Positions 1 through 64,000 of a stretch of 64,000 bases of DNA are shown in pieces. How positions within the stretch are numbered: position 1 is the stretch's first letter; the number at the start of each line of letters is the position of its first letter. The stretch covers positions 324,595 to 388,594 of the IMG/VR virus record IMGVR_UViG_3300024262_006558; one strand, written 5' to 3'. Both the position numbers and the translations under genes were made by a program. The notes beneath the pieces are model-generated. The model made no database searches. It was not told the origin of the DNA and was given only the letters and a program-made list of their open reading frames with translations.

Positions 1-138
1 CCCCTGAGTTACTTTTACCTTCTTTATTCTATCCGTTGACATAATTTATAATTGTTATTTAACAAAGTTAAACAATAAATGGTGAATCCCAAAAAGAAGT
101 TCACCATTTATTTCATCAATGTTATATGTTGTTAATCA

Positions 139-1398
139 TCATTCAAGAAAAATTCTTCTTTTAATGTTGTGGTTTTTAGGAAGAGACTTTATCCCAGTGT
201 CTCTTGCATAAAAATGAGTATTAACATATAAGCTTTCAGGGACTTCTGTTATACGGTTATTATTCGAAACATATAAGTTTCCACCTATAACGCTGTTAGC
301 GGGTAACCTCGAAAGGTTGCAACCTATCATCTTACAAGTGCCTCCTATTTTTATATTATCTGGCAGTTCTTTTAAATTACTGCAGTAATCAGCTAACAAC
401 ATTTTACCTACTTCAAGATATCCTGTTATTGATTCCACAGAGCTACCCTTTAATATTAAATCACCAGTAACCTTCAAATTATGAATTCTCTTAATATTTT
501 GAGCTCCTCCTAATTTTAAATCACCATCTATTTCTAAACCTGGAGTTAAATCTTCTATTTGAATTTTAGTTAAATCAAGGTCTCCGCTGATCTTTTTATT
601 TTCATCTTCTATTGGAAGATTGAATAAAAGTCTCATAGTAAAAGCTTGCGTATCTTTGATATTATCAATGATAGCTAATAAAATGTCTTGGTTTTTCTTT
701 AAAAAAGCCATTTCATCTATTCTATCATCAGTAGCATCCATGAATTGAGATGTCTCATAGTGAAACTGATGCTTATAAGTCTTCTTATCCTTATCATGTT
801 TATTTATGATAATTATTAAAGGACCTTGTCTATTGTAATAATCAAAATTAGATGCGCCTTTAGTTGCTGTACACCACCTAGTTCCTTTTCCATAAAGGAC
901 AGCAGCTTCTTGAGTAGTTGGCATTAATACTAACCACTCTTCATTGTCTAGCCAGACCTCAGCGCCTTCTTTAGCTACTTTATCAGCCTGACTTTGACTT
1001 ACAAATTCATCTTCTTTTCTAATTTTAGAAAGAGACTGATACAAATCTTGAAGTGATTTGTAATTTTTTATATTTCTTTTGTCTACAGGTAATTTAGAGT
1101 GATGTTTAAATAAAAAACCAAGGTCGTCTTTAGCTTTCTCTAAATCTTCAACCATTAATCTTTGAGCATCGTCTTTATTATCTAAAAACCTAAACAACAT
1201 CCACTCTAAATATTGAGAGTTGGGAGTTGGATCTGAATTAACAAAAGAGACAAATATGTCTTCAGGAGTTGGTTCAGTAAGATTACCTTTAAATTTATCA
1301 TCAGATAAAGACAGTTGAAGTTGAGCCTCCTTTAAAAAGGGGCTCGACTCAATCTTTGGTATAAACTTTTCTTTTAGAAAATGGATTCTATTTGACAT
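139..1398 (-). CDS. Hypothetical jumbo-phage protein, GTxWCTA motif plus C-terminal LRR-like/beta-solenoid repeats (paralog of next gene)
   Basis: 419 aa; YGKGTRWCTA; C-terminal LxxLPxNxxIxGxL repeats. Confidence 0.6.
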   Translation of the reverse strand: MSNRIHFLKEKFIPKIESSPFLKEAQLQLSLSDDKFKGNLTEPTPEDIFVSFVNSDPTPNSQYLEWMLFRFLDNKDDAQRLMVEDLEKAKDDLGFLFKHHSKLPVDKRNIKNYKSLQDLYQSLSKIRKEDEFVSQSQADKVAKEGAEVWLDNEEWLVLMPTTQEAAVLYGKGTRWCTATKGASNFDYYNRQGPLIIIINKHDKDKKTYKHQFHYETSQFMDATDDRIDEMAFLKKNQDILLAIIDNIKDTQAFTMRLLFNLPIEDENKKISGDLDLTKIQIEDLTPGLEIDGDLKLGGAQNIKRIHNLKVTGDLILKGSSVESITGYLEVGKMLLADYCSNLKELPDNIKIGGTCKMIGCNLSRLPANSVIGGNLYVSNNNRITEVPESLYVNTHFYARDTGIKSLPKNHNIKRRIFLE

Positions 1399-2834
1399 TA
1401 TTTTATCATTTTTCTCATTCCAGCAATTAACTCTTGATTTTTAATATCTCCTCCGATATATCTAATCTTAACATCTCTGTTAACTATCTTTAATCCATGA
1501 AGATAAAGATGGTTACCAACGCTTATATCTGGCTCTATGCGAGTGATATCGGTATTAGAAAGGTAAAGGTTTGCGCCTACTTCTAATCCTTTAGGTATAA
1601 CTTTTAATTTACTACCAACAAGCGTTATACTTCCTTTAACTGTGGTATTTTCTGGAAGGCTTTCTAATTTACAATATTTACCTTTAATAGATCTGCCAAC
1701 ATATAATGATCCAGTAATATGTGTAATTTCAGAACCTTCAAGAATTAACTCTTTTTCAACGTAAAGATTGTCTATACTAGTAGCTTTACATCCTCTAAAA
1801 TCACAATTACCTCTAACTGTCAAACCACTTGGTATCTCTACCATTTCAAGTTCAGACATAGTCAAATCTTGATCTATGATTTTATCTTCTGGAGTTAAAT
1901 TCTTGTTAAATTTAAACCTTAGTTTCAAACCATACGGAGTGCTTAACTTAGTAAAAACATCCAACAACTCTGGGTGTTGATATAACCATTCATCAACATC
2001 TCCAACACTTCTGTTTTGAGCGTTTTGGAACTGACCTGTCTCCCAGTGAAATTGAAACTTGTGATTGACTTGATCTTCTCTAGGGTCAGCATGTTTATCA
2101 ATCATAATATACAATCTTGATCCTGGGTACCTATCTTGAGTGTATGTCTTGAAATAGTTGCTACCATGCATGGATGCAGTACACCAAGTCGTACCCTTAC
2201 CATAAAGTATAGCCGCTTCTTTTGTTAAAGGAACAATGATTTTCCATCTATCTGAATCCAATAACACTTCCGCATCTTTTAACTTCTGAACTTTTAACAA
2301 TTGAGTATTAGACATCAGTTCTTCCTCTGAAAGATTTCTATAAGGAAGAACTGTGTTAAATAAATCATCAATATTTTTATAGTTCTTGATGTTTCTCTTT
2401 TTCTCGTCGAGTCTGTGCTTACACTTATCGAAAAGTAAAAGATACTCATGCATTCTTCCCATGTCTTCCATTAAAAATCTACCTTTTGCATAGATAGTTA
2501 ATACCCATTCAGAGTATTGCTTATTAGTGGAAGGATCAAGATCAACAATTTCTAAAAACGCAGACTTCTTTATAGACTCATCGTATAGCTTACGTTTTTT
2601 CTCATCAAAGTCTTCATCATTTTCTGGTATAGAAATCTTTCTACCGATATATCTATCAGAAAGAAATTCAACTCTACTTTTCTTCTGCTTTTTAACTTTT
2701 TTCTGTTGAGGTTTTTCTTCCTGTTTAGATATAGTATGACCCACTACTTTATCAGTAGTTTCTTTTACCTTTGCTTCTACTGCTTTCTTTGCAGTATTTT
2801 CTCTTTTGGATCTTCCCCAATTAATTTTGCTCAT
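1398..2834 (-). CDS. Hypothetical jumbo-phage protein, GTxWCTA motif plus LRR-like repeats
   Basis: 478 aa; YGKGTTWCTA, DPSTNKQYSEW and KFQFHWET blocks shared with 139..1398. Confidence 0.6.
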   Translation of the reverse strand: MSKINWGRSKRENTAKKAVEAKVKETTDKVVGHTISKQEEKPQQKKVKKQKKSRVEFLSDRYIGRKISIPENDEDFDEKKRKLYDESIKKSAFLEIVDLDPSTNKQYSEWVLTIYAKGRFLMEDMGRMHEYLLLFDKCKHRLDEKKRNIKNYKNIDDLFNTVLPYRNLSEEELMSNTQLLKVQKLKDAEVLLDSDRWKIIVPLTKEAAILYGKGTTWCTASMHGSNYFKTYTQDRYPGSRLYIMIDKHADPREDQVNHKFQFHWETGQFQNAQNRSVGDVDEWLYQHPELLDVFTKLSTPYGLKLRFKFNKNLTPEDKIIDQDLTMSELEMVEIPSGLTVRGNCDFRGCKATSIDNLYVEKELILEGSEITHITGSLYVGRSIKGKYCKLESLPENTTVKGSITLVGSKLKVIPKGLEVGANLYLSNTDITRIEPDISVGNHLYLHGLKIVNRDVKIRYIGGDIKNQELIAGMRKMIK

Positions 2835-2989
2835 GATAAAAACGCTTTTGGTCTAGGTTCAACTTTAGGTTTGGTTGGCCTAAAAGGTGATCTTCCAGGC
2901 TTTTTCCCTGGACTCGTGTTCGGCTTCGTACTAGGTTTAGTAGGAGTCGGCGCAGGAGCGGGAGAAGGATGATTAACAACGTATTTCAT
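2831..2989 (-). CDS. Pro/Lys/Thr-rich micro-protein (52 aa), missed by ORF track
   Basis: MKYVVNHPSPAPAPTPTKPSTKPNTSPGKKPGRSPFRPTKPKVEPRPKAFLS*; TGA overlaps next ATG (ATGA). Confidence 0.7.
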   Translation of the reverse strand: MKYVVNHPSPAPAPTPTKPSTKPNTSPGKKPGRSPFRPTKPKVEPRPKAFLS

Positions 2990-3033
2990 ATGTTAAAATT
3001 ACTGTTTTTATTTCAATTAGACAAGCTTTTGTG

Positions 3034-4554
3034 TTATTTTGTCTTTTTAATTTCTTCGATTCTATTTTTGCACTTACCTGCTAGTGAATAATCTTCATCA
3101 GCAATAGCTTGTTCTTGTAGAGTTGCAAGCTCATCCACAGTAAGTGTATCAAAGTCTTTGGAAGATAAATCCTCTTCGTGACTAAAGTCTCCACCACCTA
3201 TATCTGTTCCAGTAGGCAAAATTTCAGGTATGACACTTTCAGGTTCATACACATCTTCCTCTTCATCTTCACTAGCTTGAAGCTCTTCCATATATTCTTG
3301 AATTGCGGATACAGCTTTATCTTTGTCATGAACTATGTACACACACATTTCAGCTAATTCTTCATATGGCAATGAACATAAAAACTCTAGTGTTTCTGGA
3401 ATTTCTACCTCATCATTTAAATCTGTATTGTCAGATTTAAATTCTTCATTTATTTTGTTGACCACAGTTACCATATCAGACCAAAGTGTTGGCGCTAAGA
3501 AATAGAACCAAGGCTCTAATACATAGTCATCACTTATCTGGTAGTACAATTGTAGTTCTTTAACAGAGAAGTCTGTAGGTATAGCATGGTAAGAAATCAA
3601 TTCAACTACTCCTTTGGAAAGCTCATGAAGTAATACAGGGAAGTTCATTCCAACACCAGTTACTACTGGCACTTCTTCATCCTCATTATCTTCTGGACGT
3701 TCATCCTCATTACAATCCTCATTACAATCCTTTTGTTTGAAGCCTACTTTATTCCAACCTTGATTGACAGCTTGATTGCTTTCAATCATTTGCCTCATCT
3801 GTTCAGCAGGGAACATCCACATAAGAAATGAAACCAATGCCGCATATTTGTCATACCACTCAATTAATTGAGGATTTAACGCATTCAAACGCTCTTGCGC
3901 AATATAGTAAGAGCTTTTCCAAATATGTATAGCTGAACCATGAGCAAACCCATTCATGATAAGTCTTTTTTGAGCCTCTTCACGAACATAAGCCTCTCTC
4001 TCTGGAGATATTGGAGCATCAGGATCTTCTTGTACCTGATCTTCAATTGGAGCTTCTGAGCCCATCTCTGGAGCTTCTGATCCCATGTCAGGCATGTCTC
4101 TTTTAAAATCTGGTATTTCTTCTGAGTTTCTAGAATCGAAACCATTATTGCCTGGAGGCAAAATGTCTGGATTGAATTCTACATCTTCAGGCTCAATTCC
4201 ATAGATTTCTCTTACAACATCCTGAGAAAGAGCTAGCAACTCGTCTTTTATTGGCGCCTCTAAACGCTGTAATTCTTGATTAGCTCTCATCCACTCCATC
4301 ATTAATGGATTGAAAAAGTTTTCAGGAGTTAGGTTAGGCATGTTTGGTAATAATCGATTTTCAAATAACCTTAAACATCTTTGCCACTCTTTGTCAGCAT
4401 TATGTTGCGGACAAAAACCAAAAAACAAATTGTCAGAAATAGGAAATTGTCTATTATCTATTGCGCTTATAATACTTTGGTCTGGAGAATAATTTCCTCT
4501 ACCTGCTAATTGTCTAAAAGTTCTTACTTCTCTTATAATGTCTCTAGTATTCAT
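3034..4554 (-). CDS. Conserved jumbo-phage hypothetical protein with C-terminal UVR (UvrB/UvrC) motif
   Basis: 506 aa; KRLIMNGFAHG and FPVLLHELSKG blocks; C-term LQEQAIADEDYSLAGKCKNRIEE. Confidence 0.6.
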   Translation of the reverse strand: MNTRDIIREVRTFRQLAGRGNYSPDQSIISAIDNRQFPISDNLFFGFCPQHNADKEWQRCLRLFENRLLPNMPNLTPENFFNPLMMEWMRANQELQRLEAPIKDELLALSQDVVREIYGIEPEDVEFNPDILPPGNNGFDSRNSEEIPDFKRDMPDMGSEAPEMGSEAPIEDQVQEDPDAPISPEREAYVREEAQKRLIMNGFAHGSAIHIWKSSYYIAQERLNALNPQLIEWYDKYAALVSFLMWMFPAEQMRQMIESNQAVNQGWNKVGFKQKDCNEDCNEDERPEDNEDEEVPVVTGVGMNFPVLLHELSKGVVELISYHAIPTDFSVKELQLYYQISDDYVLEPWFYFLAPTLWSDMVTVVNKINEEFKSDNTDLNDEVEIPETLEFLCSLPYEELAEMCVYIVHDKDKAVSAIQEYMEELQASEDEEEDVYEPESVIPEILPTGTDIGGGDFSHEEDLSSKDFDTLTVDELATLQEQAIADEDYSLAGKCKNRIEEIKKTK

Positions 4555-4985
4555 AATTCGTTGTTCTTTTTATTTATCATGTCTCTATACTTTGCCGCTT
4601 CTAAATAACTTTCTTCCTTTGCAGATTTAATCATTAAATATTTCATTTCTCTAATTGATAGGTCTTCTATGTTTCCATGCTTTGGTTTGGTAAATGTATC
4701 AGACAACTCTTCAAAAACAGTTACTGGCCATCCATCATTTAAATCCAACTCTTCGGTTAATACATCTATAAACTTGGTAGGCAACTTTTCTTCACCAAAA
4801 TTATCAATTATGAAACTGATATACACTTTATCTTTTTCTTGAGTGCAAAGTATATAGTTTTCATCTGAAAAAAACAAGATAAACCTATTGTATTTGTCTA
4901 CCACGTCTTTTTCAGCGTATATAATCAAACCAAGTTCTTCGATTCGATTAATCAACTCACCATATTTCTTTTTTCTATTAAGCAT
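4551..4985 (-). CDS. Hypothetical protein with C-terminal UVR motif
   Basis: MIKSAKEESYLEAAKYRDMI. Confidence 0.6.
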   Translation of the reverse strand: MLNRKKKYGELINRIEELGLIIYAEKDVVDKYNRFILFFSDENYILCTQEKDKVYISFIIDNFGEEKLPTKFIDVLTEELDLNDGWPVTVFEELSDTFTKPKHGNIEDLSIREMKYLMIKSAKEESYLEAAKYRDMINKKNNEL

Positions 4986-5967
4986 TAATTAAGCTAAATA
5001 AGAAGTTTACGTAGTTTTCCATATTGTCTTTGTCAGCTCTAAAAACATCAGCAGGAGAATGGCACACAGACCAAGTTCCTGGGAATCCTAAAGACGCCTC
5101 TTCTGTAGGTAATATACCAAAACATACAGCTTGAGGAATTCCACTTGATCTATAATACATAGCATCACTTGGAGGGCAACGCTTCTCCACTATATTTTCA
5201 TCATACTCTCTAGCCTTTTCCATATAAACCACAGATTCTAAAGTATCTACTGATTCCATCCAAATAGATTCTCCAATAGCTGTTAATTCAGAGTTGGCAA
5301 TGAAAACAACCTCTCCATATTTACCATCTTTTATTTTAGTAGCGTTATGAGACGCTCCTCTTCCTCCTGTTTCTTCACAGTCTAAGAATATGATATACAC
5401 ATTTTTAGTTAAATCTGGTTGTTCTTGCTTTAATTTTCTAGCAAGGTCTAACAAATTAGCTACAGAAGCTCCATTATCTTGACAATTGTCAGAATCAGGC
5501 CTTACAATATCGTGATGAGCAGTAAATATGATTGATTCATCAGTTGGTTCACTAGCTTCAAACTTAACCACAATGTTGTGATAAGTAGGTACAATATCAT
5601 GAATTATACCTTGCTCTAGTAACTCTTCTGCATTGAAATTGAAGTTGAAATTACCATCTTCTTCAGTCATCTCAAATGTAGCTTTAGCACGATCAACAAA
5701 AGAAAGATTATCAATTGCTCTAAACACTTCTTGAAACATTAAAGCTTTATCATTAGACTCTCGTTCATCGCTGAAAGATTCTAATTCATAGTCTAATTTT
5801 AAGAAATCCAAAACTTCTATTATGAATTTTGCTCTCGGAGTTATATTAAGAACCCCTGAACGGGATCCTTTATAATTCCTAACGCTACATAACTGTTCTA
5901 GAACATCAACAGCTTCGAAAAGCTTTTCTTGTGATGTATTATTTTCTGCCGTTGCTGTTACGCTCAT
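4978..5967 (-). CDS. M28-family zinc peptidase
   Basis: AHHD, DNGASV, DCEE, SD, HSPAD metal-binding motifs. Confidence 0.8.
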   Translation of the reverse strand: MSVTATAENNTSQEKLFEAVDVLEQLCSVRNYKGSRSGVLNITPRAKFIIEVLDFLKLDYELESFSDERESNDKALMFQEVFRAIDNLSFVDRAKATFEMTEEDGNFNFNFNAEELLEQGIIHDIVPTYHNIVVKFEASEPTDESIIFTAHHDIVRPDSDNCQDNGASVANLLDLARKLKQEQPDLTKNVYIIFLDCEETGGRGASHNATKIKDGKYGEVVFIANSELTAIGESIWMESVDTLESVVYMEKAREYDENIVEKRCPPSDAMYYRSSGIPQAVCFGILPTEEASLGFPGTWSVCHSPADVFRADKDNMENYVNFLFSLINA

Positions 5968-5979
5968 ATTTTTAAATTT

Positions 5980-7071
5980 TTAGTCCTCCACAAAAGGAGT
6001 GTTATAAGTTGGTCTCATTTCAGACCATAAAGCACGTTTTACCGATGTTTCAGATCCATATTTCAAAGATAAGAACAAAGATGCGTCTTTCTTACTAATT
6101 TTCCTAGCGTTTATAGCAAAATCTTTTCTATCAATCTTTCCTTCAGATATCATTTTGTCATTAAAAGCTTTAAAATCAGACTTTACCACTGCTAATCTTT
6201 TTTCATATTCTTTATCGAAATCATCGAGAGTCTTATGTATCCAGTCATAAAACTCATCAGGGACCTTGTCTAATATATCATCTAAAGTAAACTTCCATTC
6301 AGGATAATATTCTGGAGCAATTTCAAACATTCTCATTCTCCAAAGGTCCAAATTTGAAATTCCAGTCATTACTCTGTGAAGTCTTACATACTCGTCAAAC
6401 TTCACCTTCAATCTAAACCCGTTCTTAAAAAGAACAACAAATCCTTCTTCATTCTCCACCTCTAAAGCTTCCAACTCTTTGATATCCTTGATACCATCGT
6501 GCTTTTTCGCTATTGGCATACCAATATCCTCTAAAGGTAAGTCTTTACCTGTATCGGTATCTAAAACAGCTAATAGAACTAATTGCCTTTTACCTCTATA
6601 GTCCACAACTATTCTATTATTTGGATAGATTATCTCAAAAATGTAAGTCTTATCTATATTTTCCAATATAGATTTAGATGCGCTTGGATATAGCTCATCC
6701 AACATCTTAGACGCTTCTACAGCCTGGTCTGATGTGAATGATCCTCTAGAGGCCGCGTAAACCTTACCATTTAATACATAAGAAACCCCATAAGATCCAT
6801 CCATCTTAGTGAATACATCAAATGATTCATTAGGTATTTCTTCAGGCTTATGCTGTGACAGGTTAAAGAATTTAGGAAGACATTGAGATACAACTTCCCC
6901 GTTACCATTAAGTATTAAGCCGCGACATGATAATGTAACCTCATTCCAATAATCCTCAAACTGAGCCTTCTTAGAATAATTGTAAATATACAGATCAGCG
7001 CTAGGGTGTTTTTGTGACATCACATAACCCTCTTTGATCATTTCTTCAAAAAGCTCTTTATTAAATACCAT
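5980..7071 (-). CDS. T4 Rnl1-like RNA ligase
   Basis: CRGLI, PKFFN, KMDGS adenylation motif, ASRGSF, FEII, EGFV, RLKVK. Confidence 0.88.
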   Translation of the reverse strand: MVFNKELFEEMIKEGYVMSQKHPSADLYIYNYSKKAQFEDYWNEVTLSCRGLILNGNGEVVSQCLPKFFNLSQHKPEEIPNESFDVFTKMDGSYGVSYVLNGKVYAASRGSFTSDQAVEASKMLDELYPSASKSILENIDKTYIFEIIYPNNRIVVDYRGKRQLVLLAVLDTDTGKDLPLEDIGMPIAKKHDGIKDIKELEALEVENEEGFVVLFKNGFRLKVKFDEYVRLHRVMTGISNLDLWRMRMFEIAPEYYPEWKFTLDDILDKVPDEFYDWIHKTLDDFDKEYEKRLAVVKSDFKAFNDKMISEGKIDRKDFAINARKISKKDASLFLSLKYGSETSVKRALWSEMRPTYNTPFVED

Positions 7072-7125
7072 TATTTCTAAAATTAAATTTAGACAAATGT
7101 AATTAATAAAAGAAGATTTAAAAAA

Positions 7126-7407
7126 TTAAATTGGTTTTATTTCAGATAAACCAATTAATTCTACAATTTCTTCTTCCTCTTCATATTCATATTGAATATA
7201 TCCATTTTTAACTTCAGTAATTTCAATTGTATTACCCTTTTTGATTCCTATTACAAACCCATTTCCGCTTGCTATTTTTCGGATAGCAATTTCCTCCTTT
7301 GAATCTTCAAGAGATTCATTTATCTCTTTATGCCACTTTTTTATTGATGAATCGCTTACTTGTGAACCATCTTCAAACGAATACATGTTATCTAATTTAG
7401 CTTTCAT
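7126..7407 (-). CDS. Hypothetical protein (start probably MKAKLDN)
   Basis: 3' part of ORF 7126..7521; this start gives an 11-nt overlap with the upstream gene. Confidence 0.55.
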   Translation of the reverse strand: MKAKLDNMYSFEDGSQVSDSSIKKWHKEINESLEDSKEEIAIRKIASGNGFVIGIKKGNTIEITEVKNGYIQYEYEEEEEIVELIGLSEIKPI

Positions 7408-7636
7408 CTTTTGTTTTTTTATCACATATTCTTTTGTAAGTAATATTACTTTCTTCATGAAACTTGTCAGAAGAAACTGGAGTGAACTCATGAGGCATTT
7501 CTCCATAAGGAATTTCTTCATCCAACTCTACCACTCCTACAATCTGAAGTATTTGATGAAATCTCAAATCAGGATGTTCTTCTACTAAAATAGTAATTTC
7601 TTCTAATATTTTCTTATTATAACCTTGTCTGCTCAT
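7397..7636 (-). CDS. Hypothetical protein
   Basis: 79 aa, HPDLRFHQIL. Confidence 0.6.
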   Translation of the reverse strand: MSRQGYNKKILEEITILVEEHPDLRFHQILQIVGVVELDEEIPYGEMPHEFTPVSSDKFHEESNITYKRICDKKTKDES

Positions 7637-7652
7637 ATGTATAATGATTAAA

Positions 7653-7681
7653 TCCCATTGCTATTAACAATGGGCTTTATT
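7653..7681 (-). terminator. Rho-independent terminator after PheRS gene
   Basis: cccattg...caatggg hairpin flanked by A/T tracts. Confidence 0.5.
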
Positions 7682-8791
7682 TTATCTTACTTCTACCCCT
7701 AAATTGTCAGTAATAGAATTTTCTATCCTATTATGAATCTCATTTATTTCATCATCTGTTAAAGTTCTGTTTGGAGATCTATATACCAATGAATAACAAA
7801 GAGAGGTTCTATTCGTCTTAGGGTTTGTGAATTTATCAGATAAACTGATAGATTCAATCAAATCATCTCCTTCAGCTCTAGAAATTTCCATGAATTCATT
7901 CTCATGGAATCCTTCAGGAGTCCAGAAAGATATATCTCTATTAACTGGAGGGTATTTAGAATATTCTTTGAACTCAACTACTTGACCTGATGCGAATTGC
8001 TTCAAGAATCTTTCGTCTTCAGTCCAAAAATATCTAATATCCTTTATGTTGAATAAAATCATAGCAAGCCTTTCAAGCCCTAGGCCGAAAGCCCAAGCTT
8101 GTTTACCACCTAACCCAATAGAGGACATTATATCTGGCTCTACAGTTCCACCTCCTAATACTTCTACCCATTTATCTTCTCCACCCATATTGAATAGCAC
8201 CTCTATTTCAGTTGAATCATAGGTGAATGGGAATTCTGTTTCTGGATCGAACTTTTCTTTCTCATATTCTTCTGCAGACAACTCTGCTTTAATAGAATCA
8301 TCAAATTCTTTATTATCTTTGAATCTATATTGTTGTCCAGGGAAAAGTGTCTCCACCATTTTAGACATCCAATGCCTTAATTCTTGAGCTGGATCTTTAT
8401 CAGCAAGACAGAACCCGTCAATCTGATGGAATACTGGAGCGTGCGTAGCGTCTACGGTGTCTTTACGGTAAACATCTCCAGTAACTAAATATTTAGTGTG
8501 ACCTGATTTTACCAAAGGTACTAAGTGAGCAGTCATTTGAGTACGAAGAACCGTTTCTTCATCTTCATAGTAAGTATCTGTAATAGCTCTTGCAGGATGG
8601 TCTTTAGGAACCAGTAACATGTCGAAGCAATGAGCTGCAGGAACTTTAGGTTCTAACCCTTCAATTTTCTCGAACCCTTCAAATACTTCGTAAATTTTTC
8701 TTTTAACAATCTCTAATGGATGGTTCTTTTGTTGGTAGAGATTTCTACCTAGTTTTTGCTTAATAGCATCTGTGATGTTGTTCATACTCAA
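7682..8791 (-). CDS. Phenylalanyl-tRNA synthetase, monomeric mitochondrial (FARS2)-like alpha plus FDX-ACB chimera
   Basis: DHPARAITDTYY, LRTQMTAH, GDVYRKDTVDATHAPVFHQ, FPFT, EVLGGG, AFGLGLERLAM, then YPPVNRDISFW anticodon-binding domain. Confidence 0.92.
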   Translation of the reverse strand: MSMNNITDAIKQKLGRNLYQQKNHPLEIVKRKIYEVFEGFEKIEGLEPKVPAAHCFDMLLVPKDHPARAITDTYYEDEETVLRTQMTAHLVPLVKSGHTKYLVTGDVYRKDTVDATHAPVFHQIDGFCLADKDPAQELRHWMSKMVETLFPGQQYRFKDNKEFDDSIKAELSAEEYEKEKFDPETEFPFTYDSTEIEVLFNMGGEDKWVEVLGGGTVEPDIMSSIGLGGKQAWAFGLGLERLAMILFNIKDIRYFWTEDERFLKQFASGQVVEFKEYSKYPPVNRDISFWTPEGFHENEFMEISRAEGDDLIESISLSDKFTNPKTNRTSLCYSLVYRSPNRTLTDDEINEIHNRIENSITDNLGVEVR

Positions 8792-8831
8792 TTGCTTTTA
8801 TTATGTATATCAAGAACAACAAATATATGGC

Positions 8832-9599
8832 TTATTTTTTTCTTCTGCTAGTTTTTCTAGTAGTTTTTTTAACAGTTTTCTTATTTTTATTCTTTTCTAA
8901 TTCAAGGTGAGGATACTGAGGTTTATACCTTCTAGAACTACCTCCTGAATTTCTTAGATCATATGGAGCATAATCTCTATTACGTACTATATCCTCTATA
9001 TGTTGTTTCTGAAGTTTACTAGGTTTTTCAGATAGGTTTTGTTGATATCTATCTATTGCTTCATCAAGCATCGCTTGATAAGCTCTTACGATTGGAGTTA
9101 TTGGATAATTAGTAGGATCTTTAACTGGATCCTTTTTGACAACTATCACCTTTTCTTTTTTAACAACCTTTGTAGAAATTACCTTTTTGACAGGCTTAGG
9201 CTTTAAAGCTACAGATGGCTTTTTAGGAGCGCTTGGTTTTTGAGCTACAGTTTTAGGTTTTACCGCTGTGCTAACTGGCTTCTTTGGAGCAACTGGTTTT
9301 GCTGTTACATTTTTAGATTTAGTTACTGTAGGTTTTTTGGGAGCAGCTGGTTTCTTAGTTACCGACTTAGTTACTGTAGGTTTTTTGGGAGCAGCTGGTT
9401 TTGCTGTTTTAGTTCTAACTGGCTTCTTTGGAGCAGTTGGTTTCTTAGTTACCGACTTAGTTACTTGTTTAGATTTAACAACAACAGCGGCTTTTTTAGG
9501 AGCCGCTGTTTTTTTTGGTGTAACTGGTTTTTTTACAGCAGGTTTCTTTGGAGCTGCAGGTTTCTTATTTACTGTTTTAGCTGTTATTTTCTTAGCCAT
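8832..9599 (-). CDS. Lys/Ala/Pro-rich histone H1-like basic protein
   Basis: Repeated KKPAAPKKPxVTKSVT; start probably MAKK at 9599. Confidence 0.65.
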   Translation of the reverse strand: MAKKITAKTVNKKPAAPKKPAVKKPVTPKKTAAPKKAAVVVKSKQVTKSVTKKPTAPKKPVRTKTAKPAAPKKPTVTKSVTKKPAAPKKPTVTKSKNVTAKPVAPKKPVSTAVKPKTVAQKPSAPKKPSVALKPKPVKKVISTKVVKKEKVIVVKKDPVKDPTNYPITPIVRAYQAMLDEAIDRYQQNLSEKPSKLQKQHIEDIVRNRDYAPYDLRNSGGSSRRYKPQYPHLELEKNKNKKTVKKTTRKTSRRKK

Positions 9600-9625
9600 A
9601 TAGTAATATAACACTTGCCATGACC

Positions 9626-10030
9626 TTATTTCAAGACTTTTTTAACATTTAAAGAATCTAAACAACATTTTTGAGGTTTAGTATAAACTCTGAATGTAAC
9701 ATATTCTAAACCATCTTCATCAAGTTCTATTTCAACATATTTACAAATACCTCTTATGCATACATTATGATAAATTAAGGTGCAATCATTTGGACCAGTC
9801 CAATCTTCAGTATTAGGTGCTCTTCCCATAATTTCCACTACTTCATTATAACTAAGTCCTCTCTTGTTTAAAGAAAAAGCAAGTTCTCCTTCTTCATAAG
9901 GAGTGTAATCGGAATCAATTCCTATTAATTTTTCAGCTTTATAATGAGGTAGTTTATTGTCATTACATGAAAACCCAAACAACACACCTATCATTAAACC
10001 AATTATTGCAATTACTGTTCTTTGAGCCAT
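9626..10030 (-). CDS. Putative lipoprotein
   Basis: Hydrophobic signal ending FGFSC; GLSYNEVVEIMGRAP resembles SmpA/OmlA-type fold. Confidence 0.5.
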   Translation of the reverse strand: MAQRTVIAIIGLMIGVLFGFSCNDNKLPHYKAEKLIGIDSDYTPYEEGELAFSLNKRGLSYNEVVEIMGRAPNTEDWTGPNDCTLIYHNVCIRGICKYVEIELDEDGLEYVTFRVYTKPQKCCLDSLNVKKVLK

Positions 10031-11589
10031 AATAATACATTTTTAATTCTAAATATTGTTTCATCTGATCCTATTAATTCCATAATTGGAAATAATTCAG
10101 GTCCGCCAGTTTCTTGTGTTATAATATACCTTAATGGTTTTAACACATCACCAAACTTCACACCAAGGTCATCACAAGTAATCTTTAAGTAATTCTTTGT
10201 TTGAGCAGTTGGGACCGTTGTATAGTCTTCATAAAAATCAGTAAGAACCTCTACAACATTATCAGTCAATTGCTTTTTAAGAATGCTCCAATCATAATCT
10301 TCTTTATTAAGTGGAAGGAATAAATACTGAGATTTTGGCATCAGATCAGTTATAAACTCTACTCGATCCTTAAGGAGATCGCAAGCTTTAGTAGCGTATA
10401 CTTCATTAAGCCTGGATAATGTAAAGTGAGGCTTATAAACCTCACCCCAACTTTCAACCTCATATTTCCAGTCTTTCAATAAAGTTTCAGCTAATACACT
10501 TGAATCAGTTTGGCGAATATACTTTCCATTCATCCAAGTAATCTTTTCATTGTCATAGCGAATACCTGCTTTGTTAACTCTATCCATAGAGAATGCATTT
10601 ACCAATTCTTCAAAGGTAAAAATCTCTTGATCGTTGCCAGGGTTCCACCCTAACATCGCCATAAAATTTACTACAGCATCTTTATCATAACCTCCCTCTT
10701 TATAACCTAAACATGTAATTTGTTGTTTCTTTTTATCGTCATACACTTGACATTGAAAAGGATAGATAGGAAAACCTAATCTATGAGCCGTTCTCTTACT
10801 TAATTTACCTTTACCATCAGGGTTTAAAACTAATGGCAAGTGGGCAAATTCAGGAATATCCCACCCTAAAGCTTCGTACAACATAATATGTAATGGAGTG
10901 GATGGTAACCACTCTTCCCCTCTTATCACATGAGATATCTTCATAAGATGATCATCTATGACAGCAGCTAAGTGATACGTTGGAACACCATCAGATTTCA
11001 TAAGCACTTTATCATCCACTTCATTAGAATTGAATGTGACTTTATCTCTGACCATGTCAGTAAATGTAATTTCTTTATCTTTTGTAACTTTAAATCTTAT
11101 TACGTAAGACGCGCCAGAAGAAATTGCTTTTTTAACATCGCTTTCCCCCATTGTAAGAGAATTAGACATCAAGTCTCTAGTGTTATGATCATATTTAGGC
11201 ATAGGATTAATATCCGTTTTAAGATCTTCTCTCATAGCATTCAATGCCGCAGGAGTATCAAAAGCGTAATAAGCATGTCCAGATTTGATTAACTCTTGAA
11301 CATATACCTCATATAACTCCAACCTCTCAGATTGTATATATGGACCATCAAGGCCGCCTATGCCTGGACCTTCATCAAACTCTATACCGCACCAATCCAT
11401 AGATTTCTTGATATATTCTTGAGCTCCTTCTACGAGCCTTGAACTATCTGTATCTTCTATTCTGAGTATTAATTCACCACCATATTTAGCTGCGAACAAA
11501 TAGTTGTAAAGGGCTGTTCTTATATTACCACAATGTATTGGACCTGTCGGGCTTGGAGCAAATCTAGTTCTAATGCGTTTTTCTTCCAT
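10012..11589 (-). CDS. gltX: Glutamyl-tRNA synthetase
   Basis: RFAPSPTGPIHCGN (HIGH-like), RIEDTD, VIRGEEW, KLSKR (KMSKS-like). Confidence 0.95.
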   Translation of the reverse strand: MEEKRIRTRFAPSPTGPIHCGNIRTALYNYLFAAKYGGELILRIEDTDSSRLVEGAQEYIKKSMDWCGIEFDEGPGIGGLDGPYIQSERLELYEVYVQELIKSGHAYYAFDTPAALNAMREDLKTDINPMPKYDHNTRDLMSNSLTMGESDVKKAISSGASYVIRFKVTKDKEITFTDMVRDKVTFNSNEVDDKVLMKSDGVPTYHLAAVIDDHLMKISHVIRGEEWLPSTPLHIMLYEALGWDIPEFAHLPLVLNPDGKGKLSKRTAHRLGFPIYPFQCQVYDDKKKQQITCLGYKEGGYDKDAVVNFMAMLGWNPGNDQEIFTFEELVNAFSMDRVNKAGIRYDNEKITWMNGKYIRQTDSSVLAETLLKDWKYEVESWGEVYKPHFTLSRLNEVYATKACDLLKDRVEFITDLMPKSQYLFLPLNKEDYDWSILKKQLTDNVVEVLTDFYEDYTTVPTAQTKNYLKITCDDLGVKFGDVLKPLRYIITQETGGPELFPIMELIGSDETIFRIKNVLLWLKEQ

Positions 11590-11669
11590 ATTTAATCATT
11601 TAACACAAAAATACAATTATAAATCTAAAAAAAACAATTTTTTATAATATTTAATTATAAAGACTTATT

Positions 11670-12623
11670 ATGAAAGATAAAATAAAAATATACCAATTAT
11701 CAAGTTCTAGGAACCCTGAAAATGTGAGATATATTGGTAAAACTTCAAATAGCATAAAGTGTAGATTGCAAAAACACTTAAGTAATTTAAAAGGAGATAC
11801 AACTTATAAAGGGAACTGGATAAGAAAAGAAATAAGTGATGGGTTTCATATAATTATAAAAAGTATTTATATCGTTTTAGAAAATGAGAACTGGCAAGAT
11901 GTGGAAATAAAACTTATTTCTGAATACAAAAAAAAAGGTTATAAATTGACAAACTTAACCCCAGGAGGAGAAGGGATGCATGGAAAAGATAATCCTTTCT
12001 ATAATAAATCACACACTGAAGAATCTAAGCAAAAGTTGAGAATATCACAACCTTCAAGAAAGGAAGTGATTCAATATAATAAAACAGGTAAAATAATTAA
12101 TAAATATGATTCAATAGCACAAGCTTCAAAAGAATGCAAAATACCTATATCATCCATTTCTAATGTATGCAAAATAAAAAAGAAATATAAGACGGCTGGA
12201 GGTTATGTTTGGAGATTTAAAGGTGATTCTTTTTCTTTAGAATATGAAAATCCAGCCAAAAATTTAAGAAAGAAGGTGGATCAATATAATAAAAAAGGTG
12301 AGTTAATTGCAACGTATAATTCAGTTTCAAAAGCTTGTGATATAACCAGTATACCTTCTGGCAATATTTCTAGATGCTGCAATAAAAACCTTAAAACTGC
12401 TGGTGGATATGTATGGAGATTTGAAAATGACCTTTTCGAAAAACCTTCTGTAAGGAAGGGTTCCAAAAATATCATTCAATTTGACGTAGATGGAAATAAA
12501 ATTATGGAATACAATTCTATATCAGATGCTGTCAAAAAAACTGGAATTAATTATTCAGGAATATACCATTGTGCTAACGGTAAGGTTAAAACTATAAAAG
12601 GATATATTTTTAAGTTTAAATAA
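11670..12623 (+). mobile_element. Free-standing GIY-YIG homing endonuclease with NUMOD1 repeats
   Basis: KIYQL...RYIGKT, R...H, E...LTN; three YxSxxxA...I..C....K.AGGYVW repeats; antisense to neighbours. Confidence 0.88.
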
Positions 12624-12637
12624 AAATTTATAAATTT

Positions 12638-12691
12638 TTATTTAAACTTACCTGTTGGCGAAGGCGCATATCTTACTCTTACTTTATTCAT
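12638..12691 (-). pseudogene. Remnant 5' end of a gltX allele (MNKVRVRYAPSPTGKFK*)
   Basis: 17-aa ORF matches GluRS N-terminus RIRTRFAPSPTG and diverges right after TG. Confidence 0.8.
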
Positions 12692-12778
12692 AATTATATA
12701 ACGAAATTATAATCATTTTGTTGCTTGACTTATTAAATGATTATGATTAAATTCTTATAAAGATACAAAATCTATGCC

Positions 12779-13498
12779 ATGAGAAAAAGATTTTACATAA
12801 AACCTGACTTAAAACTTTTCTTAGACCAAGATCCGCTTAGGTTTTCCAGAAGTCAAATAACAGATTTAATTGAAAACCACTTCAATATATATAGCAGTAG
12901 ATTTGGTAAAAACATTCCATTCAAACTAAATAATAATCAGAAACAAATTATTAAATCTGTTTCTGAAAACAAGATAACTGTTATTTCTAAAACTAGACAA
13001 TTAGGCGTTTCTACAGTTATGCAATCAATTTTAACTTTGTTAATGGCTGATGCAGATGTTACTGTTTATTATATTTGTCATAATAAACAGTCTGCTAAAT
13101 CTCGTAAACAATCGATGATATATTTACTTGAATGCTTGAAAGAGTTTGAACTTCAATACAAATCTCCTGACAACCCTTCTTCATTTGATATTATAAAAGA
13201 AACTGAAAATTCTTATACTTTATCAAACTTTAGCAAAATAAAGTTCACAACTTACGATCCTAACCTTTTTAGAGGAAGTAATGCTATGCATGTTTATTTT
13301 GATGAATGTTTACCTAACAATGTAGCTGATGCTATGATTATGTTAGGGCCAATTACGAATGCGATTAAAGGTCATAGAATTATTATATCAAACCCTACAA
13401 GTGAAGCTGAATACATTTCTCAATCTTTGAGAAACTTAAGGCATCATTTTTTAAATATACCTAGAGGTGAATACCATTTATCTCCAGCCACTTACTAG
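12779..13498 (+). CDS. MRKxFY-leader protein with terminase large subunit (gp17-like) ATPase fragment
   Basis: MRKRFY; IPFKLNNNQKQII, SKTRQLGVST, FRGSNAMHVYFDE; 239 aa, no nuclease domain. Confidence 0.72.
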   Translation: MRKRFYIKPDLKLFLDQDPLRFSRSQITDLIENHFNIYSSRFGKNIPFKLNNNQKQIIKSVSENKITVISKTRQLGVSTVMQSILTLLMADADVTVYYICHNKQSAKSRKQSMIYLLECLKEFELQYKSPDNPSSFDIIKETENSYTLSNFSKIKFTTYDPNLFRGSNAMHVYFDECLPNNVADAMIMLGPITNAIKGHRIIISNPTSEAEYISQSLRNLRHHFLNIPRGEYHLSPATY

Positions 13499-13977
13499 CC
13501 ATATGCTTTAATACATCTTAGTATGTATTCAGAATGCTCTCTCCTTCCTGAATCTTCTGGTACTAACCCAATAGATAAATGGAATCCATAAAACGGATCA
13601 CCAAGACCAGCTTCATTTCTAATAGATTGACCTTCGGGACAATTAACTTTTAACCACCAATGAGCAGCGTTTGTTCTCACATTCACATCATAGTAAAATG
13701 TTACTAGTGTTCCGTGATATTTTTCTTTTATAGCTTCAAAGTTTTTAGTTAACTCAGGAGTATTGATCCTATCATTTATGATAGTAACATGATTCCCTCT
13801 AAGAGGTGTATTAAGTTCTAAACCATATCTAGCCTTAACAAACCAAGCATAATATTCTGGAAGATCATCATTAATGATAATCATAGCAGTTCTCTTCCAA
13901 CTACTTTGTTTATTATGCTTCTTTGTTTTATTGTCTGGATCAAAGAAAATTCTACCCGTTAACTTAATTCCTTCCAT
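13495..13977 (-). CDS. Putative 2H phosphoesterase
   Basis: Two HxT/S motifs: NHVTII and FHLSIG. Confidence 0.6.
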   Translation of the reverse strand: MEGIKLTGRIFFDPDNKTKKHNKQSSWKRTAMIIINDDLPEYYAWFVKARYGLELNTPLRGNHVTIINDRINTPELTKNFEAIKEKYHGTLVTFYYDVNVRTNAAHWWLKVNCPEGQSIRNEAGLGDPFYGFHLSIGLVPEDSGRREHSEYILRCIKAYG

Positions 13978-13980
13978 TTT

Positions 13981-14289
13981 TTAAATAGAATTCATGTAAT
14001 CTAAATATCTATCTACTAACTCGTTTGAGTCAACTATTTCAACCGTAGTTAGGTTCTTAGTTGTTCTCCATCCTTTAGAAGTTTTTTTGTAAACATGATC
14101 CCCAACTAAAACAAAAGAACCTTTCTTGTTTCTGGAAATTGTGTTCATAAATACAGAATGATGCTCAACTTTATCTTTACTATCAGCTTTTTTCAATGAC
14201 TCACTAGTCAATAAAGCTTTAAAAAACACATCTACACTCTTCGGCGGTTCCACTCCAACTATATCCTCTAAAATTCGTTCATCACTCAT
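13981..14289 (-). CDS. Hypothetical protein
   Basis: 102 aa ORF in operon. Confidence 0.55.
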   Translation of the reverse strand: MSDERILEDIVGVEPPKSVDVFFKALLTSESLKKADSKDKVEHHSVFMNTISRNKKGSFVLVGDHVYKKTSKGWRTTKNLTTVEIVDSNELVDRYLDYMNSI

Positions 14290-14295
14290 ATGTTT

Positions 14296-14697
14296 CTATT
14301 TAGTTTGTTCTAAGAACTTTATTCTATCTCTACATATACTAGCAAAAGTATAATCTTCAATTTCAGTATAATAATTCATTAACTGATTTAGTTCTTCAAT
14401 ATTTAATAGCTCAAAATCTCTAGCTTGCAATTCTTGTATAGAAGAGTTTTTGTCAGCCTCAAAAGTAATATTATAAAGCGTTATAAGTTGTTGCATCTTC
14501 TGAATAGTAGCTTTATAATTTAAAGCTATTATCATCCACTCTTTACTTTTTTTCTGCTCTTTTCTTCTATCATTCTCCAGGTTTTCAATCCTAGTTTTTT
14601 GCTGAATTAAAATGTATATAAAAATAGGGGAAAACATAATCACTCCAACTAAAATAATACACACTACATTCAAAACAATAATACTTATTAATTCCAT
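14296..14697 (-). CDS. Membrane-anchored coiled-coil protein with C-terminal UVR motif
   Basis: N-terminal TM; LMNYYTEIEDYTFASICRDRI. Confidence 0.6.
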   Translation of the reverse strand: MELISIIVLNVVCIILVGVIMFSPIFIYILIQQKTRIENLENDRRKEQKKSKEWMIIALNYKATIQKMQQLITLYNITFEADKNSSIQELQARDFELLNIEELNQLMNYYTEIEDYTFASICRDRIKFLEQTK

Positions 14698-14758
14698 ATT
14701 GTTATCGACTTCACACTTATATAACGTCTATTATAGTATTTTGTTGTTATTAAATCAA

Positions 14759-14786
14759 AAAAAAAGGCGGAATATCCGCCTTTTTC
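14759..14786 (-). terminator. Rho-independent terminator after clpP
   Basis: aaaaaggcgg-aatat-ccgccttttt. Confidence 0.75.
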
Positions 14787-14802
14787 TAATAAACACTATA
14801 AA

Positions 14803-15609
14803 TTATTTAGCAACTGCTTTCTTTACGATAACAGAATCAATGATTCCATATGCTTCAGCCTCTTCAGATCTAAACCACTTATCAGTAATACAATCTTCTT
14901 CAATCTGCTCATAAGACTTGCCAGTAGCTTCTGCTAAAATCTTATAAAGATCCTCAGTGTATTTTTCTAATTCAGCCATAGTAACTTTCATGTCACTACG
15001 TTTACCTTGAGCTCCACCTGAAGCTTGGTGAATCATTGTACGAGAATACTTTAAAGAGTGTCTCTTGCCTTTTGTACCAGAAGCTAACAAAATAGCTCCC
15101 ATGCTTGCTGCCATACCTGCAACAGTTGTTCTAACGTCTGGGTTTATGTAGTTCATAACATCAACCGTTGATAGACCGTGAATAACACTTCCACCTGGAG
15201 AATCAATATACATATTGATCTCTTTCTTGCTATCCGTATTCTCTAAGAATAGAAGTTGAGCGTTAACAATATTTGTTACTTGAGAATCTACTGGTGTACC
15301 GAACCAAATAACTCTGTCTTTCATAAGACGAGAAAACACGTCTAAGATAGCCATGTTACCTGGTCTCTCTTCTACAATGTTTGGAGTTAGGTTATAAATG
15401 TCTGAAGCGCTTTGGGATATTCCAGAAACCTCCATAACGTTTGCACTAATACCTGCTTGGTACTGATGCATAGCCGCATTAGAGATACCAGCCATTACTT
15501 CAGCGGAAAATCTTTTAGGATTAAAAACCTTATTTTGATAATCCTCTAAAGTAGTTGTTGGAACACCTTGATCTTTTGCAAATAATTTAAATTCTTTTTC
15601 GATATTCAT
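14803..15609 (-). CDS. clpP: ATP-dependent Clp protease proteolytic subunit
   Basis: LDVFSRLMKDRVI, YIDSPGGSV, GMAASMGA (Ser), MIHQ (His), DKW (Asp). Confidence 0.95.
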   Translation of the reverse strand: MNIEKEFKLFAKDQGVPTTTLEDYQNKVFNPKRFSAEVMAGISNAAMHQYQAGISANVMEVSGISQSASDIYNLTPNIVEERPGNMAILDVFSRLMKDRVIWFGTPVDSQVTNIVNAQLLFLENTDSKKEINMYIDSPGGSVIHGLSTVDVMNYINPDVRTTVAGMAASMGAILLASGTKGKRHSLKYSRTMIHQASGGAQGKRSDMKVTMAELEKYTEDLYKILAEATGKSYEQIEEDCITDKWFRSEEAEAYGIIDSVIVKKAVAK

Positions 15610-15639
15610 TACTTAATATTTAATGAGTTAATATGAAAA

Positions 15640-15670
15640 CAAATATAAGACTTTATAAAAACTTGTGCAA
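15640..15670 (-). promoter_or_regulatory. Bacteroidota-type promoter for clpP
   Basis: Minus strand TTGCAC-17 nt-TATATTTG (TAnnTTTG -7 element). Confidence 0.6.
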
Positions 15671-15671
15671 T

Positions 15672-15704
15672 AAAAAAGCCCCTTTTTTTTAGGGGCTTTT
15701 TTTT
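15672..15704 (-). terminator. Rho-independent terminator
   Basis: aaaaaagcccc-tttttttta-ggggctttttt. Confidence 0.7.
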
Positions 15705-16200
15705 ATTTTTTACTAAAAAGGCTTTTAAACATGCTCCAACCAGAGCGATTCAACTTTTCTTTTTCCAGTTTAAGCAAATGCTTATACTTAGAAACAATAT
15801 TAGCAACCTCAGCGCATTCCTGAAGTAAACCATCTGTTGTGTCTATGTTAACTGCTTTTAATTCACTTTTGAATCTTGCGAATATGTTGTATCTAAAATC
15901 AATAAACTCTTGACTGTTTTGAAAGTCAGTGTGAGTATATCTCCATTTGATTTGACCCTTGATCATTACAGGTATCATTCTCATGTTAAACCCAGTGTAG
16001 TTAATAGTATCCTGTAAAGCGGCCATCTTTTCTACACTTTTTACTTTCCAACCATGTTGTAAATAGTTAAATACAAGATCTCTTGCTATTAAACCAAGTT
16101 CCTCGTTTTCATTCATGCATTTTTTAAAACCTTCATTGGTTAATGCGTACTTTGGCACAGATTTGGACTGAGCTTTAGTAAGTTTCAATTCCTTTGACAT
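15703..16200 (-). CDS. Hypothetical protein
   Basis: 165 aa ORF. Confidence 0.55.
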   Translation of the reverse strand: MSKELKLTKAQSKSVPKYALTNEGFKKCMNENEELGLIARDLVFNYLQHGWKVKSVEKMAALQDTINYTGFNMRMIPVMIKGQIKWRYTHTDFQNSQEFIDFRYNIFARFKSELKAVNIDTTDGLLQECAEVANIVSKYKHLLKLEKEKLNRSGWSMFKSLFSKK

Positions 16201-16302
16201 TTTGTTATTCTTTTTATTATTTTTAATTAAGTTATTACAAAGTTATAAAATTAAATACTTATAACTAAAATAAAACATGATATTTATTTGTTATTTTTTA
16301 TT

Positions 16303-17208
16303 TTATTTTACCCATTGAGCTAAACGACCATCTTGAGTGAAGTATAAATCTTTATCTTCCAATTCTTCTTTGATGATATATTTTTTAAAGTACTCATAAA
16401 AAATTTGTCCAGGTATTCCAACTAGACTATTATATTCATGATGACAATAGTCATTATACCTCTCCTTAAGGTACTCACCTTTTCTCATGCCATCAGCCTT
16501 CACCCATTTCAAAACAGATAGTTTGAGAGGTACACCAAGTTCATGTGAAGGTAAAGCTCTAGTTGCTATTCCAGATAATTTCATCCAATCCTCATAAGCA
16601 TTATCCGTTGACACAATAACTTCATCATTACTGATATAAGCTAAGTCAAATCCTTCTTTCTCTAATGCGTCAGCTAACTGATTCATTTTCATTAGCTGTA
16701 TCTTACCATTTCTATTAGGGTTAAGGTTTCCAAACACTACTTGCCTAAATGATTTAGATTTAACCAGAGTTGGATAAATCATTAAACTAATACAAAGCTC
16801 TTCCCAACTTTTACCTAACTCATTATCCACATCAAATGTTTTCATGGTAGAGAAATTAGCGCTCTTTATATCAATCGATATAAACATGCTTCCAGACTTA
16901 ACAAACCTTTGATCTAAAGTTCTAAACTCATGACTTGAATAATCATACTCCTGAAAACATGTATAAGCTACAGAATGTTCAATATGGTGTTTTATCTTAG
17001 AAAGACATTCTTTTTTATATCTACCAATATGTTCATAACCATGTTCTTTAACCCACTTTTCAAAACCTTTAAACTCTTCTACAAGAGCAGGTAAATGAGA
17101 AAACTCAGGTGACTTAGATAATGTTTCAATATAGTAATCGAACAACGTATCCACTGGAACACTTATTTTAAACATTTTAGCAAATTCTTTATTGTCCATA
17201 ATCTCCAA
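16303..17208 (-). CDS. Hypothetical protein with weak polymerase-palm-like motifs
   Basis: ISIDIKSANFS and YISNDEVIV. Confidence 0.45.
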   Translation of the reverse strand: MEIMDNKEFAKMFKISVPVDTLFDYYIETLSKSPEFSHLPALVEEFKGFEKWVKEHGYEHIGRYKKECLSKIKHHIEHSVAYTCFQEYDYSSHEFRTLDQRFVKSGSMFISIDIKSANFSTMKTFDVDNELGKSWEELCISLMIYPTLVKSKSFRQVVFGNLNPNRNGKIQLMKMNQLADALEKEGFDLAYISNDEVIVSTDNAYEDWMKLSGIATRALPSHELGVPLKLSVLKWVKADGMRKGEYLKERYNDYCHHEYNSLVGIPGQIFYEYFKKYIIKEELEDKDLYFTQDGRLAQWVK

Positions 17209-17470
17209 ATCTATCTTTTAAAACTTTTTTCTCACCATACCGATCTGTAAACACAATCAAGTCTGCTCTATTCATTCTATTCCTAGAGTCTACAGCCACA
17301 CCGCTTGTAAAGAACGACATACCTGTAGACCTATGGAAGTTAAAGTCATATAAATTAATATCATTTATATGCTTATATCTAGACCCTTTCACCAAATCAT
17401 TCTCAGTTAAATATATTGGTTCCCTATATGGTCTCCACTGTTTGACTGTGTGGTAAAAACGCTTTCTCAT
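17189..17470 (-). CDS. MRKxFY-leader protein; C-terminus resembles SF4 helicase/RecA-fold C-terminal strands
   Basis: MRKRFY; RADLIVF...KVLKDRFGD. Confidence 0.55.
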   Translation of the reverse strand: MRKRFYHTVKQWRPYREPIYLTENDLVKGSRYKHINDINLYDFNFHRSTGMSFFTSGVAVDSRNRMNRADLIVFTDRYGEKKVLKDRFGDYGQ

Positions 17471-18840
17471 ACAGAATAAAACTCTTTACGGATATTAAGA
17501 AGTATTTCTTTACCTTTTTTAGGATCAGAATCTTTAGGCAAATCACTTATAGCATAAGCTTTATCTGATTGCTTCATAAGATCTTCCGCTCCAGACAATA
17601 TAGTATCATAGTCTTGAGCTCCTTTGCGTATCGCTAAGAGCTCTTCTCTATTGTCACGCCTAACGTTAACACCTTTGCCTTCAGCGATCTCTAGAGACAT
17701 CTGTAGAAGCCTATAGCAATGCATCATGTTCTTGGTATCATAACCTTTCTTAGCTGAATCTTTATAACGCTCAGGATTTCTTTCTTCAACCCAGTCCCAA
17801 TATTTTTTATGAGACTTGCAGTGTTGAGTATAAGCATCCTTTGAATAAACAAAGATTGCTACAGACTCTTCAGACTTAGGAACAGAAGAAGATCTAAGAG
17901 AATTAGAAGTCTCATGCATTATCCCTTTGTATCCAAGGCCCATGAATTCACCAGCGTCCTTAGCAATTTTCTTTCTTTCTTTTCTATCCTCTTCGGGAAC
18001 CATTTCAGAAAACATGTTATGCGCAGACCAATCATAAAACAATGCGAAATTATCTTTTGCATTAGGTATACTTACTATACCGCAAAACTTTTGATCATAA
18101 CCATAATGTTCTAATACCTTCTTTAATGGAATAGTCTTATGACCTTCTATTGCATAACAGAAGTCCAATGGAGTTTTTCTAGCTTTTGGCATCTCATTAA
18201 CAATCATTTTGTTTTGCCCTCTAGCTTTTGATATTTGCTTTTTAGCATATCCACCAAATGAATCTTTACATCTTTTTGACAAGAAATCTTTAGCATTAAT
18301 TTGATCTAGTAACTCAGATTTAAATAACACACAATCATCTGGCATGTTTAACAACTCCAACACTGTTGGGTTGTTGCTAGTCAACATATCCATATACTTT
18401 CTAATTTCAAAATAAGAGTAATCATCTTTCTTTCTCAAGAAAGTTTGAATTGGCTCTATACCATCATCACTTACAACAGAAACTCCTTCCTTGTTTTCTA
18501 TAGGAAGTTTGTCTACAATTACATTTTTATATCCTACATCAGAACATTGCTCTTTTAGAAGGTTATGTAATGCTTCTTGCATTTCATCTCTATTTTCCTG
18601 GTTCTCGCTTTTCTCTTTGAATTCTTCGAAAACGTCTTTTACTTGTTTCTTTACAGTACTTTCAATTACGTCTGGATATTCACCTAACAGTACATCATCT
18701 AACTCAGCTACAAAGATACCTCTTCTATCCTCATCTGATGTTTCTATAGCCGTGTTATAAGCGTGTGATCCAGCTATAACTTCTAACAAAAGAAGTTTAT
18801 TCTCTTTGATATACTCTATAGTGTATTTGTCTTTTGACAT
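17467..18840 (-). CDS. DNA polymerase beta-superfamily nucleotidyltransferase (RlaP/YcgL-like)
   Basis: GSHAYNTAIETSDEDRRGIF; NPTVLELL; GYDTKNMMHCYRLL. Confidence 0.8.
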   Translation of the reverse strand: MSKDKYTIEYIKENKLLLLEVIAGSHAYNTAIETSDEDRRGIFVAELDDVLLGEYPDVIESTVKKQVKDVFEEFKEKSENQENRDEMQEALHNLLKEQCSDVGYKNVIVDKLPIENKEGVSVVSDDGIEPIQTFLRKKDDYSYFEIRKYMDMLTSNNPTVLELLNMPDDCVLFKSELLDQINAKDFLSKRCKDSFGGYAKKQISKARGQNKMIVNEMPKARKTPLDFCYAIEGHKTIPLKKVLEHYGYDQKFCGIVSIPNAKDNFALFYDWSAHNMFSEMVPEEDRKERKKIAKDAGEFMGLGYKGIMHETSNSLRSSSVPKSEESVAIFVYSKDAYTQHCKSHKKYWDWVEERNPERYKDSAKKGYDTKNMMHCYRLLQMSLEIAEGKGVNVRRDNREELLAIRKGAQDYDTILSGAEDLMKQSDKAYAISDLPKDSDPKKGKEILLNIRKEFYSV

Positions 18841-19928
18841 TTTTTAATATATTTATAATTAAAACAACTCTAATTGTACACTATCAACTTACTATGTGGA
18901 ACCGTATAAAATTAGACTCAGAAGAAATAGTAAAATTATATCAATCTGGATTATCTGCAGCAAAGATAGGTAAAAAATTTAACACTAGCAATACTCCAAT
19001 ATACAGAATTTTAAAAGAAGAGGGAGTTCAACTGAGATCTTTTAGTGAAATGAATAGAAAATATAAAGTAAATGAAACCTATTTTGATGTAATAAACTCT
19101 CATGAAAAAGCTTATATTTTAGGTCTGATTTATGCTGATGGATGTAATAAGGTTTATAAAAATACAATAGACATTTCTTTACATAAAAAGGATGTTGACA
19201 TTCTAAAAAAAATAAAAAATATAATTCAGCCAGATAAACCTCTAGGTTTTAGTAAAAAAATGAATCAATATTCATTTAGAATTGAAAATAAACATATCTC
19301 TAAACAACTAGAGCTAAAAGGAGTTATTCAAGCAAAGAGTTTAAAAATAACATTTCCCACTAAAAAAATTGTTCCTAAAAAATTTGTTCATTCCTTTGTA
19401 CTTGGATATTTTGATGGTGATGGCAGCTTATCTATTAGTAAACAAAAATACAATAGAGGATCTATAAATATTACTGGAACTGAAAATTTTGTAGATCATA
19501 TAATTAGATTATCAGAAAATATAAAATGCAATTGGTATAAATATCAAAGATTCCCTGAAAGGAACAATAATAACTACACTATACAAATGTGTGGATCAGT
19601 TCAAAGTATTAGATTTCTAAAATGGATGTATAAAGATTCTCCTATTTTTATGCAAAGAAAACATGATACATTTAATAAACTTTTATTTACTCAATTAGAA
19701 AAGGAAAATAGAAAACAGGAAATTAAAAACAGAAAACAGGAAGATCAAAAAAAAAAAGAAGACAAATATATTAAATATAAAAAAGAGTATAATATGGTTA
19801 TTTCTCTTTATAAGAGAGGAAAATCTATAAGAGAAATACAAGATCTAATTGGTGTCGATCGTAGGAAATCAAGTAAATATATTAAAGAACAGGGTATTAA
19901 CATTAAAATGGGAGGATGGAATAATTAA
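18834..19928 (+). mobile_element. Free-standing LAGLIDADG homing endonuclease
   Basis: AYILGLIYADG and FVLGYFDGDG; terminal HTHs; antisense. Confidence 0.85.
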
Positions 19929-20101
19929 TATTTTTTATTAATCCAAATCCTTAAAATGAAAATAAGACCTATTGGACCAATAATAAATATAAAAAATTCA
20001 TCATAATAATCTTCGCCTTTCTTTAACCTGAAATTATTAACCCAAATGTGTACAGAAAAAACTCCACATAAAAACCATATTATAATATTAGCAAATAACA
20101 T
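19925..20101 (-). CDS. Small two-TM membrane protein (58 aa), missed by ORF track
   Basis: MLFANIIIWFLCGVFSVHIWV...FFIFIIGPIGLIFILRIWINKKY*. Confidence 0.6.
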   Translation of the reverse strand: MLFANIIIWFLCGVFSVHIWVNNFRLKKGEDYYDEFFIFIIGPIGLIFILRIWINKKY

Positions 20102-20115
20102 ATATACTATAAAAA

Positions 20116-21246
20116 TTATTTAGAAATAAAAATATATTTTTCAATATACTTTTTTTCTAAATCTGGACTTAGTTCTTGATATTGTAAAACTATATTATAA
20201 AGAGTCTTTTTATTGCTAAAAACACCCCCGTTTTCTATGCCTCCAAAATAAGCATCGCCCGTTTTTTTGACTTCAGAATAATCAAGCAATGCTTCTAAAG
20301 TTTTTTCTCCTAATTGCCATTGCGACAACAACTCACTTACAAAATTATCATCAGCATATCTTTTTTTTATGATTTCAGAAAAATATTCATCGTCCTCAAT
20401 AGGATCAAGTCCAAAGTGCATTGTTTTTTCAATTAAATCAGAAGCACGTCCTCTGAAACCATGTGAAATTAAAACCCAATCAAACTTTGACCAGCCCTTT
20501 TTTTCGGCCACAAACATAGTTAAGTCCTTAATTGTTTGCTTGTTCTTTATTCTTTTTTTCAAAGAAAAGCTTCCCAAGTACATATCAATATCATGTATAT
20601 TAAACGCCCCCAAATTATTTCCTCCTCCTCTTGGTTTTTCATTAGAAAAGAAAATATTCATATATTTGTTCACTAAATCATCATTAATGTAATCATTGTG
20701 TAATAATTCTTCAGCATAAGAAAAGTCTTCATGTATATTTTTTTCTACAAAACTTATAATGTTTTTCTTACATAATTTATGGTGGGTTATAATTATAGAA
20801 AAAATCTTACTTTTTTCACCAAAAGATAACGTATCAAACATTTTAATAAAATGAGAATCGCATCCATATAAACTTATATATGAATAAATAGGAGCGTTAG
20901 ATACATAATTAGGCATGAAAAACTGATTTTTAAACTTAAGCAAATCTACCTTTTTTAGTTGCCTACGCTTTATTACAACTCTCCAATTAATTACGTCTTT
21001 ATATTTTTCTATCAGATCCATAGATAATCCAGTAACCCCATTTGCTTTTGAATAACGTATCATATCAAATTCTGATTCAAACTCATCTATGTAGCTTGTT
21101 ATATCATTTACGTCAATATAAGGAGAAAAAACAGACCAATCAATTTGGTCAGCTTTTTCTCTTACACTGTTTATAGCAGCCCCATCTCCTAAGAGATAAC
21201 CTCCTATTCTTTTAGATAATAAGAATTTTTTATTTTTTTTTAACAT
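20116..21246 (-). CDS. Hypothetical helical-repeat protein
   Basis: 376 aa; IDWSVFS/INWRVV/FDWVLIS repeats. Confidence 0.5.
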   Translation of the reverse strand: MLKKNKKFLLSKRIGGYLLGDGAAINSVREKADQIDWSVFSPYIDVNDITSYIDEFESEFDMIRYSKANGVTGLSMDLIEKYKDVINWRVVIKRRQLKKVDLLKFKNQFFMPNYVSNAPIYSYISLYGCDSHFIKMFDTLSFGEKSKIFSIIITHHKLCKKNIISFVEKNIHEDFSYAEELLHNDYINDDLVNKYMNIFFSNEKPRGGGNNLGAFNIHDIDMYLGSFSLKKRIKNKQTIKDLTMFVAEKKGWSKFDWVLISHGFRGRASDLIEKTMHFGLDPIEDDEYFSEIIKKRYADDNFVSELLSQWQLGEKTLEALLDYSEVKKTGDAYFGGIENGGVFSNKKTLYNIVLQYQELSPDLEKKYIEKYIFISK

Positions 21247-21248
21247 TA

Positions 21249-21614
21249 TTAGTCTAAACTTAAATGATGGTTTAATACATAAAGCGACTTGCTTATGTTG
21301 TCAACAATATCACATAAATCATCATTATCAAAATCTTCTCTTCTAACTAAGAACGACTTGATCTCTTTTACTTTTGTAATAAGATCACCAATTTCAAAAT
21401 CCTGCTTAACTGTAATTGTTAATGTTGGACTCGGAGTCAACCTCTTAGCAAACTTGCCTTGAAACACTTCCACGAATTCATCCACACAAGGCCTTATCTC
21501 ATCTAGAGCTTGATCTGTATATTGATGCTCTGTGTGCTTATGAGTATTCCAATGAGTAACTTGTAACTGGTTAACTACTGTAAGTAAATTACCTAAAATA
21601 TCTTCAACTTTCAT
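21249..21614 (-). CDS. Ferritin/Dps-like protein
   Basis: QLQVTHWNT...EH...DEFVEVFQG. Confidence 0.7.
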   Translation of the reverse strand: MKVEDILGNLLTVVNQLQVTHWNTHKHTEHQYTDQALDEIRPCVDEFVEVFQGKFAKRLTPSPTLTITVKQDFEIGDLITKVKEIKSFLVRREDFDNDDLCDIVDNISKSLYVLNHHLSLD

Positions 21615-21631
21615 TTTTTTTTATTTATAAA

Positions 21632-22729
21632 TTAATAATCTTCTTCTGGATTTAAATCCTCTTCTTCTAGCGACTCTCCACATACTTCGTCTCCTTCTGA
21701 TAGATATTTTGCCTTCCATTCAATATCATCTATATCATCTTCATATTCTTCAGTATCATTGTGAAATCCAGCAGCACCTCTCTTAGACTCATCATCATAA
21801 GATGAAGGTATCTCTCCAAGTTTTTTTAACTCTTCAGCTACTTTGTCCATATCCTTTCCTTTGATAACTATCTCGGCAAAGAACTCTTTACAATGAGCAA
21901 GTGTAAACATGTCAGTAACTTCAACCATTCTCTTTAAGTCAAATTTATTAACATCGTCTTCAATGAATTTGCTTTCAAAGAACCTCTTTCTAACGCTAGC
22001 TTTTGGATATCCAATTTTTATCCTTTTATCAAACCTACCTGGTCTATTAGCTACTCTTTTAGCTAATTTTTCTGGATAGTTAGTTGTGGCAATATAAGCC
22101 ACGTTTTCAATCTGATTGATTCCATCTAAAAGATTAAGGACCATTTTTTCATACCCTCTATCTCTTACTAAATCATCAATATCTTCTATGATTGCAATAA
22201 CTGGACGATCTGGCTCAATCTTTCTAAAAATAGTGGAAATGAAATCACTATATTTCCTAAGCGTGTCGGGATCTTCTATTGAAAATAGAACTCCATTCCT
22301 GTTTTCAACTAAATCTTTAACTAATAGATTAATTACACAACTCTTACCTGATCCTGGAGGTCCATAAAGTAAAACCCCTCTTTTGTGAATGAAGTTATAT
22401 CTATCATATTGACTTTTAAGGTCCCAGAAGCTTTTTACATCTTCTATAACTTCTTTAATTTCTTCGCTAGATAAATCGATTAATTCATCAGTATGAATCT
22501 CTTTCTTTTGAAGATAAGGACCTCTGTTTCTAGATATTTGTATTGTGTAATACCCTGGAGGTATCTCGTTTACAACTTTTGGCTTATTAATTGGAAAAAA
22601 TACTTCCCCATCTTTCTGTTCTTCCCATCTACAAAAACCTTCTATGAAATCTTTTTCTTTTTTTTCATTTTCAGAAACAGCCTCTTCTAAAACTTTACCC
22701 ATAACCTCTTTTAGTTCATCGTTTTTCAT
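21632..22729 (-). CDS. AAA+ ATPase
   Basis: GPPGSGKS, IIEDID, TTN, RPGRFD. Confidence 0.9.
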   Translation of the reverse strand: MKNDELKEVMGKVLEEAVSENEKKEKDFIEGFCRWEEQKDGEVFFPINKPKVVNEIPPGYYTIQISRNRGPYLQKKEIHTDELIDLSSEEIKEVIEDVKSFWDLKSQYDRYNFIHKRGVLLYGPPGSGKSCVINLLVKDLVENRNGVLFSIEDPDTLRKYSDFISTIFRKIEPDRPVIAIIEDIDDLVRDRGYEKMVLNLLDGINQIENVAYIATTNYPEKLAKRVANRPGRFDKRIKIGYPKASVRKRFFESKFIEDDVNKFDLKRMVEVTDMFTLAHCKEFFAEIVIKGKDMDKVAEELKKLGEIPSSYDDESKRGAAGFHNDTEEYEDDIDDIEWKAKYLSEGDEVCGESLEEEDLNPEEDY

Positions 22730-22765
22730 ATCACAAATTTATAGATAAAAAACAAGACAAACAAT

Positions 22766-22792
22766 AAAAACCCTATAATTTATAGGGTTTTT
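22766..22792 (-). terminator. Rho-independent terminator
   Basis: aaaaaccctata-att-tatagggttttt. Confidence 0.7.
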
Positions 22793-22795
22793 ATT

Positions 22796-23524
22796 TTATG
22801 ATAAGAAGAAATCTAATAACCCTTCCGAGGTTTTCTTTTGTTTAGACAAAACGCAATCAATAGACATCTTTTCTCCAGGCTTTATGGTAGCATATGTTAA
22901 TTTACCACCTTTATAACATCCAGTGTCTATATTAATCTTATTAAATACGGTCATATATCCGCAGGCAATATGTCCAAAAAAATGGGATGGATGAATAAGT
23001 GAAGCCTCTTGTTTCAAAAAAGAGAAAAATATTTCGATCTCTTTAATGTAAGCACTTTCTCTATCCGACATCTTTTTAGTTTTCTTGTTCACCTTCCTAT
23101 AAAAGAATTCAACAATTTTATCAACAATAGATTCTGCTCCAGGCATTTTAGGATACATTACATGTTGCTGATACTTCAAACTTTTACCGTGAAGCTTGCC
23201 GATGTATTTATTTCTACATGGAGCATGAGTAACTACAAACTCTTTATGTATATAAAATGATTTAGCATTTTCAACAAGCTCAAAGAACTTTTCTCTTAAC
23301 TCCTCATCATCTTGTAATAAAAGAACTGTGTCAAAGTAGTTCTCAATCAATCCAGGCTCAACAGATTTAGCTGGTATAATACCTTTTAAATATTTGTAAA
23401 CCCAGTTCTCATGATTTCCTACAGTAAGAAAGAACCATTCTTGGTTATTATAAATAAATTCTATAACACCTCTAGAGTCAGGCCCTTTATCTATCCAATC
23501 ACCTAATAATAATATTTTTTTCAT
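22796..23524 (-). CDS. C-terminal half of a split Pnkp-like metallophosphoesterase
   Basis: Starts at motif II LGDWIDKGPDS; GNHE, THA, FGH, IDTG; lacks GDIHG. Confidence 0.8.
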   Translation of the reverse strand: MKKILLLGDWIDKGPDSRGVIEFIYNNQEWFFLTVGNHENWVYKYLKGIIPAKSVEPGLIENYFDTVLLLQDDEELREKFFELVENAKSFYIHKEFVVTHAPCRNKYIGKLHGKSLKYQQHVMYPKMPGAESIVDKIVEFFYRKVNKKTKKMSDRESAYIKEIEIFFSFLKQEASLIHPSHFFGHIACGYMTVFNKINIDTGCYKGGKLTYATIKPGEKMSIDCVLSKQKKTSEGLLDFFLS

Positions 23525-23592
23525 ATTTATAATAGTGTTTAAAAACGCTAGTTTATATTAAAACGTAGTATTATATAAAATGTTGCAAAAAA

Positions 23593-24624
23593 ATGGGAAA
23601 AAGGTGGAATAAAAAAGAAGAAGAATTTTTAAAAGAAAACTATCCTACTCAAGGACTAGAGTATTGTCATAACAAATTAGATAGAAATAAAAAGTCTATA
23701 ATATGTAAAACGAATAAATTAAACCTAAAATTAGAAGATAAGGTTAAATCTAAAATTCTAAAAAAGTTTCGCATTAAAGATGTGAAAGAGTATAAAATAA
23801 ACCCAAATCAATTCTTTAATATCAAATCTAAAAAAGTTGCTTATTTTTTAGGTTTTTTATGGGCTGATGGACATATAACCAAAACTGGGTATAATATTAA
23901 CATAGAAATTAAAAAAGAAGACATGAATTATGTTAAGCCTATATTTGATTCGTTAGGTATATGGGGATACTATGAAAGAAATCGAAACAATTGGGCTACT
24001 CAATCTAAAATAAGTACAAACAATTATCATATACACAAATTTTTAAAAGAAAATGATTACCATATTAAATCTTATGAATCTCCAGATAAAATTTTATCTA
24101 AAATACCTGAATATTTAAAACATTATTTTTTTAGAGGATGGAGTGATGGAGATGGTTGTTTCATAAGTAATCATAATTATCACAATTTTGTTTTAACTGG
24201 TGATAAGTCTCAAAAATGGAATGCAACAAAATTTTTAGTGCAAGAGTTGGGTATTAAAAATTATAGGATAATAATAAATGAGAATAAAAAAAGTTCCTCT
24301 TCATATCTGAAAATATCAAATAAAAAAGATATAGCACTTTTAGGAGATTACCTTTATCAAGGATTCAGTAAAGATAAAATAGGATTACCTAGAAAATATC
24401 ATACATACGAAACAATAAAGGAAAAATCTTCCAAAACTAGATACCTCACACCAGAACAAAGAAATAAAGCAATAGAAAATAACTTAGGAGCAAAAAATCC
24501 AGCTTACAAAAATGTTAATGTTGGTGTGATTACGGAAATGAGAGAAAAAGGTCAAACTCTCCAAAATATAGCTGATCATTTTAATGTTAGCATTTGGACT
24601 ATAAGAACAAGGTTAAAACCTTAG
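23593..24624 (+). mobile_element. LAGLIDADG homing endonuclease inserted antisense in the phosphoesterase gene
   Basis: AYFLGFLWADG and FFRGWSDGDG. Confidence 0.85.
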
Positions 24625-25151
24625 GAGTTATTAACTCCTAAAATTTTATTGTTTACCATATCGATCTCAAACCCATTTTTAACTAATGCTTCTTTAAACT
24701 CTTCTAAGCATCCATGAATATCCCCGACAACAATCCACTCTTTTGTTTCATCTAATTTATGAGTCAACAAAGTTTCATGTGATGTAGAAACTATTTCATT
24801 ATCGATATCCTTTATGAAAATCTCAATCTCTCCTTTTTTCTTAGAGTTCTTTCCAGAAAGTAAAGCCTCATCAAATATCAAAGAAACTAAGTTGTAGTTA
24901 TTTCTATCCGCAATACTTTTGATACCTTTTTTTGTTAAACCATCTTCAGCAATTACAAAATAAGTATTCTTAGGATATTCGGTTGATTTCTCAATCTCAT
25001 CCAAATCACCTAAAATAACAACAGAAGAATCATCTAATGATTTTAATGCTGGATGCAGACGATCTTTTACGAAAGTATCTCTTTCTACATCTGTAGCTCC
25101 AACTAACATTATGATGCTGTGTACTGGAATATCGATTTTTTGTTTCTTCAT
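24621..25151 (-). CDS. N-terminal half of split Pnkp-like protein (degenerate kinase plus GDIHG motif)
   Basis: IPVHSIIMLVGATDVERDTF resembles Pnkp kinase start with a dead P-loop; ends VGDIHGCLEEFKEAL. Confidence 0.75.
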   Translation of the reverse strand: MKKQKIDIPVHSIIMLVGATDVERDTFVKDRLHPALKSLDDSSVVILGDLDEIEKSTEYPKNTYFVIAEDGLTKKGIKSIADRNNYNLVSLIFDEALLSGKNSKKKGEIEIFIKDIDNEIVSTSHETLLTHKLDETKEWIVVGDIHGCLEEFKEALVKNGFEIDMVNNKILGVNNS

Positions 25152-25183
25152 AGTTATATTTACCTTATAATAATATAACGTTA

Positions 25184-25606
25184 TTATTCACCCTTTTGTT
25201 GCTTCTTGATGTCTAATTCTTTTTCTCTGATCTCTTCATACAACTTTTCCAGGAACGCATTCTTCTCAAAAGTTAATATAGATGTTGTGAAACCATCTAT
25301 CTTATCAAAGTCAGTTGGTTGATCAACCGAGTGAAGCGGGATGTTTATTAAAGCAGCTTGAATCTCTTCTATTGTAAAAGTTTTCTTTTCTTTCTCTGGA
25401 TCATGTCCATATAATCCACCACCTCTTTTTTTAAGAGTGTTTTCGCATTGTATTATTGCGTGATCCATACCCTCTTCAGGCATAGTTTTATAGTCACCAT
25501 GCATTTTTTTAAAAAACGATTGTTCCTTTTCCGTACAATAAAATAAGAGGTTACCCAAAAGTGACCTCTTATATTCTTTTACTTTTTCTAATGTCTTGCT
25601 TTTCAT
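25184..25606 (-). CDS. Hypothetical protein
   Basis: 140 aa ORF. Confidence 0.55.
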   Translation of the reverse strand: MKSKTLEKVKEYKRSLLGNLLFYCTEKEQSFFKKMHGDYKTMPEEGMDHAIIQCENTLKKRGGGLYGHDPEKEKKTFTIEEIQAALINIPLHSVDQPTDFDKIDGFTTSILTFEKNAFLEKLYEEIREKELDIKKQQKGE

Positions 25607-25663
25607 TTTTAATTGTATGAAATTTGTTGATACGTGTTACTTCCTACAACTATATCAACAAAT

Positions 25664-26614
25664 TTATTTTTTGAAAAATGTGTCAGCATGAACAAATCCC
25701 ATCCCAAGTCTTGTAGCTGTCGTTTTATCACTGGTCTGGTCTCCTACGAAAATACTGTTTTCAATGTCTATCTCATCACGCATCACATATTTCATAACCA
25801 TACCCATTTGTGGCTTTCTACAATAACAAGAAGGTGGAACATTATGTGGACAATAAGATATTTCGATGTCAATACCAAGTTGTCTATTAGTTTCTTCAAA
25901 ACATTCTATAATGTCTTCTTCAGGTATATTATTTCTATCGATCCCACTTTGGTTGGAAATACCATAAACTTTATATCCCTTGGTAATGAAGTCTTTGATT
26001 ATTTCTGTTCTATTTTCAAGAACAACAACTTCATCTGTTTTGATTGGGAACTTATAAGGTGAACCATCAGGGACATCTCTTACTGTACCATCATAGTCCA
26101 GAAATAAAGCTTTTTGAGTAAATCTTTGATTGTATCTTCTGACAAACTTTCTTTTTTCGATGTTAGAAAACCCTTCTTTCAATTCGGGTTTTTCAAATTG
26201 TTTTTTCATTTTAAAAAGAACAACAATTGGAAACATGTTAGGATCTTTTGATGCTTCTTTATGGTCAGCAATGTCTTTTGCCACCATAAATAATTCACCA
26301 TATCTATCCCACATCCGAGTTAATGCATTGATTTGACAATCTTCTGTTGTGGTAGTCTGCCAAACACATTCGATCTCTACATTGTTTTTGATAGCTAACT
26401 CAATAAATGGTTCTCTAGAAACCTTAGTAGTAAAAGTAGCATCTAAAATAACAGAATTATCATCGTCTATGTGTTTTTGTAGTTCTGGTAATAGGTCAGC
26501 TATAAGACCGCCTGAAACATCCCTACTTAATATATCTAATGATTCGTATTTTGCTTCTTTACAAATACTAGATTTCCCACTTGCGGGGAAACCGCATAAC
26601 ATAGTTATTTTCAT
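25664..26614 (-). CDS. Polynucleotide 5'-kinase / HAD 3'-phosphatase (PNKP-like)
   Basis: GFPASGKS, LSRD, ILDAT; DYDGT, SNQ, CYCRKP, FVGD. Confidence 0.85.
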   Translation of the reverse strand: MKITMLCGFPASGKSSICKEAKYESLDILSRDVSGGLIADLLPELQKHIDDDNSVILDATFTTKVSREPFIELAIKNNVEIECVWQTTTTEDCQINALTRMWDRYGELFMVAKDIADHKEASKDPNMFPIVVLFKMKKQFEKPELKEGFSNIEKRKFVRRYNQRFTQKALFLDYDGTVRDVPDGSPYKFPIKTDEVVVLENRTEIIKDFITKGYKVYGISNQSGIDRNNIPEEDIIECFEETNRQLGIDIEISYCPHNVPPSCYCRKPQMGMVMKYVMRDEIDIENSIFVGDQTSDKTTATRLGMGFVHADTFFKK

Positions 26615-26662
26615 TTCAGCACTTTTTATAAGGTTTCAAAATTAAGTAAATAATGTTTCACA

Positions 26663-27643
26663 TTACATCTCTTCTATTTTATCTAAAATAGTTTCAGCAA
26701 TTGACCTAACCTCATAAGGTAGTTTGTTATCAAATACACTGTACGCCATTGGGTGCGTATCAGTCACGGTAACATGATCAATACCTCCACTATCAATAAT
26801 TCTAGCTAAAGAATTCTGAGGGAAAATACCATGAGTGGCAATTGCATATACATGTTTAGCTCCAGCTTCTTTGTATGCTTTACCCGCATTTATAAGACTT
26901 CCCCCAGTACGAATCATGTCATCATATATAACAACATTCTTACCCTCAACGTCTCCGTACACCGCCTTAACTTCAGTCTCTGTACCAGATATCCTTTTCT
27001 TCATTATATAAGCGGCATCAACACCCATCTCGCCAGCAAGCTTTTCAATTTGCTTAGCCCTACCTGAATCAGTTGACGCGAACACAAAATCATTACCACC
27101 TATTTTCTGAGCCGCATCCTTTATGATATGATCACATCTAATTTGTTTAACAACAGTGCTTCCTTCGAAATAATGAGTTAATCCATCAACATGAAGATCA
27201 AACAAGTAAATAGTGTTTCTGTTTGATTGAGGTATACAAGAAAGTATTCTGGCCCTTGTTTTTGCTTTAACTACTTCTCCATCTTTTACTGCCCTCTCCA
27301 TTGTAGAGTAACTGAAATAAGGAATGAATAAAGTAAGTGTATGAGCTCCATTCTTTACGGCAGCACATGCAAGATCATATATTTCCATAAGATCCATATC
27401 ATGAGGAGTCCCTCCTATAATAATAACATCTTTGTCATCTACATTAGTTGCTAATCTATGATAAGTTTCCATATCAGGAAATTCTTTCACTTCTACAGTT
27501 CCTTCAACTAGTGAATCAAACAATTTACTTGCTTCAGGATTCTCGTCAATAATTGGAGCATATACCTCATCTCTAGTTTGAAGAACTAACTCTAAAAGAG
27601 AAGCATAGTTTTTTGTGCTGAATATAATTTTTTGTCTTTCCAT
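26663..27643 (-). CDS. prs: Ribose-phosphate pyrophosphokinase family protein
   Basis: EFPDME, PYFSYSTMER, DLH, DSGR, KKR, YDDMIRTGGSL, ATHG. Confidence 0.9.
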   Translation of the reverse strand: MERQKIIFSTKNYASLLELVLQTRDEVYAPIIDENPEASKLFDSLVEGTVEVKEFPDMETYHRLATNVDDKDVIIIGGTPHDMDLMEIYDLACAAVKNGAHTLTLFIPYFSYSTMERAVKDGEVVKAKTRARILSCIPQSNRNTIYLFDLHVDGLTHYFEGSTVVKQIRCDHIIKDAAQKIGGNDFVFASTDSGRAKQIEKLAGEMGVDAAYIMKKRISGTETEVKAVYGDVEGKNVVIYDDMIRTGGSLINAGKAYKEAGAKHVYAIATHGIFPQNSLARIIDSGGIDHVTVTDTHPMAYSVFDNKLPYEVRSIAETILDKIEEM

Positions 27644-27647
27644 AATA

Positions 27648-28022
27648 TTATAATAATTTTATAATGTCAAATTTATATATAAAGTGATTAACAGCCAAGA
27701 ATATTAATAATAATATACTCAGTATAGCATCTATTTTAAACGCTTTGTTCTTTGGTACAATATATCCTAATCCTATAAGAAATAAAAACCATGGCCATTG
27801 AAATGTGAACATTCCTAATGCTGTCCATAAAATATAACAAAACTGTAAAATTATGAAGACAGCCGCTTTTTGGCTAACTTTATTAGGATCTATCTCTTTT
27901 TCATTTAATACCTTAGTTAATTCTTTAGCTTTTAAAGCATCACCATTCAAGTTAAATAATACGGTGAACTCCCAAGCTAATGGAAATACTATTAATAAAT
28001 AAAATATATTAATCATGCCCAT
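27648..28022 (-). CDS. Membrane protein
   Basis: Several hydrophobic segments. Confidence 0.6.
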   Translation of the reverse strand: MGMINIFYLLIVFPLAWEFTVLFNLNGDALKAKELTKVLNEKEIDPNKVSQKAAVFIILQFCYILWTALGMFTFQWPWFLFLIGLGYIVPKNKAFKIDAILSILLLIFLAVNHFIYKFDIIKLL

Positions 28023-28224
28023 TTTCTTTTAAAATTTTAGTGCATAACACTTCTATCTTTTTAAGATTTTTCATTTCATCTTCAGGAATTTCTCCAGAAT
28101 CTCCCAATCGATAATCTACACACATTTTTTCTAAATGCCAAACAAAGTCCAAAAATCCTTCTTCATTCATTTGTAAAATACTGTCAAATAGTTCTTGTTT
28201 AGAACTGTCAATGTATTCACTCAT
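28009..28224 (-). CDS. Hypothetical protein
   Basis: 71 aa ORF in operon. Confidence 0.5.
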   Translation of the reverse strand: MSEYIDSSKQELFDSILQMNEEGFLDFVWHLEKMCVDYRLGDSGEIPEDEMKNLKKIEVLCTKILKENGHD

Positions 28225-28228
28225 AACT

Positions 28229-28429
28229 TTATATTACTAAAGTTTTCTTAATTTCTTCATGAGTTGAAATTACCTCTTCCTTGGAAGGGCGTCTATTTCC
28301 TTTTTCACATAAAATCCTTCTTACCATTGAAGCTTCGATGGATATTAACTTATCCATCAAGTCTTCATTAGTATTGTCTTGCAATAATGCAACATATATT
28401 TTTTCCCACTTTTGTCTTAGTTTTTTCAT
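28229..28429 (-). CDS. Hypothetical protein
   Basis: 66 aa; start overlaps ligase stop. Confidence 0.5.
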   Translation of the reverse strand: MKKLRQKWEKIYVALLQDNTNEDLMDKLISIEASMVRRILCEKGNRRPSKEEVISTHEEIKKTLVI

Positions 28430-30486
28430 TAGAATAAACTTAATTGTTGTGATTGAGGCTCTTCATCCTCCTCTTCTGGCTCATCTGCAGGAGCAGCAAC
28501 GATTGCGTCAAAAGGGCCATACTTAGCTTCAAAATCTTTAGCATTCATTAAATTAGTTCCATAATTTCTAGCCTTAGACAATTTACCAGAGTTACCACTT
28601 ACATCAAGCGCTACAAGTATAGTAGTTTTCTTAGAAAGAGAACTCCCTAACTTTCCTCCTTTATCTTCAACTGCAGCTTCCCATTCAGGGTTTCTAAATC
28701 CTGTGAAGACAATTATTTCACCTTCTAATTCATCAGAACTTGCTTGTTGTTTCTGAGCTATAGTAATAGGAAGATCCTTTACAAACTCTTCATAATCAGA
28801 AAGTCCATTCAAATAGATGTCTACGCTTTTCTCAGCAAATCCACCAATCTTCAATAAAGCTTTCTTATCTAAAGCTACACCTTCTACCAATTCAAGCTTC
28901 TTACTTCCTAATCCTTCAAAGAATCCAGAAGCATGTTGTAGTTTGGCCAAAGTAACACCTTTCATTTTACTATGAATGCTTTTGTAGATAAGATCAGCTT
29001 TACGTTTTCCGAATCTATCAATAGACTCCATGTCTTTCTGAGACATTTTTAATATCTTAGGTACACTATCATACCCTGCATCAAAGAACGCTTTAATATT
29101 ACCCTCTCCAACACTATCAACATCAAGTATTTCAAAGAATGAAATAGCTTTTTGTAATAACTGATCCGAACAACCGCTATGGTTCGTACACATCAATTCA
29201 ATATTAGTTTCGTTCCAAGTTAATTCAGTACCACAACTAGGGCAATGAGTAGGAGTGTCTATATTAATATGATTACGAGTTTCAGCAAACTCTGCCACAG
29301 CCTTTTTATCAGTTGCTGGAGGAAGAGAAATTCCATCTATAGCTATCACTTGAGGTATTACCATACCACTTCTACGTACAGTTATTTCTTCACCAACAGC
29401 AAGGCCCATATTAATTAAGTAACGCTCATTGATACCTGTAACATTTTTTACCATGGCACCATCTAACGATACTCCAATAACTTCAATAATAGGTTTTAGA
29501 TAACCTTGCTTAGAAATATTTCTTTGTAATTTTTTTATCCTTGTGTCTTTTCTTTGCTCAAAATTATTTTTATAAGCTTTTGCAAAATGAGGATTATTGC
29601 TAGTATCTCTTCCTAACTCTTCTCTGAGATCATGGTCATTTACGTCAATGATAAGACCATCAATTTCATACTCAATACACCATTGATCAAATAAAGAAGC
29701 TAAATATTCTTCAGTCATTTCATCAACCGTAGCAACTTTATATGGAACTTGAACTTTGTTCATTTTGTTCAAACGATCCAACTGTTCTTCTTTAGATAAA
29801 GTAGTTTCTTTGTTTTTGTATTCCATACCATAACGGATATAGTCTACATCAACAAGTATAATATTAGGTTTGTCATCATTAAATTTTCCTCCAACCATAT
29901 TACGGCCATTAGCAAACCCTTTCTCCTCACCTAATGCTTCATGAGAGTATCTACTATCAAAAGTAGTCCTCTTCATTATAGCTTCTCCGAAACTATATAT
30001 TGGAACTGGCTTAGGATATATGTCACCCATTTTATCAAAGTGAGAATCAGAACATTGACCTTCAACACCATCACCTCTAGTCCAAGCTTGATTAGTTTCT
30101 TCATCTACACAAAGAGAAATTCCATCATATTTAGGAGTAAGTACAAACTTAGTACCTTTTGGAATCTTCTTAAGACGTAACCAATCTAATACATCTTGAT
30201 ATGACTTCATTTTATTCATTGAAGCCATTGTAATTGGAAGTTTAGATTTTCTATCACCATCAACTGTAAAACCTATTTGATGTGGATTAAACTCTAATGT
30301 TTCATCTCCTGGAGCTATCTTTCTCATCAGACCTTGTAGCTGCTCAATTTCTTCAAGCAATACATCAAATTCAGGATCAGACAAATCCGACTTACCTAAT
30401 TTTCTGTAGTCGTAATTACTTTTGATTGCTTTGGCAATTTTTTCCTGAAGTTTATTGCTAATAGTATAATAATCCATGTCTTCCAA
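28429..30486 (-). CDS. ligA: NAD-dependent DNA ligase
   Basis: SDPEFD, PKYDG, TRGDGVEG, EIDG, RSGMVIP, Zn finger CPSC, HhH, BRCT (FTG). Confidence 0.93.
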   Translation of the reverse strand: MEDMDYYTISNKLQEKIAKAIKSNYDYRKLGKSDLSDPEFDVLLEEIEQLQGLMRKIAPGDETLEFNPHQIGFTVDGDRKSKLPITMASMNKMKSYQDVLDWLRLKKIPKGTKFVLTPKYDGISLCVDEETNQAWTRGDGVEGQCSDSHFDKMGDIYPKPVPIYSFGEAIMKRTTFDSRYSHEALGEEKGFANGRNMVGGKFNDDKPNIILVDVDYIRYGMEYKNKETTLSKEEQLDRLNKMNKVQVPYKVATVDEMTEEYLASLFDQWCIEYEIDGLIIDVNDHDLREELGRDTSNNPHFAKAYKNNFEQRKDTRIKKLQRNISKQGYLKPIIEVIGVSLDGAMVKNVTGINERYLINMGLAVGEEITVRRSGMVIPQVIAIDGISLPPATDKKAVAEFAETRNHINIDTPTHCPSCGTELTWNETNIELMCTNHSGCSDQLLQKAISFFEILDVDSVGEGNIKAFFDAGYDSVPKILKMSQKDMESIDRFGKRKADLIYKSIHSKMKGVTLAKLQHASGFFEGLGSKKLELVEGVALDKKALLKIGGFAEKSVDIYLNGLSDYEEFVKDLPITIAQKQQASSDELEGEIIVFTGFRNPEWEAAVEDKGGKLGSSLSKKTTILVALDVSGNSGKLSKARNYGTNLMNAKDFEAKYGPFDAIVAAPADEPEEEDEEPQSQQLSLF

Positions 30487-30496
30487 TTGTTTATGT

Positions 30497-31399
30497 TTAA
30501 TTTAATAAATTTTTCTCAAAAGGACCAATAAATTTTTTGTCATCTGAGTAGTCAAGAACAGCAAACCTAGCTTCTTTAAAAAAGCCTTTGAACTCATTCT
30601 CTAATTTGTCCTTGAAAATTTTAGAAATAACATCAGGGTCATTGCCGAAAACTCCGCATCCCCATGCTCCTAAAATTAATTTATCATAACCTTTATCAGC
30701 CGCAAAAGTTAATACAATTTCAATTCTTTCATCCATTGTTGAGTTTATTAACCCAACATTATCTGGCTCATTTACTGTAACCGCTCCAGCGTTAACTGCG
30801 GGAGAAGTAAGAACCGATATTTGATATGGTTCATCTAAAAGATTTCCATTATCATCCTTAAAAAAGGTAACTCCTGGAGAATGTATCAAGCCATGACTAT
30901 ACAAAGATGAACCAAAATAAGCATTGTTATCATAAAAGTTATTAGAATTTTTAGTGATCAATGTGTGATACAAATCAGAAGATCTAGCTAAACATTCTTC
31001 TTGAGCTTGAGCTCCATTTAGAAAACCTCCGCCTGGATGTTTTGCTGAAGCAAAATTAAGCATTAAAGTCTTGCCATCGGTTTCAAGTAATTCTTGAGCG
31101 GCTTCCATAGTAGTTTGATTCACTACGGTAATATTCAAAGTATGGTCAGGGTTTTCTTCAGAGTGAGAAAAACATTCATAAACTTCCTTCACCAACTTTC
31201 TATCACTATTAAGTTCAATGGTAATGCCATGATCATAATAAGTGGCCAAAGTCAACGCTTGTTTAGTGTTGCCAGACAAACTAACAACTTTGCCCTTTGA
31301 ATTAGTATAAGATCCCTCTTGAACCTTTTTCATGGTGTCATTAGCAATCTCAATTCTATTATGAGATGGGTATTTTGAATTTGTCGTTTTTTGGTTCAT
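30497..31399 (-). CDS. TIGR02452/DUF2263 microbial PARG-like ADP-ribosylglycohydrolase
   Basis: LNFASAKHPGGGFLNGAQAQEECLARSS; LGAWGCGVFGN. Confidence 0.9.
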   Translation of the reverse strand: MNQKTTNSKYPSHNRIEIANDTMKKVQEGSYTNSKGKVVSLSGNTKQALTLATYYDHGITIELNSDRKLVKEVYECFSHSEENPDHTLNITVVNQTTMEAAQELLETDGKTLMLNFASAKHPGGGFLNGAQAQEECLARSSDLYHTLITKNSNNFYDNNAYFGSSLYSHGLIHSPGVTFFKDDNGNLLDEPYQISVLTSPAVNAGAVTVNEPDNVGLINSTMDERIEIVLTFAADKGYDKLILGAWGCGVFGNDPDVISKIFKDKLENEFKGFFKEARFAVLDYSDDKKFIGPFEKNLLN

Positions 31400-31434
31400 A
31401 TACTGATATAACGAAAATAATAGGCAAATGTTGC

Positions 31435-32220
31435 CTATTCTTCTAATTGAAATAATTTATTTTCATACACAGGAACTATGCTTGATAAGAATGTCCAATC
31501 CTTAGAGAATATTGGAGGCTCCAACGCTTCCCATCTAGACCTTTTAACTCCAGGCTCTTTTTCATATTCTTTTCTAGCGATCACGGTCCCTCTTTTAAAA
31601 CGAACCTCATAATCATTCCAATTAATCCCTTTCTCAAGCATTAACTTATCTTGAATCTGACCCCCATTCTTGCCTTGCAACTCCTTGTGAGAGAACTGAG
31701 CTTGACCCGCCATTGAAACTGAGTTTCTTGTACAGTCTTGCTGTCTCCAAAGAAAGTAGTTTAATACATCATTTGGATTTGGTATTAGAAAAGCTCTAGA
31801 ATCAAAGTTAGCCCAAATAAAAGAGTCTAACTTGAAACCTTCCTCGGAAATAGCTCTCTTAAGTCTAAGGTTGTTAAAGATAGTTGTTGCTAATGAAGCA
31901 GCTATAGAATTGATCTTATCCACTCTACCATCATATAATTGTTGACTCTTAATGTTCTCAAAATCAGTGAACAATAAAGATATCTCATCAGATTGAGTAT
32001 ATGCCATTCTACAACATTGCAGTTCAGAACATAACTGTCTAGCCGTCTCAATCATATCGTCAGATAAACCAGAATCAAATGGCTTTTCAACCTTTTTAGT
32101 GTACTTTGAAAATTTTTTCCCGTCTAATCTAACTAAAACATAGCTGCGAGGAGACAGTTTAATAGTGGAGGCTGATTCGTATTGTTTTATACGTTCACCT
32201 AATGTTATTTCTTTACTCAT
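31435..32220 (-). CDS. tRNA(His) guanylyltransferase Thg1-like protein
   Basis: RLDGKKFS, YTQSDEISL, FDSR, WRQQDC.RNS. Confidence 0.92.
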   Translation of the reverse strand: MSKEITLGERIKQYESASTIKLSPRSYVLVRLDGKKFSKYTKKVEKPFDSGLSDDMIETARQLCSELQCCRMAYTQSDEISLLFTDFENIKSQQLYDGRVDKINSIAASLATTIFNNLRLKRAISEEGFKLDSFIWANFDSRAFLIPNPNDVLNYFLWRQQDCTRNSVSMAGQAQFSHKELQGKNGGQIQDKLMLEKGINWNDYEVRFKRGTVIARKEYEKEPGVKRSRWEALEPPIFSKDWTFLSSIVPVYENKLFQLEE

Positions 32221-33106
32221 TACGTTCTAATTTTACTTTCGAAAATATTTCCTTAATTCCTTTTCCACCAATCCTATGTCTTTTTTCAGCCGTAGATGAA
32301 ACTCCATATTCTTGTTCCACTCCACAGATATACATAGAAAACTCACCTTCATCTCCCATAAAGAATTGTTCCCAAGACTCCTTAGAAAGGAACCTCTTAA
32401 GATTCAATTGATCTATAGCTAGATTATCAAATGAGAAAATAATCTTTTTAAAATACAAAGGCATTTTTGTATACCATTGATAGATGTTACTCTTAACATC
32501 TTCACTGTAGTAACGTTTACCTTTGCCAAATTGTTTGTAACCAAGTACAAGTATTTTTGCATTCATTTCCAAAACCTCATCTAAACATTCAATAGGGTTG
32601 ATTCCCGCAATCACGTGAAGAACAGTGTTTGGAGTTAATTCTACAAATTTCTTAACCAAAGCTACATGCTTACCTGCATAAGTAAGCCCTAGGCCCCAAA
32701 TAAGTTTCTCATTAACGAACCTTTCGATTGTATCCTCATATTTCTTGAGGTGCAATTCATTCATGGTCATATTAGCAATAATGCCGCGCTCTTTAAGCGT
32801 CTGTAAGAAACGTTCTATCTCTGGATGAGCCAATGGATTACCTCCACCAATAGCTAGCTCTACACCTGCTGGCAATTCCTCTAAACAAGAAAGAAGCTCA
32901 TCTATATCAGCATGTTTTCCTTTAAGATTAGATTGCTCATGACACCATAAACAGTGAGATCCTAAATCACAAAAATTAGTGATTTTAACATCTATGCTAC
33001 AAGGGAAATCTGGTTTAGCCTCTCCAACGTATTCTCTAATGCTGGTCCCATCTTCCATAACAGTAACTCCTACGTTACCATTAATATATTGATGAAGCCT
33101 AGACAT
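32213..33106 (-). CDS. Radical SAM protein
   Basis: CDLGSHCLWC cluster motif; GGGNP. Confidence 0.8.
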   Translation of the reverse strand: MSRLHQYINGNVGVTVMEDGTSIREYVGEAKPDFPCSIDVKITNFCDLGSHCLWCHEQSNLKGKHADIDELLSCLEELPAGVELAIGGGNPLAHPEIERFLQTLKERGIIANMTMNELHLKKYEDTIERFVNEKLIWGLGLTYAGKHVALVKKFVELTPNTVLHVIAGINPIECLDEVLEMNAKILVLGYKQFGKGKRYYSEDVKSNIYQWYTKMPLYFKKIIFSFDNLAIDQLNLKRFLSKESWEQFFMGDEGEFSMYICGVEQEYGVSSTAEKRHRIGGKGIKEIFSKVKLERNE

Positions 33107-33905
33107 CTTCTATCGTGTAGTTAAATGTTTTATCCACACCATCTTTTCCCCACCCAGACTTAGCTGTAACAGTAAGGTTTTCAGTGTTTACCATAAAACT
33201 CCACAGATCATCATCATCAATTAAAGCCTCAACTGATCTAAGTAATTCTTCCGAGCTTTCTTTATCTGTCAAGTTACCTACATTGCCAAACCCTTCAACT
33301 CTCATTTTATATTTAGCTTCATTGTCATTGCAATAGAAATTAAGAGGAGCTGAAGAGTTATCGTTACCAGTATGTAATGCAGATTTAGGATTGAATATGA
33401 ACTGTCTTATCTTTTCTTTATCAAGAAGAATTTCACCATCAGAAGCATCTTCAAATGACTGGTGATCTATGTAAGAATAATGTCCATCATTCCAATTAGT
33501 AGTTCCTAACACAACCACTTCTAATGCTCCAGTTTGCTCTTTAATAGCCTCTTCGAAATTCTTACGACATTCTAAATAATCAGATGCTGCAAATTTATAT
33601 AATCCGTACTGAGAAATTTCATCCCCAGGCTTACCTTGTATATATTTAAGCATATCTTCAAGCGTTAACAACATAGTTGCTAAATAGCTAGCTTTAGTTT
33701 GCGCATCATTAAATTTTTCCCATTGCCATCCGAATTCATCACCCTTAATTATAATTGCATTCTGAACTACTTCTTCTAATTCATCTATGTACCCACTTTC
33801 AATAGGTAATGTTTCATACACATCAACACTATCATCAATATGTAAACTATGACTACTGGAGCTGTTTGTTTCAAATACAGCTTTTCTAATTTTCTTGTTC
33901 TTCAT
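33099..33905 (-). CDS. Conserved phage hypothetical protein (FETNSSSxHS family)
   Basis: IRKAVFETNSSSSHS; YIDHQS; TGNDN. Confidence 0.65.
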   Translation of the reverse strand: MKNKKIRKAVFETNSSSSHSLHIDDSVDVYETLPIESGYIDELEEVVQNAIIIKGDEFGWQWEKFNDAQTKASYLATMLLTLEDMLKYIQGKPGDEISQYGLYKFAASDYLECRKNFEEAIKEQTGALEVVVLGTTNWNDGHYSYIDHQSFEDASDGEILLDKEKIRQFIFNPKSALHTGNDNSSAPLNFYCNDNEAKYKMRVEGFGNVGNLTDKESSEELLRSVEALIDDDDLWSFMVNTENLTVTAKSGWGKDGVDKTFNYTIEDV

Positions 33906-34248
33906 CGAATAATTCATCTTTACCGTATTCAACAATATCTCTAATCAAGTAATCTATGATTACTTGATTAAAATCTTTTTCAGCTTTCTTCTCACCTTCT
34001 TCACAGAATACGCTGTACACACCTTTGTGTTTTTTACCATTCATAATAGCATTGTATTCAAAGGTGTGATTATTTGCAGCATCTACTGAAATTAACACAT
34101 ACTGAACTATAATATTACCTTTAACCCATTTAACTAAGTCAGCATCAATCGATTCTTGATCTAAACAATCATCTACATCCAATACGCTTTCAATGTAAGA
34201 ATTTTTGTTACCTTTAAAATTAGCATAGAATAAAAGTTTACTTCCCAT
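33886..34248 (-). CDS. Hypothetical protein
   Basis: 120 aa ORF. Confidence 0.5.
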   Translation of the reverse strand: MGSKLLFYANFKGNKNSYIESVLDVDDCLDQESIDADLVKWVKGNIIVQYVLISVDAANNHTFEYNAIMNGKKHKGVYSVFCEEGEKKAEKDFNQVIIDYLIRDIVEYGKDELFDEEQEN

Positions 34249-35168
34249 TATAGTTTTATATTTTCAAGTTTAACAAACTCAACTCCCATATCTCTAGCTT
34301 CCTGAAATATGTCATCAGCAATATTTTCAAACCCAGGAACTGAACTCATACAATCTTCTACAATTACCACCCTATCTAATAGCCTTTTGAAATCATCGTC
34401 TTCTTTTGAAAAGTCAATTATTTGTTTAATTGAAGTGGCTACACAATGCGACTTTGCTTCACCGCATAAATATATTTTATCCATTCCATTATCATAGCCA
34501 AACTGAGCCGTTCCAACAAGATAATTTACTAGATTCTGAACCATCATAGAATGCCTTGTTGTTTCTGATACTTGTGGCACAGGAACTTCAGCTTCAAAAA
34601 TTCCATAATGCTCAGAAAACGCGAACTGACCTTTATATAGTATTTTGTGATTATTAGCTGTAGCTATACTCCAGTCTTTAATGACTTTCATTAACGGATC
34701 ATATATAGCGTGCCCCCAACTACCCGACACGCAGTGTATAGGCCAAATTGTATGCTCTTTACCTGCTTCCTCAAGATCGCTCAAATACTCCACAGAACCT
34801 CTTTGATATGTCATGTGAGTATCGAAGTCGTAACTTGGATCTTTCAAGTCTACTTTTTTAATGCCTCCAAACTCATCTTGAGTAATAGCTGCAGTATATT
34901 TTCTACCTTTAGCCTCTTTGTGTTTGATTGTGGTAAATGGCTCAACTGGATTACCCTCTGGATCCATCCAGAAAGTGGGGTGCGATATATCAATCACATC
35001 ATGCGTATCTAATGATACAGCTATCCCGCTAATCTTATCTTGATTAGCTGCTATGAACTTGGATAATCTATCCATGTCATCATCCGCCCCTGGAACATAT
35101 AAAGATCCTTTTGGGTCAACGAAGTCATTTTGTGGATCTATACAAAGTATTGAAATTCTCTTTTTCAT
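34248..35168 (-). CDS. Isochorismatase/nicotinamidase (PncA-like), paralog 1
   Basis: IDPQNDF, DTH, WPIHC, KG, GEAKSHCV. Confidence 0.85.
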   Translation of the reverse strand: MKKRISILCIDPQNDFVDPKGSLYVPGADDDMDRLSKFIAANQDKISGIAVSLDTHDVIDISHPTFWMDPEGNPVEPFTTIKHKEAKGRKYTAAITQDEFGGIKKVDLKDPSYDFDTHMTYQRGSVEYLSDLEEAGKEHTIWPIHCVSGSWGHAIYDPLMKVIKDWSIATANNHKILYKGQFAFSEHYGIFEAEVPVPQVSETTRHSMMVQNLVNYLVGTAQFGYDNGMDKIYLCGEAKSHCVATSIKQIIDFSKEDDDFKRLLDRVVIVEDCMSSVPGFENIADDIFQEARDMGVEFVKLENIKL

Positions 35169-35178
35169 ATAATTTTAC

Positions 35179-35676
35179 TTATTTTATTAATTCTTCTTTT
35201 TTGATTCCTAGAAACTCTTGATAGATGTTTTCTGTCCTATCTTGGCATATTCCCTCCCACACTAGATAGAAACTACGACCTTCGGAATAAATCATTGAAA
35301 CCGTTGGTTTACCTATTTTTGTGATATGTGTAAATTTATGGTGCCTACTATTATATGTCAATATAAGAGAATCTTTTATATTAATCAAGCTTTCAGTGTT
35401 TTCGTCTTTCACCCAATCATCTGGATATAACTCAAACCTATCTCTCATCTGACTTATTCCTGGTCGTAAATAATCTAGCGTATTATGTTTAAAAGTTAGA
35501 ATAGAAACTGTAACTACTATTACAACTGTTAAAGCTGTATACAGTTTTCTTTTATCCTCATATAACTGTTCTCTTTTAGTGTATAGGAACTCCCAAGTTC
35601 CCCATAATGTAAATGCACCTATGGCTAATCCACCAAAAATACAATATAACATGAAACTATCAAAACTAATAATCAT
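35179..35676 (-). CDS. Membrane protein
   Basis: Two N-terminal TMs. Confidence 0.55.
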   Translation of the reverse strand: MIISFDSFMLYCIFGGLAIGAFTLWGTWEFLYTKREQLYEDKRKLYTALTVVIVVTVSILTFKHNTLDYLRPGISQMRDRFELYPDDWVKDENTESLINIKDSLILTYNSRHHKFTHITKIGKPTVSMIYSEGRSFYLVWEGICQDRTENIYQEFLGIKKEELIK

Positions 35677-35683
35677 AATACTT

Positions 35684-36172
35684 TTATTTTATTAACTCTT
35701 CTACTTTAGAGTTTTCTTCAAACTCTTTATATCTATTTTTATCGGCATCTTCACTCCTCTTGTATATTGCTAATTTAAGAAAAGAATCTTCTATTTCAGT
35801 AAGTTTAAATGAATTTTTGCCATATGGAGCCATCCAATCTCTATCTTTATTAAACCTTAAACCATCACTCTTTCTAATCCAAACATCTCCAGATAGACTC
35901 CAATTTTCTGGATTCTCTCTAAATTCTATATAAACCGATTCCACTGCTGGTCTCATTTTTATGTGATATGTTTCTATCCATAAATAAAATAATGATACTA
36001 TAACAAAAGAAATCACTGGAGCCATTATAAAAATGTTTTCACTTACCCAATCACATGCTTCATTATTATAAGAAGTTTTACCATTATCGAAAATTCCATG
36101 TCTAATTATAGCCGCTAATACAACAAACAAAACCACGCAAAAGCATATACAAAATTCTTGCAAACCTATCAT
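35684..36172 (-). CDS. Membrane protein
   Basis: Two N-terminal TMs. Confidence 0.55.
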   Translation of the reverse strand: MIGLQEFCICFCVVLFVVLAAIIRHGIFDNGKTSYNNEACDWVSENIFIMAPVISFVIVSLFYLWIETYHIKMRPAVESVYIEFRENPENWSLSGDVWIRKSDGLRFNKDRDWMAPYGKNSFKLTEIEDSFLKLAIYKRSEDADKNRYKEFEENSKVEELIK

Positions 36173-36173
36173 A

Positions 36174-37868
36174 CTATTTTTTATTTAAAAGATAAACATC
36201 ATCTTCCCACGCTATGATTCCAGCGTTAGTTACATACAAAGATGTGGAATCTGAAGTAAAACTGCAAGAGATTGAAGCTATTTCTTGAAAATCTGATGTT
36301 CTAATAACTTTAATACCTCCATCATTCGGTTCAAATATCATACCCGCAGCCTTTCCTCCGAACTCATACATTCTCTTAACTTCATTTGGAGAAAATACAA
36401 CCTTCATCCCATCTATTTTGAAATACTTGTATTTCAACTCTGGGCCTTCTATATATTGAGCTATTCCTAAATTAGCTTTTTGGAAAACTAATTTTACATT
36501 ATCCTGAAACGCTACATTATTCATAGCTTTGCCTGAATTATATAACAACCTCTTTTTGCCTCCAAGATTTTGCATATACGCTCCACGATTGATAAATCCT
36601 TTTGAGAAAACATCTTGAACTTCTACTCTCAATCTATCATTAGATGGCTGAAAAATCTCATCAAGATACACGTTGGTCATTTTATCATCCCCAATCATAA
36701 CCAACATATTTTCATATTGATTAAATGAAGGTTCATCATCAAAAGTGAAGTTTTTTATCTTAGTTCTTTCTTTTTCCGATTTGATATAATATAAACTATT
36801 CCCTCTCTTTCCATAAATAAATTTATCTGTAAGGAAGATGAATTCATATTCATCTCTAGAAAGAGCAAATTTCTGTCTTACATGCCCTTTGTTGGAGCTG
36901 TCATAAATGATGTAATTTTCATCGGTAGCTATATAGCCTTGATTCTCCATAAAAAAGACATTGTTCACCTCTAGTGAACTAGTAATGCAGCTCACGTTTA
37001 CATCTTTGTCAGAGAACTGTGCAGGCTTTATTTTTTTAACTTTCTTAGTAGCAGCTACTGGAGTTCCAGCTAATGACATGAGAAATCTGTCACCTTCACA
37101 GTATAACAAATCATATTGATTGGTTAAAGATACATCCGTTATAGGCTCATACGCTTTGGGTATTTTTATATCGGGATCTTTTTTAAATACGGGGAGCTTC
37201 AACTTCATACGATCCTCAATTTTCTTATGCACTTTATGCACTCCTTTAAATGGGTGTATGTGCGTAAGCATGTTGAATATGAGGACAGACAACGCGAAGA
37301 AGTCGCTAGTTTCAGCAACTGTTCCTCCATGTAAATAATCTCTTATGTCTTGCAGTAAAATTCCAGAGTGAGGATGGTTTGGAGTCTGATAAGAATCCAC
37401 ATCAATCAGTCTTAAATCACCTTTGTTATTGATCATAACATTGAACTGGTTTAGATCTCCTATAACCACTTCATTCTTATGAGCGTATTCAACGGATTTA
37501 ATTAATGCTTCACCAATCTTTCTCTTTATCTTGTCAGTGATATTGTTTCTTCCGCAAAAGTTCTTGGCAAATATACTAGACAAAGGAAAGAATCCTTGCC
37601 CTAAATACTCCATGGTAAACCCAACGATCTGGTCGTTCTGATTCATTAACAGCTCTCTAGGGGACACGAATAGAGTCTGATCTAAACCACTAAGGTAATC
37701 AAACTGATCTTCCGTTATAGGGGTTATATTGTCATGATATATTTTCGCAACAATACTTGAATCGCTCTTGATAGATATGATTCTACCTTCCCCTCCTCTA
37801 TGTATCTCATCTACCTCGTCAATCGCATATCGATTCCCTAAAGGTGTCTTTAACTGAAGTAATGCCAT
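36174..37868 (-). CDS. Ser/Thr protein kinase of TerY-P-like triad
   Basis: GGEGRI, AKIYH, IGDLNQFNV, IDVDSYQ, SDFFALSVL, HPFKG. Confidence 0.8.
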   Translation of the reverse strand: MALLQLKTPLGNRYAIDEVDEIHRGGEGRIISIKSDSSIVAKIYHDNITPITEDQFDYLSGLDQTLFVSPRELLMNQNDQIVGFTMEYLGQGFFPLSSIFAKNFCGRNNITDKIKRKIGEALIKSVEYAHKNEVVIGDLNQFNVMINNKGDLRLIDVDSYQTPNHPHSGILLQDIRDYLHGGTVAETSDFFALSVLIFNMLTHIHPFKGVHKVHKKIEDRMKLKLPVFKKDPDIKIPKAYEPITDVSLTNQYDLLYCEGDRFLMSLAGTPVAATKKVKKIKPAQFSDKDVNVSCITSSLEVNNVFFMENQGYIATDENYIIYDSSNKGHVRQKFALSRDEYEFIFLTDKFIYGKRGNSLYYIKSEKERTKIKNFTFDDEPSFNQYENMLVMIGDDKMTNVYLDEIFQPSNDRLRVEVQDVFSKGFINRGAYMQNLGGKKRLLYNSGKAMNNVAFQDNVKLVFQKANLGIAQYIEGPELKYKYFKIDGMKVVFSPNEVKRMYEFGGKAAGMIFEPNDGGIKVIRTSDFQEIASISCSFTSDSTSLYVTNAGIIAWEDDVYLLNKK

Positions 37869-37872
37869 ACTA

Positions 37873-38649
37873 TTAAAATTCTAAGTGTAATTGATCATCA
37901 GATATTACAATTCTGTAAATACCCAAATCATCTCTATGATTCCATCCTTTATTTCTAAGGATGTTTACTTTTCTCTCCAACATTGTTGGGTTACCTAAAA
38001 ACCTTATGTCTTCTGAAAGATAAGCGGCTGGATCCTCTATATCTGGAGAAACGCCATGGTTAGGAACATATGAAGTAATCCCATCTGTAGCAATAGTCAC
38101 GTCTCTAATTTGAGGCACAGTGAAGTCTATTACATTCTTTGCAAATCTAGGAGTTTCTACTATTCCATCATACCAATTCTCAAAAGAAGACAGGTCATTA
38201 ATATCTCCCAAATGATATGCAATATAATTGGGAGCATTACTTTGCTCTATTTCATGGCGTTGACCATTAATTGAAACAAAACCATCTCCAATAACAGCGA
38301 TGTAACCACTATTATCTCTCACATCTCTTACTAGAAGTATGATAGTCGCTAGAAGATCGTTAGTGTTTAATCCTAAATCTTCTTTAACTCTTTTGAGTCT
38401 ACAAGAAAATGAGTAAAGCAATTGTTTCGAAAGTTCTTTTGGAGTTTCATCTCCAAGAACCATATGCTCTTTACAAGTGTTTTCAAATAATCTAGCAAAT
38501 AAAGTAGAGGCAAAATGTGAATCTCTACCGCTTGAACAACCATCAAATACAGCGGATACAAAATACTGCCCCTCATAATCATGAAAGAAATTGAAATCTT
38601 CGCACCAATTTTTGTGATCGGCGCCTTGTTTTAACAAACTATATATCAT
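37873..38649 (-). CDS. PP2C-like phosphatase of TerY-P-like triad
   Basis: CED, AVFDGCSS, ATI, IGDG, ATDG, DDL. Confidence 0.8.
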   Translation of the reverse strand: MIYSLLKQGADHKNWCEDFNFFHDYEGQYFVSAVFDGCSSGRDSHFASTLFARLFENTCKEHMVLGDETPKELSKQLLYSFSCRLKRVKEDLGLNTNDLLATIILLVRDVRDNSGYIAVIGDGFVSINGQRHEIEQSNAPNYIAYHLGDINDLSSFENWYDGIVETPRFAKNVIDFTVPQIRDVTIATDGITSYVPNHGVSPDIEDPAAYLSEDIRFLGNPTMLERKVNILRNKGWNHRDDLGIYRIVISDDQLHLEF

Positions 38650-38653
38650 TTAA

Positions 38654-39004
38654 TTATATTTGCGTAAATTCTGTGTCACTAAAATCAGCTGCTTCATATG
38701 GAGCATAATAGAAAGAAAAGCTGAACGCTATCCCATAATCAATAAACTCACATACATTTTTTACACATCCATCAGATTTTTTATTCCAATCAGGAGTACT
38801 TACAGCTTTAAGTTTATACTTATCTTTCAAAGCAATATAAACATCGTGTAAATGATTATCTTCTGGTTCAGATTCGTCCTCGCCAGTTATATAATTAAGG
38901 AACTGTTCATGTAAACCAAGGTTGTGATTAACAACAAAAGTTTTAAAATTTATTCCTGAATCTTCAATGTCTTTTTTTATTTCTTCTAATGTCATGATTA
39001 ACAA
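38654..39004 (-). CDS. Hypothetical protein
   Basis: 116 aa ORF. Confidence 0.5.
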   Translation of the reverse strand: MLIMTLEEIKKDIEDSGINFKTFVVNHNLGLHEQFLNYITGEDESEPEDNHLHDVYIALKDKYKLKAVSTPDWNKKSDGCVKNVCEFIDYGIAFSFSFYYAPYEAADFSDTEFTQI

Positions 39005-39018
39005 TGTTTAAAGATAAT

Positions 39019-39041
39019 AAAAAGGGGCTTAGGCCCCTTTT
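39019..39041 (-). terminator. Rho-independent terminator
   Basis: aaaaggggc-tta-ggcccctttt. Confidence 0.7.
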
Positions 39042-39043
39042 GA

Positions 39044-39787
39044 TTAGAAGTCTATATCTGGAATTCCTTGACCGCTTGATACGGATGAAATAGATTGAGA
39101 AATAAACCCAATCATATCTCTGATATCTTTTGCGCTATTACCCATCTTAGCTAAGTGATGGATGCCCATATCTTGCTGAGCTCTAGTGAAGTCACCTTCA
39201 TCCCCTAAACCAAAAAGGATAGTAGTGAAAGAGAATGCGCTACGCTCTTCAGCCGATAAAGCATCGATCTTTTGCTTAACAATATGAGCAGGGTTACGAG
39301 AAGAATTATCATCTCCATCAGTAATGACGAAAACAAGAGTCTTCACATCAATACCAGCATCTTCCTGATCTTCTCTATAAGCAACAGCTTTATCAATCGC
39401 TGAAGCAACAGCATCATAAAGAGCCGTTGATCCCCCAAGACCACTTGCTCCAAAATCAACATCTTGTAAAGTATTGATTGGCTGGAACCCGTTTCTTACA
39501 AGAATGTTTTGAGGTTCAGAGAACTCAACAACGGATACAAACAAATTGTTTGCTACGTGTGAATTACCCATCTCTTGAACAAACTCATTATAAGCTTTGC
39601 TCATGTCCCCTAGCACTCCATGCATAGAGTAAGACTTATCAATTACGAATACCGCATTGATGATGTCGGTAACTTCGATATCATCAATATTAAAATTACC
39701 CGTAGCATCGCCAAAGGTTACCCCTCCAAAATCGGGCGCATCATTCTGAGGCGCTACGCTTTGGACATTTTGTGTTTCATCTGCCAT
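39044..39787 (-). CDS. TerY-like von Willebrand factor A domain protein
   Basis: MIDAS DKSYSM, GGSTALYDA, ITDGDDN. Confidence 0.82.
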   Translation of the reverse strand: MADETQNVQSVAPQNDAPDFGGVTFGDATGNFNIDDIEVTDIINAVFVIDKSYSMHGVLGDMSKAYNEFVQEMGNSHVANNLFVSVVEFSEPQNILVRNGFQPINTLQDVDFGASGLGGSTALYDAVASAIDKAVAYREDQEDAGIDVKTLVFVITDGDDNSSRNPAHIVKQKIDALSAEERSAFSFTTILFGLGDEGDFTRAQQDMGIHHLAKMGNSAKDIRDMIGFISQSISSVSSGQGIPDIDF

Positions 39788-39814
39788 GACAGTATTTTTT
39801 TATGTTAAAATTTA

Positions 39815-40645
39815 TTAAACTTGCGTTTGAGAAGTTGACTTAACAGTCCTGCCTTCTAATGCATCATTCGTGTTAGAAAAACGAATGTTATTTTGTCTAG
39901 CTCGATCATATATTGGATCAGCAAGAGTTTCAAACCCTGGAACAACACTCATAGCATCTTCCAAAATGATAAACTTGCTTGCTAAGTCTGGAGCTAAATC
40001 CATCGCTTGCTTAAGCGTATTAGCTACACAGTGAGACTCGGCCTCTCCAGCAAAATAAACGTTTTGGAATTTCTCCAAACTTCTAATAAGCTTTTGATTT
40101 AATTGAGTTGACTGTTCCCCTTGAACTTCAACGTTAGCCCTAAAAGCTCCGAAGTGTTCAACTAAAGGATATTCCCCTTTTTGTACATATTGTACGAATT
40201 TACCTGGAGAAGCATTTACCCATTGCGCTAAAGCGTCAGCTAAAGGTCCGTAGATTGCATGACCTTCAGTACCTCTGATACAGTGAGTAGGCCATATACA
40301 GTGAGGATATTCCCCTTGATCTTCAAGATCAGCGATATACTTAACAACTTGAGGACCAAAAGCTTTTGGAGTCCAAGTTCCATTCTCGATATCTTCAGAA
40401 GTGATAATTGTGAAAGGATTTGGACTGTTTCCATCTTTATCTTCCCAAAGAGTTGGGTGAGCAATGTCGTTAATGTGATGCGTGTCAAGCGTTACCGCTA
40501 TAGCATCAATAGTCTCAATGTTGTTGAGAATCCATTCAGCAAGACGTTCCATGTCTTTATCCGCTCCAGGTACATATAAGGACCCTTTTGGATCACAAAA
40601 ATCTACTTGAGGATCTATACAAAGTAATGCATTTTTAGTTGCCAT
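39815..40645 (-). CDS. Isochorismatase/nicotinamidase (PncA-like), paralog 2
   Basis: IDPQVDF, DTH, WPTHC, GEAESHCV. Confidence 0.85.
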   Translation of the reverse strand: MATKNALLCIDPQVDFCDPKGSLYVPGADKDMERLAEWILNNIETIDAIAVTLDTHHINDIAHPTLWEDKDGNSPNPFTIITSEDIENGTWTPKAFGPQVVKYIADLEDQGEYPHCIWPTHCIRGTEGHAIYGPLADALAQWVNASPGKFVQYVQKGEYPLVEHFGAFRANVEVQGEQSTQLNQKLIRSLEKFQNVYFAGEAESHCVANTLKQAMDLAPDLASKFIILEDAMSVVPGFETLADPIYDRARQNNIRFSNTNDALEGRTVKSTSQTQV

Positions 40646-40656
40646 AATTTTTCTTT

Positions 40657-41250
40657 TTAGTTTATGTAAAATTTCATTTCTTGTTCAGTGTCACAATTGT
40701 AACTTTTCAAATGCCCTTCTTCACCTTGCATGCCGATGGTGCAAAGAACATACTGAACACCTTCTCTGCCTTCATCTAATTGGGATAATTTGAATTTTTT
40801 TAAAACATCTTCACGATCGGAAATGTATGAATTACGCTGTATTTGTTGAGTAACAATAACTTCATACCCATCTTCTTCCTGAGAAATATTATAAAGGTCT
40901 TCATCTATCTTACCTATAATTTCAAGATAGCTAAGATCATTTTCTGACCCATCTCCTAGAGTTAAATTACCTATACCATCAATAACAATAGAGTCATATC
41001 CTGGATAATTTTTTAACTTCCTAATAATATCATTAACGCTAGATCCTAAATCCAACTCTACAATTTTTATGTTATTACCACCACTTAATAAATTATTACT
41101 ATTAAGTAACATATCCATCCTATTGAGCACATCTTTCATTCTCCACTCAGACACAAAGAAAACAAAATTAGTTTCTGGTCTAGATATCATATGAGCAAGC
41201 AATGAAATGTTATTACCACTCCCAACAGTTCCGCAAAATTTCTTATACAT
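40657..41250 (-). CDS. Degenerate RecA/DnaB-fold protein
   Basis: GTVGSGNN P-loop-like; IVIDGIGNL; VTQQIQR. Confidence 0.45.
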   Translation of the reverse strand: MYKKFCGTVGSGNNISLLAHMISRPETNFVFFVSEWRMKDVLNRMDMLLNSNNLLSGGNNIKIVELDLGSSVNDIIRKLKNYPGYDSIVIDGIGNLTLGDGSENDLSYLEIIGKIDEDLYNISQEEDGYEVIVTQQIQRNSYISDREDVLKKFKLSQLDEGREGVQYVLCTIGMQGEEGHLKSYNCDTEQEMKFYIN

Positions 41251-41773
41251 TTTTTATATATTTTAAAGGTACAAACTCCGTTAAATAAACTCCATTCTCA
41301 GAACGATAAAACACATATCCATCGTTATGCATTCTCTTAGCTTCAATAGTTAATATTGAATGCTCTCCTTTACGAGATCCTACATTATCTGCAGTCTCTA
41401 CATCTTCAGAAAGATGTACAGCATGTCGTTTCATTTTACTAATACCGTCTTCCATAATTAAAGGTACAGTTTTAGTTGCGGTCCCATGATATAGATCAAA
41501 TGGAGGAATAACTGCCTCAAGTTGTAAATCTATATTTTCAACCGAGTGCCCTTGATTCGCTCTTATCTTAGATTTATCTTCACTGAAAGCGAATCTCTTT
41601 TTATTATTTGTTTCAACGATTTCTTCTAATATCTCCATAGTTAACCCTTCAATCTTATCCAGTAGAAAAGACACATCGGCCCAACCATTTTTATCCAACT
41701 CTAAACCAATAGCCTCTGGCTTATGTCTAAGTACTTTTGAAAGTAGTCTAGATGTATTGTTTTTGTTTCCCAT
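41243..41773 (-). CDS. kptA: RNA 2'-phosphotransferase Tpt1/KptA
   Basis: SKVLRHKP, KKRF, IRANQGHS, LYHGT, RHAVHLS, NGVYL. Confidence 0.93.
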   Translation of the reverse strand: MGNKNNTSRLLSKVLRHKPEAIGLELDKNGWADVSFLLDKIEGLTMEILEEIVETNNKKRFAFSEDKSKIRANQGHSVENIDLQLEAVIPPFDLYHGTATKTVPLIMEDGISKMKRHAVHLSEDVETADNVGSRKGEHSILTIEAKRMHNDGYVFYRSENGVYLTEFVPLKYIKNV

Positions 41774-41774
41774 T

Positions 41775-42074
41775 TTAGAATAAAATAAGTGCAGTTACCC
41801 AAGTAAACAATAGAGAAATTAAACATATAAATCCTCCATTTAAAATTTGCTTAAGTAAAATTGTGGTGACATCTTCACCTTCATCTTTGGGAGTCTTGTA
41901 AAATAATAAACCTTTTACAGCAAATAATATATAAGCTTGTGTAGCTGTTATTTTGAAAATGCCAAATGCTGGCACCATCAAAGAATTCCATTGATATGCA
42001 AATACATTTGCGAATGCAATAGCCATTAATGCTCCTACTATAATAGCTACTGTTATTTGTCCTATTGCTTTCAT
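41775..42074 (-). CDS. Membrane protein
   Basis: Three hydrophobic segments. Confidence 0.55.
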   Translation of the reverse strand: MKAIGQITVAIIVGALMAIAFANVFAYQWNSLMVPAFGIFKITATQAYILFAVKGLLFYKTPKDEGEDVTTILLKQILNGGFICLISLLFTWVTALILF

Positions 42075-42077
42075 TTT

Positions 42078-42293
42078 TTAATCTTTATAAATTACACATG
42101 TTAAAATTACCGATAAATACAACGTAATACCAAACCAATATAAAGGATCAAATATACCATCTATTTCTGATAAAACCCATGAAACTACATATATGACGCA
42201 GGAACTATAGAAAATAATTTTCCTTATTTTCCATCTACCCTGCTTGGTCTCCATTAATTTGTCTATTGATATTTTACTAATCTTTTCTATCAT
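42078..42293 (-). CDS. Small membrane protein
   Basis: Two TMs. Confidence 0.5.
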   Translation of the reverse strand: MIEKISKISIDKLMETKQGRWKIRKIIFYSSCVIYVVSWVLSEIDGIFDPLYWFGITLYLSVILTCVIYKD

Positions 42294-42351
42294 TCTATGG
42301 AACCTACATTACCTTACTATATCTAACGTTGTTTTCCATTAAATGTTGCAT

Positions 42352-43029
42352 TTAATATGCGCCAATATTGAATATGTATGCTACACGATCTAATTTTCCT
42401 TTGTTACCATCTGATCCATGTATAGTCCCGCCTAAATGCATAGTAAACCCTCCAGCTTTAATGGGGAATGATATTGGGTCTCCAAAATTGCCAACTGCTT
42501 CTATTATTCTATCTGGAGCATAAGGATCACCTGCCGCAACTATATGTTCAACCGTTTCGCGAAACCTTTTTGGAACATAATACAAACAACCAGTCTCCTC
42601 CGTTGTATCAATCAATGGCACCCAAAATTGAAGGGTTCTATCTATTTTTGTTCCAGCATCAGTTGACGGTTCTTTAGAGTATGCAAAATCTTGATGTAAA
42701 GCCACTTTTGATGGTGACTCCGCACCTTTCACCACTAACATAGACCAGTTAAATGTTTCATCTAACCCAAACACCTCTTTATAAACTGCTAAGGCTTTAT
42801 CTATAATTTCATTTCCTTTAAAATACTCATCTACATCCTCAGGTCTCATTAATTGCTTATGAGTACCTCCTAATACTCTATCATTTTCTCCAAGCTTACT
42901 ATCTCCAGACATTAAGTTGTGACAATGGTTTCTTAACTCTTCAAGAGCTTTATTACTAAAAGCTTCTTGAAGAACAGCAAAACCATGTTCAGGTATCCTA
43001 GAAGGGGAATATAATTCGTATTTATCCAT
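42352..43029 (-). CDS. PhyH-family 2OG-Fe(II) dioxygenase
   Basis: LHQDFAY, FWVPLID, GCLYYVP, IHGS, R.AY. Confidence 0.85.
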   Translation of the reverse strand: MDKYELYSPSRIPEHGFAVLQEAFSNKALEELRNHCHNLMSGDSKLGENDRVLGGTHKQLMRPEDVDEYFKGNEIIDKALAVYKEVFGLDETFNWSMLVVKGAESPSKVALHQDFAYSKEPSTDAGTKIDRTLQFWVPLIDTTEETGCLYYVPKRFRETVEHIVAAGDPYAPDRIIEAVGNFGDPISFPIKAGGFTMHLGGTIHGSDGNKGKLDRVAYIFNIGAY

Positions 43030-43549
43030 TTAACATTTCAATTATTTGATCCGCTATCTTCTTAGCATTCTCTGGAGAGCTGGAAATCTTTGTAAATGTT
43101 ACGTCATTTTCTACTAATATGTTTTCAATATCCTTATCCAAATCTTTAGCCTCATCTTCATTTTGATATCTACCTGTTTGTTGATACTCATGTTCTCTAA
43201 ACAGAAGTATATCAAAACTATTTAGCTTTTTATGTTCACTAATAGCTAAAGCTCTAAGCTCTTTGTTATTATCTGAATCATAAAGAATAGTATTCAACAA
43301 AGGAGAGTCACATATAACTACATCATTTTGTTTTAATAAACGAAATAATCTATGATGCTGTTTTCCAAATATATAAATCTGATTTGTAAGGGTTGTAAAA
43401 CTCTCTTCATAAACTTTGTCTTTAGCATACTCTGGAGACTCTTCACATATAACCCCTTTATACTTTAACTCGGTAAATAACCTAGCTCTAAATGTTGATT
43501 TTCCAGCTCCTGGGCCACCGTAGATTTGCACGATTATAGCTTTTTTCAT
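43022..43549 (-). CDS. NadR/Ttd14-like P-loop kinase (AAA_28)
   Basis: GGPGAGKST, EYAKD, ICDSPL. Confidence 0.8.
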   Translation of the reverse strand: MKKAIIVQIYGGPGAGKSTFRARLFTELKYKGVICEESPEYAKDKVYEESFTTLTNQIYIFGKQHHRLFRLLKQNDVVICDSPLLNTILYDSDNNKELRALAISEHKKLNSFDILLFREHEYQQTGRYQNEDEAKDLDKDIENILVENDVTFTKISSSPENAKKIADQIIEMLNG

Positions 43550-44007
43550 TTTCTATTATTTTGATATATGTTATACAATCCTAACACTAAATATAAAACG
43601 CTAAAGAACAACATTGAATATCTCAAAACGTTATAAGTCAGTAATTTATTTTTACATGAAGCTCTCAACTCTACTAAATTATCTGCTTCTTTTATTTGTT
43701 CATCTCTCATTTTTACAAATACATCAAATCTTCCTGAGTATGAACCTTTGTGAAAAATAAATACACTCTGCTCATCTAAAGTCATAGATCTATACTCGTT
43801 TTGAACCTGTATAGCTGAATCGGCAAAGCATTCCAACTCTTGTAACTCAGCATTTAAACTAGACATGTTATTAATTAATAGTTCAGATCTCACATCATAA
43901 GTCGTAATATCTATTAATATATCACTTTTTTTAAACATTACAACGAAAAACAAAACTAAGAATAGGATAAGCGAAATATTCTTAATTATTATTATTTTTT
44001 TTTCCAT
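43546..44007 (-). CDS. Membrane protein
   Basis: N- and C-terminal TMs. Confidence 0.55.
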   Translation of the reverse strand: MEKKIIIIKNISLILFLVLFFVVMFKKSDILIDITTYDVRSELLINNMSSLNAELQELECFADSAIQVQNEYRSMTLDEQSVFIFHKGSYSGRFDVFVKMRDEQIKEADNLVELRASCKNKLLTYNVLRYSMLFFSVLYLVLGLYNIYQNNRK

Positions 44008-44011
44008 AATT

Positions 44012-44935
44012 TTATAATCCCATATGAGAGGTTATTGTTTTATTGTTAATAGATGTTGCCTTTTCACCAAGAGTATCTAACATTTTTTCTAGTGTAAGAT
44101 CACAATACTCATCAATCCAATCGGCAATGAAATAAAGCTTAGTACTGTTTTGCATTACGCCAAAAAGTATTGGATCTTTCTCTATTTCCTTTTCAGCTTT
44201 CGTGCTATCACTACCATTACCTAATGGATCATAATGCAAAATCACATAGTTGTCGAAGATGTTAAGATCATCCGCCTTCTTCTTCAAAGCAATTACATCA
44301 GAAGGGATAACCCTAGTGAAATTCTTAATGAAATTCATTTTAAGATTAGCTGGCATGCCTACCTTCTTGTAGAAATCAATCACCTGCTTCTCCGTTACAT
44401 ATTTCTTTACCCCACCCTCTTTCAAAGCGCATTCATTAAGTATTGCCCCCAATTGATCTTTTAATTTCTCAGCTAAAGCAACTTGACCTAACTCTATGGC
44501 TTGCTCCATGTTTTTCACATAGCTTTTCTCAACCTCTTTTGAACCATCTATCTCCGCGAAGTTGCCTTTGACTCCGTCAAAGAATTGTTTAATATCAATA
44601 GTTGGAGCCTTTTTGAAATCTCCTTTTTGGAAATTAATACATCTCGTTATAAGGAAGTATTTCAACTTGTTTTTCCAAGTAGGTTGAATATCTCTAATGT
44701 TTCTGAAGAAGAACTTTAACTCTTGAGCTCTTGTTTGAGCTGGACCCTCTAAACCATTTTCTGTATTAACAAATGTCCAAGGGTTTGTGCCCGATATGTT
44801 AACCCTAGTATCTCCATCAAAGCTAACATTAGTTAATTCTGACGACTCATCATGCTCTTTTTTGAATTTTGGTAAATTAGTATCCGCATGGAAATTCTCA
44901 AACACTTCTAACCTTCTTAAACTTGTAGTTAACAT
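44012..44935 (-). CDS. Conserved jumbo-phage hypothetical protein
   Basis: FDNYVILHYDP...KDPILFG...YFIADWIDEYCDLTL. Confidence 0.6.
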   Translation of the reverse strand: MLTTSLRRLEVFENFHADTNLPKFKKEHDESSELTNVSFDGDTRVNISGTNPWTFVNTENGLEGPAQTRAQELKFFFRNIRDIQPTWKNKLKYFLITRCINFQKGDFKKAPTIDIKQFFDGVKGNFAEIDGSKEVEKSYVKNMEQAIELGQVALAEKLKDQLGAILNECALKEGGVKKYVTEKQVIDFYKKVGMPANLKMNFIKNFTRVIPSDVIALKKKADDLNIFDNYVILHYDPLGNGSDSTKAEKEIEKDPILFGVMQNSTKLYFIADWIDEYCDLTLEKMLDTLGEKATSINNKTITSHMGL

Positions 44936-44939
44936 ATAA

Positions 44940-45416
44940 TTATTTTTGTTGTAATTTTTCTCTTGCTTCCATCCAAATCTTACCTAATATATTGTCACCT
45001 TTCCAATATCCAGTCTGCTCATCTTTAGCTGCGCCCCAAAACTGATGCCTTCCTCCAATTCTGCTGGTTGTATCTTCCACAATCCATTTATCTTTTGTAA
45101 GTATCAAGCCGTCACGAAGCTCCTGATGGAACTTTAGCTTCAACTCTACACATAGCTTCATATTATCCACATCCTGCTCAGACATAGGCTTTATGGACAT
45201 CTTACTAGTTTTCTCCATCGCCAACTCTTTAGCTAACATTGGATTGCTTACAAGACGTATTTTTTCCCTAATTACTTCATCGTCAAAACGGAGAGCTTGG
45301 AACAAACCTTCAGTATGTTCCCAGCGTTTACCATCATGCTCGACAGGATATGGAGCCATGTTACTCATCCATCCGTATGGTAACTTAACTTTCGTAAATG
45401 CTATAATTTCACTCAT
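44940..45416 (-). CDS. NADAR (YbiA-like) family protein
   Basis: WMSNM, EGLFQALRF, LKFHQ, FWG, G.NILGKIWME.R. Confidence 0.85.
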   Translation of the reverse strand: MSEIIAFTKVKLPYGWMSNMAPYPVEHDGKRWEHTEGLFQALRFDDEVIREKIRLVSNPMLAKELAMEKTSKMSIKPMSEQDVDNMKLCVELKLKFHQELRDGLILTKDKWIVEDTTSRIGGRHQFWGAAKDEQTGYWKGDNILGKIWMEAREKLQQK

Positions 45417-45805
45417 AGATAATAAGCCCTATGTCTTTTAAATTTAACTCTATCACGCATAATTTCTTTTACCAAATTAGCGTGACCCAACATGGACTCA
45501 TCCCATGTTTCATATCTTATCTGCAATTCATTCCATTTATGATCATCTGAAAATGTCATGGTTTCAAATATAAGTGGTTGATAATCTTCCTTTTGCATGT
45601 CTTCTTTTGAAGCTCCATAGAAATGATCGACTCCAAGAAATACTGTAGACATAAGAACTTCATTAGCTTTACCTTTATCGATGATTGTTGTTTTAACTCT
45701 TCTTTTAGAATCATCCCCAAAGAACTCGCCCCAAACTTGGACATCACTTTCCCTAACGGATTTCTTATCAACAAGTATATAATTTGTTAAGATTATAAAA
45801 CTCAT
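45413..45805 (-). CDS. Conserved phage hypothetical protein
   Basis: STVFLGVDH...FETM...RY.TW. Confidence 0.6.
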   Translation of the reverse strand: MSFIILTNYILVDKKSVRESDVQVWGEFFGDDSKRRVKTTIIDKGKANEVLMSTVFLGVDHFYGASKEDMQKEDYQPLIFETMTFSDDHKWNELQIRYETWDESMLGHANLVKEIMRDRVKFKRHRAYYL

Positions 45806-46344
45806 TCCATAGAATCAGCTAAATTGTAGTTCTTAAACTCTTCAAATTCAGACACTTCCATTATGAGAACATCTTTTATAGATTGAGGCATCTCAAATTC
45901 TTGACTTTCTGATTCTAATTCTACCTCTACGGTTACAAGATCCATGTTCATGAATTTATCTATTTCCCATTTCAAACCTTGATGGTTCATAATGTATCTT
46001 AATTTGCCAATTCTTTTACTTGAAGCTCTAAATTGTTTAACGAATTCATCTTTAACAATATCTTCTTCAGCCTCATTGTTTACGATAGCTCCAGAACCCT
46101 CTCCTTCAACTGGAGTCTTAATAGTTGTATAGAAAGATTCTTCTCCTCCATGAGTTCTTTCAGCTCTATATCTAATGTGATTTTGAAGAACATCATCCCA
46201 CACGTAGCACTGCTCTATAATTTTAGGAGGCTCCTGCATATCTAGCTTAGGCAAACCTCTTAGTAAAAACTTTCTTTCTATTTCTAAATTCTCTGTATGC
46301 ATGCTTAATTTCTTTGTCACAAATATAAAAAACTTTTGGGACAA
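45802..46344 (-). CDS. CYTH-domain (triphosphate tunnel) protein
   Basis: EIERKFLL, K.R, WEIDKF, VEVEL; start probably at 46302. Confidence 0.85.
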   Translation of the reverse strand: MSQKFFIFVTKKLSMHTENLEIERKFLLRGLPKLDMQEPPKIIEQCYVWDDVLQNHIRYRAERTHGGEESFYTTIKTPVEGEGSGAIVNNEAEEDIVKDEFVKQFRASSKRIGKLRYIMNHQGLKWEIDKFMNMDLVTVEVELESESQEFEMPQSIKDVLIMEVSEFEEFKNYNLADSME

Positions 46345-46367
46345 AAAAAAGGCCCGAAGGCCTTTTT
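46343..46367 (-). terminator. Rho-independent terminator
   Basis: aaaaaaggcc-cgaa-ggcctttttg. Confidence 0.75.
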
Positions 46368-46390
46368 GTTAATTATATAACATTTACTGT

Positions 46391-46930
46391 TTATGTAGTA
46401 CTTTTGTTAAGTGCATAATCGGCTGCACATGTAGCTGCGAAAGCATCTGGTTTTATCTTAACTCTATACCCTTCGCCTTTAAGCCAGTCAATAGTAGCTT
46501 TGTATACTTTATAAGATTTATTCTCTTGGTAAACCTTTCTAACTCTACGTCCAGCTTGAGCATTGTAATCCAAATGTATTTCGCAAAGCTTATCATGCCC
46601 GCCCCTTGGGATAACTCCCTCAAGTTCAATCTCTAGCATATCAGCAATTTCTTTTGATAATTCCGCTTCTTTCCAAAGTCTAACAAAGTTATCTGTTATT
46701 CTTGGGAAACTCTGATCTATACGAACAATATGCACTCCAGCTCTTATGTCTTCATTATAAAGACAGATAGCTGTAATATAGGCAGTCTTAGTCCCTTGCT
46801 GATCAGAGTCAGTTCCGATATACACTTTATGTGTTGGGTTTTCCTTTAAGTATTCCCTTAAATACTCCCCAAGATCATTCATGCTTTTTCCTTTCCAAAG
46901 CGTGAATGGGATTTTGCCTATGTTACTCAT
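46391..46930 (-). CDS. RNase H-like YkuK family protein
   Basis: VYIGTDS, RLWKE...S, EIHLDYN, KP.AFAATCAAD. Confidence 0.8.
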   Translation of the reverse strand: MSNIGKIPFTLWKGKSMNDLGEYLREYLKENPTHKVYIGTDSDQQGTKTAYITAICLYNEDIRAGVHIVRIDQSFPRITDNFVRLWKEAELSKEIADMLEIELEGVIPRGGHDKLCEIHLDYNAQAGRRVRKVYQENKSYKVYKATIDWLKGEGYRVKIKPDAFAATCAADYALNKSTT

Positions 46931-46978
46931 TTTACCTACATTTATTAAACTACTACTCTTGTATTGATATTACATATT

Positions 46979-47197
46979 TTATCTATCACTTCCTAATAAG
47001 CCACGTTGTAAAGTTCTCCATCCACCTTCTTCATAAATCTGAAGCGTTTGAAATGTTGAATTGAATAACATGATACCAGGTGTCGGTTGTGAAATGTTTT
47101 CCCTTTCTCTTTGTGTATAAATTTGAAAATTTATAGCTTTAACCTCCCTTACTTTAAAAGGCATATAAAACCTTTTACGAATTGTCTTGTGCGCCAT
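46979..47197 (-). CDS. MRKxFY-family protein (MAHKTIRKRFY) with tail-fibre-like T.xR..I..P..G...FN motif
   Basis: TQRERENISQPTPGIMLFNSTFQTLQIYEEGGW. Confidence 0.6.
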   Translation of the reverse strand: MAHKTIRKRFYMPFKVREVKAINFQIYTQRERENISQPTPGIMLFNSTFQTLQIYEEGGWRTLQRGLLGSDR

Positions 47198-47393
47198 TGT
47201 TATCTATTATGTTTCCATAATAAATAGGATTCACTTCTGCAAGGGCGTATCTAGATCTCAAATTTACCTTTGAGCTAAATGAAGGATCACATATAACCTT
47301 CGTAGTATTAACCATTATATATGGCATAAACACAAGCCCAGGCATACTTAGATCCACACACTTATTATACGCAAAGTAAAATCTCTTTCTCAT
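47175..47393 (-). CDS. MRKxFY-leader protein with major capsid protein C-terminal fragment
   Basis: PGLVFMPYI...DPSFSSKVNLRSRYAL vs recalled gp23 AGIYYAPYV...DPKNFQPVMGFKTRYGI. Confidence 0.75.
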   Translation of the reverse strand: MRKRFYFAYNKCVDLSMPGLVFMPYIMVNTTKVICDPSFSSKVNLRSRYALAEVNPIYYGNIIDNNGAQDNS

Positions 47394-47464
47394 TACACTA
47401 AATTTGCTTGAGCCTCTAGTTCAGCCCAATAGTCTATGCCAAATGTTTCAGCATTATACCTGAT

Positions 47465-47914
47465 TTAACTCGTGGTTTGCTCAACTCTACGAACTTCATC
47501 ACCAACCCTTACATTAGTAAAGAAAGTCATTGGTTCAGCAAATACATGATAAAACTTTTTAATAGTCCTCCCGTCTGCATGTGCCTTATGATCCAAGTCT
47601 CTTCTAATTTTCCAAATATACCAAGGCTCATCTTCTGAACATGTATTTGAGGCTGAATAAACGAAGTCTAAATAATTCAAAATTCCTATAGGCCCATTCA
47701 TAGGCCGTACTTCAACAAGTTCTTGAGCTAGCAGTGTAGAAACAGGTCTTCTAGCTACAATAGATCCCTCATCTCTTGACGAGCGTCCTTCTTGCAATTT
47801 TCTCATACTATACCATTCACTAATGGAACACTCTTTTTCTATAGGAACATACCAGTCTTCATCAATGAATAAATCTGGATAAACATTATATCCTACATAG
47901 AAATTCTTTCTCAC
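47465..47914 (-). CDS. MRKxFY-leader protein with major capsid Gol-region fragment
   Basis: RRPVSTLLAQELVEVRPMNGPIGILNYLDFVY vs recalled gp23 RRAIPNLIAFDICGVQPMNSPTGQVFALRAVY. Confidence 0.8.
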   Translation of the reverse strand: MRKNFYVGYNVYPDLFIDEDWYVPIEKECSISEWYSMRKLQEGRSSRDEGSIVARRPVSTLLAQELVEVRPMNGPIGILNYLDFVYSASNTCSEDEPWYIWKIRRDLDHKAHADGRTIKKFYHVFAEPMTFFTNVRVGDEVRRVEQTTS

Positions 47915-47961
47915 TATTATGCTTTTATTAAAACATAATGATAAATAATATAAAAATCAAA

Positions 47962-48183
47962 TTAAGACTTTGGTTTACAGAAGTGTTCTTCTCTAAAATT
48001 CATGTATGTAGACATCATTACAGCATCACACATGTCAGTAAGATCATGGTTCTCTTTCAAGGCGTCTAACAGTCCTGTTTCAGACCATTTAGTTACTAAA
48101 TGTTCACGTTGAATTTGTAAAGTTCTACTACCCCACAATTCTTTTGGAGCTGGATTGTATGCATGATAAAAGTACTTCCTCAT
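47962..48183 (-). CDS. MRKxFY-leader protein with major capsid N-terminal-like fragment
   Basis: EHLVTKWSETGLLDAL vs gp23-type L..KW...GLLEGL. Confidence 0.7.
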   Translation of the reverse strand: MRKYFYHAYNPAPKELWGSRTLQIQREHLVTKWSETGLLDALKENHDLTDMCDAVMMSTYMNFREEHFCKPKS

Positions 48184-48185
48184 TA

Positions 48186-48431
48186 TTATAAATTCAAATC
48201 TTCTATATTAATACCAAAACTGCTCAAATTAATTGTAGCTTTCATACGTTCTCTTGTTTGCTCATTGTTTGGTTCTCCAACAAACTGTTCCAAGGCTACC
48301 CTCATTTGTTCTTGAGCATCAACTCCAAACACATTAAAATTGCTATCTGGAAGATTTAGTTCAATGGGAAAACGTACAGACACACTTGGAAACTTGTATT
48401 TGTTATACGCATGGTAAAATTGCTTTCTCAT
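48186..48431 (-). CDS. MRKxFY-leader protein (capsid-helix-like FGVDA.E and sheath-like FVGEPNNEQTR)
   Basis: MRKQFYHAYN; start overlaps upstream stop (ATGA). Confidence 0.6.
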   Translation of the reverse strand: MRKQFYHAYNKYKFPSVSVRFPIELNLPDSNFNVFGVDAQEQMRVALEQFVGEPNNEQTRERMKATINLSSFGINIEDLNL

Positions 48432-48673
48432 ACTCTAGTCATCTTAAAAGGCATAATTTTAGACAGTTGCCTAAAAGAATCTGGAGCCCCTCTAAGAACT
48501 TTAAATGTTGTGAAATCATTCTCACTTACAAGAGTGTCAGATATATCAACATTATATTTGTTACATATCTGCTCTATGCTAATCCCGCTGATCATAATTA
48601 AGTCCTGAACACTTTCAAGACTTATCTTCATTTTTATTTTATAAGGATGACCTATATAGAATCTCTTTCTCAT
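48428..48673 (-). CDS. MRKxFY-leader protein with capsid SxExxQDL-like fragment
   Basis: True start MRKRFY at 48673 (ATGA coupling); ISLESVQDLIMISG vs gp23 YSIELAQDLRAVHG. Confidence 0.65.
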   Translation of the reverse strand: MRKRFYIGHPYKIKMKISLESVQDLIMISGISIEQICNKYNVDISDTLVSENDFTTFKVLRGAPDSFRQLSKIMPFKMTRV

Positions 48674-48882
48674 GCTACAACTTGGACCCATCGTCCATTT
48701 AAATAAATTTTAACAGAACCTTCATCCCTATCATAAATAGACTGACCATCAAATGGGCTTGCCACCTCTTCAGGTAAATAACCAGGTAAAGTATCTTCTA
48801 TAATAACTTGATGGTGTCTTTCTAACTCTTCTAAAGTTATAACTGCTTTAAGATTTCCGTTTAAATAGAAGCGTTTTCTCAT
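48670..48882 (-). CDS. MRKxFY-leader protein with tail-fibre-like P..GQ.IYD....VKIY.NG.W motif
   Basis: MRKRFY; SPFDGQSIYDRDEGSVKIYLNGRW. Confidence 0.6.
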   Translation of the reverse strand: MRKRFYLNGNLKAVITLEELERHHQVIIEDTLPGYLPEEVASPFDGQSIYDRDEGSVKIYLNGRWVQVVA

Positions 48883-49021
48883 ATGCGTGTTCTCTCATTT
48901 CTTTTGCTAATAAATCACGTTTCTCTACACTTATTTCAATTCCATATTGAGACAACTGATCCCAAGGAACTCCCAATACTGTAAGCGCTGGCATATATGC
49001 AAAATAAAACTTCTTTCTCAT
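48848..49021 (-). CDS. MRKxFY-leader protein (57 aa, missed by track) with capsid HGxDAxxEL-like helix
   Basis: MRKKFYFAYMPALTVLGVPWDQLSQYGIEISVEKRDLLAKEMREHAYEKTLLFKRKS*. Confidence 0.68.
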   Translation of the reverse strand: MRKKFYFAYMPALTVLGVPWDQLSQYGIEISVEKRDLLAKEMREHAYEKTLLFKRKS

Positions 49022-49023
49022 TG

Positions 49024-49107
49024 TACTCGAAGAGGGAGTCGAACCCTCATGCCCATAAGGGCGCTAGATCCTAAGTCTAGTGCGTCTACCAATTCCGCCA
49101 TCCGAGC
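49024..49107 (-). tRNA. tRNA-Leu(TAG), canonical type II
   Basis: CTAGA-CT TAG GA-TCTAG, long V arm, A73. Confidence 0.92.
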
Positions 49108-49213
49108 AAGTAAATAAATTTAAACTTTTTTTATGATATTATCAAATTATGCTAATACAAAAAAGCGAAGACTCACGCCCTCGCTTTTAAACTACTATTA
49201 TTTCAAAATGTGA

Positions 49214-49618
49214 TTATTTCTTCTTCAGCATTCTATAAATAGGTTCGAAACCTATTCCAAACGCTAATCTCAATATAACAAAGTCAATAACTAGATTATC
49301 TGTAATAGGTTGAAATAACACCATTCCAGCAAAGAAACATAAAAACATTGCAGCTTGAGCAAAATGCCACCCATCCGTTAATGAGACAAACACTGTCGCG
49401 CTTAATGGAAAACGTTCTTTATATTCTGGAGTAAATTTCCATAAATAATACCATCGCTTTTTATATTCTTTAACTCTTCTTCCCCCTGAGTTGATCTTCC
49501 ACTTTTTCTTCCAACTTTTGGATTTATTCCAGTAGTTGTTTAAGAAACCGTCTTCGGAGCTAACGTCCATTATGGCGTTTGCAGCTCCAGCAAATAATGC
49601 AAATAAAATTGACAACAT
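49214..49618 (-). CDS. Membrane protein
   Basis: Hydrophobic segments; TDGWH motif. Confidence 0.6.
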   Translation of the reverse strand: MLSILFALFAGAANAIMDVSSEDGFLNNYWNKSKSWKKKWKINSGGRRVKEYKKRWYYLWKFTPEYKERFPLSATVFVSLTDGWHFAQAAMFLCFFAGMVLFQPITDNLVIDFVILRLAFGIGFEPIYRMLKKK

Positions 49619-49626
49619 GTTTTTAT

Positions 49627-49812
49627 TTATAAATATGTTGTGTTTTTTGTGCCTCCAGAATTATAATATGTACTTCCAGAATTATAATATGTACTTCCAG
49701 AATTAGGTATATAAGGATCTATACACTCTCTTTCACAACTAAACAATGTCGGGATAAAAATTGTCCCCAATGTTACAATTGATGCTTTTTTTAAAAAATC
49801 TCTCCTATTCAT
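49627..49812 (-). CDS. Small Tat-signal lipoprotein
   Basis: MNRRDFLKK...LFSC; NSGSTYY repeats. Confidence 0.65.
   Translation of the reverse strand: MNRRDFLKKASIVTLGTIFIPTLFSCERECIDPYIPNSGSTYYNSGSTYYNSGGTKNTTYL
49654..49704. repeat. 21-nt tandem repeat inside Tat lipoprotein gene
   Basis: ccagaattataatatgtactt x2 plus partial copy. Confidence 0.8.
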
Positions 49813-49837
49813 AGTATATAAATATACTTATTTTTTG

Positions 49838-49917
49838 TACCCCTGGAGAGACTCGAACTCTCAAAAGCTCTGGGTTTGAACCAGTTATCTGTACCGATTT
49901 GAATAAGCCACAGGGGC
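49838..49917 (-). tRNA. Atypical tRNA with CAA (Leu) anticodon, short V arm, enlarged D region
   Basis: GCCCCTG/CAGGGGT acceptor, CTGG-TT CAA AC-CCAG, GAGAG-TTCGAGT-CTCTC. Confidence 0.75.
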
Positions 49918-49922
49918 GGGAT

Positions 49923-50165
49923 TTAAATTCTTCTTATTAGTTTTTTAAACTTAACACTTATTACTTTGATAGGGTTTATTTTATATGCATGAAAATACAA
50001 CCCAAAAAAGCAAGCTGATAACAGGTAAAAAAAGAAGGTTGTACTCCAGTAAGAATCTGTTAACTTCATCAGCATTGCGAATGCTATATCGTATCCTAGA
50101 GGGTTGAAGAATGTCCCCATTACTAATGCTAGTGTTCCGATCGTTTTTCTGTTCACCTTCATCAT
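49923..50165 (-). CDS. Small membrane protein
   Basis: FFNPLGYD...two TMs. Confidence 0.6.
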   Translation of the reverse strand: MMKVNRKTIGTLALVMGTFFNPLGYDIAFAMLMKLTDSYWSTTFFFYLLSACFFGLYFHAYKINPIKVISVKFKKLIRRI

Positions 50166-50202
50166 CCATTGTTTTCATATTTCGTTTAACATTTATTTAG
50201 TG

Positions 50203-50282
50203 TACCCCTGGAGAGACTCGAACTCTCAAAAGATCTGGGTCTAAGCCAGTTAGCTGTACCGATTTGCATAATCCACAGGGGC
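50203..50282 (-). tRNA. Atypical tRNA with TAG (Leu) anticodon, short V arm
   Basis: Paralog of 49838..49917; loop CT TAG AC. Confidence 0.75.
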
Positions 50283-50350
50283 ATATAATTATAAATAGTC
50301 GTGACTTGTATCCACGGATGTAACCTCTCAACTTTGCGTTCTATTCATTG

Positions 50351-50433
50351 TACCTCAGACAGGATTTGAACCTGCACGCCCATTACGGGCACTGGATTTT
50401 AAGTCCAGCGTGTCTGCGTTCCACCACCGAGGC
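50351..50433 (-). tRNA. tRNA-Leu(TAA), type II
   Basis: CTGGA-CT TAA AA-TCCAG, long V arm, A73. Confidence 0.9.
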
Positions 50434-50446
50434 GTGATGTTTGTTG

Positions 50447-50526
50447 TACCCCTGGCGAGACTCGAACTCGCAATAGCTCTGGGTTTAAGCCAGTTATCTG
50501 TACCGATTTGAATAAGCCACAGGGGC
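50447..50526 (-). tRNA. Atypical tRNA with TAA (Leu) anticodon, short V arm
   Basis: Paralog; loop CT TAA AC; T stem GCGAG/CTCGC covaries. Confidence 0.75.
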
Positions 50527-50531
50527 ATGCT

Positions 50532-50744
50532 TTATTTTTTTACTACCTTTTCAAAAAAGCTAACGGGCATGTCTCCGTTAATTTTCATAAACTCTTCTTC
50601 CGTTAAGCAATCACCATTAGCTTGCCAAGCCGCTTGGCAGAAATCTCTATATTCCCTACCATACTTTCTAGTGATATCCTTAAAGCTGATCTTAAAGTTG
50701 GATTCATCCGACTCAAAGTCAATAATTTCAAATATTCTTTTCAT
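50532..50744 (-). CDS. Hypothetical protein (start MKRIFE; longer ORF call overlaps tRNA)
   Basis: ATG 3 nt after tRNA-Leu(AAG) discriminator. Confidence 0.55.
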   Translation of the reverse strand: MKRIFEIIDFESDESNFKISFKDITRKYGREYRDFCQAAWQANGDCLTEEEFMKINGDMPVSFFEKVVKK

Positions 50745-50746
50745 AG

Positions 50747-50834
50747 TACCTCTACCCAGACTCGAACTGGGAACGTTTCTCATGTTTGCCACGGGTTCTT
50801 AGCCCGCCAGCTTTGCCAATTTGCTCATAGAGGT
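50747..50834 (-). tRNA. tRNA-Leu(AAG), A34
   Basis: GCGGG-CT AAG AA-CCCGT, long V arm, A73. Confidence 0.85.
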
Positions 50835-50843
50835 ATGAATAAA

Positions 50844-50962
50844 TGTTTCAAACAGGACTCGAACCTATATTGTTACGTACCAATCAAGTCAGAGTCAGAG
50901 CCTCCTTCAATATGAGGAAACTAACTTCCAACCTGTGCGCCTACCAATTTCGCCATTGAAAC
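50844..50962 (-). ncRNA. Type II tRNA-like RNA with ~34-nt insertion in anticodon loop
   Basis: GTTTCAA/TTGAAAC acceptor, Leu-like D arm, CAGGT/ACTTG stem enclosing 41 nt, V arm, T arm. Confidence 0.7.
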
Positions 50963-50967
50963 ATTTG

Positions 50968-51040
50968 AGCCTATGACAGGAATCGAACCTGCGACATCTT
51001 CCACACCAAGGAAGTGCTCTACCGACTGAGCTACATAGGC
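50968..51040 (-). tRNA. tRNA-Thr(GGT), G37
   Basis: CTTCC-TT GGT GT-GGAAG. Confidence 0.9.
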
Positions 51041-51045
51041 ATTAG

Positions 51046-51181
51046 TGGAACAGCGGGGAATCGAACCCCTTGCAAGATTTACATTTGACACCTTAAGATA
51101 TCAACAATACTCACTAGGATTTATCACCACTTAACCAAGAGCGATCTTAAGCTCACTAGAGGCTGCAGATAAAACTGCTCC
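51046..51181 (-). ncRNA. 136-nt tRNA-like RNA resembling a tmRNA tRNA-like domain (acceptor plus T arm, no D stem)
   Basis: GGAGCAG/CTGTTCC-A, GGGG-TTCGATT-CCCC, TGCAG/TTGCA closing stem. Confidence 0.65.
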
Positions 51182-51187
51182 GTTTAG

Positions 51188-51259
51188 AGCTACATGCAGG
51201 AATCGAACCCGCCTCTGAAGCTTACAAGGCTCCTGCATCACCGACAATGCTTATGTAGC
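51188..51259 (-). tRNA. tRNA-Thr(TGT)
   Basis: GGAGC-CT TGT AA-GCTTC. Confidence 0.9.
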
Positions 51260-51272
51260 AAGAATAATTTTG

Positions 51273-51403
51273 GGGAGGGGGCTGGACTCGAACCAGCGAC
51301 CTTCTGCTTAACAGGCAATTAGAAGGAAGACAAAACATAGCCTTATTTTTAAGGGGATCATTAAATCTTTTAAGATGCTCTAACCAACTGAGCTACCCCT
51401 CCC
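51273..51403 (-). tRNA. tRNA-Asn(GTT) interrupted by 56-nt insertion in 5' strand of anticodon stem
   Basis: TC[56 nt]TGC-CT GTT AA-GCAGA; intact D, T and acceptor arms; G-1 and C73. Confidence 0.78.
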
Positions 51404-51417
51404 ATTTATTATACTTG

Positions 51418-51505
51418 AGGTACTAGTAAGATTCGAACTTACGATGGAGGATCTCTCCTCGACAGATTTGCAGCCTGCCCCTTTCGCCCACTCAGGCATA
51501 GTACC
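51418..51505 (-). tRNA. tRNA-Cys(GCA) with long variable arm
   Basis: GCAGG-CT GCA AA-TCTGT; V arm GAGGA-GAGA-TCCTC; U73. Confidence 0.85.
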
Positions 51506-51516
51506 ATATATTTTTG

Positions 51517-51590
51517 TGGAGGCACTCGGTAACGATCCGAGATCTCTGGGACTTCAATCCAGCGCATAGACCAATCTTTGCTATGCCTCC
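51517..51590 (-). tRNA. tRNA-Phe(GAA) copy 1, G37
   Basis: CTGGA-TT GAA GT-CCCAG; T loop ATCGTTA. Confidence 0.85.
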
Positions 51591-51604
51591 CTATTATTTT
51601 ATTG

Positions 51605-51789
51605 TGGAGGAAGACGGAATCGAACCGCCGACCAACCCCTCCTACGGGGCCACTCTACCAAGACACCTTTTCAAAACCACCATACAACTTAAACACTTTC
51701 CAAAACCATTATTCATGACTAATGGCTAATTACTTATGTCGTTCTCTAGCTGAATCTACTCCGTTGAAATGTCACTGAGTTACTCCTCC
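51605..51789 (-). ncRNA. tRNA-like RNA with ~113-nt insertion in D loop and irregular anticodon loop (GTAGGA)
   Basis: GGAGGAG/TTCCTCC acceptor, ACTC/GAGT D stem, insert closed by GACATTT/AGGTGTC, intact T arm. Confidence 0.7.
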
Positions 51790-51846
51790 ATGGGTCCCGT
51801 TATTTTCTAGACAGCAAGCACGGGACCACACCGCTGTAAGACGTTG

Positions 51847-51921
51847 TGCTGTGTACTGGATTCGAACCAGTGATCTTCTCGGCTTCAACGAAACGCTTTA
51901 GACCAACTAAGCTAACACAGC
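51847..51921 (-). tRNA. tRNA-Phe(GAA) copy 2, G37
   Basis: TTTCG-TT GAA GC-CGAGA. Confidence 0.9.
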
Positions 51922-51928
51922 ATTTTTG

Positions 51929-52002
51929 GGTGATGGACGGGCTACGACCCCGCGACCTTTGGCGCCACAAGCCAATGCTCTACCAACTGAGCTACCACCA
52001 CC
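51929..52002 (-). tRNA. tRNA-His(GTG) copy 1, encoded G-1
   Basis: TTGGC-TT GTG GC-GCCAA; G-1:C73. Confidence 0.88.
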
Positions 52003-52071
52003 ATATTCATAAACTGAGGAATTCCTAAGTTTACGATTTGTAATACCAATACGTCAAAGAACTATTCTTTG

Positions 52072-52144
52072 GGTGTCGATGGGGTTCGAACCCTACCATC
52101 CAGATTCACAGTCTGGGACTCTCTCCAAGTGAGCTACCGACACC
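52072..52144 (-). tRNA. tRNA-His(GTG) copy 2, encoded G-1
   Basis: CCAGA-CT GTG AA-TCTGG; G-1:C73; irregular T stem. Confidence 0.85.
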
Positions 52145-52188
52145 ATATAAATTTGACAACCGTTTGTTATCAAAAAGGGTTATAAAAC

Positions 52189-52220
52189 AAAAAACCCCAA
52201 CTCTTTCGAGATGGGGTTTT
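52189..52220 (-). terminator. Attenuator terminator upstream of tRNA operon
   Basis: AAAACCCCATCTC-GAAA-GAGTTGGGGTTTTTT. Confidence 0.85.
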
Positions 52221-52248
52221 GAATGCTTTAAGTTTTATCTAAATCAAC

Positions 52249-52350
52249 TCAATTTGTTGATTTTTTAAACACGGACATACCCATCTCGGCTGACGTACTA
52301 AACGTTGTCAGACAATGTAATGATGTAGTATGTAAATTCGTGTTTTTCAT
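52249..52350 (-). promoter_or_regulatory. Leader peptide ORF (33 aa, 7 Thr) containing antiterminator CGAGATGGG
   Basis: MKNTNLHTTSLHCLTTFSTSAEMGMSVFKKSTN*; 9-nt perfect complement to terminator 5' arm CCCATCTCG. Confidence 0.75.
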
Positions 52351-52401
52351 TTTCTTATTATTAAATAGGTTAATTTTTTGTTTTCCTGATTAACTATACG
52401 A

Positions 52402-52432
52402 CAAACTTATACTTTTTGTTTCACTTTGTCAA
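52402..52432 (-). promoter_or_regulatory. Promoter for leader/tRNA operon
   Basis: Minus strand TTGACA-17 nt-TAAGTTTG. Confidence 0.65.
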
Positions 52433-52448
52433 GTCTTTTATGAAATTA

Positions 52449-53340
52449 TTTTAAATTTCCTTTCAAAATAATGGTATAAACACTTTATGTTCAAGTATAT
52501 AATATGAACATCATGTTGTGATTTCCTTTCAAAATAATGGTATACATACTGCGTCTAATATATTTAGGCATGCCTCAAATGTTGTGATTTCCTTTCAAAA
52601 TAATGGTATACATACTTTTCTACTCTTTATACTGAAGAAGCAAAGGGTTGTGATTTCCTTTCAAAATAATGGTATACATACTTTAAGCTTTTACAGGCCT
52701 CATCTTACGACTGTTGTGATTTCCTTTCAAAATAATGGTATACATACTATGGGTACATAGTTCCTCTCTCATACTTCGGTTGTGATTTCCTTTCAAAATA
52801 ATGGTATACATACTGCGTCTAATATATTTAGGCATGCCTCAAATGTTGTGATTTCCTTTCAAAATAATGGTATACATACTTTCGACATGAATACATCGCC
52901 TTTCAAAGTGGTTGTGATTTCCTTTCAAAATAATGGTATACATGCTGATTGAGCTTATGGGTGTTATGGATTCTTCGTTGTGATTTCCTTTCAAAATAAT
53001 GGTATAAATACTCTATCTTTGGAACAATAAACGATAAGGGGTTGTGATTTCCTTTCAAAATAATGGTATACATACTATTTGGCATCGAATTCCTGTTTGA
53101 GTGATAGTTGTGATTTCCTTTCAAAATAATGGTATACATACTATTTAAATACTTGCACATTAATATATACCCGTTGTGATTTCCTTTCAAAATAATGGTA
53201 TACATACTAAAGCCTGTTGACTATATGAGGCAACTAGTGTTGTGATTTCCTTTCAAAATAATGGTATACATACTTAAAAACAAAAAATGGCTTTTGCGAT
53301 ACTCGTTGTGATTTCCTTTCAAAATAATGGTATACATACT
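52449..53340 (-). CRISPR. CRISPR array: 13 repeats of 36 nt (52515..53340) plus a degenerate distal repeat; 30-nt spacers
   Basis: Plus-strand repeat GTTGTGATTTCCTTTCAAAATAATGGTATACATACT, period 66 (one 28-nt spacer); degenerate copy at 52449..52484 implies leader at right and minus-strand transcription. Confidence 0.97.
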
Positions 53341-53454
53341 AGGCCCTATCATAATCGATTAATAGATAGGTGATTATAAAGTATATTGAGTTAAAAAACT
53401 GGAGACTTATTATATAGTAACATATATTTACGATCAGTTTTCTCATTATAATTT
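53341..53454 (-). promoter_or_regulatory. CRISPR leader
   Basis: AT-rich 114 nt between cas6 stop and first repeat; cctatc...gatagg hairpin. Confidence 0.6.
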
Positions 53455-54183
53455 CTATTTAGCCAGGTATTGTCTATTATTTTCAATGTTGAATATTGAT
53501 CCAAACCCTATACCAGTAGAGCTTCCAATTCCAATAGCATATAAGGTATCCATAACTTTTTTATTTGCAAAAATTTCTAAATTACATTGATTTGCTATGT
53601 TAAATACTCTTTTTCCATTTATTGATTGTTTAATATCAATATGTCGAGTTCTATTTCTTTTTGATTTCCTTACTTTTACTTTAAATTTATCTAATTTCAA
53701 ATCGGAATTAACTTTACTCAACTTGTTTATAATATGCTTATGGAGCTCCTCTTCAAAATCATCATCATTTAAAGTATGTATAATGTCAGATTTATTCTTT
53801 GTGGTCTTTAAAAAAATTGGAGATAACATACCTACATGATTCCATCCATTTTTGAAATTATCTATTCTAAAATCATATCCATCATATTTCATACCATAAC
53901 ACAATTCAATCGTATTTGCATTGATAATAAGAAAATTAATTATGGCAGATATGAATTCTGCATCCAGAGATGAAACAGTAATATAGCATCCGCTACTCAT
54001 ATCTAAGAAATTCTCACCTTTAATCTTTTTTCCGCCCTGGATTGTAGATAAAGAATAGTTTGAGGATCTATCATGATAATGATTATTTTTTCCTAAACAT
54101 TTATGTAAGAAAGATATTACATGATATTGATTATTAAAAGGAACTCCCTCTTTGGTGCCTTTAAATTTAATTTTTATACGCAT
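53455..54183 (-). CDS. cas6: CRISPR-associated endoribonuclease Cas6
   Basis: C-terminal GIGSSTGIGFG loop; YSLSTIQGG; LSPI. Confidence 0.9.
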   Translation of the reverse strand: MRIKIKFKGTKEGVPFNNQYHVISFLHKCLGKNNHYHDRSSNYSLSTIQGGKKIKGENFLDMSSGCYITVSSLDAEFISAIINFLIINANTIELCYGMKYDGYDFRIDNFKNGWNHVGMLSPIFLKTTKNKSDIIHTLNDDDFEEELHKHIINKLSKVNSDLKLDKFKVKVRKSKRNRTRHIDIKQSINGKRVFNIANQCNLEIFANKKVMDTLYAIGIGSSTGIGFGSIFNIENNRQYLAK

Positions 54184-55157
54184 AAAATTTCTGTTTTTAA
54201 ATCACTATTAATGTCTCCAACTCTTTTAAAATCATCAAAATTTAGATCTCTATCTTTATAGATACCCTTTATTTTTACGAAACCACCGTCTAAAATCGTA
54301 GCACACCCTTTACTGTTTCTAACTCTTTCAATATCTTCTTCAGAAAAAGGAATGTATAATATACCATTATATATCTCAGTATAGCCAATGCTCTTAGGAA
54401 CATTTAACCTAGTATCTTTTTTCTTGTTTGAATTAGTTATTAACTCTTTTGCTTTTGTATCGCTTACTTTTGCAATATAATTATAGAACTGTGTTAAGCC
54501 TCTTTCTTTTGCTAATGTAAAGAAATTTTTATATTCATTTTCTATATCTCCAGTAACTCCATTTACAAATATTTTTTGTAATTTTAATAAGAGTTCTATA
54601 CATGTATACTGTTTCTTAATATTCTCTATTGTATCCACATTTAAAACCACCTTAGATAACTCCATCAAGGAATAAAAAACATCATATGTACCTAGTATAT
54701 CTTTACAATATCTCCTTATAGTTTCATAATTTATATTATTATATTTAGAAGTTGAATTCCAATGAGCCTTTCTAAGTGAAGTAACCTCAGTCCTCACATG
54801 TCTATTGCCACTCTTATCAATATTTACATTAGAAATATCTAATTTTAGATACGAATCTTCTGCAACGCTCATCAAATCTTCACGATTTTTATAATGAACC
54901 TCCCTTAGAGAAGGCTTTGGTCTATCACCGACCAAAACCTGTAGAAGATTATTTATTTGCTTTTTAGTAATAGGTTCTTCAAAATATTTAGTGATAACTT
55001 TTTTGGGTATATTATTTTCCTTGTCAGCTGCTTGAACAACTGTTCTTGATCTAAATTTACCATTTTCAATAACTAAATCTTTTTCATTTTTGTTACCATA
55101 TTTATTAACTCTAAATAATTTAGCGTTCTTGAACTCTACTACCAAATAGTTTTTCAT
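54174..55157 (-). CDS. cas5fv: Cas5fv-like Cascade subunit
   Basis: INNLLQVLVGDRPK, TEVTSLRK and C-terminal GCATILDGG align with recalled Cas5fv blocks; position between cas7fv and cas6. Confidence 0.65.
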   Translation of the reverse strand: MKNYLVVEFKNAKLFRVNKYGNKNEKDLVIENGKFRSRTVVQAADKENNIPKKVITKYFEEPITKKQINNLLQVLVGDRPKPSLREVHYKNREDLMSVAEDSYLKLDISNVNIDKSGNRHVRTEVTSLRKAHWNSTSKYNNINYETIRRYCKDILGTYDVFYSLMELSKVVLNVDTIENIKKQYTCIELLLKLQKIFVNGVTGDIENEYKNFFTLAKERGLTQFYNYIAKVSDTKAKELITNSNKKKDTRLNVPKSIGYTEIYNGILYIPFSEEDIERVRNSKGCATILDGGFVKIKGIYKDRDLNFDDFKRVGDINSDLKTEILCV

Positions 55158-56230
55158 TTCTTTTTTGATTTAGTTTTTTTAGATTCTGATTTATCCTCTT
55201 TTTCAGCATAAACTTTCATCGCTTCACGTAATTCTTTTGATATTTTTTCATCTGCCTCAGAGTAAAATATTTCAAAATCGCACTCAAAATCTTCAATATC
55301 TTTTCTTTTTTCTAAAGAAACCCAACCGTTTTCTTTATCAAAAACATCATCAATTGGATCATATACCAATTTATATTCCAATTTAGATGTTTTTGCAAAT
55401 GCATGAGTTCTTTTTACTTGGGCCTCCATCATCATTTCCAATATTCTTCTTACTAAGAAGTTAATATCATCGTTTGATAATAAACATCCATACTCAGGAG
55501 TTTTATCTGAACCTGAGTTAAGCGTAAAGTAATTTATGTCAGAATTAAATGATGGTAATTTACTTTTTAAAAAATATTTGAATTTTTCAAAGTCATCGGG
55601 ATTAATCATCTGTCTATCATACAATAAATCAAATGATAAGAATTGCATAGATTGTATATCAATATCACCCTCACTCATATAAGTGATCTCTCCAACTTCT
55701 TCTTTTTTGTGCAAGGTTATACCAGATTTGTCTTTATCACCTGTTTCTTTTTCTGATCTTCTTGAGTGAAAACCTAAGACACTTTTGGCGTCATTAGTTT
55801 GTTCAGCATATGATAAATTAAGGCAACTCTTCTTTTTCTCACCCGCTCCACCGCTAATAGTTGTCATAAATCCTCTAACTAACATTTCAGGCGTAGCATA
55901 GTACATTAATTTCAAATCTTTGTTTGAATTTATACTTGAATTATAACCTTCATCAGGAAAAATGGCGCTCTTTAAGCATTGGGAGGAAATAGCAATTTTA
56001 TAATTAGCCGCCTTTACTTCTTCACCTTTGTCATTTATAACAATGTTTTCATAGATATTTTTTTTGGCATATGAAACGTTATCATTTAAATCAATTAAAT
56101 GATTTAAACCATCAACTGGTTTACCTTTATTCCAAAAAGCTAACGTTTGTTTTTTATCATCGTAATTAACAATTCCTCGACCTTCTAATTTCCATCTAAG
56201 TAGAATGTTTTTAACTTTTCTTTTCATCAT
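55154..56230 (-). CDS. cas7fv: Cas7fv-like Cascade backbone subunit
   Basis: LEGRGIVNYD, ISSQCLKSAIF, LVRGF, TYMSEGDIDIQSMQFLSFDLLYDR, EYGCLLSNDD align with recalled Shewanella Cas7fv. Confidence 0.8.
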   Translation of the reverse strand: MMKRKVKNILLRWKLEGRGIVNYDDKKQTLAFWNKGKPVDGLNHLIDLNDNVSYAKKNIYENIVINDKGEEVKAANYKIAISSQCLKSAIFPDEGYNSSINSNKDLKLMYYATPEMLVRGFMTTISGGAGEKKKSCLNLSYAEQTNDAKSVLGFHSRRSEKETGDKDKSGITLHKKEEVGEITYMSEGDIDIQSMQFLSFDLLYDRQMINPDDFEKFKYFLKSKLPSFNSDINYFTLNSGSDKTPEYGCLLSNDDINFLVRRILEMMMEAQVKRTHAFAKTSKLEYKLVYDPIDDVFDKENGWVSLEKRKDIEDFECDFEIFYSEADEKISKELREAMKVYAEKEDKSESKKTKSKKK

Positions 56231-56271
56231 TTTTTATATTTAAGAGTAGTAAGTTTATATTTTTTTCCCAA

Positions 56272-58494
56272 TTAAACAAATGTTTCTAACATTTTCTTAT
56301 CAATTAACCCATAAGTTTCGCTATAAACATTATTATAAGTGATGTATGGAGTGTTGCTAAACACTGCACATCTCCTGAAAGAATCTATTGTCATCTTATC
56401 GTTTTTGTATTTATTCCCATAATCAAACCTATCATCGCCTTTTAAAGATTTAATAGTCTTCTTTATGTTTGACAATGTTTTACTGGTCTCTTTAAAATGC
56501 TGATCAAATCCATATGTAACACTTTTAGTGAAAGGGTCTGACCAAGTACCACACTCTCTCTTGCATATATAAAATACTTGCGCATTTGAACATCTCAACT
56601 TATTAGATCCAGATTTAATAATATCACTTTCAGATTTAGAAGACTTTGTATACACAAAGCTAATTTTTTTCAAATTAGCTAAAGACTCTCTGTGTACATT
56701 ACTTAAATACTTACTGAAAGCATTTACTTCTTTCACGGAATACTCATTATATAACTCATAGAATTCATCTAGAGTTATATACTTTATGTCTTTTGATTCA
56801 AGAAATGTATACCAACTATCCATTAACTCTGTATTGTATAATTTGGAAACAGTTTCCTTCTCTATATGATTGTGCGATTTAAAGATGTTTATAGTACACT
56901 CCTCTGATATATCACCCCAGCGATTGACTCTACCAATTCTTTGAGCTGTAGCTAAATGAGACATAACAGATTCATATAAATGATTGAAGCTTATATCGAT
57001 AGAAGCTTGTATTATTAACGTAGAGCATAAAGAATTCTTTACTATATTTCTTGAGCTTTTTTTATTGTATGTTTTATAGATAGAATCAAACATCTCTTCT
57101 TTTTTCTTATTTTCAAATTTGCTATGAAATAAGTCTAATTTATTATTCTCAAATTTAAATCTTTGAGAATTTGAAACATTATTAAAAACATATAAAGAGT
57201 TATCTTTAACTTCTACATTACCATAATCTATTAAGCTTACTTTATACTCTTTAGAGTGAGCTGAGGGATAGTGCGTATTTTCAGATGGTAATATTTTAGT
57301 ACATTTTAATGTTGGATCTATTATAGAGTGTATATTTATTGGAGTAGCACTAAGAAGCATAGTCTTGCTATTGGTAAACATTGTTCTCATCTTAAGCATA
57401 TTTGTGAACAAGGAAAAGTAAGCTTCTCTAGTTATGAACTCATGGTATTCATCGAAAACAACATCACATTTTGCAATATAATAAAGCCTTGATAAAATAG
57501 GGTTTTTTAGGTTTGGAGATAGAAAATTATCTATATTGGTAATTATAATATCTGAATTAAACTCTTCTGTATCATTGTGATTTTTCTTTTTGGTTTCTGA
57601 TGTTAAAAATAACTCAACTTTTAAATTGCAATTTATATTTTCCAACTCAGACAAAATGCTATAATAAACAGATTCAGCAACAGTGTTTCTAGGGCATACC
57701 CAAATGAGTTTTTTGTCAGAAGATTTTATATTCCACAATAAACCAGTTAAAGTTTTTCCAAATCCTGCAGCTGCATTAACTATTAAATTTTTTGATTTAT
57801 CTTCTGATATTTTTATTTGATTGTCTAACCTTTCATTCTTATCGAAAGTATCTAGATTATATAAGGGATTTTCTCTATATATATTTGATTGAGAGCTTGT
57901 GTCGATCATTCTATCTGCAGATACTAGAATAGTTCTGAAGAACATTTTTTTGATATCTTCATTTATATCATCTCTAAGCACGTTTTCACCGTAATATTTT
58001 GGCAACACATAATCAACAGTTACTTCTTTTAGATAATCTTTACTTAATACCGTTGTTAAATACTTCTTCATAATATTTTTATCACTAATAGATATGGTAT
58101 CTAAAATAGATTCAGAAGTAGGTAAAGTTTTAGGATAATTTTTTATTCCATGATGATATAAAACACAATCAGTCACAAAATGTTTATAGCTAGAATCAAA
58201 TTTTAAATATTTCTCCAAAAAAGCCCATCCAATTTCATTATGTAAAAAAACATCTTTCCTAGTTTCATTTTTGCTTTTTAAATTTTCCTGAAATGCTGTT
58301 GTGCATTTACCTATATCATGCAATAAAGCTGATACTTTTACAATATCGATAAAAACTTTTTTCTCATCTGCATCAAAATAGTAATCACTTTCTTCTAAAT
58401 ACATTTCTTCTAATATATACAAAGCTCTCTCTGCAACATATGAAGAGTGTTCTATTAATGTGACACCATTGCTTTTTGCTAAAATTTTTTTCAT
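56272..58494 (-). CDS. cas3: Cas3 HD nuclease-helicase (stand-alone, no Cas2 fusion)
   Basis: LLHDIGK, HN..G, YHHG, SADR; AAAGFGKT, DEYH, SATP, QASIDIS, QRIGRVNRWG. Confidence 0.93.
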   Translation of the reverse strand: MKKILAKSNGVTLIEHSSYVAERALYILEEMYLEESDYYFDADEKKVFIDIVKVSALLHDIGKCTTAFQENLKSKNETRKDVFLHNEIGWAFLEKYLKFDSSYKHFVTDCVLYHHGIKNYPKTLPTSESILDTISISDKNIMKKYLTTVLSKDYLKEVTVDYVLPKYYGENVLRDDINEDIKKMFFRTILVSADRMIDTSSQSNIYRENPLYNLDTFDKNERLDNQIKISEDKSKNLIVNAAAGFGKTLTGLLWNIKSSDKKLIWVCPRNTVAESVYYSILSELENINCNLKVELFLTSETKKKNHNDTEEFNSDIIITNIDNFLSPNLKNPILSRLYYIAKCDVVFDEYHEFITREAYFSLFTNMLKMRTMFTNSKTMLLSATPINIHSIIDPTLKCTKILPSENTHYPSAHSKEYKVSLIDYGNVEVKDNSLYVFNNVSNSQRFKFENNKLDLFHSKFENKKKEEMFDSIYKTYNKKSSRNIVKNSLCSTLIIQASIDISFNHLYESVMSHLATAQRIGRVNRWGDISEECTINIFKSHNHIEKETVSKLYNTELMDSWYTFLESKDIKYITLDEFYELYNEYSVKEVNAFSKYLSNVHRESLANLKKISFVYTKSSKSESDIIKSGSNKLRCSNAQVFYICKRECGTWSDPFTKSVTYGFDQHFKETSKTLSNIKKTIKSLKGDDRFDYGNKYKNDKMTIDSFRRCAVFSNTPYITYNNVYSETYGLIDKKMLETFV

Positions 58495-58504
58495 TGCTTA
58501 TTAT

Positions 58505-58987
58505 TTAATCTACAAACTCACACTCTTCATATAAGAAAAACATGCCTCCAGGACATTCTTCGAACCATATAGAATAATCCCAGTACCCATCATTGCTAGA
58601 CCCTACAACTTCACTTACAGTGAGATATTCATACTTAGATAATTCAACCGCTAATTTAGCTCCAACACTATCGTCCCATTTAATAACCCTCATCTTGTCC
58701 CCTATCTTAGGCTCTCTTTCACCAGGTTTATTTACAACATCATGATTGTTTGTGTTATTAGCTTCCCATTCATCCCATGACTCCTGAACTAAAGCAGGCG
58801 ATCCATTATCAACTTTTACAGTCATAAAAAATTCTTCTTCTTTATCGATTCCTTCTCCAGATTCTTTTAACTCAGAAATTCTATCCTTAACTCTAGCGGC
58901 TAAGAAATATTCTTCTTTTTCAGAGTACTCATTCATTAACCTATTGAGAGTTACAAAGTTTCTGATGTTTTCTATTTTCATTTCCAA
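58505..58987 (-). CDS. Hypothetical protein with N-terminal UVR motif
   Basis: LMNEYSEKEEYFLAARVKDRISE. Confidence 0.6.
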   Translation of the reverse strand: MEMKIENIRNFVTLNRLMNEYSEKEEYFLAARVKDRISELKESGEGIDKEEEFFMTVKVDNGSPALVQESWDEWEANNTNNHDVVNKPGEREPKIGDKMRVIKWDDSVGAKLAVELSKYEYLTVSEVVGSSNDGYWDYSIWFEECPGGMFFLYEECEFVD

Positions 58988-59328
58988 AATATTTGAATTA
59001 ATATCAATAAAAGAGCTATAGATAAAGATACTCCAGCTTTCATGTTAAATGGCTGATTTAGTATTATACTAGTGAATATAGCGAACACTACCATACCAGC
59101 CGAGAATGTTAGGATTCTTATTGGCCAAGCTTCTCCATCGAAACCTTCTCTAGCATATTTAGTTCCATACATAAATACAATAGTTATAGGAACCGATGTC
59201 ACTATTGGGATCCACATATTGGAACCCATAAGAGATGGCCACTTAATCTGACCAAAGACTTGAAACCAAGTCATTGTCTGCCCTACTAGAAATAGAGCAA
59301 ACGCTATAATTACACTTTTGACATCCAT
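58978..59328 (-). CDS. Four-TM membrane protein (SMR/DMT-like)
   Basis: Four hydrophobic helices, 116 aa. Confidence 0.55.
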   Translation of the reverse strand: MDVKSVIIAFALFLVGQTMTWFQVFGQIKWPSLMGSNMWIPIVTSVPITIVFMYGTKYAREGFDGEAWPIRILTFSAGMVVFAIFTSIILNQPFNMKAGVSLSIALLLILIQIFWK

Positions 59329-59329
59329 A

Positions 59330-59551
59330 TTATTCCTCTTCCTGTTTTGGCGCTTTGTCGCACATCAATTCCATGTGAGCATAATGATCATTAATAATGT
59401 ATGTTATCAATCCGCAATATGGGCAGTGGTGCCCAGGTTCTTTTTCAGACTCTTCTTTTTCAGACTTGTGAATGCAAGGCCCTTCACCTTTACAATATTT
59501 TGGATTTGCAATATCAGAGCAGCCACATTTAATACACTTAAGATAAAACAT
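59330..59551 (-). CDS. Small Cys-rich zinc-binding protein
   Basis: CIKC, CPYC. Confidence 0.55.
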   Translation of the reverse strand: MFYLKCIKCGCSDIANPKYCKGEGPCIHKSEKEESEKEPGHHCPYCGLITYIINDHYAHMELMCDKAPKQEEE

Positions 59552-59553
59552 AA

Positions 59554-60105
59554 TTATAAATTTGCTTTTTTAACTTGATCTGTGATATCTTTATATGTCA
59601 TTGACTTATAACCTGAATACTCTTCATGATCTCTTAATATTTTACCAAGGCATTCATTTGGTGCATCCCAGTAATCAGCAGTTTCACCACTTGGTATCAT
59701 AACTCTGCATCCATGTAATTCACCTGCTGATGAAATATATCTACCAGTTGCATTTCTACATATCTTGATCCACGGCCAAACCTTATCTTCATTTAGAAAG
59801 TATTTAATCTTACCTCCAATATCTTCTGTTTTGAAATCTGCTATCTCATTAGTTACTGGATCTTCATCACCATTTTTTACAAGAGCAGTTTCATACATGT
59901 AAAACTGTTCCTCATCTTCCACATCTTGAAGTACTCCTAAAACTGTTATAGGGTATTTATCCTCATAGTTACTTTCTATAGGATTCTCAAATTTACCGAC
60001 CAATAACAATTCGTCTTTTAATCTAATCACACCTTCAATGTGTAAGATAGAAAACTCTCCAGTGCAAGCTCTTTCGTATTTAATTTCCATACCTAAATAT
60101 AACAA
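59554..60105 (-). CDS. Hypothetical protein
   Basis: 183 aa; MYETAL. Confidence 0.55.
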   Translation of the reverse strand: MLYLGMEIKYERACTGEFSILHIEGVIRLKDELLLVGKFENPIESNYEDKYPITVLGVLQDVEDEEQFYMYETALVKNGDEDPVTNEIADFKTEDIGGKIKYFLNEDKVWPWIKICRNATGRYISSAGELHGCRVMIPSGETADYWDAPNECLGKILRDHEEYSGYKSMTYKDITDQVKKANL

Positions 60106-60129
60106 TTAACAAAGACTTAAACAAGACTG

Positions 60130-60333
60130 CTACTTAATGACTTCACTTAAACATACTCCAGTAACAGAATAAGAAGTTCCAAACTCACTGTCTTTATCTC
60201 CTTCAAAATATTTTTTCACTTTATTCTCCGCCTCTTTTTCAGAGTCGGCCTCAACAAGTCGAATACTATCTCCATTTATTGGGTCACACATGTACTCGTA
60301 CATCACAAAACTAATTTGCGCTAAATATAACAT
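60130..60333 (-). CDS. Hypothetical protein
   Basis: RLVEADSEKEAE common phage motif. Confidence 0.55.
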   Translation of the reverse strand: MLYLAQISFVMYEYMCDPINGDSIRLVEADSEKEAENKVKKYFEGDKDSEFGTSYSVTGVCLSEVIK

Positions 60334-60334
60334 A

Positions 60335-60817
60335 TTATTCTTCAGTTAATGTTTTAACTCTTTCCTCTCTAATTTCGTTTGCAGAGATTCTAATTTTTAA
60401 ATCTTGAGATCTATAAACCTCCAATTCTTTTAAGAGAACTTTTATTTGTGTCTTATTTTTTTCACCCGCTATTCTATCAGGATCTTTGAGCCTTTCAATT
60501 ATTTTTTTTTGATGATCAATTCTTTGATTTTTCTTATCTATAATCTCATTAACATACCCTTTCATCTTACTCTTTAAATGACTATTAACTTTTTTAGCAT
60601 TTATAGGTAAATCAAAATGATCTAGCTCATGTTGAATTAAATCAATTTCCTTAGGCGTTAATTCAACAATATTTAAAATAGCGCTAATCACCTTCTGACT
60701 CTTTTCATACATTTGGATATTGTGCAGATTTTCTTTTTGAATATTTTCAAGTTTATCCTCTTGATATTTTATCTGCTTATATAATTGCGATAATCTAAAT
60801 TTCAAATCCATTTCCAT
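60335..60817 (-). CDS. Coiled-coil hypothetical protein
   Basis: 160 aa. Confidence 0.55.
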   Translation of the reverse strand: MEMDLKFRLSQLYKQIKYQEDKLENIQKENLHNIQMYEKSQKVISAILNIVELTPKEIDLIQHELDHFDLPINAKKVNSHLKSKMKGYVNEIIDKKNQRIDHQKKIIERLKDPDRIAGEKNKTQIKVLLKELEVYRSQDLKIRISANEIREERVKTLTEE

Positions 60818-60832
60818 ATCTATATATTTTAA

Positions 60833-61405
60833 TTATTCTTCAGTTAATGATTTGATCTGTTCTAAACTTTCCAAATGAATATCTCCATCATGAGGATGAA
60901 TCCAAACTATTTTATGATTTACAAGAACCTCTTCGAATTTCTTGTTCATAGCTAACTTAAACTTTTTCTCTTCCTCATAACTAAGGTTGTCATCAGCAAT
61001 CTCGCTTCTCCATTCATCTATATACTCAATAAATGAATTAGGAAGACTATAAACGGACATTCTAATCTCAAAGTTCTTATCCTTTAATTTGGTAAGAAGA
61101 TTGATCATTAATTCTAATTGCATGAAACCATCGAAAACTGTAGATAAACAGAAAAGTTGACCCTCAGGAAGTTCATTGAAGAACTTAAGAGTCTCATCTC
61201 TATTGTCTGGCCAGAATCGTTCTCTCATATCATAATGAGTGAACTCAATATCGTTTCTTTTCATATACTTAAGAAGTCTCTTAGGTATATCTCTTTCAAA
61301 TCCGTTTTCTAATACTATTGCTTTCATATCATCAATTATTTTCATTATACCATTTAACAAAATCCACGCAAGCCTTATAATAAGCTTTCTTGCGATCCAA
61401 AACAC
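60833..61405 (-). CDS. Hypothetical protein
   Basis: 190 aa; real start may be MKIIDD. Confidence 0.55.
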   Translation of the reverse strand: MFWIARKLIIRLAWILLNGIMKIIDDMKAIVLENGFERDIPKRLLKYMKRNDIEFTHYDMRERFWPDNRDETLKFFNELPEGQLFCLSTVFDGFMQLELMINLLTKLKDKNFEIRMSVYSLPNSFIEYIDEWRSEIADDNLSYEEEKKFKLAMNKKFEEVLVNHKIVWIHPHDGDIHLESLEQIKSLTEE

Positions 61406-61697
61406 CCTTCACCTCAAGTATTGTTTTAGAACTAAGAGTAGAGTTTTCCTTAATGCATATTTCAGATTTAAAAGTAAACCATGGAAAACCTTTCCCATGC
61501 TCTATTTCATCCACAACGGGCATTAACCAATCCCATGAACTATCAAACCTTAATTCTCCAGCTGGAGTTCTATGAGTGACAAAATCACAGCCCCTTTTAT
61601 ATAGATCAGAGCTGGGATCATTTATATAACCCAGGCTTCCATTCTCTATACCCATGAAATCGGCTATAAGAATATTATTTTCTATACTTCCCTCCAT
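61332..61697 (-). CDS. Conserved phage hypothetical protein
   Basis: N.LIADFMG...F.SSWDWLMPVV..IE. Confidence 0.6.
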   Translation of the reverse strand: MEGSIENNILIADFMGIENGSLGYINDPSSDLYKRGCDFVTHRTPAGELRFDSSWDWLMPVVDEIEHGKGFPWFTFKSEICIKENSTLSSKTILEVKGVLDRKKAYYKACVDFVKWYNENN

Positions 61698-62515
61698 TAT
61701 TTCAATAAATTTTTAACGTTCTCCAAATGTTCTTGACTCATGATTCTACCATTTGTATTAACTCGAATAAACAACTCAATCAACTGATTTTTATTAAGCT
61801 CGTTAACTTCGGCTACATTTACCGTAAAACCTCTGAATTGGTTTTGATCACGTATAGACATTTGAGAAAATAATAAACCTTTGTACGCAAATCTATCTTC
61901 ATAGAATTCTATCAAAGCGGTCATTCTTTGCTTCCCATCAACAATCTCATATAACTCTCCTTTTTCTGAATAAGATCTTCTGTTAAATAAGAACTTTCCC
62001 AAATCATAGTTTTTCATGAGGGAATCTATAAGAGCTACCTTATCATCTATATCCCATACATGATCTCTTTGGTATTCGGGATCCATATCTACTCCAAAGT
62101 AATAATGTTTATGAAGAAGTGAATCGATATCTTGTTGCATATAACTCAAATGAAACTCATCTTTCTCGCAAAGTATTTCTGTAGAATTACCCGTGACAGG
62201 CCTTAAGACTGTCCAATGAACATAGTCAATATCTACCTTAGTTTCTTTCTCTCTACTGTGAGCTCCAGGAACACTAGTCTTTTCAATTTTATAATAAAGA
62301 CCTCCATCAAACACTTCAAGGACTACAGTTTTTGTGACAGCTCCATACTTAACCTCTTCACCCGCTTTGAATGAATACGTTGTTTTTTTTGAACCAAACA
62401 TACCTTTAACTCTATTCAGAGAAGCTTCAAGGTTTTGTTGTTTTCTTTCAGCCTCAACCTTAGCTTCTTTCTCTATTTTCCTTTGAGCTTTTTGCTCTTC
62501 CGTCATCTTAGCCAT
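61697..62515 (-). CDS. DUF262 (ParB/GmrS-like) domain protein
   Basis: PEYQRDHVW, LIDSL, EIVDGKQRMT, F.RVN..G. Confidence 0.82.
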   Translation of the reverse strand: MAKMTEEQKAQRKIEKEAKVEAERKQQNLEASLNRVKGMFGSKKTTYSFKAGEEVKYGAVTKTVVLEVFDGGLYYKIEKTSVPGAHSREKETKVDIDYVHWTVLRPVTGNSTEILCEKDEFHLSYMQQDIDSLLHKHYYFGVDMDPEYQRDHVWDIDDKVALIDSLMKNYDLGKFLFNRRSYSEKGELYEIVDGKQRMTALIEFYEDRFAYKGLLFSQMSIRDQNQFRGFTVNVAEVNELNKNQLIELFIRVNTNGRIMSQEHLENVKNLLK

Positions 62516-62561
62516 AATAATGTTTTTAGATAATTAAAATATGTAATTAATTTGCTATATA

Positions 62562-63017
62562 TTAATCATAATATTGTGATTCTTCAATATCCATAGTAGG
62601 TGAAAGATGCTTAAAATAATGTTCAACTACATAAAACGTCATGCTTTCATTATAAACATCATCATGATCAACTATGTACCCTCCTTTTATGTAATAAGTG
62701 TTCTGCATCTTCTTAGCAGAAGATTTAGATAAAATAGATTTACTAGATTTTCTATAAACTCCGTAACTTAAAAAGTATTCTCTCTTACCTGATTTCGTAA
62801 AATCTCCTTCATCGCACCCTGGACACCTAAAGGTGGAATATACAATAGTAACTGAATTTTCATTTAGAATTTCAATTTCAAGCCTAGCTGAATTTCCATC
62901 TTTTAGGTTTTGCTGACAAATATAAACTTCAATCTCTTTTTGAGCAAAAGATATAGATGTTAATAAAACGCAAATAGATAATAGTAAATTTTTCATAATA
63001 ATAAGTTTTAGCTTCAC
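62562..63017 (-). CDS. Secreted/periplasmic hypothetical protein
   Basis: MKNLLLSICVLLTSISFAQ Bacteroidota-type signal peptide. Confidence 0.55.
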   Translation of the reverse strand: MKLKLIIMKNLLLSICVLLTSISFAQKEIEVYICQQNLKDGNSARLEIEILNENSVTIVYSTFRCPGCDEGDFTKSGKREYFLSYGVYRKSSKSILSKSSAKKMQNTYYIKGGYIVDHDDVYNESMTFYVVEHYFKHLSPTMDIEESQYYD

Positions 63018-63064
63018 TTACTATAACGAATATTTTCTTATAATGTTTCCTAAATGGAAACTTT

Positions 63065-64000
63065 TTATTTTTTTAGCCAAGGAAAGTCGTGAGATACATT
63101 AGTATCATATATGGCAAATTCGGTAATAACCTTTTCATATGAAAACTGTTTAGACAATAAAGAATCTTTCAACTTTTCTAGATTAGCATCAAAAACTTCT
63201 CTGGTGCCTTTTTTCTCTCTAAGAGTAACCATCATTACACTTGATCCATCTGGATTCTTCTTGAATGCATTGCTCGACAGATGTGAGTCATTAGATTTAG
63301 CAATTTCCTCTAAAGAAGCCTTCTCTTCAAGGTTTTTAATCAATACTCCAATGTGAGCTTCAAAATAACAATCTTGAGGCATCTTTGTAGAATGAGAGTC
63401 ATTCGATGGAGCCATTGGATGCCATGGAACTGATTCTATTTTTTCTCTTACCACCTCATAACCCAACGTTAGCAATTCAAATGAAAGCCTTTTAGCTTCT
63501 ATATAAGAAGAAGCATTAGTTCCATAACAATGAGAAGATGTCATAACATCTTCTATAATTACTTCTCCTCCGTTTTGCAAGTCTAACACTATAGGCTTAA
63601 CTTTAAGCTTGTCTTTACAATCTGAAACAAATTTACTTATATTTTCAGGCCTCTTAACTGTGATATGTATTTCAAATGGTAATGGATAATCAACAGACTC
63701 TTCTTTAGTTTGAATCTTTTGCCATTTTATAGACTTATGTCTAATCATACTGACTAAATCTTCAAATTCAAATCCCATAGATAATGGAATAGACATAGCG
63801 GTAAGCATTACATCCGCAGATTCTTCAAGTATCTTTTCTTTTTCTATAAATCTATGAGTTGTTCCTGGAGCATTATCAAAAGGAAGTATAACTCTTGCCA
63901 GTTCACCAGTTTCTTCCGCTACTTTCAAAGCTTTTTCAGATAGCGTTTTTTTATCTCTCATTGAGAGATCAGCAATATAATTAATTAGATCTTGATCCAT
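63065..64000 (-). CDS. MazG-like nucleotide pyrophosphohydrolase fused to C-terminal domain
   Basis: KVAEETGELA...EESADV; C-term FEIHIT / FEAHI duplicated motif. Confidence 0.75.
   Translation of the reverse strand: MDQDLINYIADLSMRDKKTLSEKALKVAEETGELARVILPFDNAPGTTHRFIEKEKILEESADVMLTAMSIPLSMGFEFEDLVSMIRHKSIKWQKIQTKEESVDYPLPFEIHITVKRPENISKFVSDCKDKLKVKPIVLDLQNGGEVIIEDVMTSSHCYGTNASSYIEAKRLSFELLTLGYEVVREKIESVPWHPMAPSNDSHSTKMPQDCYFEAHIGVLIKNLEEKASLEEIAKSNDSHLSSNAFKKNPDGSSVMMVTLREKKGTREVFDANLEKLKDSLLSKQFSYEKVITEFAIYDTNVSHDFPWLKK

What the first reader, a model, noticed from the sequence alone, without database searches (positions are those of the whole stretch)
51605..51789. tRNA-like RNA with a 113-nt structured insertion in the D loop
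Seen: intact acceptor, D stem and T arm; insert closed by GACATTT/AGGTGTC between AG and TTGGTA; anticodon loop only 6 nt (GTAGGA). An extra hairpin GGTCCCGT/ACGGGACC (51793..51827) abuts the 5' end. Inference: a tRNA scaffold carrying an RNA cargo or a nuclease decoy rather than a decoding tRNA.
Basis: partly seen in the sequence, partly recalled or inferred. Interest (0 to 1): 0.6.

Follow-up and report, generated by a model that had tools for sequence, protein, structure and literature searches.

The report
Phage tRNA gene interrupted in D-loop
A giant bacteriophage carries a tRNA-shaped gene with a 112-base AT-rich insert in its D-loop and an anticodon loop one base short; the gene is real, is one of five interrupted tRNA genes in this phage, may have one relative in an unrelated phage, and nobody knows whether or how the insert is removed.

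Summary
On the minus strand, 51605..51789 is a complete tRNA cloverleaf. It has a 112/113-nt insert between G15 and G18 of the D-loop, closed by a 7-bp stem, and a 6-nt anticodon loop. An 8-bp hairpin lies 3 nt upstream. Three independent assemblies carry it unchanged.

'Structured' is not supported. The insert folds no better than shuffled sequence (z -0.40), has the base composition of the genome, and is unique in the 388-kb record.

It fits no known intron type. There is no bulge-helix-bulge motif, no group I or small-ribozyme match, and no Lak-phage-type T-arm minihelix. The phage record encodes no EndA, RtcB or RNase III.

The host is a huge phage (a 388.6-kb record cut from a 494-kb contig). 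It has four other interrupted tRNA genes and a dense RNA-repair gene set: Rnl1, Pnkp, Tpt1, Thg1, RlaP.

A pattern scan of IMG/VR found one more tRNA with a ~113-nt insert at the same D-loop site (L165, a 41-kb phage). The two inserts share an exact 11-mer (p~0.002) and similar 5' ends, so they may form a family.

Best reading: an intervening sequence of an undescribed kind in a tRNA that probably does not decode normally. A decaying pseudogene and a retained tRNA-like RNA remain live rivals. No RNA data exist.

The parts
51783..51789 (-). acceptor stem, 5' strand (GGAGGAG)
   Evidence: Pairs 7/7 with 51606..51612.
51774..51782 (-). U8, A9, D-stem 5' strand ACTC, and the D-loop start AG(T)
   Evidence: A14 and G15 are present.
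51662..51773 (-). 112-nt AT-rich insert in the D-loop, between G15/U16 and U17/G18
   Evidence: Deleting it yields an ARAGORN tRNA. GC is 0.36. Fold z is -0.40. It is unique in the genome.
51767..51773 (-). closing stem of the insert, 5' strand GACATTT; start of the 5' block shared with L165
51662..51668 (-). closing stem of the insert, 3' strand AGGTGTC
   Evidence: p 0.0017 at the exact ends.
51704..51727 (-). 8-bp AU-rich hairpin inside the insert (AGCCATTA / TAATGGTT)
   Evidence: It is the only internal helix of the insert kept in the centroid fold as well as the MFE.
51700..51710 (-). 11-mer AATGGTTTTGG, shared exactly with the D-loop insert of L165
   Evidence: p 0.0018 by shuffles.
51663..51708 (-). 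internal direct repeat TGGTTTTG(G/A)AAA(G)GTGT, two copies (about 51693..51708 and 51663..51679)
   Evidence: 16 of 17 bases identical. The 5' block can pair with either copy (-5.6 and -6.3 kcal/mol).
51652..51661 (-). D-loop end TTGGTA (G18, G19, A21) and D-stem 3' strand GAGT
51635..51650 (-). anticodon arm: 5-bp stem GCCCC/GGGGT with the 6-nt loop GTAGGA (51640..51645)
51605..51634 (-). variable loop TGGTC, T arm, acceptor 3' strand, discriminator A
   Evidence: the Rfam tRNA partial match of 18.2 bits, 51605..51659, covers this stretch and the anticodon arm.
51793..51827 (-). 8-bp GC-rich hairpin 3 nt upstream of the tRNA 5' end; no U tract follows it
   Evidence: It is not reported as a terminator.
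49024..52143 (-). the tRNA array that contains the candidate

Best explanation
The locus is a real tRNA gene of a huge bacteriophage, interrupted in the D-loop by a 112/113-nt intervening sequence of a kind not yet described.

Shown:
- It lies in a co-oriented array of about 17 tRNA-type genes and has the same 3' trailer (CAA...) as its neighbours.
- Every stem and every tertiary-contact nucleotide is intact: U8-A14, G15-C48, G18, G19, the T54-A58 loop and G26.
- The insert sits in the D-loop's variable pocket between positions 15 and 18. A 7-bp stem brings its two ends together.

Inferred:
- The insert behaves as an intron-like or insertion element rather than a folded cargo.
- If it is removed, the likeliest route is endonucleolytic cutting at the base of the closing stem. 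The ends would then be healed and sealed by the phage's own Pnkp-like kinase-phosphatase, Rnl1-type RNA ligase and Tpt1. These genes lie in the same 64-kb window.
- Even without the insert the RNA has a 6-nt anticodon loop. It therefore probably does not read codons normally and may be on its way out of the decoding pool.
For: - The cloverleaf appears once the insert is deleted, in all deletion variants.
- Three independent assemblies carry the identical sequence.
- The terminal 7-bp helix is unlikely by chance (p 0.0017).
- The insert resembles background DNA: GC 0.36 against 0.59 in the exons, and fold z -0.40.
- The exons are at most 52/79 identical to any other tRNA of the array, so this is not a fresh duplicate. 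Even so, no stem pair is broken.
- Five of the roughly 17 tRNA-type genes in this phage are interrupted.
- Two of those inserts (B and E) share a conserved 3' motif although their exons have diverged.
- A second phage tRNA, L165:2470-2654, has a ~113-nt insert at the same D-loop site. It shares an exact 11-mer with the candidate (p 0.0018) and a similar 5' block. A motif written from these two blocks after the comparison occurs nowhere else in the fetched loci or in 44 other viral records.
- Rnl1, Pnkp-like, Tpt1 and Thg1 genes are confirmed in the window.
- There is a precedent: the 'enigmatic introns' in Lak megaphage tRNAs (PMC6784885).
Against: - There is no RNA evidence; the one run that holds the sequence is DNA.
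- No cutting enzyme or known splice signal was found. There is no BHB motif, no EndA, RtcB or RNase III in the record, and no ribozyme or group I match.
- Repair genes like these are common in large phages without interrupted tRNAs, so they only permit the mechanism.
- The 6-nt anticodon loop is unexplained by a splicing model.
- The nearest relatives' tRNA arrays hold no orthologue.
- The family rests on two sequences. Their predicted folds differ, and their 5'-block similarity alone is weak (p about 0.03).
Confidence: 0.4

Rival explanations
1. It is a tRNA pseudogene. A paralogue in a fast-turnover tRNA array was disabled by two lesions: a 112-nt insertion in the D-loop and a 1-nt deletion in the anticodon loop. 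It may still be transcribed and end-processed, but it has no function.
For: - Two rare defects sit in one gene. Six-nt loops occur in 4 of 814 viral tRNAs, and D-loop or D-arm inserts in about 3 of 814.
- The insert has background composition, no excess structure, and is unique.
- Related arrays have no orthologue.
- The part of the array holding the candidate (His, Phe and Thr, each in two copies) has no counterpart in the related array L221.
- D-loop inserts destabilise tRNA in E. coli (PMC5397188).
Against: - No stem pair is broken and all invariant nucleotides are kept, although the gene is not a recent copy of any neighbour.
- The insert's ends pair over 7 bp (p 0.0017).
- An insert of the same size, at the same site, sharing an 11-mer, exists in an unrelated phage.
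- Four other interrupted tRNAs occur in the same genome, and two of their inserts share a conserved motif.
Confidence: 0.25
2. It is a non-decoding tRNA-like RNA that keeps the insert as an extra arm. The tRNA body would supply folding, end-processing and stability. The D-loop element, or the altered anticodon loop, would serve another purpose, such as binding or diverting a host tRNA-targeting nuclease.
For: - All tertiary-contact nucleotides are kept, and the insert leaves from the solvent-exposed variable pocket (pocket geometry from general tRNA structural knowledge).
- The anticodon loops of both family members are abnormal: 6 nt here and C37 in L165.
- The distance from G15 to G18 is nearly the same in both, 115 and 114 nt.
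- In L165 the gene is the only tRNA of a 41-kb phage. It lies just after what reads by eye as a sigma-70-type promoter, upstream of the first downstream ORF. In relatives this stretch holds other sequence that looks structured by eye.
- Other viral tRNAs carry hairpins inside the D-loop (L214, L108).
- The window is rich in tRNA-repair genes, which implies conflict over tRNA cleavage.
Against: - The insert here folds no better than shuffles.
- The predicted folds of the two members are not the same.
- A D-loop Spinach fusion was undetectable in E. coli, whereas a variable-loop fusion was stable.
- No binding partner or target was identified.
Confidence: 0.2
3. It is an archaeal-type bulge-helix-bulge intron at a non-canonical D-loop position, spliced by a host EndA and RtcB. 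That would make the virus an archaeal virus.
For: D-loop introns are known in some archaea (general knowledge; PMC6379350 was listed). The insert is AT-rich like such introns.
Against: - No BHB-like motif, in either mirror arrangement, gives a tRNA.
- The record encodes no EndA or RtcB.
- The genome has bacterial-type features. These are a hairpin-plus-U intrinsic terminator at about 52190..52215, an NAD-dependent DNA ligase, and tightly coupled genes on one strand.
Confidence: 0.03

Closest known systems
'Enigmatic' introns in tRNA genes of Lak megaphages (Devoto et al. 2019, PMC6784885)
   Same: Both are AT-rich inserts of about 80-115 nt in tRNA genes of very large phages of bacteria. Neither matches Rfam, and the removal mechanism is unknown in both. 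The same isoacceptors (Phe GAA, Gly UCC, Thr UGU) are affected in Lak phages and in this phage or L165.
   Different: tRNAscan places the Lak introns at the anticodon loop (37/38). The four printed ones (Tyr, Phe, Gly, Thr) each hold a T-arm-like stretch: GGTTCGA(A/T)TCC in two, GAGTTCGAATCTC in Gly and AGTTCGTTTC in Thr (my reading of Table S6). The insert here is in the D-loop, has no T-arm-like motif, and shows no sequence similarity to them.
Archaeal non-canonical tRNA introns (bulge-helix-bulge, cut by EndA, joined by RtcB)
   Same: These are the only well-known natural case of introns in the D-loop. They too are short and AT-rich and are removed by proteins.
   Different: There is no BHB motif here and no EndA or RtcB. 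The genome looks like that of a bacterial virus.
Group I introns in bacterial and phage tRNA genes
   Same: They are intervening sequences in bacterial-type tRNA genes.
   Different: They are over 200 nt, have a P1-P9 catalytic core, and sit in the anticodon loop. No Rfam group I match appears even at E 10, and 112 nt is too short.
Engineered tRNA scaffolds and aptamer fusions (for example Spinach-tRNA, PMC5397188)
   Same: Both are a tRNA body bearing a roughly 100-nt foreign element. That fusion is 183 nt and this locus is 185 nt.
   Different: The working fusions use the variable loop or the anticodon arm. The D-loop fusion was not detectable in cells. The natural insert is not a compact fold.
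tRNA-like non-coding RNAs (tmRNA, bacterial Y RNA YrlA)
   Same: They are tRNA mimics with large extra domains, and some are phage-encoded.
   Different: In those RNAs the anticodon arm is replaced and the ends differ. Here only chance-level partial matches were found, at 13.4 and 11.9 bits, and ARAGORN finds no tmRNA.

Membership tests
Canonical tRNA (Rfam RF00005 / ARAGORN) | Scores above the family threshold as encoded | tested here: not met
   ARAGORN and Rfam do not call it at gathering score. Only the 3' part matches, at 18.2 bits against a cut-off of 29.
Canonical tRNA (Rfam RF00005 / ARAGORN) | Four-arm cloverleaf with the invariant nucleotides | tested here: met
   This holds after deletion of 51662..51773. 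There are 7+4+5+5 bp with none mismatched, and U8, A14, G18, G19, A21, T54-A58 and C61 are present.
Canonical tRNA (Rfam RF00005 / ARAGORN) | 7-nt anticodon loop with U33 and a purine at 37 | tested here: not met
   The loop is GTAGGA, 6 nt, in every deletion variant.
Archaeal/eukaryal BHB tRNA intron | Two 3-nt bulges separated by a 4-bp helix at the splice sites | tested here: not met
   A scan of all cut-site pairs, in both mirror arrangements, found none that yields a tRNA.
Archaeal/eukaryal BHB tRNA intron | Splicing endonuclease EndA and ligase RtcB available | tested here: inconclusive
   Both are absent from the 388-kb phage record. The host and the other ~105 kb of the 494-kb contig were not searched.
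Group I intron | Catalytic core (P3-P9) and a length over about 200 nt | tested here: not met
   The insert is 112 nt, and there is no Rfam match at E up to 10.
Small self-cleaving ribozymes (hammerhead, twister, pistol, hatchet, HDV-like) | Match to a family covariance model | tested here: not met
   None is listed at E up to 10 on a 291-nt query.
Lak-megaphage-type tRNA intron | Insert in a tRNA gene of a huge phage; AT-rich; no Rfam match | tested here: met
Lak-megaphage-type tRNA intron | Position in the anticodon loop and an embedded T-arm-like minihelix | tested here: not met
   The insert is in the D-loop. The insert sequence holds no GTTCGA/GTTCAA-type T-loop motif, and ARAGORN in bacterial mode finds no tRNA in it even at low thresholds. 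Lak sequences were read.
tRNA pseudogene | Disabling lesions | tested here: met
   D-loop insert plus a 6-nt anticodon loop.
tRNA pseudogene | Decay of stems and invariant positions | tested here: not met
   All 21 stem pairs (three of them G-U) and all invariant nucleotides are intact, and the gene is not a recent duplicate.
Proposed family: ~113-nt D-loop element (candidate + L165) | Same insertion site and size, with shared sequence blocks | tested here: met
   G15 to G18 spans 115 nt in the candidate and 114 nt in L165. They share the 11-mer (p 0.0018) and a similar 5' block (p about 0.03 alone). A motif written from the two blocks after the comparison is found nowhere else in the fetched loci or in 44 viral records.
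Proposed family: ~113-nt D-loop element (candidate + L165) | Conserved secondary structure with covariation | tested here: inconclusive
   There are only two members. The 5' stem, A-rich internal loop and GGAG/UUUU helix can be drawn in both, with one compensatory and one half-compensatory pair (by hand). The overall folds differ, and MAFFT mis-aligned the pair.

The most novel reading that the evidence does not exclude
The candidate and L165 would define a new class of ~113-nt elements lodged between G15 and G18 of bacteriophage tRNA genes. One version is a protein-dependent tRNA intron operating in bacteria. It would be cut out, and the exons rejoined by phage-encoded healing-and-sealing enzymes (Pnkp, Rnl1-type ligase, Tpt1). 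That would give bacterial Tpt1/KptA a natural substrate. The other version is a new tRNA-shaped non-coding RNA whose D-loop domain is the working part.
Probability: 0.25. Interest if true: 0.8.

Novelty: new variant of a known kind. Interest (0 to 1): 0.5.

Why it matters
Interrupted tRNA genes in phages of bacteria have been an unexplained curiosity since the Lak megaphages were described. No mechanism is known for removing short non-group-I inserts in bacteria.

This genome offers a compact test case:
- five interrupted tRNA genes of at least three kinds, one of them in the D-loop;
- a full set of RNA end-healing and ligation genes beside them, including Tpt1, whose bacterial role is an open question.

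If the inserts are spliced, that would be a new RNA-processing pathway in the bacterial world. If they are retained, phages make tRNA-shaped RNAs for purposes other than decoding. If they are decay products, the case warns that tRNA counts in huge phages overstate decoding capacity. It also shows that standard tRNA callers miss such genes.

Tried and rejected
Tests on the insert itself:
- It has no significant similarity to the phage's CRISPR repeat, so Cas6-mediated excision is not supported.
- It is not a degenerate copy of a tRNA or of its own exons; all z-scores were below 1.
- It is not a repeated mobile element. There is no second copy in the 388-kb record, in the first 80 metagenome loci fetched (L018-L097), or in GenBank phages.
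- It contains no nested tRNA in ARAGORN's bacterial mode, even at low thresholds.
- It encodes no credible peptide. The 24-codon frame lacks a ribosome-binding site. The shared N-G-F-G reading with L165 follows trivially from the 11-mer.
- tmRNA, permuted-tmRNA and YrlA matches are at chance level.
- No promoter or terminator lies in or around the insert.

Searches for orthologues:
- Exact-pattern scans of IMG/VR and GTDB genomes found nothing or chance hits.
- Neighbour-protein searches found the same phage, 100% identical, in two other assemblies.
- They also found relatives at 66-79% protein identity whose tRNA arrays lack the gene.
- Eighty metagenome loci of the 134-aa neighbour family held no interrupted tRNAs apart from two already-known loci recovered again: the window's own contig (L018) and the contig of L016 (L019).
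- Relatives of the L165 phage carry other sequence in place of its tRNA.

Reads and scans:
- No RNA run holds the locus.
- The 'joints' in the DNA run come from other organisms' tRNAs.
- The B/E intron motif scan in IMG/VR gave only chance hits.

Full report
**Setting.**
- The window is the last 64 kb of a 388,594-bp IMG/VR virus record. That record is itself part of a 494,080-bp JGI contig.
- GC is about 0.32, and nearly all genes lie on the minus strand with coupled starts and stops.
- The record has a phage terminase.
- It has a type I CRISPR-Cas module: a Cas3 HD-helicase, a Cas7fv-like protein, Cas6 and a 66-bp-period array.
- It also encodes an NAD-dependent DNA ligase and aminoacyl-tRNA synthetases.
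- A hairpin-plus-U terminator closes the CRISPR array.
- Taken together this is a huge phage of a bacterium. The tRNA array occupies 49024..52143 on the minus strand.

**Observation check.**
- The RNA-sense strand runs from 51789 down to 51605.
- It has a 7-bp acceptor stem, U8 and A9, a 4-bp D stem, a 5-bp anticodon stem, a 5-nt variable loop, a 5-bp T stem with loop TTCGATT, and discriminator A.
- The D-loop reads AG(T) [insert] TTGGTA. Precise removal of 112 or 113 nt restores a textbook D-loop.
- ARAGORN and Rfam miss the locus as encoded. Rfam scores only the 3' part, at 18.2 bits.
- With the insert deleted, ARAGORN calls a 73-nt tRNA whose anticodon loop has 6 nt.
- I then ran a genome-wide scan. 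It anchors on a T arm plus a fully paired acceptor stem, and tries every single deletion. It recovers exactly five interrupted tRNA genes in this record. For this one it always gives the 6-nt loop.
- The upstream hairpin (51793..51827) is real, but no U tract follows it and it is not called a terminator.
- The sequence is identical in three assemblies.

**The insert.**
- Its ends pair over 7 bp. That happens in 0.17% of shuffles and 0.13% of genomic 112-mers.
- Beyond that stem and one 8-bp AU hairpin it is not notably structured: MFE -18.8 kcal/mol against -17.7 +/- 2.7 for shuffles.
- Its GC is 0.36, near the genome's 0.33 and far from the exons' 0.59.
- It has no second copy in the genome and no match in GenBank phages.
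- It does not resemble any tRNA of the array, the CRISPR repeat, or the other four inserts.
- It contains a near-perfect internal direct repeat of 17 nt.

**Known intron types.**
- No bulge-helix-bulge arrangement, in either mirror form, yields a tRNA.
- The phage record has no EndA, RtcB or RNase III.
- No group I intron, small ribozyme or other Rfam family matches, even at E 10 on a short query.
- Lak megaphage tRNA introns are the one published precedent for phages of bacteria.
  - tRNAscan places them at the anticodon loop.
  - In the sequences printed in that paper's Table S6, each carries a T-arm-like stretch.
  - The present insert has neither property.

**Genomic company.**
- Four more tRNA genes of this phage are interrupted.
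  - B is 51273..51402, Gly GCC.
  - C is 50844..50962, Ser GGA.
  - D and E lie at record positions 295386..295672, Phe GAA and Gly UCC.
- B, D and E carry their inserts at the 5' side of the anticodon loop.
- B and E share a conserved 3' motif although their exons have diverged. By eye, this motif and a 5' segment can pair with the flanking exons.
- After excision, E and C would be ordinary tRNAs.
- The window also encodes a set of tRNA and RNA-repair proteins. These are an Rnl1-type RNA ligase, a T4-Pnkp-like kinase-phosphatase, Tpt1/KptA, a Thg1-like enzyme, RlaP, NADAR and PARG. There is also a single-chain PheRS and a GluRS/GlnRS-type enzyme.
- These enzymes could seal exons left by an endonuclease. 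However, their textbook role is to repair tRNAs cut by host nucleases, so they permit a splicing model without showing it.

**Relatives.**
- Exact-word scans found no copy elsewhere.
- Searches with neighbouring proteins found the same phage unchanged in other samples.
- They also found related phages whose arrays contain no orthologue. Examples are L016 and L017, and L221 with 12 tRNAs at 8748..10316.
- The exons are at most 52/79 identical to any other tRNA of the array. The gene is therefore neither a fresh duplicate nor conserved among the relatives seen.

**A wider look.**
- I scanned IMG/VR for a common D arm split by 95-125 nt and followed by a T arm (the scan was cut at 117 loci). I then ran the deletion pipeline on the hits.
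- Most hits were ordinary tRNAs preceded by a chance CTCAG or by a neighbouring tRNA.
- One was a true parallel: L165:2470-2654.
  - It lies in a complete 41.4-kb phage with terminal repeats.
  - It is a 185-nt tRNA-Thr(UGU)-like gene with about 113 nt between G15 and G18.
  - It has no BHB motif, and position 37 is an unusual C.
  - Its insert is GC-rich and well folded, z -2.9.
- The two inserts share several features.
  - An exact 11-mer: only 0.18% of shuffle pairs share a word that long.
  - A similar 5' block, GA.A..TCAA.GGAG, right at the insert start. Alone this is weak: 2.7% of shuffles score as well.
  - A nearly equal length, 115 against 114 nt.
  - A motif I wrote from the two blocks after seeing them occurs nowhere else in the 2.1 Mb of fetched sequence or in 44 other viral records. 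Because it was derived from the data, this is not an independent test.
  - By hand, the same stem, A-rich internal loop and GGAG/UUUU helix can be drawn in both. That drawing has one compensatory and one half-compensatory pair. The overall folds differ, though, and two sequences cannot prove a structure.
- Relatives of the L165 phage carry other sequence at that position.
- Other viral tRNAs found in passing have shorter D-loop hairpins (L214, L108) or inserts at the 5' side of the anticodon loop (L146/L183, L132).
- Non-7-nt anticodon loops occur in 7 of 814 tRNAs in these loci.

**Interpretation.**
- Three readings remain open. I rank them as follows.
  - 0.40: an intervening sequence of an undescribed kind.
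  - 0.25: a decaying pseudogene.
  - 0.20: a retained tRNA-like RNA.
- Against a simple pseudogene:
  - the stems and invariant positions are intact in a gene that is not a recent copy;
  - the terminal helix is improbable by chance;
  - four other interrupted genes are present, two of them with a conserved insert motif;
  - L165 has a comparable insert at the same site.
- Against a folded cargo:
  - the insert has no excess structure and has background composition;
  - a D-loop aptamer fusion could not be detected in E. coli.
- Against a splicing model:
  - no cutter or splice signal was found;
  - there is no RNA evidence;
  - the product would still have a 6-nt anticodon loop.
- What is shown: the anatomy, its non-random features, the genomic context, and one possible relative.
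- What is inferred: removal of the insert and any role for the repair enzymes.

**Limits.**
- No RNA run holds the locus.
- The host is unknown.
- About 105 kb of the parent contig was not examined.

Noticed in passing
window 52450-58494 (-): The phage encodes a type I CRISPR-Cas module: a Cas3 HD-helicase, a Cas7fv-like protein, an unassigned 327-aa protein and Cas6. About 14 copies of a 36-nt repeat (period 66) follow, ending in a degenerate repeat and a hairpin-plus-U terminator just upstream of the tRNA array.
   Followed up: partly
window 51273-51402 (-) and 50844-50962 (-); record G000 295386-295531 and 295538-295672 (-): These are four further interrupted tRNA genes: Gly GCC, Ser GGA, Phe GAA with a long variable arm, and Gly UCC. 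The two Gly inserts (51 and 61 nt) are homologous. They share GGCTATGTT..GTCTTCCTTCTA, and by eye they can pair with both flanking exons. No BHB motif was found for B or D.
   Followed up: partly
window 50447-50526, 50211-50290, 49846-49925 (-): Three paralogous tRNA-like genes of about 80 nt were missed by ARAGORN. They have a large D-loop and short variable region, and their anticodon loops read UAA, UAG and CAA (all Leu codon families). One carries a compensatory change in the T stem. The related phage L221 has 75-76-nt tRNAs with Leu anticodons as well.
   Followed up: partly
window 51418-51505 (-); L221:9805-9896: A long-variable-arm (type II) tRNA carries the Cys anticodon GCA, and the same kind appears in a related phage. 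If it is charged according to its body type, it would misread Cys codons.
   Followed up: no
window 5980-7071, 7682-8791, 10012-11589, 17467-18840, 25664-26614, 30497-32220, 41243-41773, 44940-45416 (-): A dense set of tRNA and RNA-repair genes: Rnl1-type RNA ligase, single-chain PheRS, GluRS/GlnRS-type enzyme, RlaP, Pnkp-like kinase-phosphatase, PARG, Thg1-like enzyme, Tpt1/KptA and NADAR.
   Followed up: yes
window 46979-49021 (-): Seven tandem small ORFs (57-149 aa) all begin with MRK(R/K/N/Q/Y)FY. They form a paralogous family of unknown function between the RNaseH-like gene and the tRNA array.
   Followed up: no
whole record: IMG/VR labels the 388.6-kb record a 'provirus'. It is cut from a 494,080-bp contig (Ga0210003_1000004). 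The same phage, 100% identical over 20 kb, occurs in an ENA assembly and in a second IMG/VR fragment.
   Followed up: partly
L165:2141-2710; L225:3429-3935; L226:558-1050: In the 41-kb L165 phage, the D-loop-interrupted tRNA lies just after what reads by eye as a sigma-70-type promoter, upstream of the first downstream ORF. Related phages keep the promoter region but carry other sequence there. It looks structured by eye, with long terminal stems of about 200 nt, and was not identified.
   Followed up: partly
L214:6612-6714 (+); L108:2034-2159 (-) and 2329-2401 (-); L146:5611-5730; L132:9305-9512: Other viral contigs hold tRNAs with hairpins inside the D-loop (about 30 and 55 nt). Others have inserts at the 5' side of the anticodon loop (45 nt) or in the anticodon region (about 135 nt). 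One has a 6-nt anticodon loop. Standard callers miss most of them.
   Followed up: partly
window 11670-12623, 18834-19928, 23593-24624 (+): Free-standing homing-endonuclease-type genes (NUMOD/HNH-like and two LAGLIDADG-like) lie on the opposite strand to almost all other genes.
   Followed up: no

Follow-up and report, generated by a model that had tools for sequence, protein, structure and literature searches.

Introduction

In Flavobacterium columnare, type VI-B arrays that have 36-nt repeats and lack cas1 are filled by the Cas1-Cas2 of a type II-C system (PMC8092290). The VI-B and II-C arrays of this bacterium have in common a leader-distal GTTGT motif and poly(A)/poly(T) tracts in the leader, and the tracts have been suggested to be binding or signalling sites for spacer integration (PMC8092290). 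The type VI-A arrays of Listeria seeligeri are likewise filled by II-C Cas1-Cas2 (bioRxiv 10.1101/2024.10.25.620265), and type IV-A3 plasmids acquire spacers via the type I-E system of their host, in the account of Benz et al. as cited in PMC11656645. Adaptation in trans has so far been demonstrated within one cell, or between a plasmid and its host.

Two further kinds of system stand close to the locus described below. The CRISPR systems of huge phages are usually without Cas1, Cas2 and Cas4, and some of them have the repeats of their hosts (PMC7162821). The type I-F2 (I-Fv) system of Shewanella putrefaciens CN-32, for which the structures 5O6U, 5O7H and 9G44 are available, natively uses 32-nt spacers, and its backbone changed upon a 15-18 nt alteration in spacer length (PMC4937334).

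Here we describe a CRISPR locus of a huge phage in which an adaptation-less, minimal type I system resembling I-F2 is joined to an array that, together with its leader, is built like those of Bacteroidota II-C systems and of the VI-B systems reliant on them. The features that connect the phage array with II-C and VI-B arrays are the 36-nt repeat, spacers of 30 (occasionally 29) nt, an A-rich, ACA-type leader-proximal repeat end and, in the leader, a poly(A) run at a distance of about 53-59 nt.

Results

A four-gene type I effector lies directly upstream of the array

The stretch of DNA analysed here, which we call the window, is the final 64 kb of IMG/VR contig IMGVR_UViG_3300024262_006558 (388,594 bp). 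It is huge-phage-like: small ORFs are densely packed and run in one direction, ten genes encode tRNAs, and the proteins include an NAD-dependent ligase and members of several families that are found only in phages. The array and its cas locus were also found in three other public assemblies and on a 494,080-bp metagenome contig, Ga0210003_1000004. The sequencing runs listed with the locus comprise one DNA run, from a subsurface metagenome, and no RNA runs.

An earlier note on this DNA had placed a class 1 effector beside the array, and the effector is real: genes for Cas3, a Cas7fv-like protein, a Cas5fv-like protein and Cas6 lie directly upstream of the array, all on the minus strand and in the order cas3-cas7-cas5-cas6 (Table 1). 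There is no further ORF between cas3 and cas6, and no Cas8, Cas11 or Cas4 was found at the locus. Cas3 comprises an HD nuclease and an SF2 helicase with the motifs LHDIGK, GFGKT, DEYH and SAT intact; it starts with the HD domain (residues 11-119) and is a stand-alone protein without a Cas2 domain. Because this protein is the largest ORF in the window, Cas9 and Cas13b are excluded from the window.

Table 1. Features of the phage CRISPR locus (positions in the 64-kb window)
Feature	Position	Strand	Description or evidence
CRISPR array	52515..53340	minus (transcribed)	13 repeats of 36 nt and 12 spacers
Array trailer end	52449..52514	minus	Degenerate terminal repeat and oldest spacer
Leader	53341..53454	minus	Between cas6 and first repeat; A6 run at 53393-53398 (plus strand)
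cas6	53455..54183	minus	Pfam PF01881, E 9e-14; TIGR01877, E 8e-23 (above cutoff); PADLOC Cas6b, E 1e-33
Cas5fv-like subunit, 327 aa	54174..55157	minus	Cas5 RAMP core with inserted helical domain at about residues 144-243
Cas7fv-like backbone subunit, 358 aa	55154..56230	minus	NF040577, PADLOC and phmmer
Cas3, 740 aa	56272..58494	minus	HD, Cas3_HD, DEAD and Cas3-like_C_2; TIGR01596 above cutoff

The backbone subunit matches the Cas7fv profile NF040577 with E 1e-16, at a score of 61 bits that lies under the equivalog cutoff of 200, and we therefore regard it as a homologue of Cas7fv and not as an equivalog. The PADLOC Cas7fv profile matches the same protein with E 7e-14, phmmer aligns its residues 6-278 with the Cas7fv chains 5o6u_C and 9g44_F (E 5e-9), and its homologues are precomputed as PF28157, Cas7fv-like. 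For the Cas5fv-like protein there was no profile match, nor did a profile built from it match any PDB sequence. Its AlphaFold model (pLDDT 77) has its best, though weak, PDB match in 9g44_B, from a type I-F2 complex (Foldseek rank 1, E 0.078; VIA Z 7.7 over 138 aligned residues), followed by type I-A Cas5 subunits (Z 4.5-4.8), and the position of the gene is kept in all relatives. By profile, Cas6 is a generic or Cas6b-type endoribonuclease, and it has a C-terminal glycine-rich loop. We ruled out a Cas6f (Csy4-type) identity, as the profiles that match this protein are TIGR01877, PF01881 and PADLOC Cas6b, not Cas6f.

Repeats of 36 nt alternate with spacers of mostly 30 nt

The array is as the earlier note had described it, with a 36-nt repeat and spacers of 30 nt in 11 of 12 cases and of 28 nt in one, and its period is accordingly 66 nt throughout, a single 64-nt step excepted. 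The repeat starts with GTTGTGATTTCCTTTCAAAAT; 11 of the 13 copies are exact and the other two carry one mismatch each. Beyond them, at the trailer end, lie an extra 30-nt spacer (52485-52514) and a 14th, degenerate repeat with six mismatches (52449-52484). Two spacers, at 52551-52580 and 52815-52844, have the same sequence. An array of this kind is, by far, not attributable to chance. In the 64-kb window, allowing up to eight mismatches, we found neither further copies of the repeat on either strand nor an anti-repeat or tracrRNA-like match to it.

The crRNA sense is assigned to the minus strand, and the leader to the interval between cas6 and the first repeat, by the orientation of the cas genes and by the degenerate repeat at the trailer end, the end at which related arrays degenerate too. 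Read in this sense, the repeat starts with AGTATG and its 3' end is GGAAATCACAAC. It is predicted to be unstructured, with no stable fold. A strong Cas6 hairpin in the repeat was considered and dropped, because the repeat folds without stability.

Related huge phages carry the same genes and the same array geometry

The protein collection contains 35 relatives of the Cas7fv-like protein, and IMG/VR has 36 loci; many of them are on contigs of 140-600 kb. Each relative that we inspected has an array with the same four cas genes, which follow one of two orders. From these loci we recovered 15 distinct repeat lineages, all with 36-nt repeats, and in 14 of the 15 the repeat starts with GTTGTGATT. 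Among the 196 unique spacers of the family, 83% are 30 nt long and 12% are 29 nt long. One divergent member, L203, has a different repeat, with a hairpin.

The likeness of the family repeats to host repeats is confined to the first 9-10 nt and the last few nt. In most phage lineages the leader-proximal repeat end has the host ACAAC pattern; the ATACT of the window is less similar and is among the least host-like ends of the family. The repeats of L003 and L008 have GTTG...CAAC termini that are predicted to pair. Identity between the Cas7 proteins of different phage lineages is only 27-53%.

Bacteroidota II-C arrays share the repeat start, spacer length and polarity of the phage arrays

To compare the phage arrays with those of possible hosts, we scanned one genome per prokaryotic species with the pattern GTTGTGATTTNCTTTCAAA, which matched at least 120 loci. 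At least 89 arrays start with GTTGTGATTTGCTTTCAAA, almost all of them in Bacteroidota, with some in Ignavibacteria and Melioribacter. Among the matches listed, the neighbouring genes are cas9, cas1 and cas2, and the repeats are 46-47 nt long; the 1410 II-C spacers taken from these matches are 30 nt long in 81% of cases and 29 nt long in 15%. The earlier note was thus right both on how Bacteroidota II-C repeats start and on their spacer length of about 30 nt. The resemblance that it expected between the phage repeat and host arrays held for the repeat start and for spacer length, and broke down at repeat length, which is 46-47 nt and not 36 nt, and at position 11, where the 15 phage lineages without exception have C and the 89 host arrays listed have G. 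The C at position 11 probably reflects the putative mini-hairpin of the phage Cas6.

Over its first 21 nt, the window repeat has 20 in common with 15 of the 76 host arrays listed. A bacterial array, L023, comes closer in its dimensions, with a 36-nt repeat, a period of 65-66 nt and 20 of 21 nt in common with the phage repeat end. It has the dimensions described for type VI-B arrays (PMC8092290) and exemplifies the 36-nt arrays that are served by II-C systems. The exact phage 21-mer was not found in any host array in a metagenome scan, whose matches were this phage, the family member L166, the array fragment L170 and two single chance matches. Because the hosts that share the repeat start have repeats of 46-47 nt, the phage array is closer to the 36-nt arrays of the VI-B type. 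In a separate set selected by Cas1, distant II-C lineages have 36-nt repeats and 30-nt spacers, so that 'class 2 geometry' is a fair label for the phage array.

Polarity agrees as well. In the GTTGTG orientation, the degenerate repeat lies at the 5' end of host arrays in 13 cases and at the opposite end in none among the arrays listed, and the leader of host arrays, on the cas2 side, lies 3' of the repeats; the phage array is arranged in the same way. Spacer-end nucleotide composition showed no bias common to phage and host spacers.

A poly(A) run is conserved at one position of the leader

In the window leader, the A6 run occupies +53 to +58 from the leader-repeat junction. Among the host II-C arrays listed, 39 of 54 leaders have a run of at least five A residues in +51 to +60, compared with 1 of 46 on the trailer side. 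Phage lineages show the same feature at the same place: poly(A) falls in +51 to +60 in 11 of 15 lineages and at +49 to +53 in one more, against a chance expectation in AT-rich phage DNA of 2-5% per leader. Outside the poly(A) run the phage leader is not conserved, and a scan of the leader for sigma-70 promoters and terminators gave results no better than shuffles.

The run is also present in independent, Cas1-selected II-C arrays with 47-nt repeats, and it is missing in seven of nine distant II-C arrays with 36-nt repeats. This pattern of presence and absence across the II-C sets identifies the poly(A) run as a marker of the Bacteroidota-type II-C clade in particular.

Adaptation genes are absent from the searched regions

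The earlier note had taken the array to be Cas1-less, and neither cas1 nor cas2 came to light wherever we searched. Searches with HMMs made from host sequences, 56 of Cas1 and 59 of Cas2, gave no match in the window or in the roughly 0.9 Mb of DNA that surrounds related loci, and both genes are missing within 10 kb of about 20 distinct related phage loci. A peptide-pattern scan of IMG/VR for Cas1, which rests on two conserved peptides, returned 30 contigs, and the 388-kb contig of this phage is not included in them.

These searches bear on whether the phage has a Cas1-Cas2 of its own, elsewhere in its 390-494 kb genome, or receives one from another resident element, and whether that enzyme sets the geometry of 36-nt repeats and 30-nt spacers. 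The DNA read directly is 64 kb, whereas the genome may measure up to 494 kb, the length of the longest assembly, and a 217-kb IMG/VR contig, L165, has a II-C-type cas1 and an array, so large viral contigs can encode such a gene. Against this stand the absence of cas1 and cas2 around the family loci and the failure of the IMG/VR scan to return the 388-kb contig. The cas genes of one system are, moreover, normally clustered, which counts against a distant Cas1-Cas2. We consider this source of the spacers unlikely.

Spacers turn over at the leader end in related phages

Three related arrays from different samples, L197, L198 and L205, have their older spacers in common and differ in their leader-end spacers; L166 and L170 have the same repeat and just two spacers in common. 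The leader-end differences among relatives show ongoing, polarised acquisition in the family, at loci that have no adaptation module nearby. For this phage itself, the arrays L132 and L133 are identical and a third, L134, has collapsed to one spacer, probably by assembly. Because the array of this phage is invariant between assemblies, the evidence for turnover is that of its relatives.

The spacers of the window and L005 arrays, compared by BLAST with GenBank phages, gave chance matches only, and four spacer seeds searched in IMG/VR matched just the arrays themselves. The 196 unique family spacers had no match in any of the loci that we fetched, and the 1410 host II-C spacers gave only short chance matches to the window and its relatives. 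A search with Cas6 homologues for the host taxon returned too few matches to point to one. Since these searches yielded no host, protospacer or PAM, the acquisition step is one that we infer.

An array that no longer acquires spacers could have arisen if an ancestor captured a host array of the VI-B or II-C type together with its leader and the present phage merely inherits it. Such an origin would fit the identical spacer content of three assemblies from different samples, the duplicated spacer, the degenerate distal repeat and the lack of targets in the searches above. It fits poorly with a leader motif and repeat ends that are conserved across Cas7 lineages 27-53% identical while the remaining leader has diverged, with the leader-end gains in relatives, and with 11 of 13 repeats being identical, as recent repeat copying would give. 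On balance, we find a static array of this kind improbable.

Discussion

Borrowed adaptation as a proposed explanation of the phage array

Given the anatomy of the array, its conservation in the family, the leader motif and the turnover in relatives that we observed, we favour the borrowing of a host's II-C Cas1-Cas2 as the best explanation of the phage array, and we hold it with moderate confidence. The earlier note had proposed that the phage array mimics the host repeat end and is in this way served by host Cas1-Cas2. The repeat ends, the polarity, the leader poly(A), the spacer lengths and the turnover in relatives agree with that proposal, and its integrase step stays conjectural.

In the mechanism that we envisage, whose integrase identity, crRNA processing and interference are inferred, a host Cas1-Cas2 of the Bacteroidota II-C type would act in trans and insert 30-nt spacers at the phage leader-repeat junction. 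Transcription of the array would then start in the cas6-side leader and follow the minus strand, which is the reverse of the sense in which II-C arrays are read. Cas6 would cut the repeat 3' of a weak mini-hairpin and leave an 8-nt 5' handle, AUCACAAC; because the repeat has no stable fold, both handle and cut site are placed provisionally. The 30-nt guides would load the Cas5-Cas7 backbone, and Cas3 would then be recruited to DNA; the targets are presumably competing mobile elements or the host. A shorter Cas7 backbone, which the earlier note had thought the 30-nt guide might imply, is not required, because the guide is just 2 nt below the 32 nt of I-Fv.

Some features of the phage system sit uneasily with borrowed spacers. 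PAM compatibility, between an adjacent type I PAM and a spaced II-C PAM, is the main mechanistic difficulty. Type I effectors require a PAM adjacent to the protospacer. The II-C PAM of F. columnare sits 5 nt from the protospacer (PMC8092290). The repeat lengths, 36 nt in the phage and 46-47 nt in the hosts, also count against borrowing, since a ruler-type integrase would need tolerance; this mismatch in repeat length is the same puzzle that was raised for VI-B arrays (PMC8092290). The difference at position 11 and the ATACT repeat end of the window weigh on the same side. For the family as a whole, we propose that the huge-phage I-F2-like systems, in at least 15 repeat lineages, dropped their adaptation genes and re-modelled their repeat ends and leader for loading by host II-C Cas1-Cas2, and that Cas9 might help to choose the PAM. 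We regard this wider proposal as evenly poised between right and wrong.

It is very unlikely, in our judgement, that the geometry of 36-nt repeats and 30-nt spacers is native to the type I lineage, a legacy of a lost type I adaptation module whose likeness to class 2 arrays is coincidental. The geometry is constant throughout the family, and the handle-like ATCACAAC end could be kept for Cas5 and Cas6 binding alone. On the other side, we found no family member with cas1-cas2, and the nearest characterised relative, I-Fv, has 32-nt spacers (PMC4937334); Bacteroidota II-C arrays are matched in polarity, in the preference for 30-nt over 29-nt spacers and in where the leader poly(A) lies. It is also very unlikely that the phage array, in addition or instead, feeds a host Cas13b or Cas9 with guides chosen by the phage. 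In favour of this, Al-Shayeb et al. (PMC7162821) proposed that phage arrays whose repeats are host-like make use of host effectors, and L003 and L008 have the GTTG...CAAC termini that are reported for Bacteroidota VI-B repeats and occur in L023. Against it stand a complete type I operon with its own Cas6 beside every array, and a window repeat that has no 5' GTTG, is predicted to be unstructured and has no tracrRNA-like match in the window.

Implications if adaptation is borrowed

If the borrowing of host II-C Cas1-Cas2 is true, this phage would be the first virus to feed its own class 1 interference complex via a host class 2 adaptation module. Cascade would then tolerate, or read, spacers picked by means of a spaced PAM of the Cas9 type, and II-C integrases would recognise a small, portable set of signals, namely the repeat ends and, at a distance of about 55 nt, a poly(A) run in the leader. 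The same arrangement would explain by what means huge phages keep their numerous cas1-less CRISPR systems up to date. The compact four-gene Cascade-Cas3, with its 30-nt guides, may have an unusual PAM logic. A rule for host prediction would also follow, by which the CRISPR type of the host could be read from the leader and repeat of the phage.

Comparison with known systems

With the type I-F2 system of S. putrefaciens CN-32, the phage locus has in common a Cas7fv-type backbone homologue, a Cas5 with, on its weak structural match, a putative helical insertion of the same kind and the order cas3-cas7-cas5-cas6-array, and both are missing Cas8 and Cas11. The two differ in that the phage system is found on huge phages, its Cas6 is generic or Cas6b and not Cas6f, its Cas3 is unfused to Cas2, and it has no Cas1. 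The arrays differ too: the phage has 36-nt repeats and 30-nt spacers, whereas I-F2 has 32-nt spacers and a 28-nt repeat. Because of the different Cas6, the lack of a Cas2-Cas3 fusion and of Cas1, and the other array geometry, we place the effector as a relative of I-F2 and not as a member.

The array finds its nearest counterpart in the VI-B arrays of F. columnare (PMC8092290). Neither has cas1 or cas2, and the two agree in 36-nt repeats, 30-nt spacers, a leader-distal GTTGT, a poly(A) run in the leader and a repeat end in CACAAC; in each, transcription proceeds from the leader, opposite to II-C. The VI-B system, however, is chromosomal and serves Cas13b, a class 2 effector that targets RNA without a DNA PAM, whereas the phage array serves a class 1 Cascade-Cas3. 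The window has neither cas13b nor paired GTTG...CAAC termini, and the neighbours of its array are type I cas genes. Borrowing by the phage would therefore cross both class and replicon. With the Bacteroidota II-C arrays themselves, the phage array has in common the GTTGTGA start, spacers of 29-30 nt, a leader on the 3' side and poly(A) at about +52 to +60. The host arrays, by contrast, have a 46-47-nt repeat, an adjacent cas9-cas1-cas2 and a tracrRNA, none of which is present in the window; their transcription runs in the direction of the leader, and their products work with Cas9 and a tracrRNA.

Type IV-A3 plasmids, arrays of huge phages and the present locus are alike in residing on mobile elements, in lacking adaptation genes and in having a host-like leader and repeat. 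The pairing of IV-A3 with I-E (Benz et al., as cited in PMC11656645) stays inside class 1, whereas here a class 1 effector is combined with an array of class 2 type. The huge phages described with host-like repeat arrays (PMC7162821) are without effectors, in contrast to the complete class 1 effector found here. We therefore read the phage locus as a minimal type I effector with putative adaptation in trans, whose array belongs with those of II-C and VI-B but is not accompanied by an effector of either type. None of the in-trans cases cited here, those of VI-B, VI-A and IV-A3, has class 2 adaptation supplying a class 1 effector from the other side of the virus-host boundary.

Gene order and neighboring genes

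Members of the effector family carry the same genes in two arrangements, cas3-cas7-cas5-cas6-array in the window and in the related phage locus L003, and cas7-cas5-cas6-array-cas3 in two other related phage loci, L005 and L008. Directly upstream of cas7 in L005, itself from a huge phage, lie about 15 successive ORFs of 83-107 amino acids each, which look like a family of tandem paralogues. On its trailer side, the array of the window directly adjoins a cluster of ten tRNA genes. An ORF with a GmrSD_N (DUF262) domain lies upstream of cas3, separated from it by a few genes, and may constitute a separate nuclease module.

Features of the window and of related sequences
Feature	Sequence	Coordinates	Strand	Description
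48-nt tandem repeat	window	9286-9465		about 3 copies, within ORF 8832-9614
tRNA cluster	window	49023-52144	minus	ten genes: Leu x3, Thr x2, Cys, Phe x2, His x2
Repeat position 11	window	52525		
ORF	window	60335-60817		Pfam Enterotoxin_b, sub-threshold
GmrSD_N ORF	window	61697-62515		PADLOC match, NsnA-like
Channel-like gene	L132 (same phage)	839-1888		precomputed matches: SBP_bac_3, Lig_chan, Ion_trans_2
Small ORFs	L005	6034-9935		
Shortened array	L134 (same phage)	12888-12989		
Divergent array	L203	12629-12781		

Elsewhere in the window, the 48-nt tandem repeat probably encodes a repetitive segment of the protein in which it lies. The match of another ORF to Enterotoxin_b reaches 18.9 bits, below the cutoff of 25, over 24 residues, and was taken as noise. 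Just past the end of the window, in L132 (another assembly of the same phage), is a gene whose product is a ligand-gated, glutamate receptor-like channel, an uncommon cargo for a phage.

Array state and repeat variation

In the Logan assembly of the phage to which the window belongs (L134), the array is cut down to one repeat, one spacer and the degenerate repeat. This shortened form was probably produced by collapse of the repeats during assembly; the alternative is that it represents a genuine deletion variant.

The array of L203, a divergent family member whose Cas7 is 29% identical, has a period of 65 nt and a repeat unlike those of the rest of the family, with a strong hairpin and ending in GTTGAAAGT. 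This repeat suggests that the effector family is able to combine with another repeat class.

Comparison with type II-C systems

A 217-kb IMG/VR contig (L165; IMGVR_UViG_3300028602_000001) carries an array of 48-nt repeats together with a II-C-type cas1, which shares 59% identity with the host profile. Either the contig is host DNA that was misclassified, or it comes from a huge phage with a II-C module of its own. Position 11 of the repeat in the window and the related arrays is a fixed phage-host difference inside a repeat end that otherwise agrees: all 15 phage lineages have C there, and every one of the 89 host II-C arrays has G.

What the first reader, a model, noticed from the sequence alone, without database searches (positions are those of the whole stretch)
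53455..58494. Minimal phage type I-F2(Fv)-like CRISPR-Cas with non-F Cas6, stand-alone Cas3, and no Cas8/Cas1/Cas2 at the locus
Seen: order cas3-cas7-cas5-cas6-leader-array, with no large subunit or adaptation genes adjacent. Cas7 and Cas5 align blockwise with recalled Shewanella Cas7fv/Cas5fv. Known: I-F2 has Cas2-Cas3 fusion and Cas6f with hairpin repeats. Here Cas3 begins directly with its HD domain, Cas6 has the standard G-rich loop and the repeat lacks a strong hairpin. Inference: a compact, nuclease-competent chimeric type I variant for phage-phage competition or host targeting.
Basis: partly seen in the sequence, partly recalled or inferred. Interest (0 to 1): 0.8.

Follow-up and report, generated by a model that had tools for sequence, protein, structure and literature searches.

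The report
Cas8-less type I CRISPR in huge phage
A giant bacteriophage carries a four-gene, DNA-shredding CRISPR system that is a stripped-down relative of the smallest known type I system (I-F2), with a different RNA-processing enzyme and no genes for acquiring new spacers. The same cassette recurs in dozens of other giant phages, so it is a real, widespread but unclassified variant.

Summary
On the minus strand lie cas3 (740 aa, HD domain first), a Cas7fv-like gene, a Cas5 gene, a Cas6 gene, a 114-nt leader and a 14-repeat array (36-nt repeats, 30-nt spacers).

Cas7, Cas3 and Cas5 each find the Shewanella I-F2 complex as their best or only solved relative:
- Cas7: profile E 4.5e-29; Foldseek E 1e-17.
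- Cas3: E 4.7e-36, with the Cas2 part missing.
- Cas5: detectable by fold only, Z 7.2.

Cas6 is a generic Cas6b-like (TIGR01877) enzyme, not Cas6f. No Cas8, Cas11, Cas1, Cas2 or Cas4 was found in the 64-kb window.

The cassette is conserved in about 27 distinct huge-phage contigs and 3 MAG contigs. Its Cas7 family spans hundreds of 50%-identity clusters, mostly viral. Sister clades keep the Cas3-Cas7-Cas5 core but carry other Cas6 and repeat types. One of them also has Cas1 and Cas2.

Two 99%-identical phages differ in leader-proximal spacers, so arrays turn over without a local cas1. The 36/30 format matches Bacteroidota II-C and VI-B arrays, which suggests adaptation in trans.

No protospacer was found, so the targets are unknown. 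Verdict: a new variant of a known kind (I-F2-derived), not a canonical I-F2 member.

The parts
56272..58494 (-). cas3: stand-alone HD nuclease plus SF2 helicase plus C-terminal domain, 740 aa, with no Cas2 domain
   Evidence: Pfam HD/Cas3_HD at residues 11-119, DEAD at 233-388 and Cas3-like_C_2 at 448-525. PADLOC's best model is Cas3fv, 4.6e-47, over the helicase and C-terminal part. The only PDB hit is the I-F2 Cas2-3 chain 9g44_A, E 4.7e-36, aligning residues 223-591 to 312-694. H16, H59, D60, H85, H114, H115, D194, GxGK 244-247 and DExH 348-351 are invariant in 27 homologues.
55154..56230 (-). cas7 (Cas7fv-like backbone subunit), 358 aa, with a Lys-rich C-terminal helix
   Evidence: NCBIfam Cas7fv E 1.2e-16, below the equivalog cutoff. 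Pfam PF28157 'Cas7fv-like'. The family profile hits only Cas7fv in the PDB, E 4.5e-29. The AF2 model has pLDDT 86; the top six Foldseek hits are all Cas7fv, E 1e-17 to 3e-14, and the next best are at 3e-7 or worse.
54174..55157 (-). cas5: RRM core with an inserted alpha-helical domain (about residues 144-243), 327 aa
   Evidence: No HMM or PDB sequence hit. It is conserved at this position in 25 distinct loci. The AF2 model has pLDDT 76. The best fold match is Cas5fv 9g44_B (Foldseek E 2.9e-3, prob 0.93; VIA Z 7.2), followed by Cas5e, Cas5-HNH, I-B and I-A Cas5.
53455..54183 (-). cas6: generic Cas6 (Cas6b-like) pre-crRNA endoribonuclease, 242 aa
   Evidence: TIGR01877 at 82 bits against a cutoff of 58.65. 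PADLOC Cas6b 1.4e-33. Pfam Cas_Cas6_C. There is no Cas6f match. H37 and the G-rich loop G218-G228 are invariant in 19 homologues.
53341..53454 (-). leader (AT-rich, 114 nt) between cas6 and the first repeat
   Evidence: Read directly from the sequence. The degenerate terminal repeat sits at the far end of the array, which places the leader here. No promoter could be called above chance.
52449..53340 (-). CRISPR array: 14 repeats of 36 nt (AGTATGTATACCATTATTTTGAAAGGAAATCACAAC) and 13 spacers (12 of 30 nt, one of 28 nt), 12 of them unique
   Evidence: One spacer occurs twice, at 52551-52580 and 52815-52844. The last repeat (52449-52484) carries 6 changes. Family repeats share a 5-bp stem, a GNAAG loop and a CACAAC tail, with a covarying pair.

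Best explanation
This is an interference-only, Cas8-less and Cas11-less type I CRISPR-Cas cassette, derived from the I-F2 (I-Fv) lineage and carried by a huge phage (at least 390-494 kb) from a subsurface metagenome.

Likely mechanism, inferred by homology to the solved Shewanella I-F2 complex:
1. The array is transcribed from the leader next to cas6.
2. The Cas6b-like Cas6 cuts each 36-nt repeat at the 3' base of a small hairpin. This leaves a roughly 8-nt ...AUCACAAC 5' handle.
3. Cas5 caps the handle, and its inserted helical domain reads the PAM in place of Cas8.
4. About five or six Cas7fv-like subunits line the 30-nt guide and carry the displaced strand in place of Cas11.
5. The stand-alone Cas3 is recruited directly by Cas7 and Cas5, then unwinds and degrades the target DNA.

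Shown here: the gene identities, the architecture, conservation of the catalytic motifs, conservation of the cassette across many huge phages, and turnover of spacers between near-identical phages.

Inferred: the assembly, the cleavage site, the PAM reading and DNA degradation.

New spacers are most likely installed in trans by a host adaptation module. The 36-nt repeat and 30-nt spacer format, with GTTGT at the leader-distal repeat end, is that of Bacteroidota II-C and VI-B arrays, where in-trans adaptation has been demonstrated. This last step is a hypothesis. The targets, whether rival phages or host DNA, are unknown.
For: - Architecture and family calls.
- I-F2 kinship of three proteins: the Cas7 profile hits only 5o6u_C and 9g44_F, E 4.5e-29. 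The Cas7 model's top six fold hits are all Cas7fv, ten orders of magnitude better than any other Cas7. The only PDB hit for Cas3 is the I-F2 Cas2-3, E 4.7e-36, with an offset of about 89 residues that corresponds to the absent Cas2. The best fold match for Cas5 is Cas5fv, Z 7.2, and the model has a helical insertion.
- Mechanistic template: in I-F2, the Cas5 AH domain reads the PAM, the Cas7 wrist loops carry the non-target strand, and Cas3 is recruited by Cas7 and Cas5 (PMC12956352).
- Function retained: HD, Walker A, DExH and motif VI residues are invariant in 27 Cas3 proteins. H37 and the G-rich loop of Cas6 are invariant.
- Conserved cassette: the same four genes plus array occur in about 27 distinct IMG/VR loci on contigs of 80-600 kb and in 3 MAG contigs. 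Gene order varies in some, and no other flanking gene is conserved.
- Family size: there are 609 clusters at 50% identity, and Atlas clusters are 58-84% viral.
- Spacer turnover without a local cas1: L033 and L034 have flanks 99.2-99.6% identical. Their arrays share 13 units in order, but each has 3 unique leader-proximal spacers plus differing internal blocks. No Cas1 or Cas2 was found in any locus except L047.
- Array format precedent: in F. columnare, II-C and VI-B arrays have 36-bp repeats, 30-bp spacers and a leader-distal GTTGT, and VI-B adapts through the II-C Cas1 in trans (PMC8092290).
Against: - No protospacer was found for any of the six window spacers searched, nor locally for the 245 unique spacers from 18 family loci. 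Neither a PAM nor a target class is therefore known.
- No RNA data exist for this phage, so expression and crRNA ends are unobserved.
- Cas5 has no sequence-level link to Cas5fv, and the fold match is modest: Z 7.2 and TM 0.31, with part of the model at low confidence.
- Only 64 kb of a genome of at least 390 kb was inspected, so cas1/cas2 or a Cas8-like gene could lie elsewhere.
- The host is only inferred to be Bacteroidota, from MAG bin labels and ligase relatives.
- The internal block differences between L033 and L034 may reflect recombination rather than acquisition.
Confidence: 0.75

Rival explanations
1. It is simply a canonical type I-F2 system that annotation pipelines miss, with nothing structurally different from the Shewanella system.
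For: The gene order cas3-cas7-cas5-cas6 equals that of I-F2. Cas7 and Cas3 find I-F2 proteins as their only solved relatives.
Against: Several defining I-F2 features were tested and not met:
- There is no Cas2-Cas3 fusion. The family Cas3 proteins are 737-828 aa and start with HD.
- Cas6 is TIGR01877/Cas6b-like, not Cas6f.
- Repeats are 36 nt and spacers 30 nt, against 27-28 and 32 in I-F2.
- There is no cas1.
- Cas7 scores 60.9 bits against the Cas7fv equivalog cutoff of 200.
- Scaling the PDB E-value for Shewanella Cas7fv to this library puts it near 5e-25. By that estimate, at least 378 clusters at 50% identity lie closer to this family's profile than Shewanella Cas7fv does.
Confidence: 0.08
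2. It is a type I-B-derived system, or a I-B/I-F hybrid whose effector is really I-B-like, that has lost Cas8b.
For: Cas6 is best matched by Cas6b models, and full-length Cas3 matches Cas3b models at 1e-39 to 1e-35. Long, weakly structured repeats are common in I-B (own knowledge).
Against: The Cas7 profile and Cas7 fold hit Cas7fv specifically; the I-B Cas7 chain 8fcj scores only E 2e-6 with TM about 0.4. The Cas3 helicase hits only the I-F2 Cas3 in the PDB, and the top PADLOC model is Cas3fv. The best fold match for Cas5 is Cas5fv. Only the Cas6/repeat module is non-F, and that module is exchanged between clades.
Confidence: 0.04
3. The cassette is not used for DNA destruction. It could act as a binding-only regulator or silencer, it could hijack host crRNAs through its Cas6, or it could be a decaying remnant.
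For: Many phage and plasmid CRISPR systems lack adaptation genes or nucleases and act by repression (PMC7162821; PMC11656645). No targets were found. The repeat format resembles host array types, which would permit cross-processing.
Against: The HD nuclease and helicase motifs are invariant in 27 diverged Cas3 proteins that share 25-41% identity. All four genes are intact and co-conserved in every complete locus. Arrays are long, up to 37 repeats, and differ between near-identical phages. This argues for active, selected interference rather than decay.
Confidence: 0.08
4. Adaptation is not supplied by the host. The phage encodes cas1-cas2 (and perhaps cas4) elsewhere in its 390-494 kb genome, making it a complete but split system.
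For: One distant family member, L047, does carry a Cas1e-like gene and a small putative cas2 ORF (82 aa, assigned by position and size only) between cas6 and the array. Only 64 kb of this genome was available. Spacer turnover shows that some integrase acts on these arrays.
Against: No Cas1 or Cas2 was found within 10 kb either side in any of the other roughly 29 distinct loci, nor in the 64-kb window. Huge-phage CRISPR loci are reported generally to lack Cas1, Cas2 and Cas4 (PMC7162821).
Confidence: 0.15

Closest known systems
Type I-F2 (I-Fv) CRISPR-Cas of Shewanella putrefaciens CN-32 (Cas6f2, Cas5f2, Cas7f2, Cas2-3f2; PDB 5O6U, 5O7H, 9G44)
   Same: It has no Cas8 and no Cas11, and the same gene order cas3-cas7-cas5-cas6. 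Cas7 is a homologue of Cas7fv: profile E 4.5e-29 and fold E 1e-17. The Cas3 helicase and C-terminal part are homologous to Cas2-3f2, E 4.7e-36. Cas5 has an RRM core with an inserted helical domain, and Cas5fv is its best fold match. It very probably uses the same Cas8-independent mechanism.
   Different: - Cas3 lacks the Cas2 domain (740 aa against 882 aa in 9g44_A).
- Cas6 is a generic Cas6b-like enzyme, not Cas6f.
- Repeats are 36 nt with a weak 5-bp stem and spacers are 30 nt, instead of 27-28-nt strong-hairpin repeats and 32-nt spacers.
- There is no cas1.
- Cas7 carries an extra Lys-rich C-terminal helix and scores far below the Cas7fv equivalog cutoff.
- Cas5 is not alignable to Cas5fv at sequence level.
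- It is carried by huge phages rather than bacterial islands or plasmids.
Adaptation-less CRISPR-Cas loci of huge phages (Al-Shayeb et al. 2020, PMC7162821), including their I-C variant with a substitute helicase
   Same: It is carried by a huge phage, lacks Cas1, Cas2 and Cas4, has a compact effector, and its presumed role is superinfection exclusion or host manipulation.
   Different: The published example readable here is a I-C derivative that lacks Cas6 and Cas3. This system keeps a bona fide Cas3 and a Cas6, and it derives from I-F2. I could not read the 2022 Cell survey of virus-encoded CRISPR-Cas, which may list this family.
Vibrio phage ICP1 type I-F1 system (PMC10161043)
   Same: It is a phage-encoded type I-F-lineage system without Cas11 that depends on Cas3 for cleavage.
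   Different: ICP1 has Cas8f (Csy1), a Cas2/3 fusion, Cas1, Cas6f and I-F repeats. The present system has none of these.
Bacteroidota type II-C and VI-B CRISPR arrays (Flavobacterium columnare, PMC8092290)
   Same: The array format is the same: 36-bp repeats, about 30-bp spacers, and GTTGT at the leader-distal repeat end. The VI-B locus likewise lacks cas1/cas2 and is filled in trans.
   Different: The effectors are unrelated (Cas9 and Cas13b against Cascade plus Cas3). Sequence-level similarity of the repeats to VI-B repeats is recalled from memory only and could not be verified with the tools.

Membership tests
Type I-F2 (I-Fv) | Cas7f2 (Cas7fv) backbone subunit | tested here: inconclusive
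   It is clearly homologous. Cas7fv is the only PDB relative (E 4.5e-29) and the fold match is specific. However, it scores 60.9 bits against the NCBIfam equivalog cutoff of 200. It is a divergent sister family with its own Pfam entry, PF28157 'Cas7fv-like'.
Type I-F2 (I-Fv) | Cas5f2 with an alpha-helical (AH) domain that replaces Cas8 in PAM reading | tested here: inconclusive
   There is no sequence match. The AF2 model shows an RRM core with a helical insertion at about residues 144-243, and Cas5fv is its best fold match (Z 7.2, 17% identity over 135 residues). PAM reading was not testable.
Type I-F2 (I-Fv) | Absence of Cas8 (large) and Cas11 (small) subunits | tested here: met
   Only four cas genes are present, with overlapping or near-abutting ORFs. 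No Cas8 model hit in the window. No additional gene is conserved with the cassette across loci.
Type I-F2 (I-Fv) | Cas2-Cas3 fusion (Cas2-3f2) | tested here: not met
   Cas3 is 740 aa and HD starts at residue 11. Alignment to 9g44_A is offset by about 89 residues. All 27 family Cas3 proteins are 737-828 aa.
Type I-F2 (I-Fv) | Cas6f endoribonuclease | tested here: not met
   The best models are Cas6b and TIGR01877, with no Cas6f hit. The only PDB relative is the Pyrococcus Cas6 PH0350, and that match is weak.
Type I-F2 (I-Fv) | 27-28-nt repeats with a stable hairpin, and 32-nt spacers | tested here: not met
   Repeats are 36 nt with MFE 0 and a weak conserved 5-bp stem. Spacers are 30 nt. The I-F2 values come from PMC12956352.
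Type I-F2 (I-Fv) | Adjacent cas1 (adaptation module) | tested here: not met
   No Cas1 was found in the 64-kb window or within 10 kb either side in related loci, except L047.
Type I (general) | Cas3 with intact HD nuclease and SF2 helicase motifs | tested here: met
   Pfam, NCBIfam and PADLOC all call Cas3. The HD, Walker A, DExH and motif VI residues are invariant.
Type I-B | Cas8b plus a I-B-type Cas7 (DevR/Cst2) and Cas5 | tested here: not met
   There is no Cas8b. Cas7 and Cas5 relate to I-F2, not I-B. Only Cas6, and in part the HD region of Cas3, resemble I-B models.
Functional CRISPR array | Regular repeats, unique spacers, a degenerate terminal repeat, and a leader next to the cas operon | tested here: met
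   There are 14 repeats; 11 of the first 13 are identical and two differ by one base. Twelve spacers are unique. The last repeat is degenerate. No evidence of transcription was available.

The most novel reading that the evidence does not exclude
Huge phages of Bacteroidota-like hosts carry an unclassified I-F2-derived subtype whose processing module (Cas6 plus repeat) has been swapped to match the host's own array format of 36-nt repeats and 30-nt spacers with GTTGT ends, as in II-C and VI-B. On this reading the phage parasitises the host's Cas1-Cas2 to load new spacers into the phage array. It may also process or load host crRNAs. The result would be a virus-owned, Cas8-free DNA-shredding effector fed by the host's adaptive memory.
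Probability: 0.25. Interest if true: 0.8.

Novelty: new variant of a known kind. Interest (0 to 1): 0.62.

Why it matters
I-F2 is regarded as the most compact type I system and is being developed for large-deletion genome editing. This phage lineage is leaner still:
- It is about 5 kb: Cas3 of 740 aa without Cas2, plus Cas7, Cas5 and Cas6.
- It is far more diverse than canonical I-F2, with hundreds of 50%-identity Cas7 clusters, mostly viral. That offers a natural library of Cas8-independent PAM readers and Cas3 recruiters.

The family shows that the Cas3-Cas7-Cas5 interference core tolerates at least three different Cas6/repeat modules. That bears on how class 1 modules recombine and on how subtypes should be defined.

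The spacer turnover seen without a local cas1 makes in-trans adaptation of a phage array directly testable. Whether phages use host adaptation machinery has been an open question since the first huge-phage surveys.

NCBI currently names these proteins 'hypothetical', so the systems are invisible to standard annotation.

Tried and rejected
1. Spacer targets. The array was compared by BLAST with GenBank phages and gave only chance-level hits with E above 0.9. All window spacers were compared with the window and the fetched loci and matched only themselves. Five spacers with N at every 6th position were scanned against IMG/VR and one against JGI metagenomes. These found only the array itself, or the same phage in a 494-kb assembly. 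The 245 unique spacers from 18 family loci, compared with all loci fetched by then, gave only 20-22/30 partial matches, which I rejected as chance.
2. Rfam. No CRISPR-DR family match was found; only tRNAs matched.
3. Promoter scan. Counts equalled the shuffled expectation, so the result is uninformative.
4. RNA evidence. Only one DNA run, from a subsurface metagenome, holds the locus.
5. Cas1 elsewhere. A search for relatives of the L047 Cas1 in IMG/VR returned only L047 itself.
6. The first genome contigs attempt with the 35-sequence alignment failed for lack of a conserved stretch. It worked with 10 sequences.
7. Literature. The 2022 Cell survey of virus-encoded CRISPR-Cas is not held. Reviews that cite it give no detail on type I. 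The 2025 classification mentions only an I-F1/I-F2 intermediate. My recollection that Cas13b (VI-B) repeats end in ...GGGTAATCACAAC could not be verified and is offered only as a lead.
8. The ESM Atlas search for Cas5 gave only sub-threshold, unrelated hits.
9. A 14-mer of the repeat tail scanned in IMG/VR gave mostly single chance hits. The multi-copy hits were the already known contigs plus one new array, L059, whose cas side lies outside the fetched locus.

Full report
**What is there**

Four ORFs run head to tail on the minus strand:
- 56272-58494, 740 aa
- 55154-56230, 358 aa
- 54174-55157, 327 aa
- 53455-54183, 242 aa

A 114-nt AT-rich leader follows, and then a CRISPR array at 52449-53340. 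Parsing the array gives 14 repeats of 36 nt (AGTATGTATACCATTATTTTGAAAGGAAATCACAAC on the coding strand) and 13 spacers, twelve of 30 nt and one of 28 nt. One spacer is present twice. The repeat farthest from cas6 carries six changes, which puts the leader next to cas6.

**Identity of the proteins**

- **Cas3.** The 740-aa protein has HD/Cas3_HD at residues 11-119, a DEAD/ResIII helicase and the Cas3 C-terminal domain. There is no Cas2 domain. PADLOC's best model is Cas3fv, 4.6e-47, over the helicase and C-terminal part; Cas3b models match along the full length. Against all PDB sequences its only hit is the Cas2-3 of the Shewanella I-F2 complex (9g44_A, E 4.7e-36). Residues 223-591 align to 312-694, an offset of about 89 residues that matches a missing N-terminal Cas2.
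- **Cas7.** The 358-aa protein hits NCBIfam Cas7fv at E 1.2e-16, but at 60.9 bits against a cutoff of 200. It carries the newer Pfam family PF28157 'Cas7fv-like'. A 35-sequence family profile finds only Cas7fv in the PDB (5o6u_C and 9g44_F, E 4.5e-29). An AF2 model (pLDDT 86) has Cas7fv chains as its six best fold matches, at E 1e-17 to 3e-14 and TM 0.55-0.73. The next best (I-E, I-C, I-A and I-B Cas7) start at 3e-7.
- **Cas5.** The 327-aa protein matches nothing in Pfam, NCBIfam or PADLOC, and its 24-sequence profile matches no PDB sequence. Its AF2 model (pLDDT 76) is an RRM-type core with a helical domain inserted at about residues 144-243. Its best structural matches are Cas5fv (9g44_B: Foldseek E 2.9e-3, prob 0.93; VIA-align Z 7.2, 17% identity), then Cas5e, Cas5-HNH, and the I-B and I-A Cas5 proteins. 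It is therefore a Cas5, most like Cas5fv, but only at fold level.
- **Cas6.** The 242-aa protein is a generic Cas6: TIGR01877 at 82 bits against a cutoff of 58.65, and PADLOC Cas6b at 1.4e-33. There is no Cas6f match.

**What is absent**

I scanned 77 other non-overlapping ORFs of the window against PADLOC. None gave a Cas family among the 25 strongest of 37 matched families. The 12 families not shown all had E above 3.9e-5. A relative (L047) supplied a real Cas1e-like protein and a putative Cas2. Jackhmmer searches seeded with these found nothing in the window or in any other fetched locus. No gene flanking the cassette is conserved between loci, so no hidden large or small subunit travels with it. 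Only 64 kb of a genome of at least 390 kb could be inspected.

**Context**

The window is the end of IMG/VR contig IMGVR_UViG_3300024262_006558, which is 388,594 bp. A second assembly of the same phage, Ga0210003_1000004, is 494,080 bp and breaks inside the array at the duplicated spacer. The source is a subsurface metagenome.

The window has other features of a huge phage:
- a cluster of 10-14 tRNAs;
- aminoacyl-tRNA synthetase domains, Thg1, Tpt1, RNA ligase, polynucleotide kinase/phosphatase, Clp protease and homing endonucleases;
- an NAD-dependent ligase whose nearest phage relatives lie in 635-642-kb uncultured phages and in Bacteroides and Flavobacterium phages.

**The family**

The Cas7 recovers 43 IMG/VR loci, most of them on contigs of 80-600 kb. 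It also recovers three MAG contigs, labelled Bacteroidia, Bacteroidetes and Smithella. In every complete locus the same four genes and an array occur together. The order is cas3-cas7-cas5-cas6-array, cas7-cas5-cas6-array-cas3, or cas6-cas7-cas5-array-cas3. Pfam tables for three loci show no Cas1, Cas2 or Cas4 within 10 kb.

An exhaustive profile search finds 609 clusters at 50% identity with E at or below 1e-3, and 378 at or below 1e-30. Shewanella Cas7fv scored 104.8 bits against the same profile. Scaled to that library, this is E of about 5e-25. By that estimate most of the family is closer to the phage profile than canonical I-F2 is. ESM Atlas clusters for the family are 58-84% viral. NCBI names its members 'hypothetical protein'.

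**Modularity**

More distant clades keep Cas3-Cas7-Cas5 but carry other processing modules:
- L038, L039, L043 and L051 have a 165-175-aa Cas6e-like protein. Arrays were recovered for L039 and L043: 32-34-nt strong-hairpin repeats ending GTTGAAAG.
- L046-L048 have a 184-aa Cas6 resembling type IV-A3. An array was recovered for L047, with 28-nt repeats.
- L047 alone also has a Cas1e-like gene and a small ORF (82 aa) that I take to be cas2 from its position and size only.

On a Cas7 tree the three Cas6 types need only two changes. That is the minimum possible; the shuffled mean is 6.8, and no shuffle in 200 did as well. 'Chimeric' is therefore apt: an I-F2-type interference core combined with exchangeable Cas6/repeat modules.

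**Repeat structure**

The window's repeat has no predicted stable fold. Fourteen distinct family repeats nevertheless align without gaps and share a 5-bp stem (columns 16-20 with 26-30), a GNAAG loop and a CACAAC tail. The stem is paired in 88.6% of cells, against 14-64% when the partner is slid. One pair covaries: CG 9, AU 2, UA 2, UG 1. This is modest evidence for a small Cas6 hairpin, with cleavage expected to leave a handle of about 8 nt ending CACAAC.

**Is it functional?**

Across 27 Cas3 homologues that share 25-41% identity, the following are invariant:
- the HD residues H16, H59, D60, H85, H114, H115 and D194;
- Walker A (G244, G246, K247);
- DExH (D348, E349, H351);
- motif VI (Q518, R522, R525).

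In Cas6, H37 and the G-rich loop are invariant.

Arrays are dynamic. L033 and L034 are 99.2-99.6% identical in their flanks and share 13 array units in order. Each has three unique leader-proximal spacers and unrelated internal blocks. Spacers are therefore gained without a local cas1.

**Mechanism**

By homology with the solved I-F2 complex, the Cas5 helical domain should read the PAM. The Cas7 backbone should hold the guide and the displaced strand. Cas3 should be recruited directly by Cas7 and Cas5 (PMC12956352). This is inference; nothing here shows assembly or cleavage.

For adaptation, the 36-nt repeat and 30-nt spacer format, with GTTGT (ACAAC on the transcribed strand) at the leader-distal repeat end, equals that of Flavobacterium columnare II-C and VI-B arrays. 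There, VI-B is filled in trans by the II-C Cas1 (PMC8092290). I therefore propose host-supplied adaptation, as a hypothesis. I also recall that Cas13b repeats resemble the family's 3' half, but I could not verify this.

**Targets**

None were found. See the list of what was tried.

**Comparison and novelty**

The system works like I-F2 and descends from the same lineage. It fails four defining I-F2 features that were tested: the Cas2-3 fusion, Cas6f, the 28/32 array format, and cas1. Its Cas7 falls below the equivalog threshold.

Huge phages are known to carry adaptation-less CRISPR loci (PMC7162821). The Cas7 family has a Pfam entry. The 2025 classification lists I-F1 to I-F4 and mentions only an I-F1/I-F2 intermediate. 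I found no description of this architecture in the literature I could read, and I could not read the 2022 Cell survey. I rate it a new variant of a known kind, of moderate to high interest.

Noticed in passing
window 49023-52144 (minus strand): A dense tRNA cluster lies immediately downstream of the array. ARAGORN finds 10 tRNAs: Leu x3, Thr x2, Cys, Phe x2 and His x2. Rfam adds three more, two of them unusually long (50844-50962, 119 nt; 51273-51402, 130 nt), which may contain introns or inserts. GC rises to 0.44 here against about 0.32 elsewhere.
   Followed up: partly
window 5980-7071, 25664-26614, 28429-30486, 17467-18840; other ORFs in 1-48000 not resolved to coordinates: The window holds an RNA-repair and translation toolkit typical of huge phages: a T4-type RNA ligase, polynucleotide kinase/phosphatase, NAD-dependent DNA ligase and a nucleotidyltransferase. 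Pfam also hits class I (Glu/Gln) and class II (Phe) tRNA synthetase domains, Thg1, Tpt1/KptA, RlaP, Clp protease, PARG and NADAR somewhere among the window's ORFs.
   Followed up: partly
window 1-48000 (ORFs not resolved): PADLOC hits to defence or counter-defence families: AbiEi (1e-33), NsnA (2e-20), IetA, PD-T4-2_A, PD-T4-6 (probably the 564-aa Ser/Thr-kinase-like ORF at 36174-37868), HEC-05 and a GmrSD N-terminal domain.
   Followed up: no
window 52551-52580 and 52815-52844; L053 (Ga0210003_1000004): One spacer (ATTTGAGGCATGCCTAAATATATTAGACGC) is present twice, four units apart. The 494-kb assembly of the same phage ends exactly inside this part of the array. The duplication probably broke that assembly, and the true genome may be larger than either contig.
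   Followed up: partly
L003:6034-9935 (and the identical L025-L032, L041): Immediately upstream of cas7 lies a tandem run of 14 small overlapping same-strand ORFs of 83-107 aa with no Pfam hit. They look like a paralogous gene array of unknown function next to the CRISPR cassette.
   Followed up: no
L040:12100-12900: In this relative's array most repeats carry a tandem duplication of the 3' motif (...AAGGTAATCACAAC TAAGGTAATCACAAC), giving units of about 52 nt. Several repeats are degenerate. This may be a decaying or remodelled array.
   Followed up: no
L033:13489-13586 and L034:13225-13322: Both arrays contain the same 98-nt unit where a spacer should be. It holds a badly degenerate repeat, which marks an old shared array core that predates the divergent leader-proximal spacers.
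   Followed up: no
window 52158-52266 (+): A sub-threshold Rfam match to the gammaproteobacterial rimP leader (37.5 bits against a gathering score of 47, E 0.004) lies between the last tRNA-His and the array. It is probably chance. The region holds a short inverted repeat (AAATCAACTCAATTTGTTGATTT).
   Followed up: no
window 55154-56230, residues about 327-358 of Cas7: Cas7 ends in a long predicted helix with a Lys-rich tail (...KEDKSESKKTKSKKK). The tail is conserved as a K-rich segment across the family and was not aligned to Cas7fv by the profile. It might help hold the displaced DNA strand in the absence of Cas11.
   Followed up: no
P0201 / L046-L048 clade: The clade with 28-nt repeats occurs on contigs of up to 418 kb that are binned as Bacteroidaceae MAGs (NCBI MBR6892648.1, 'hypothetical protein'). 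These contigs may be phage DNA binned with host genomes; this was not checked.
   Followed up: no
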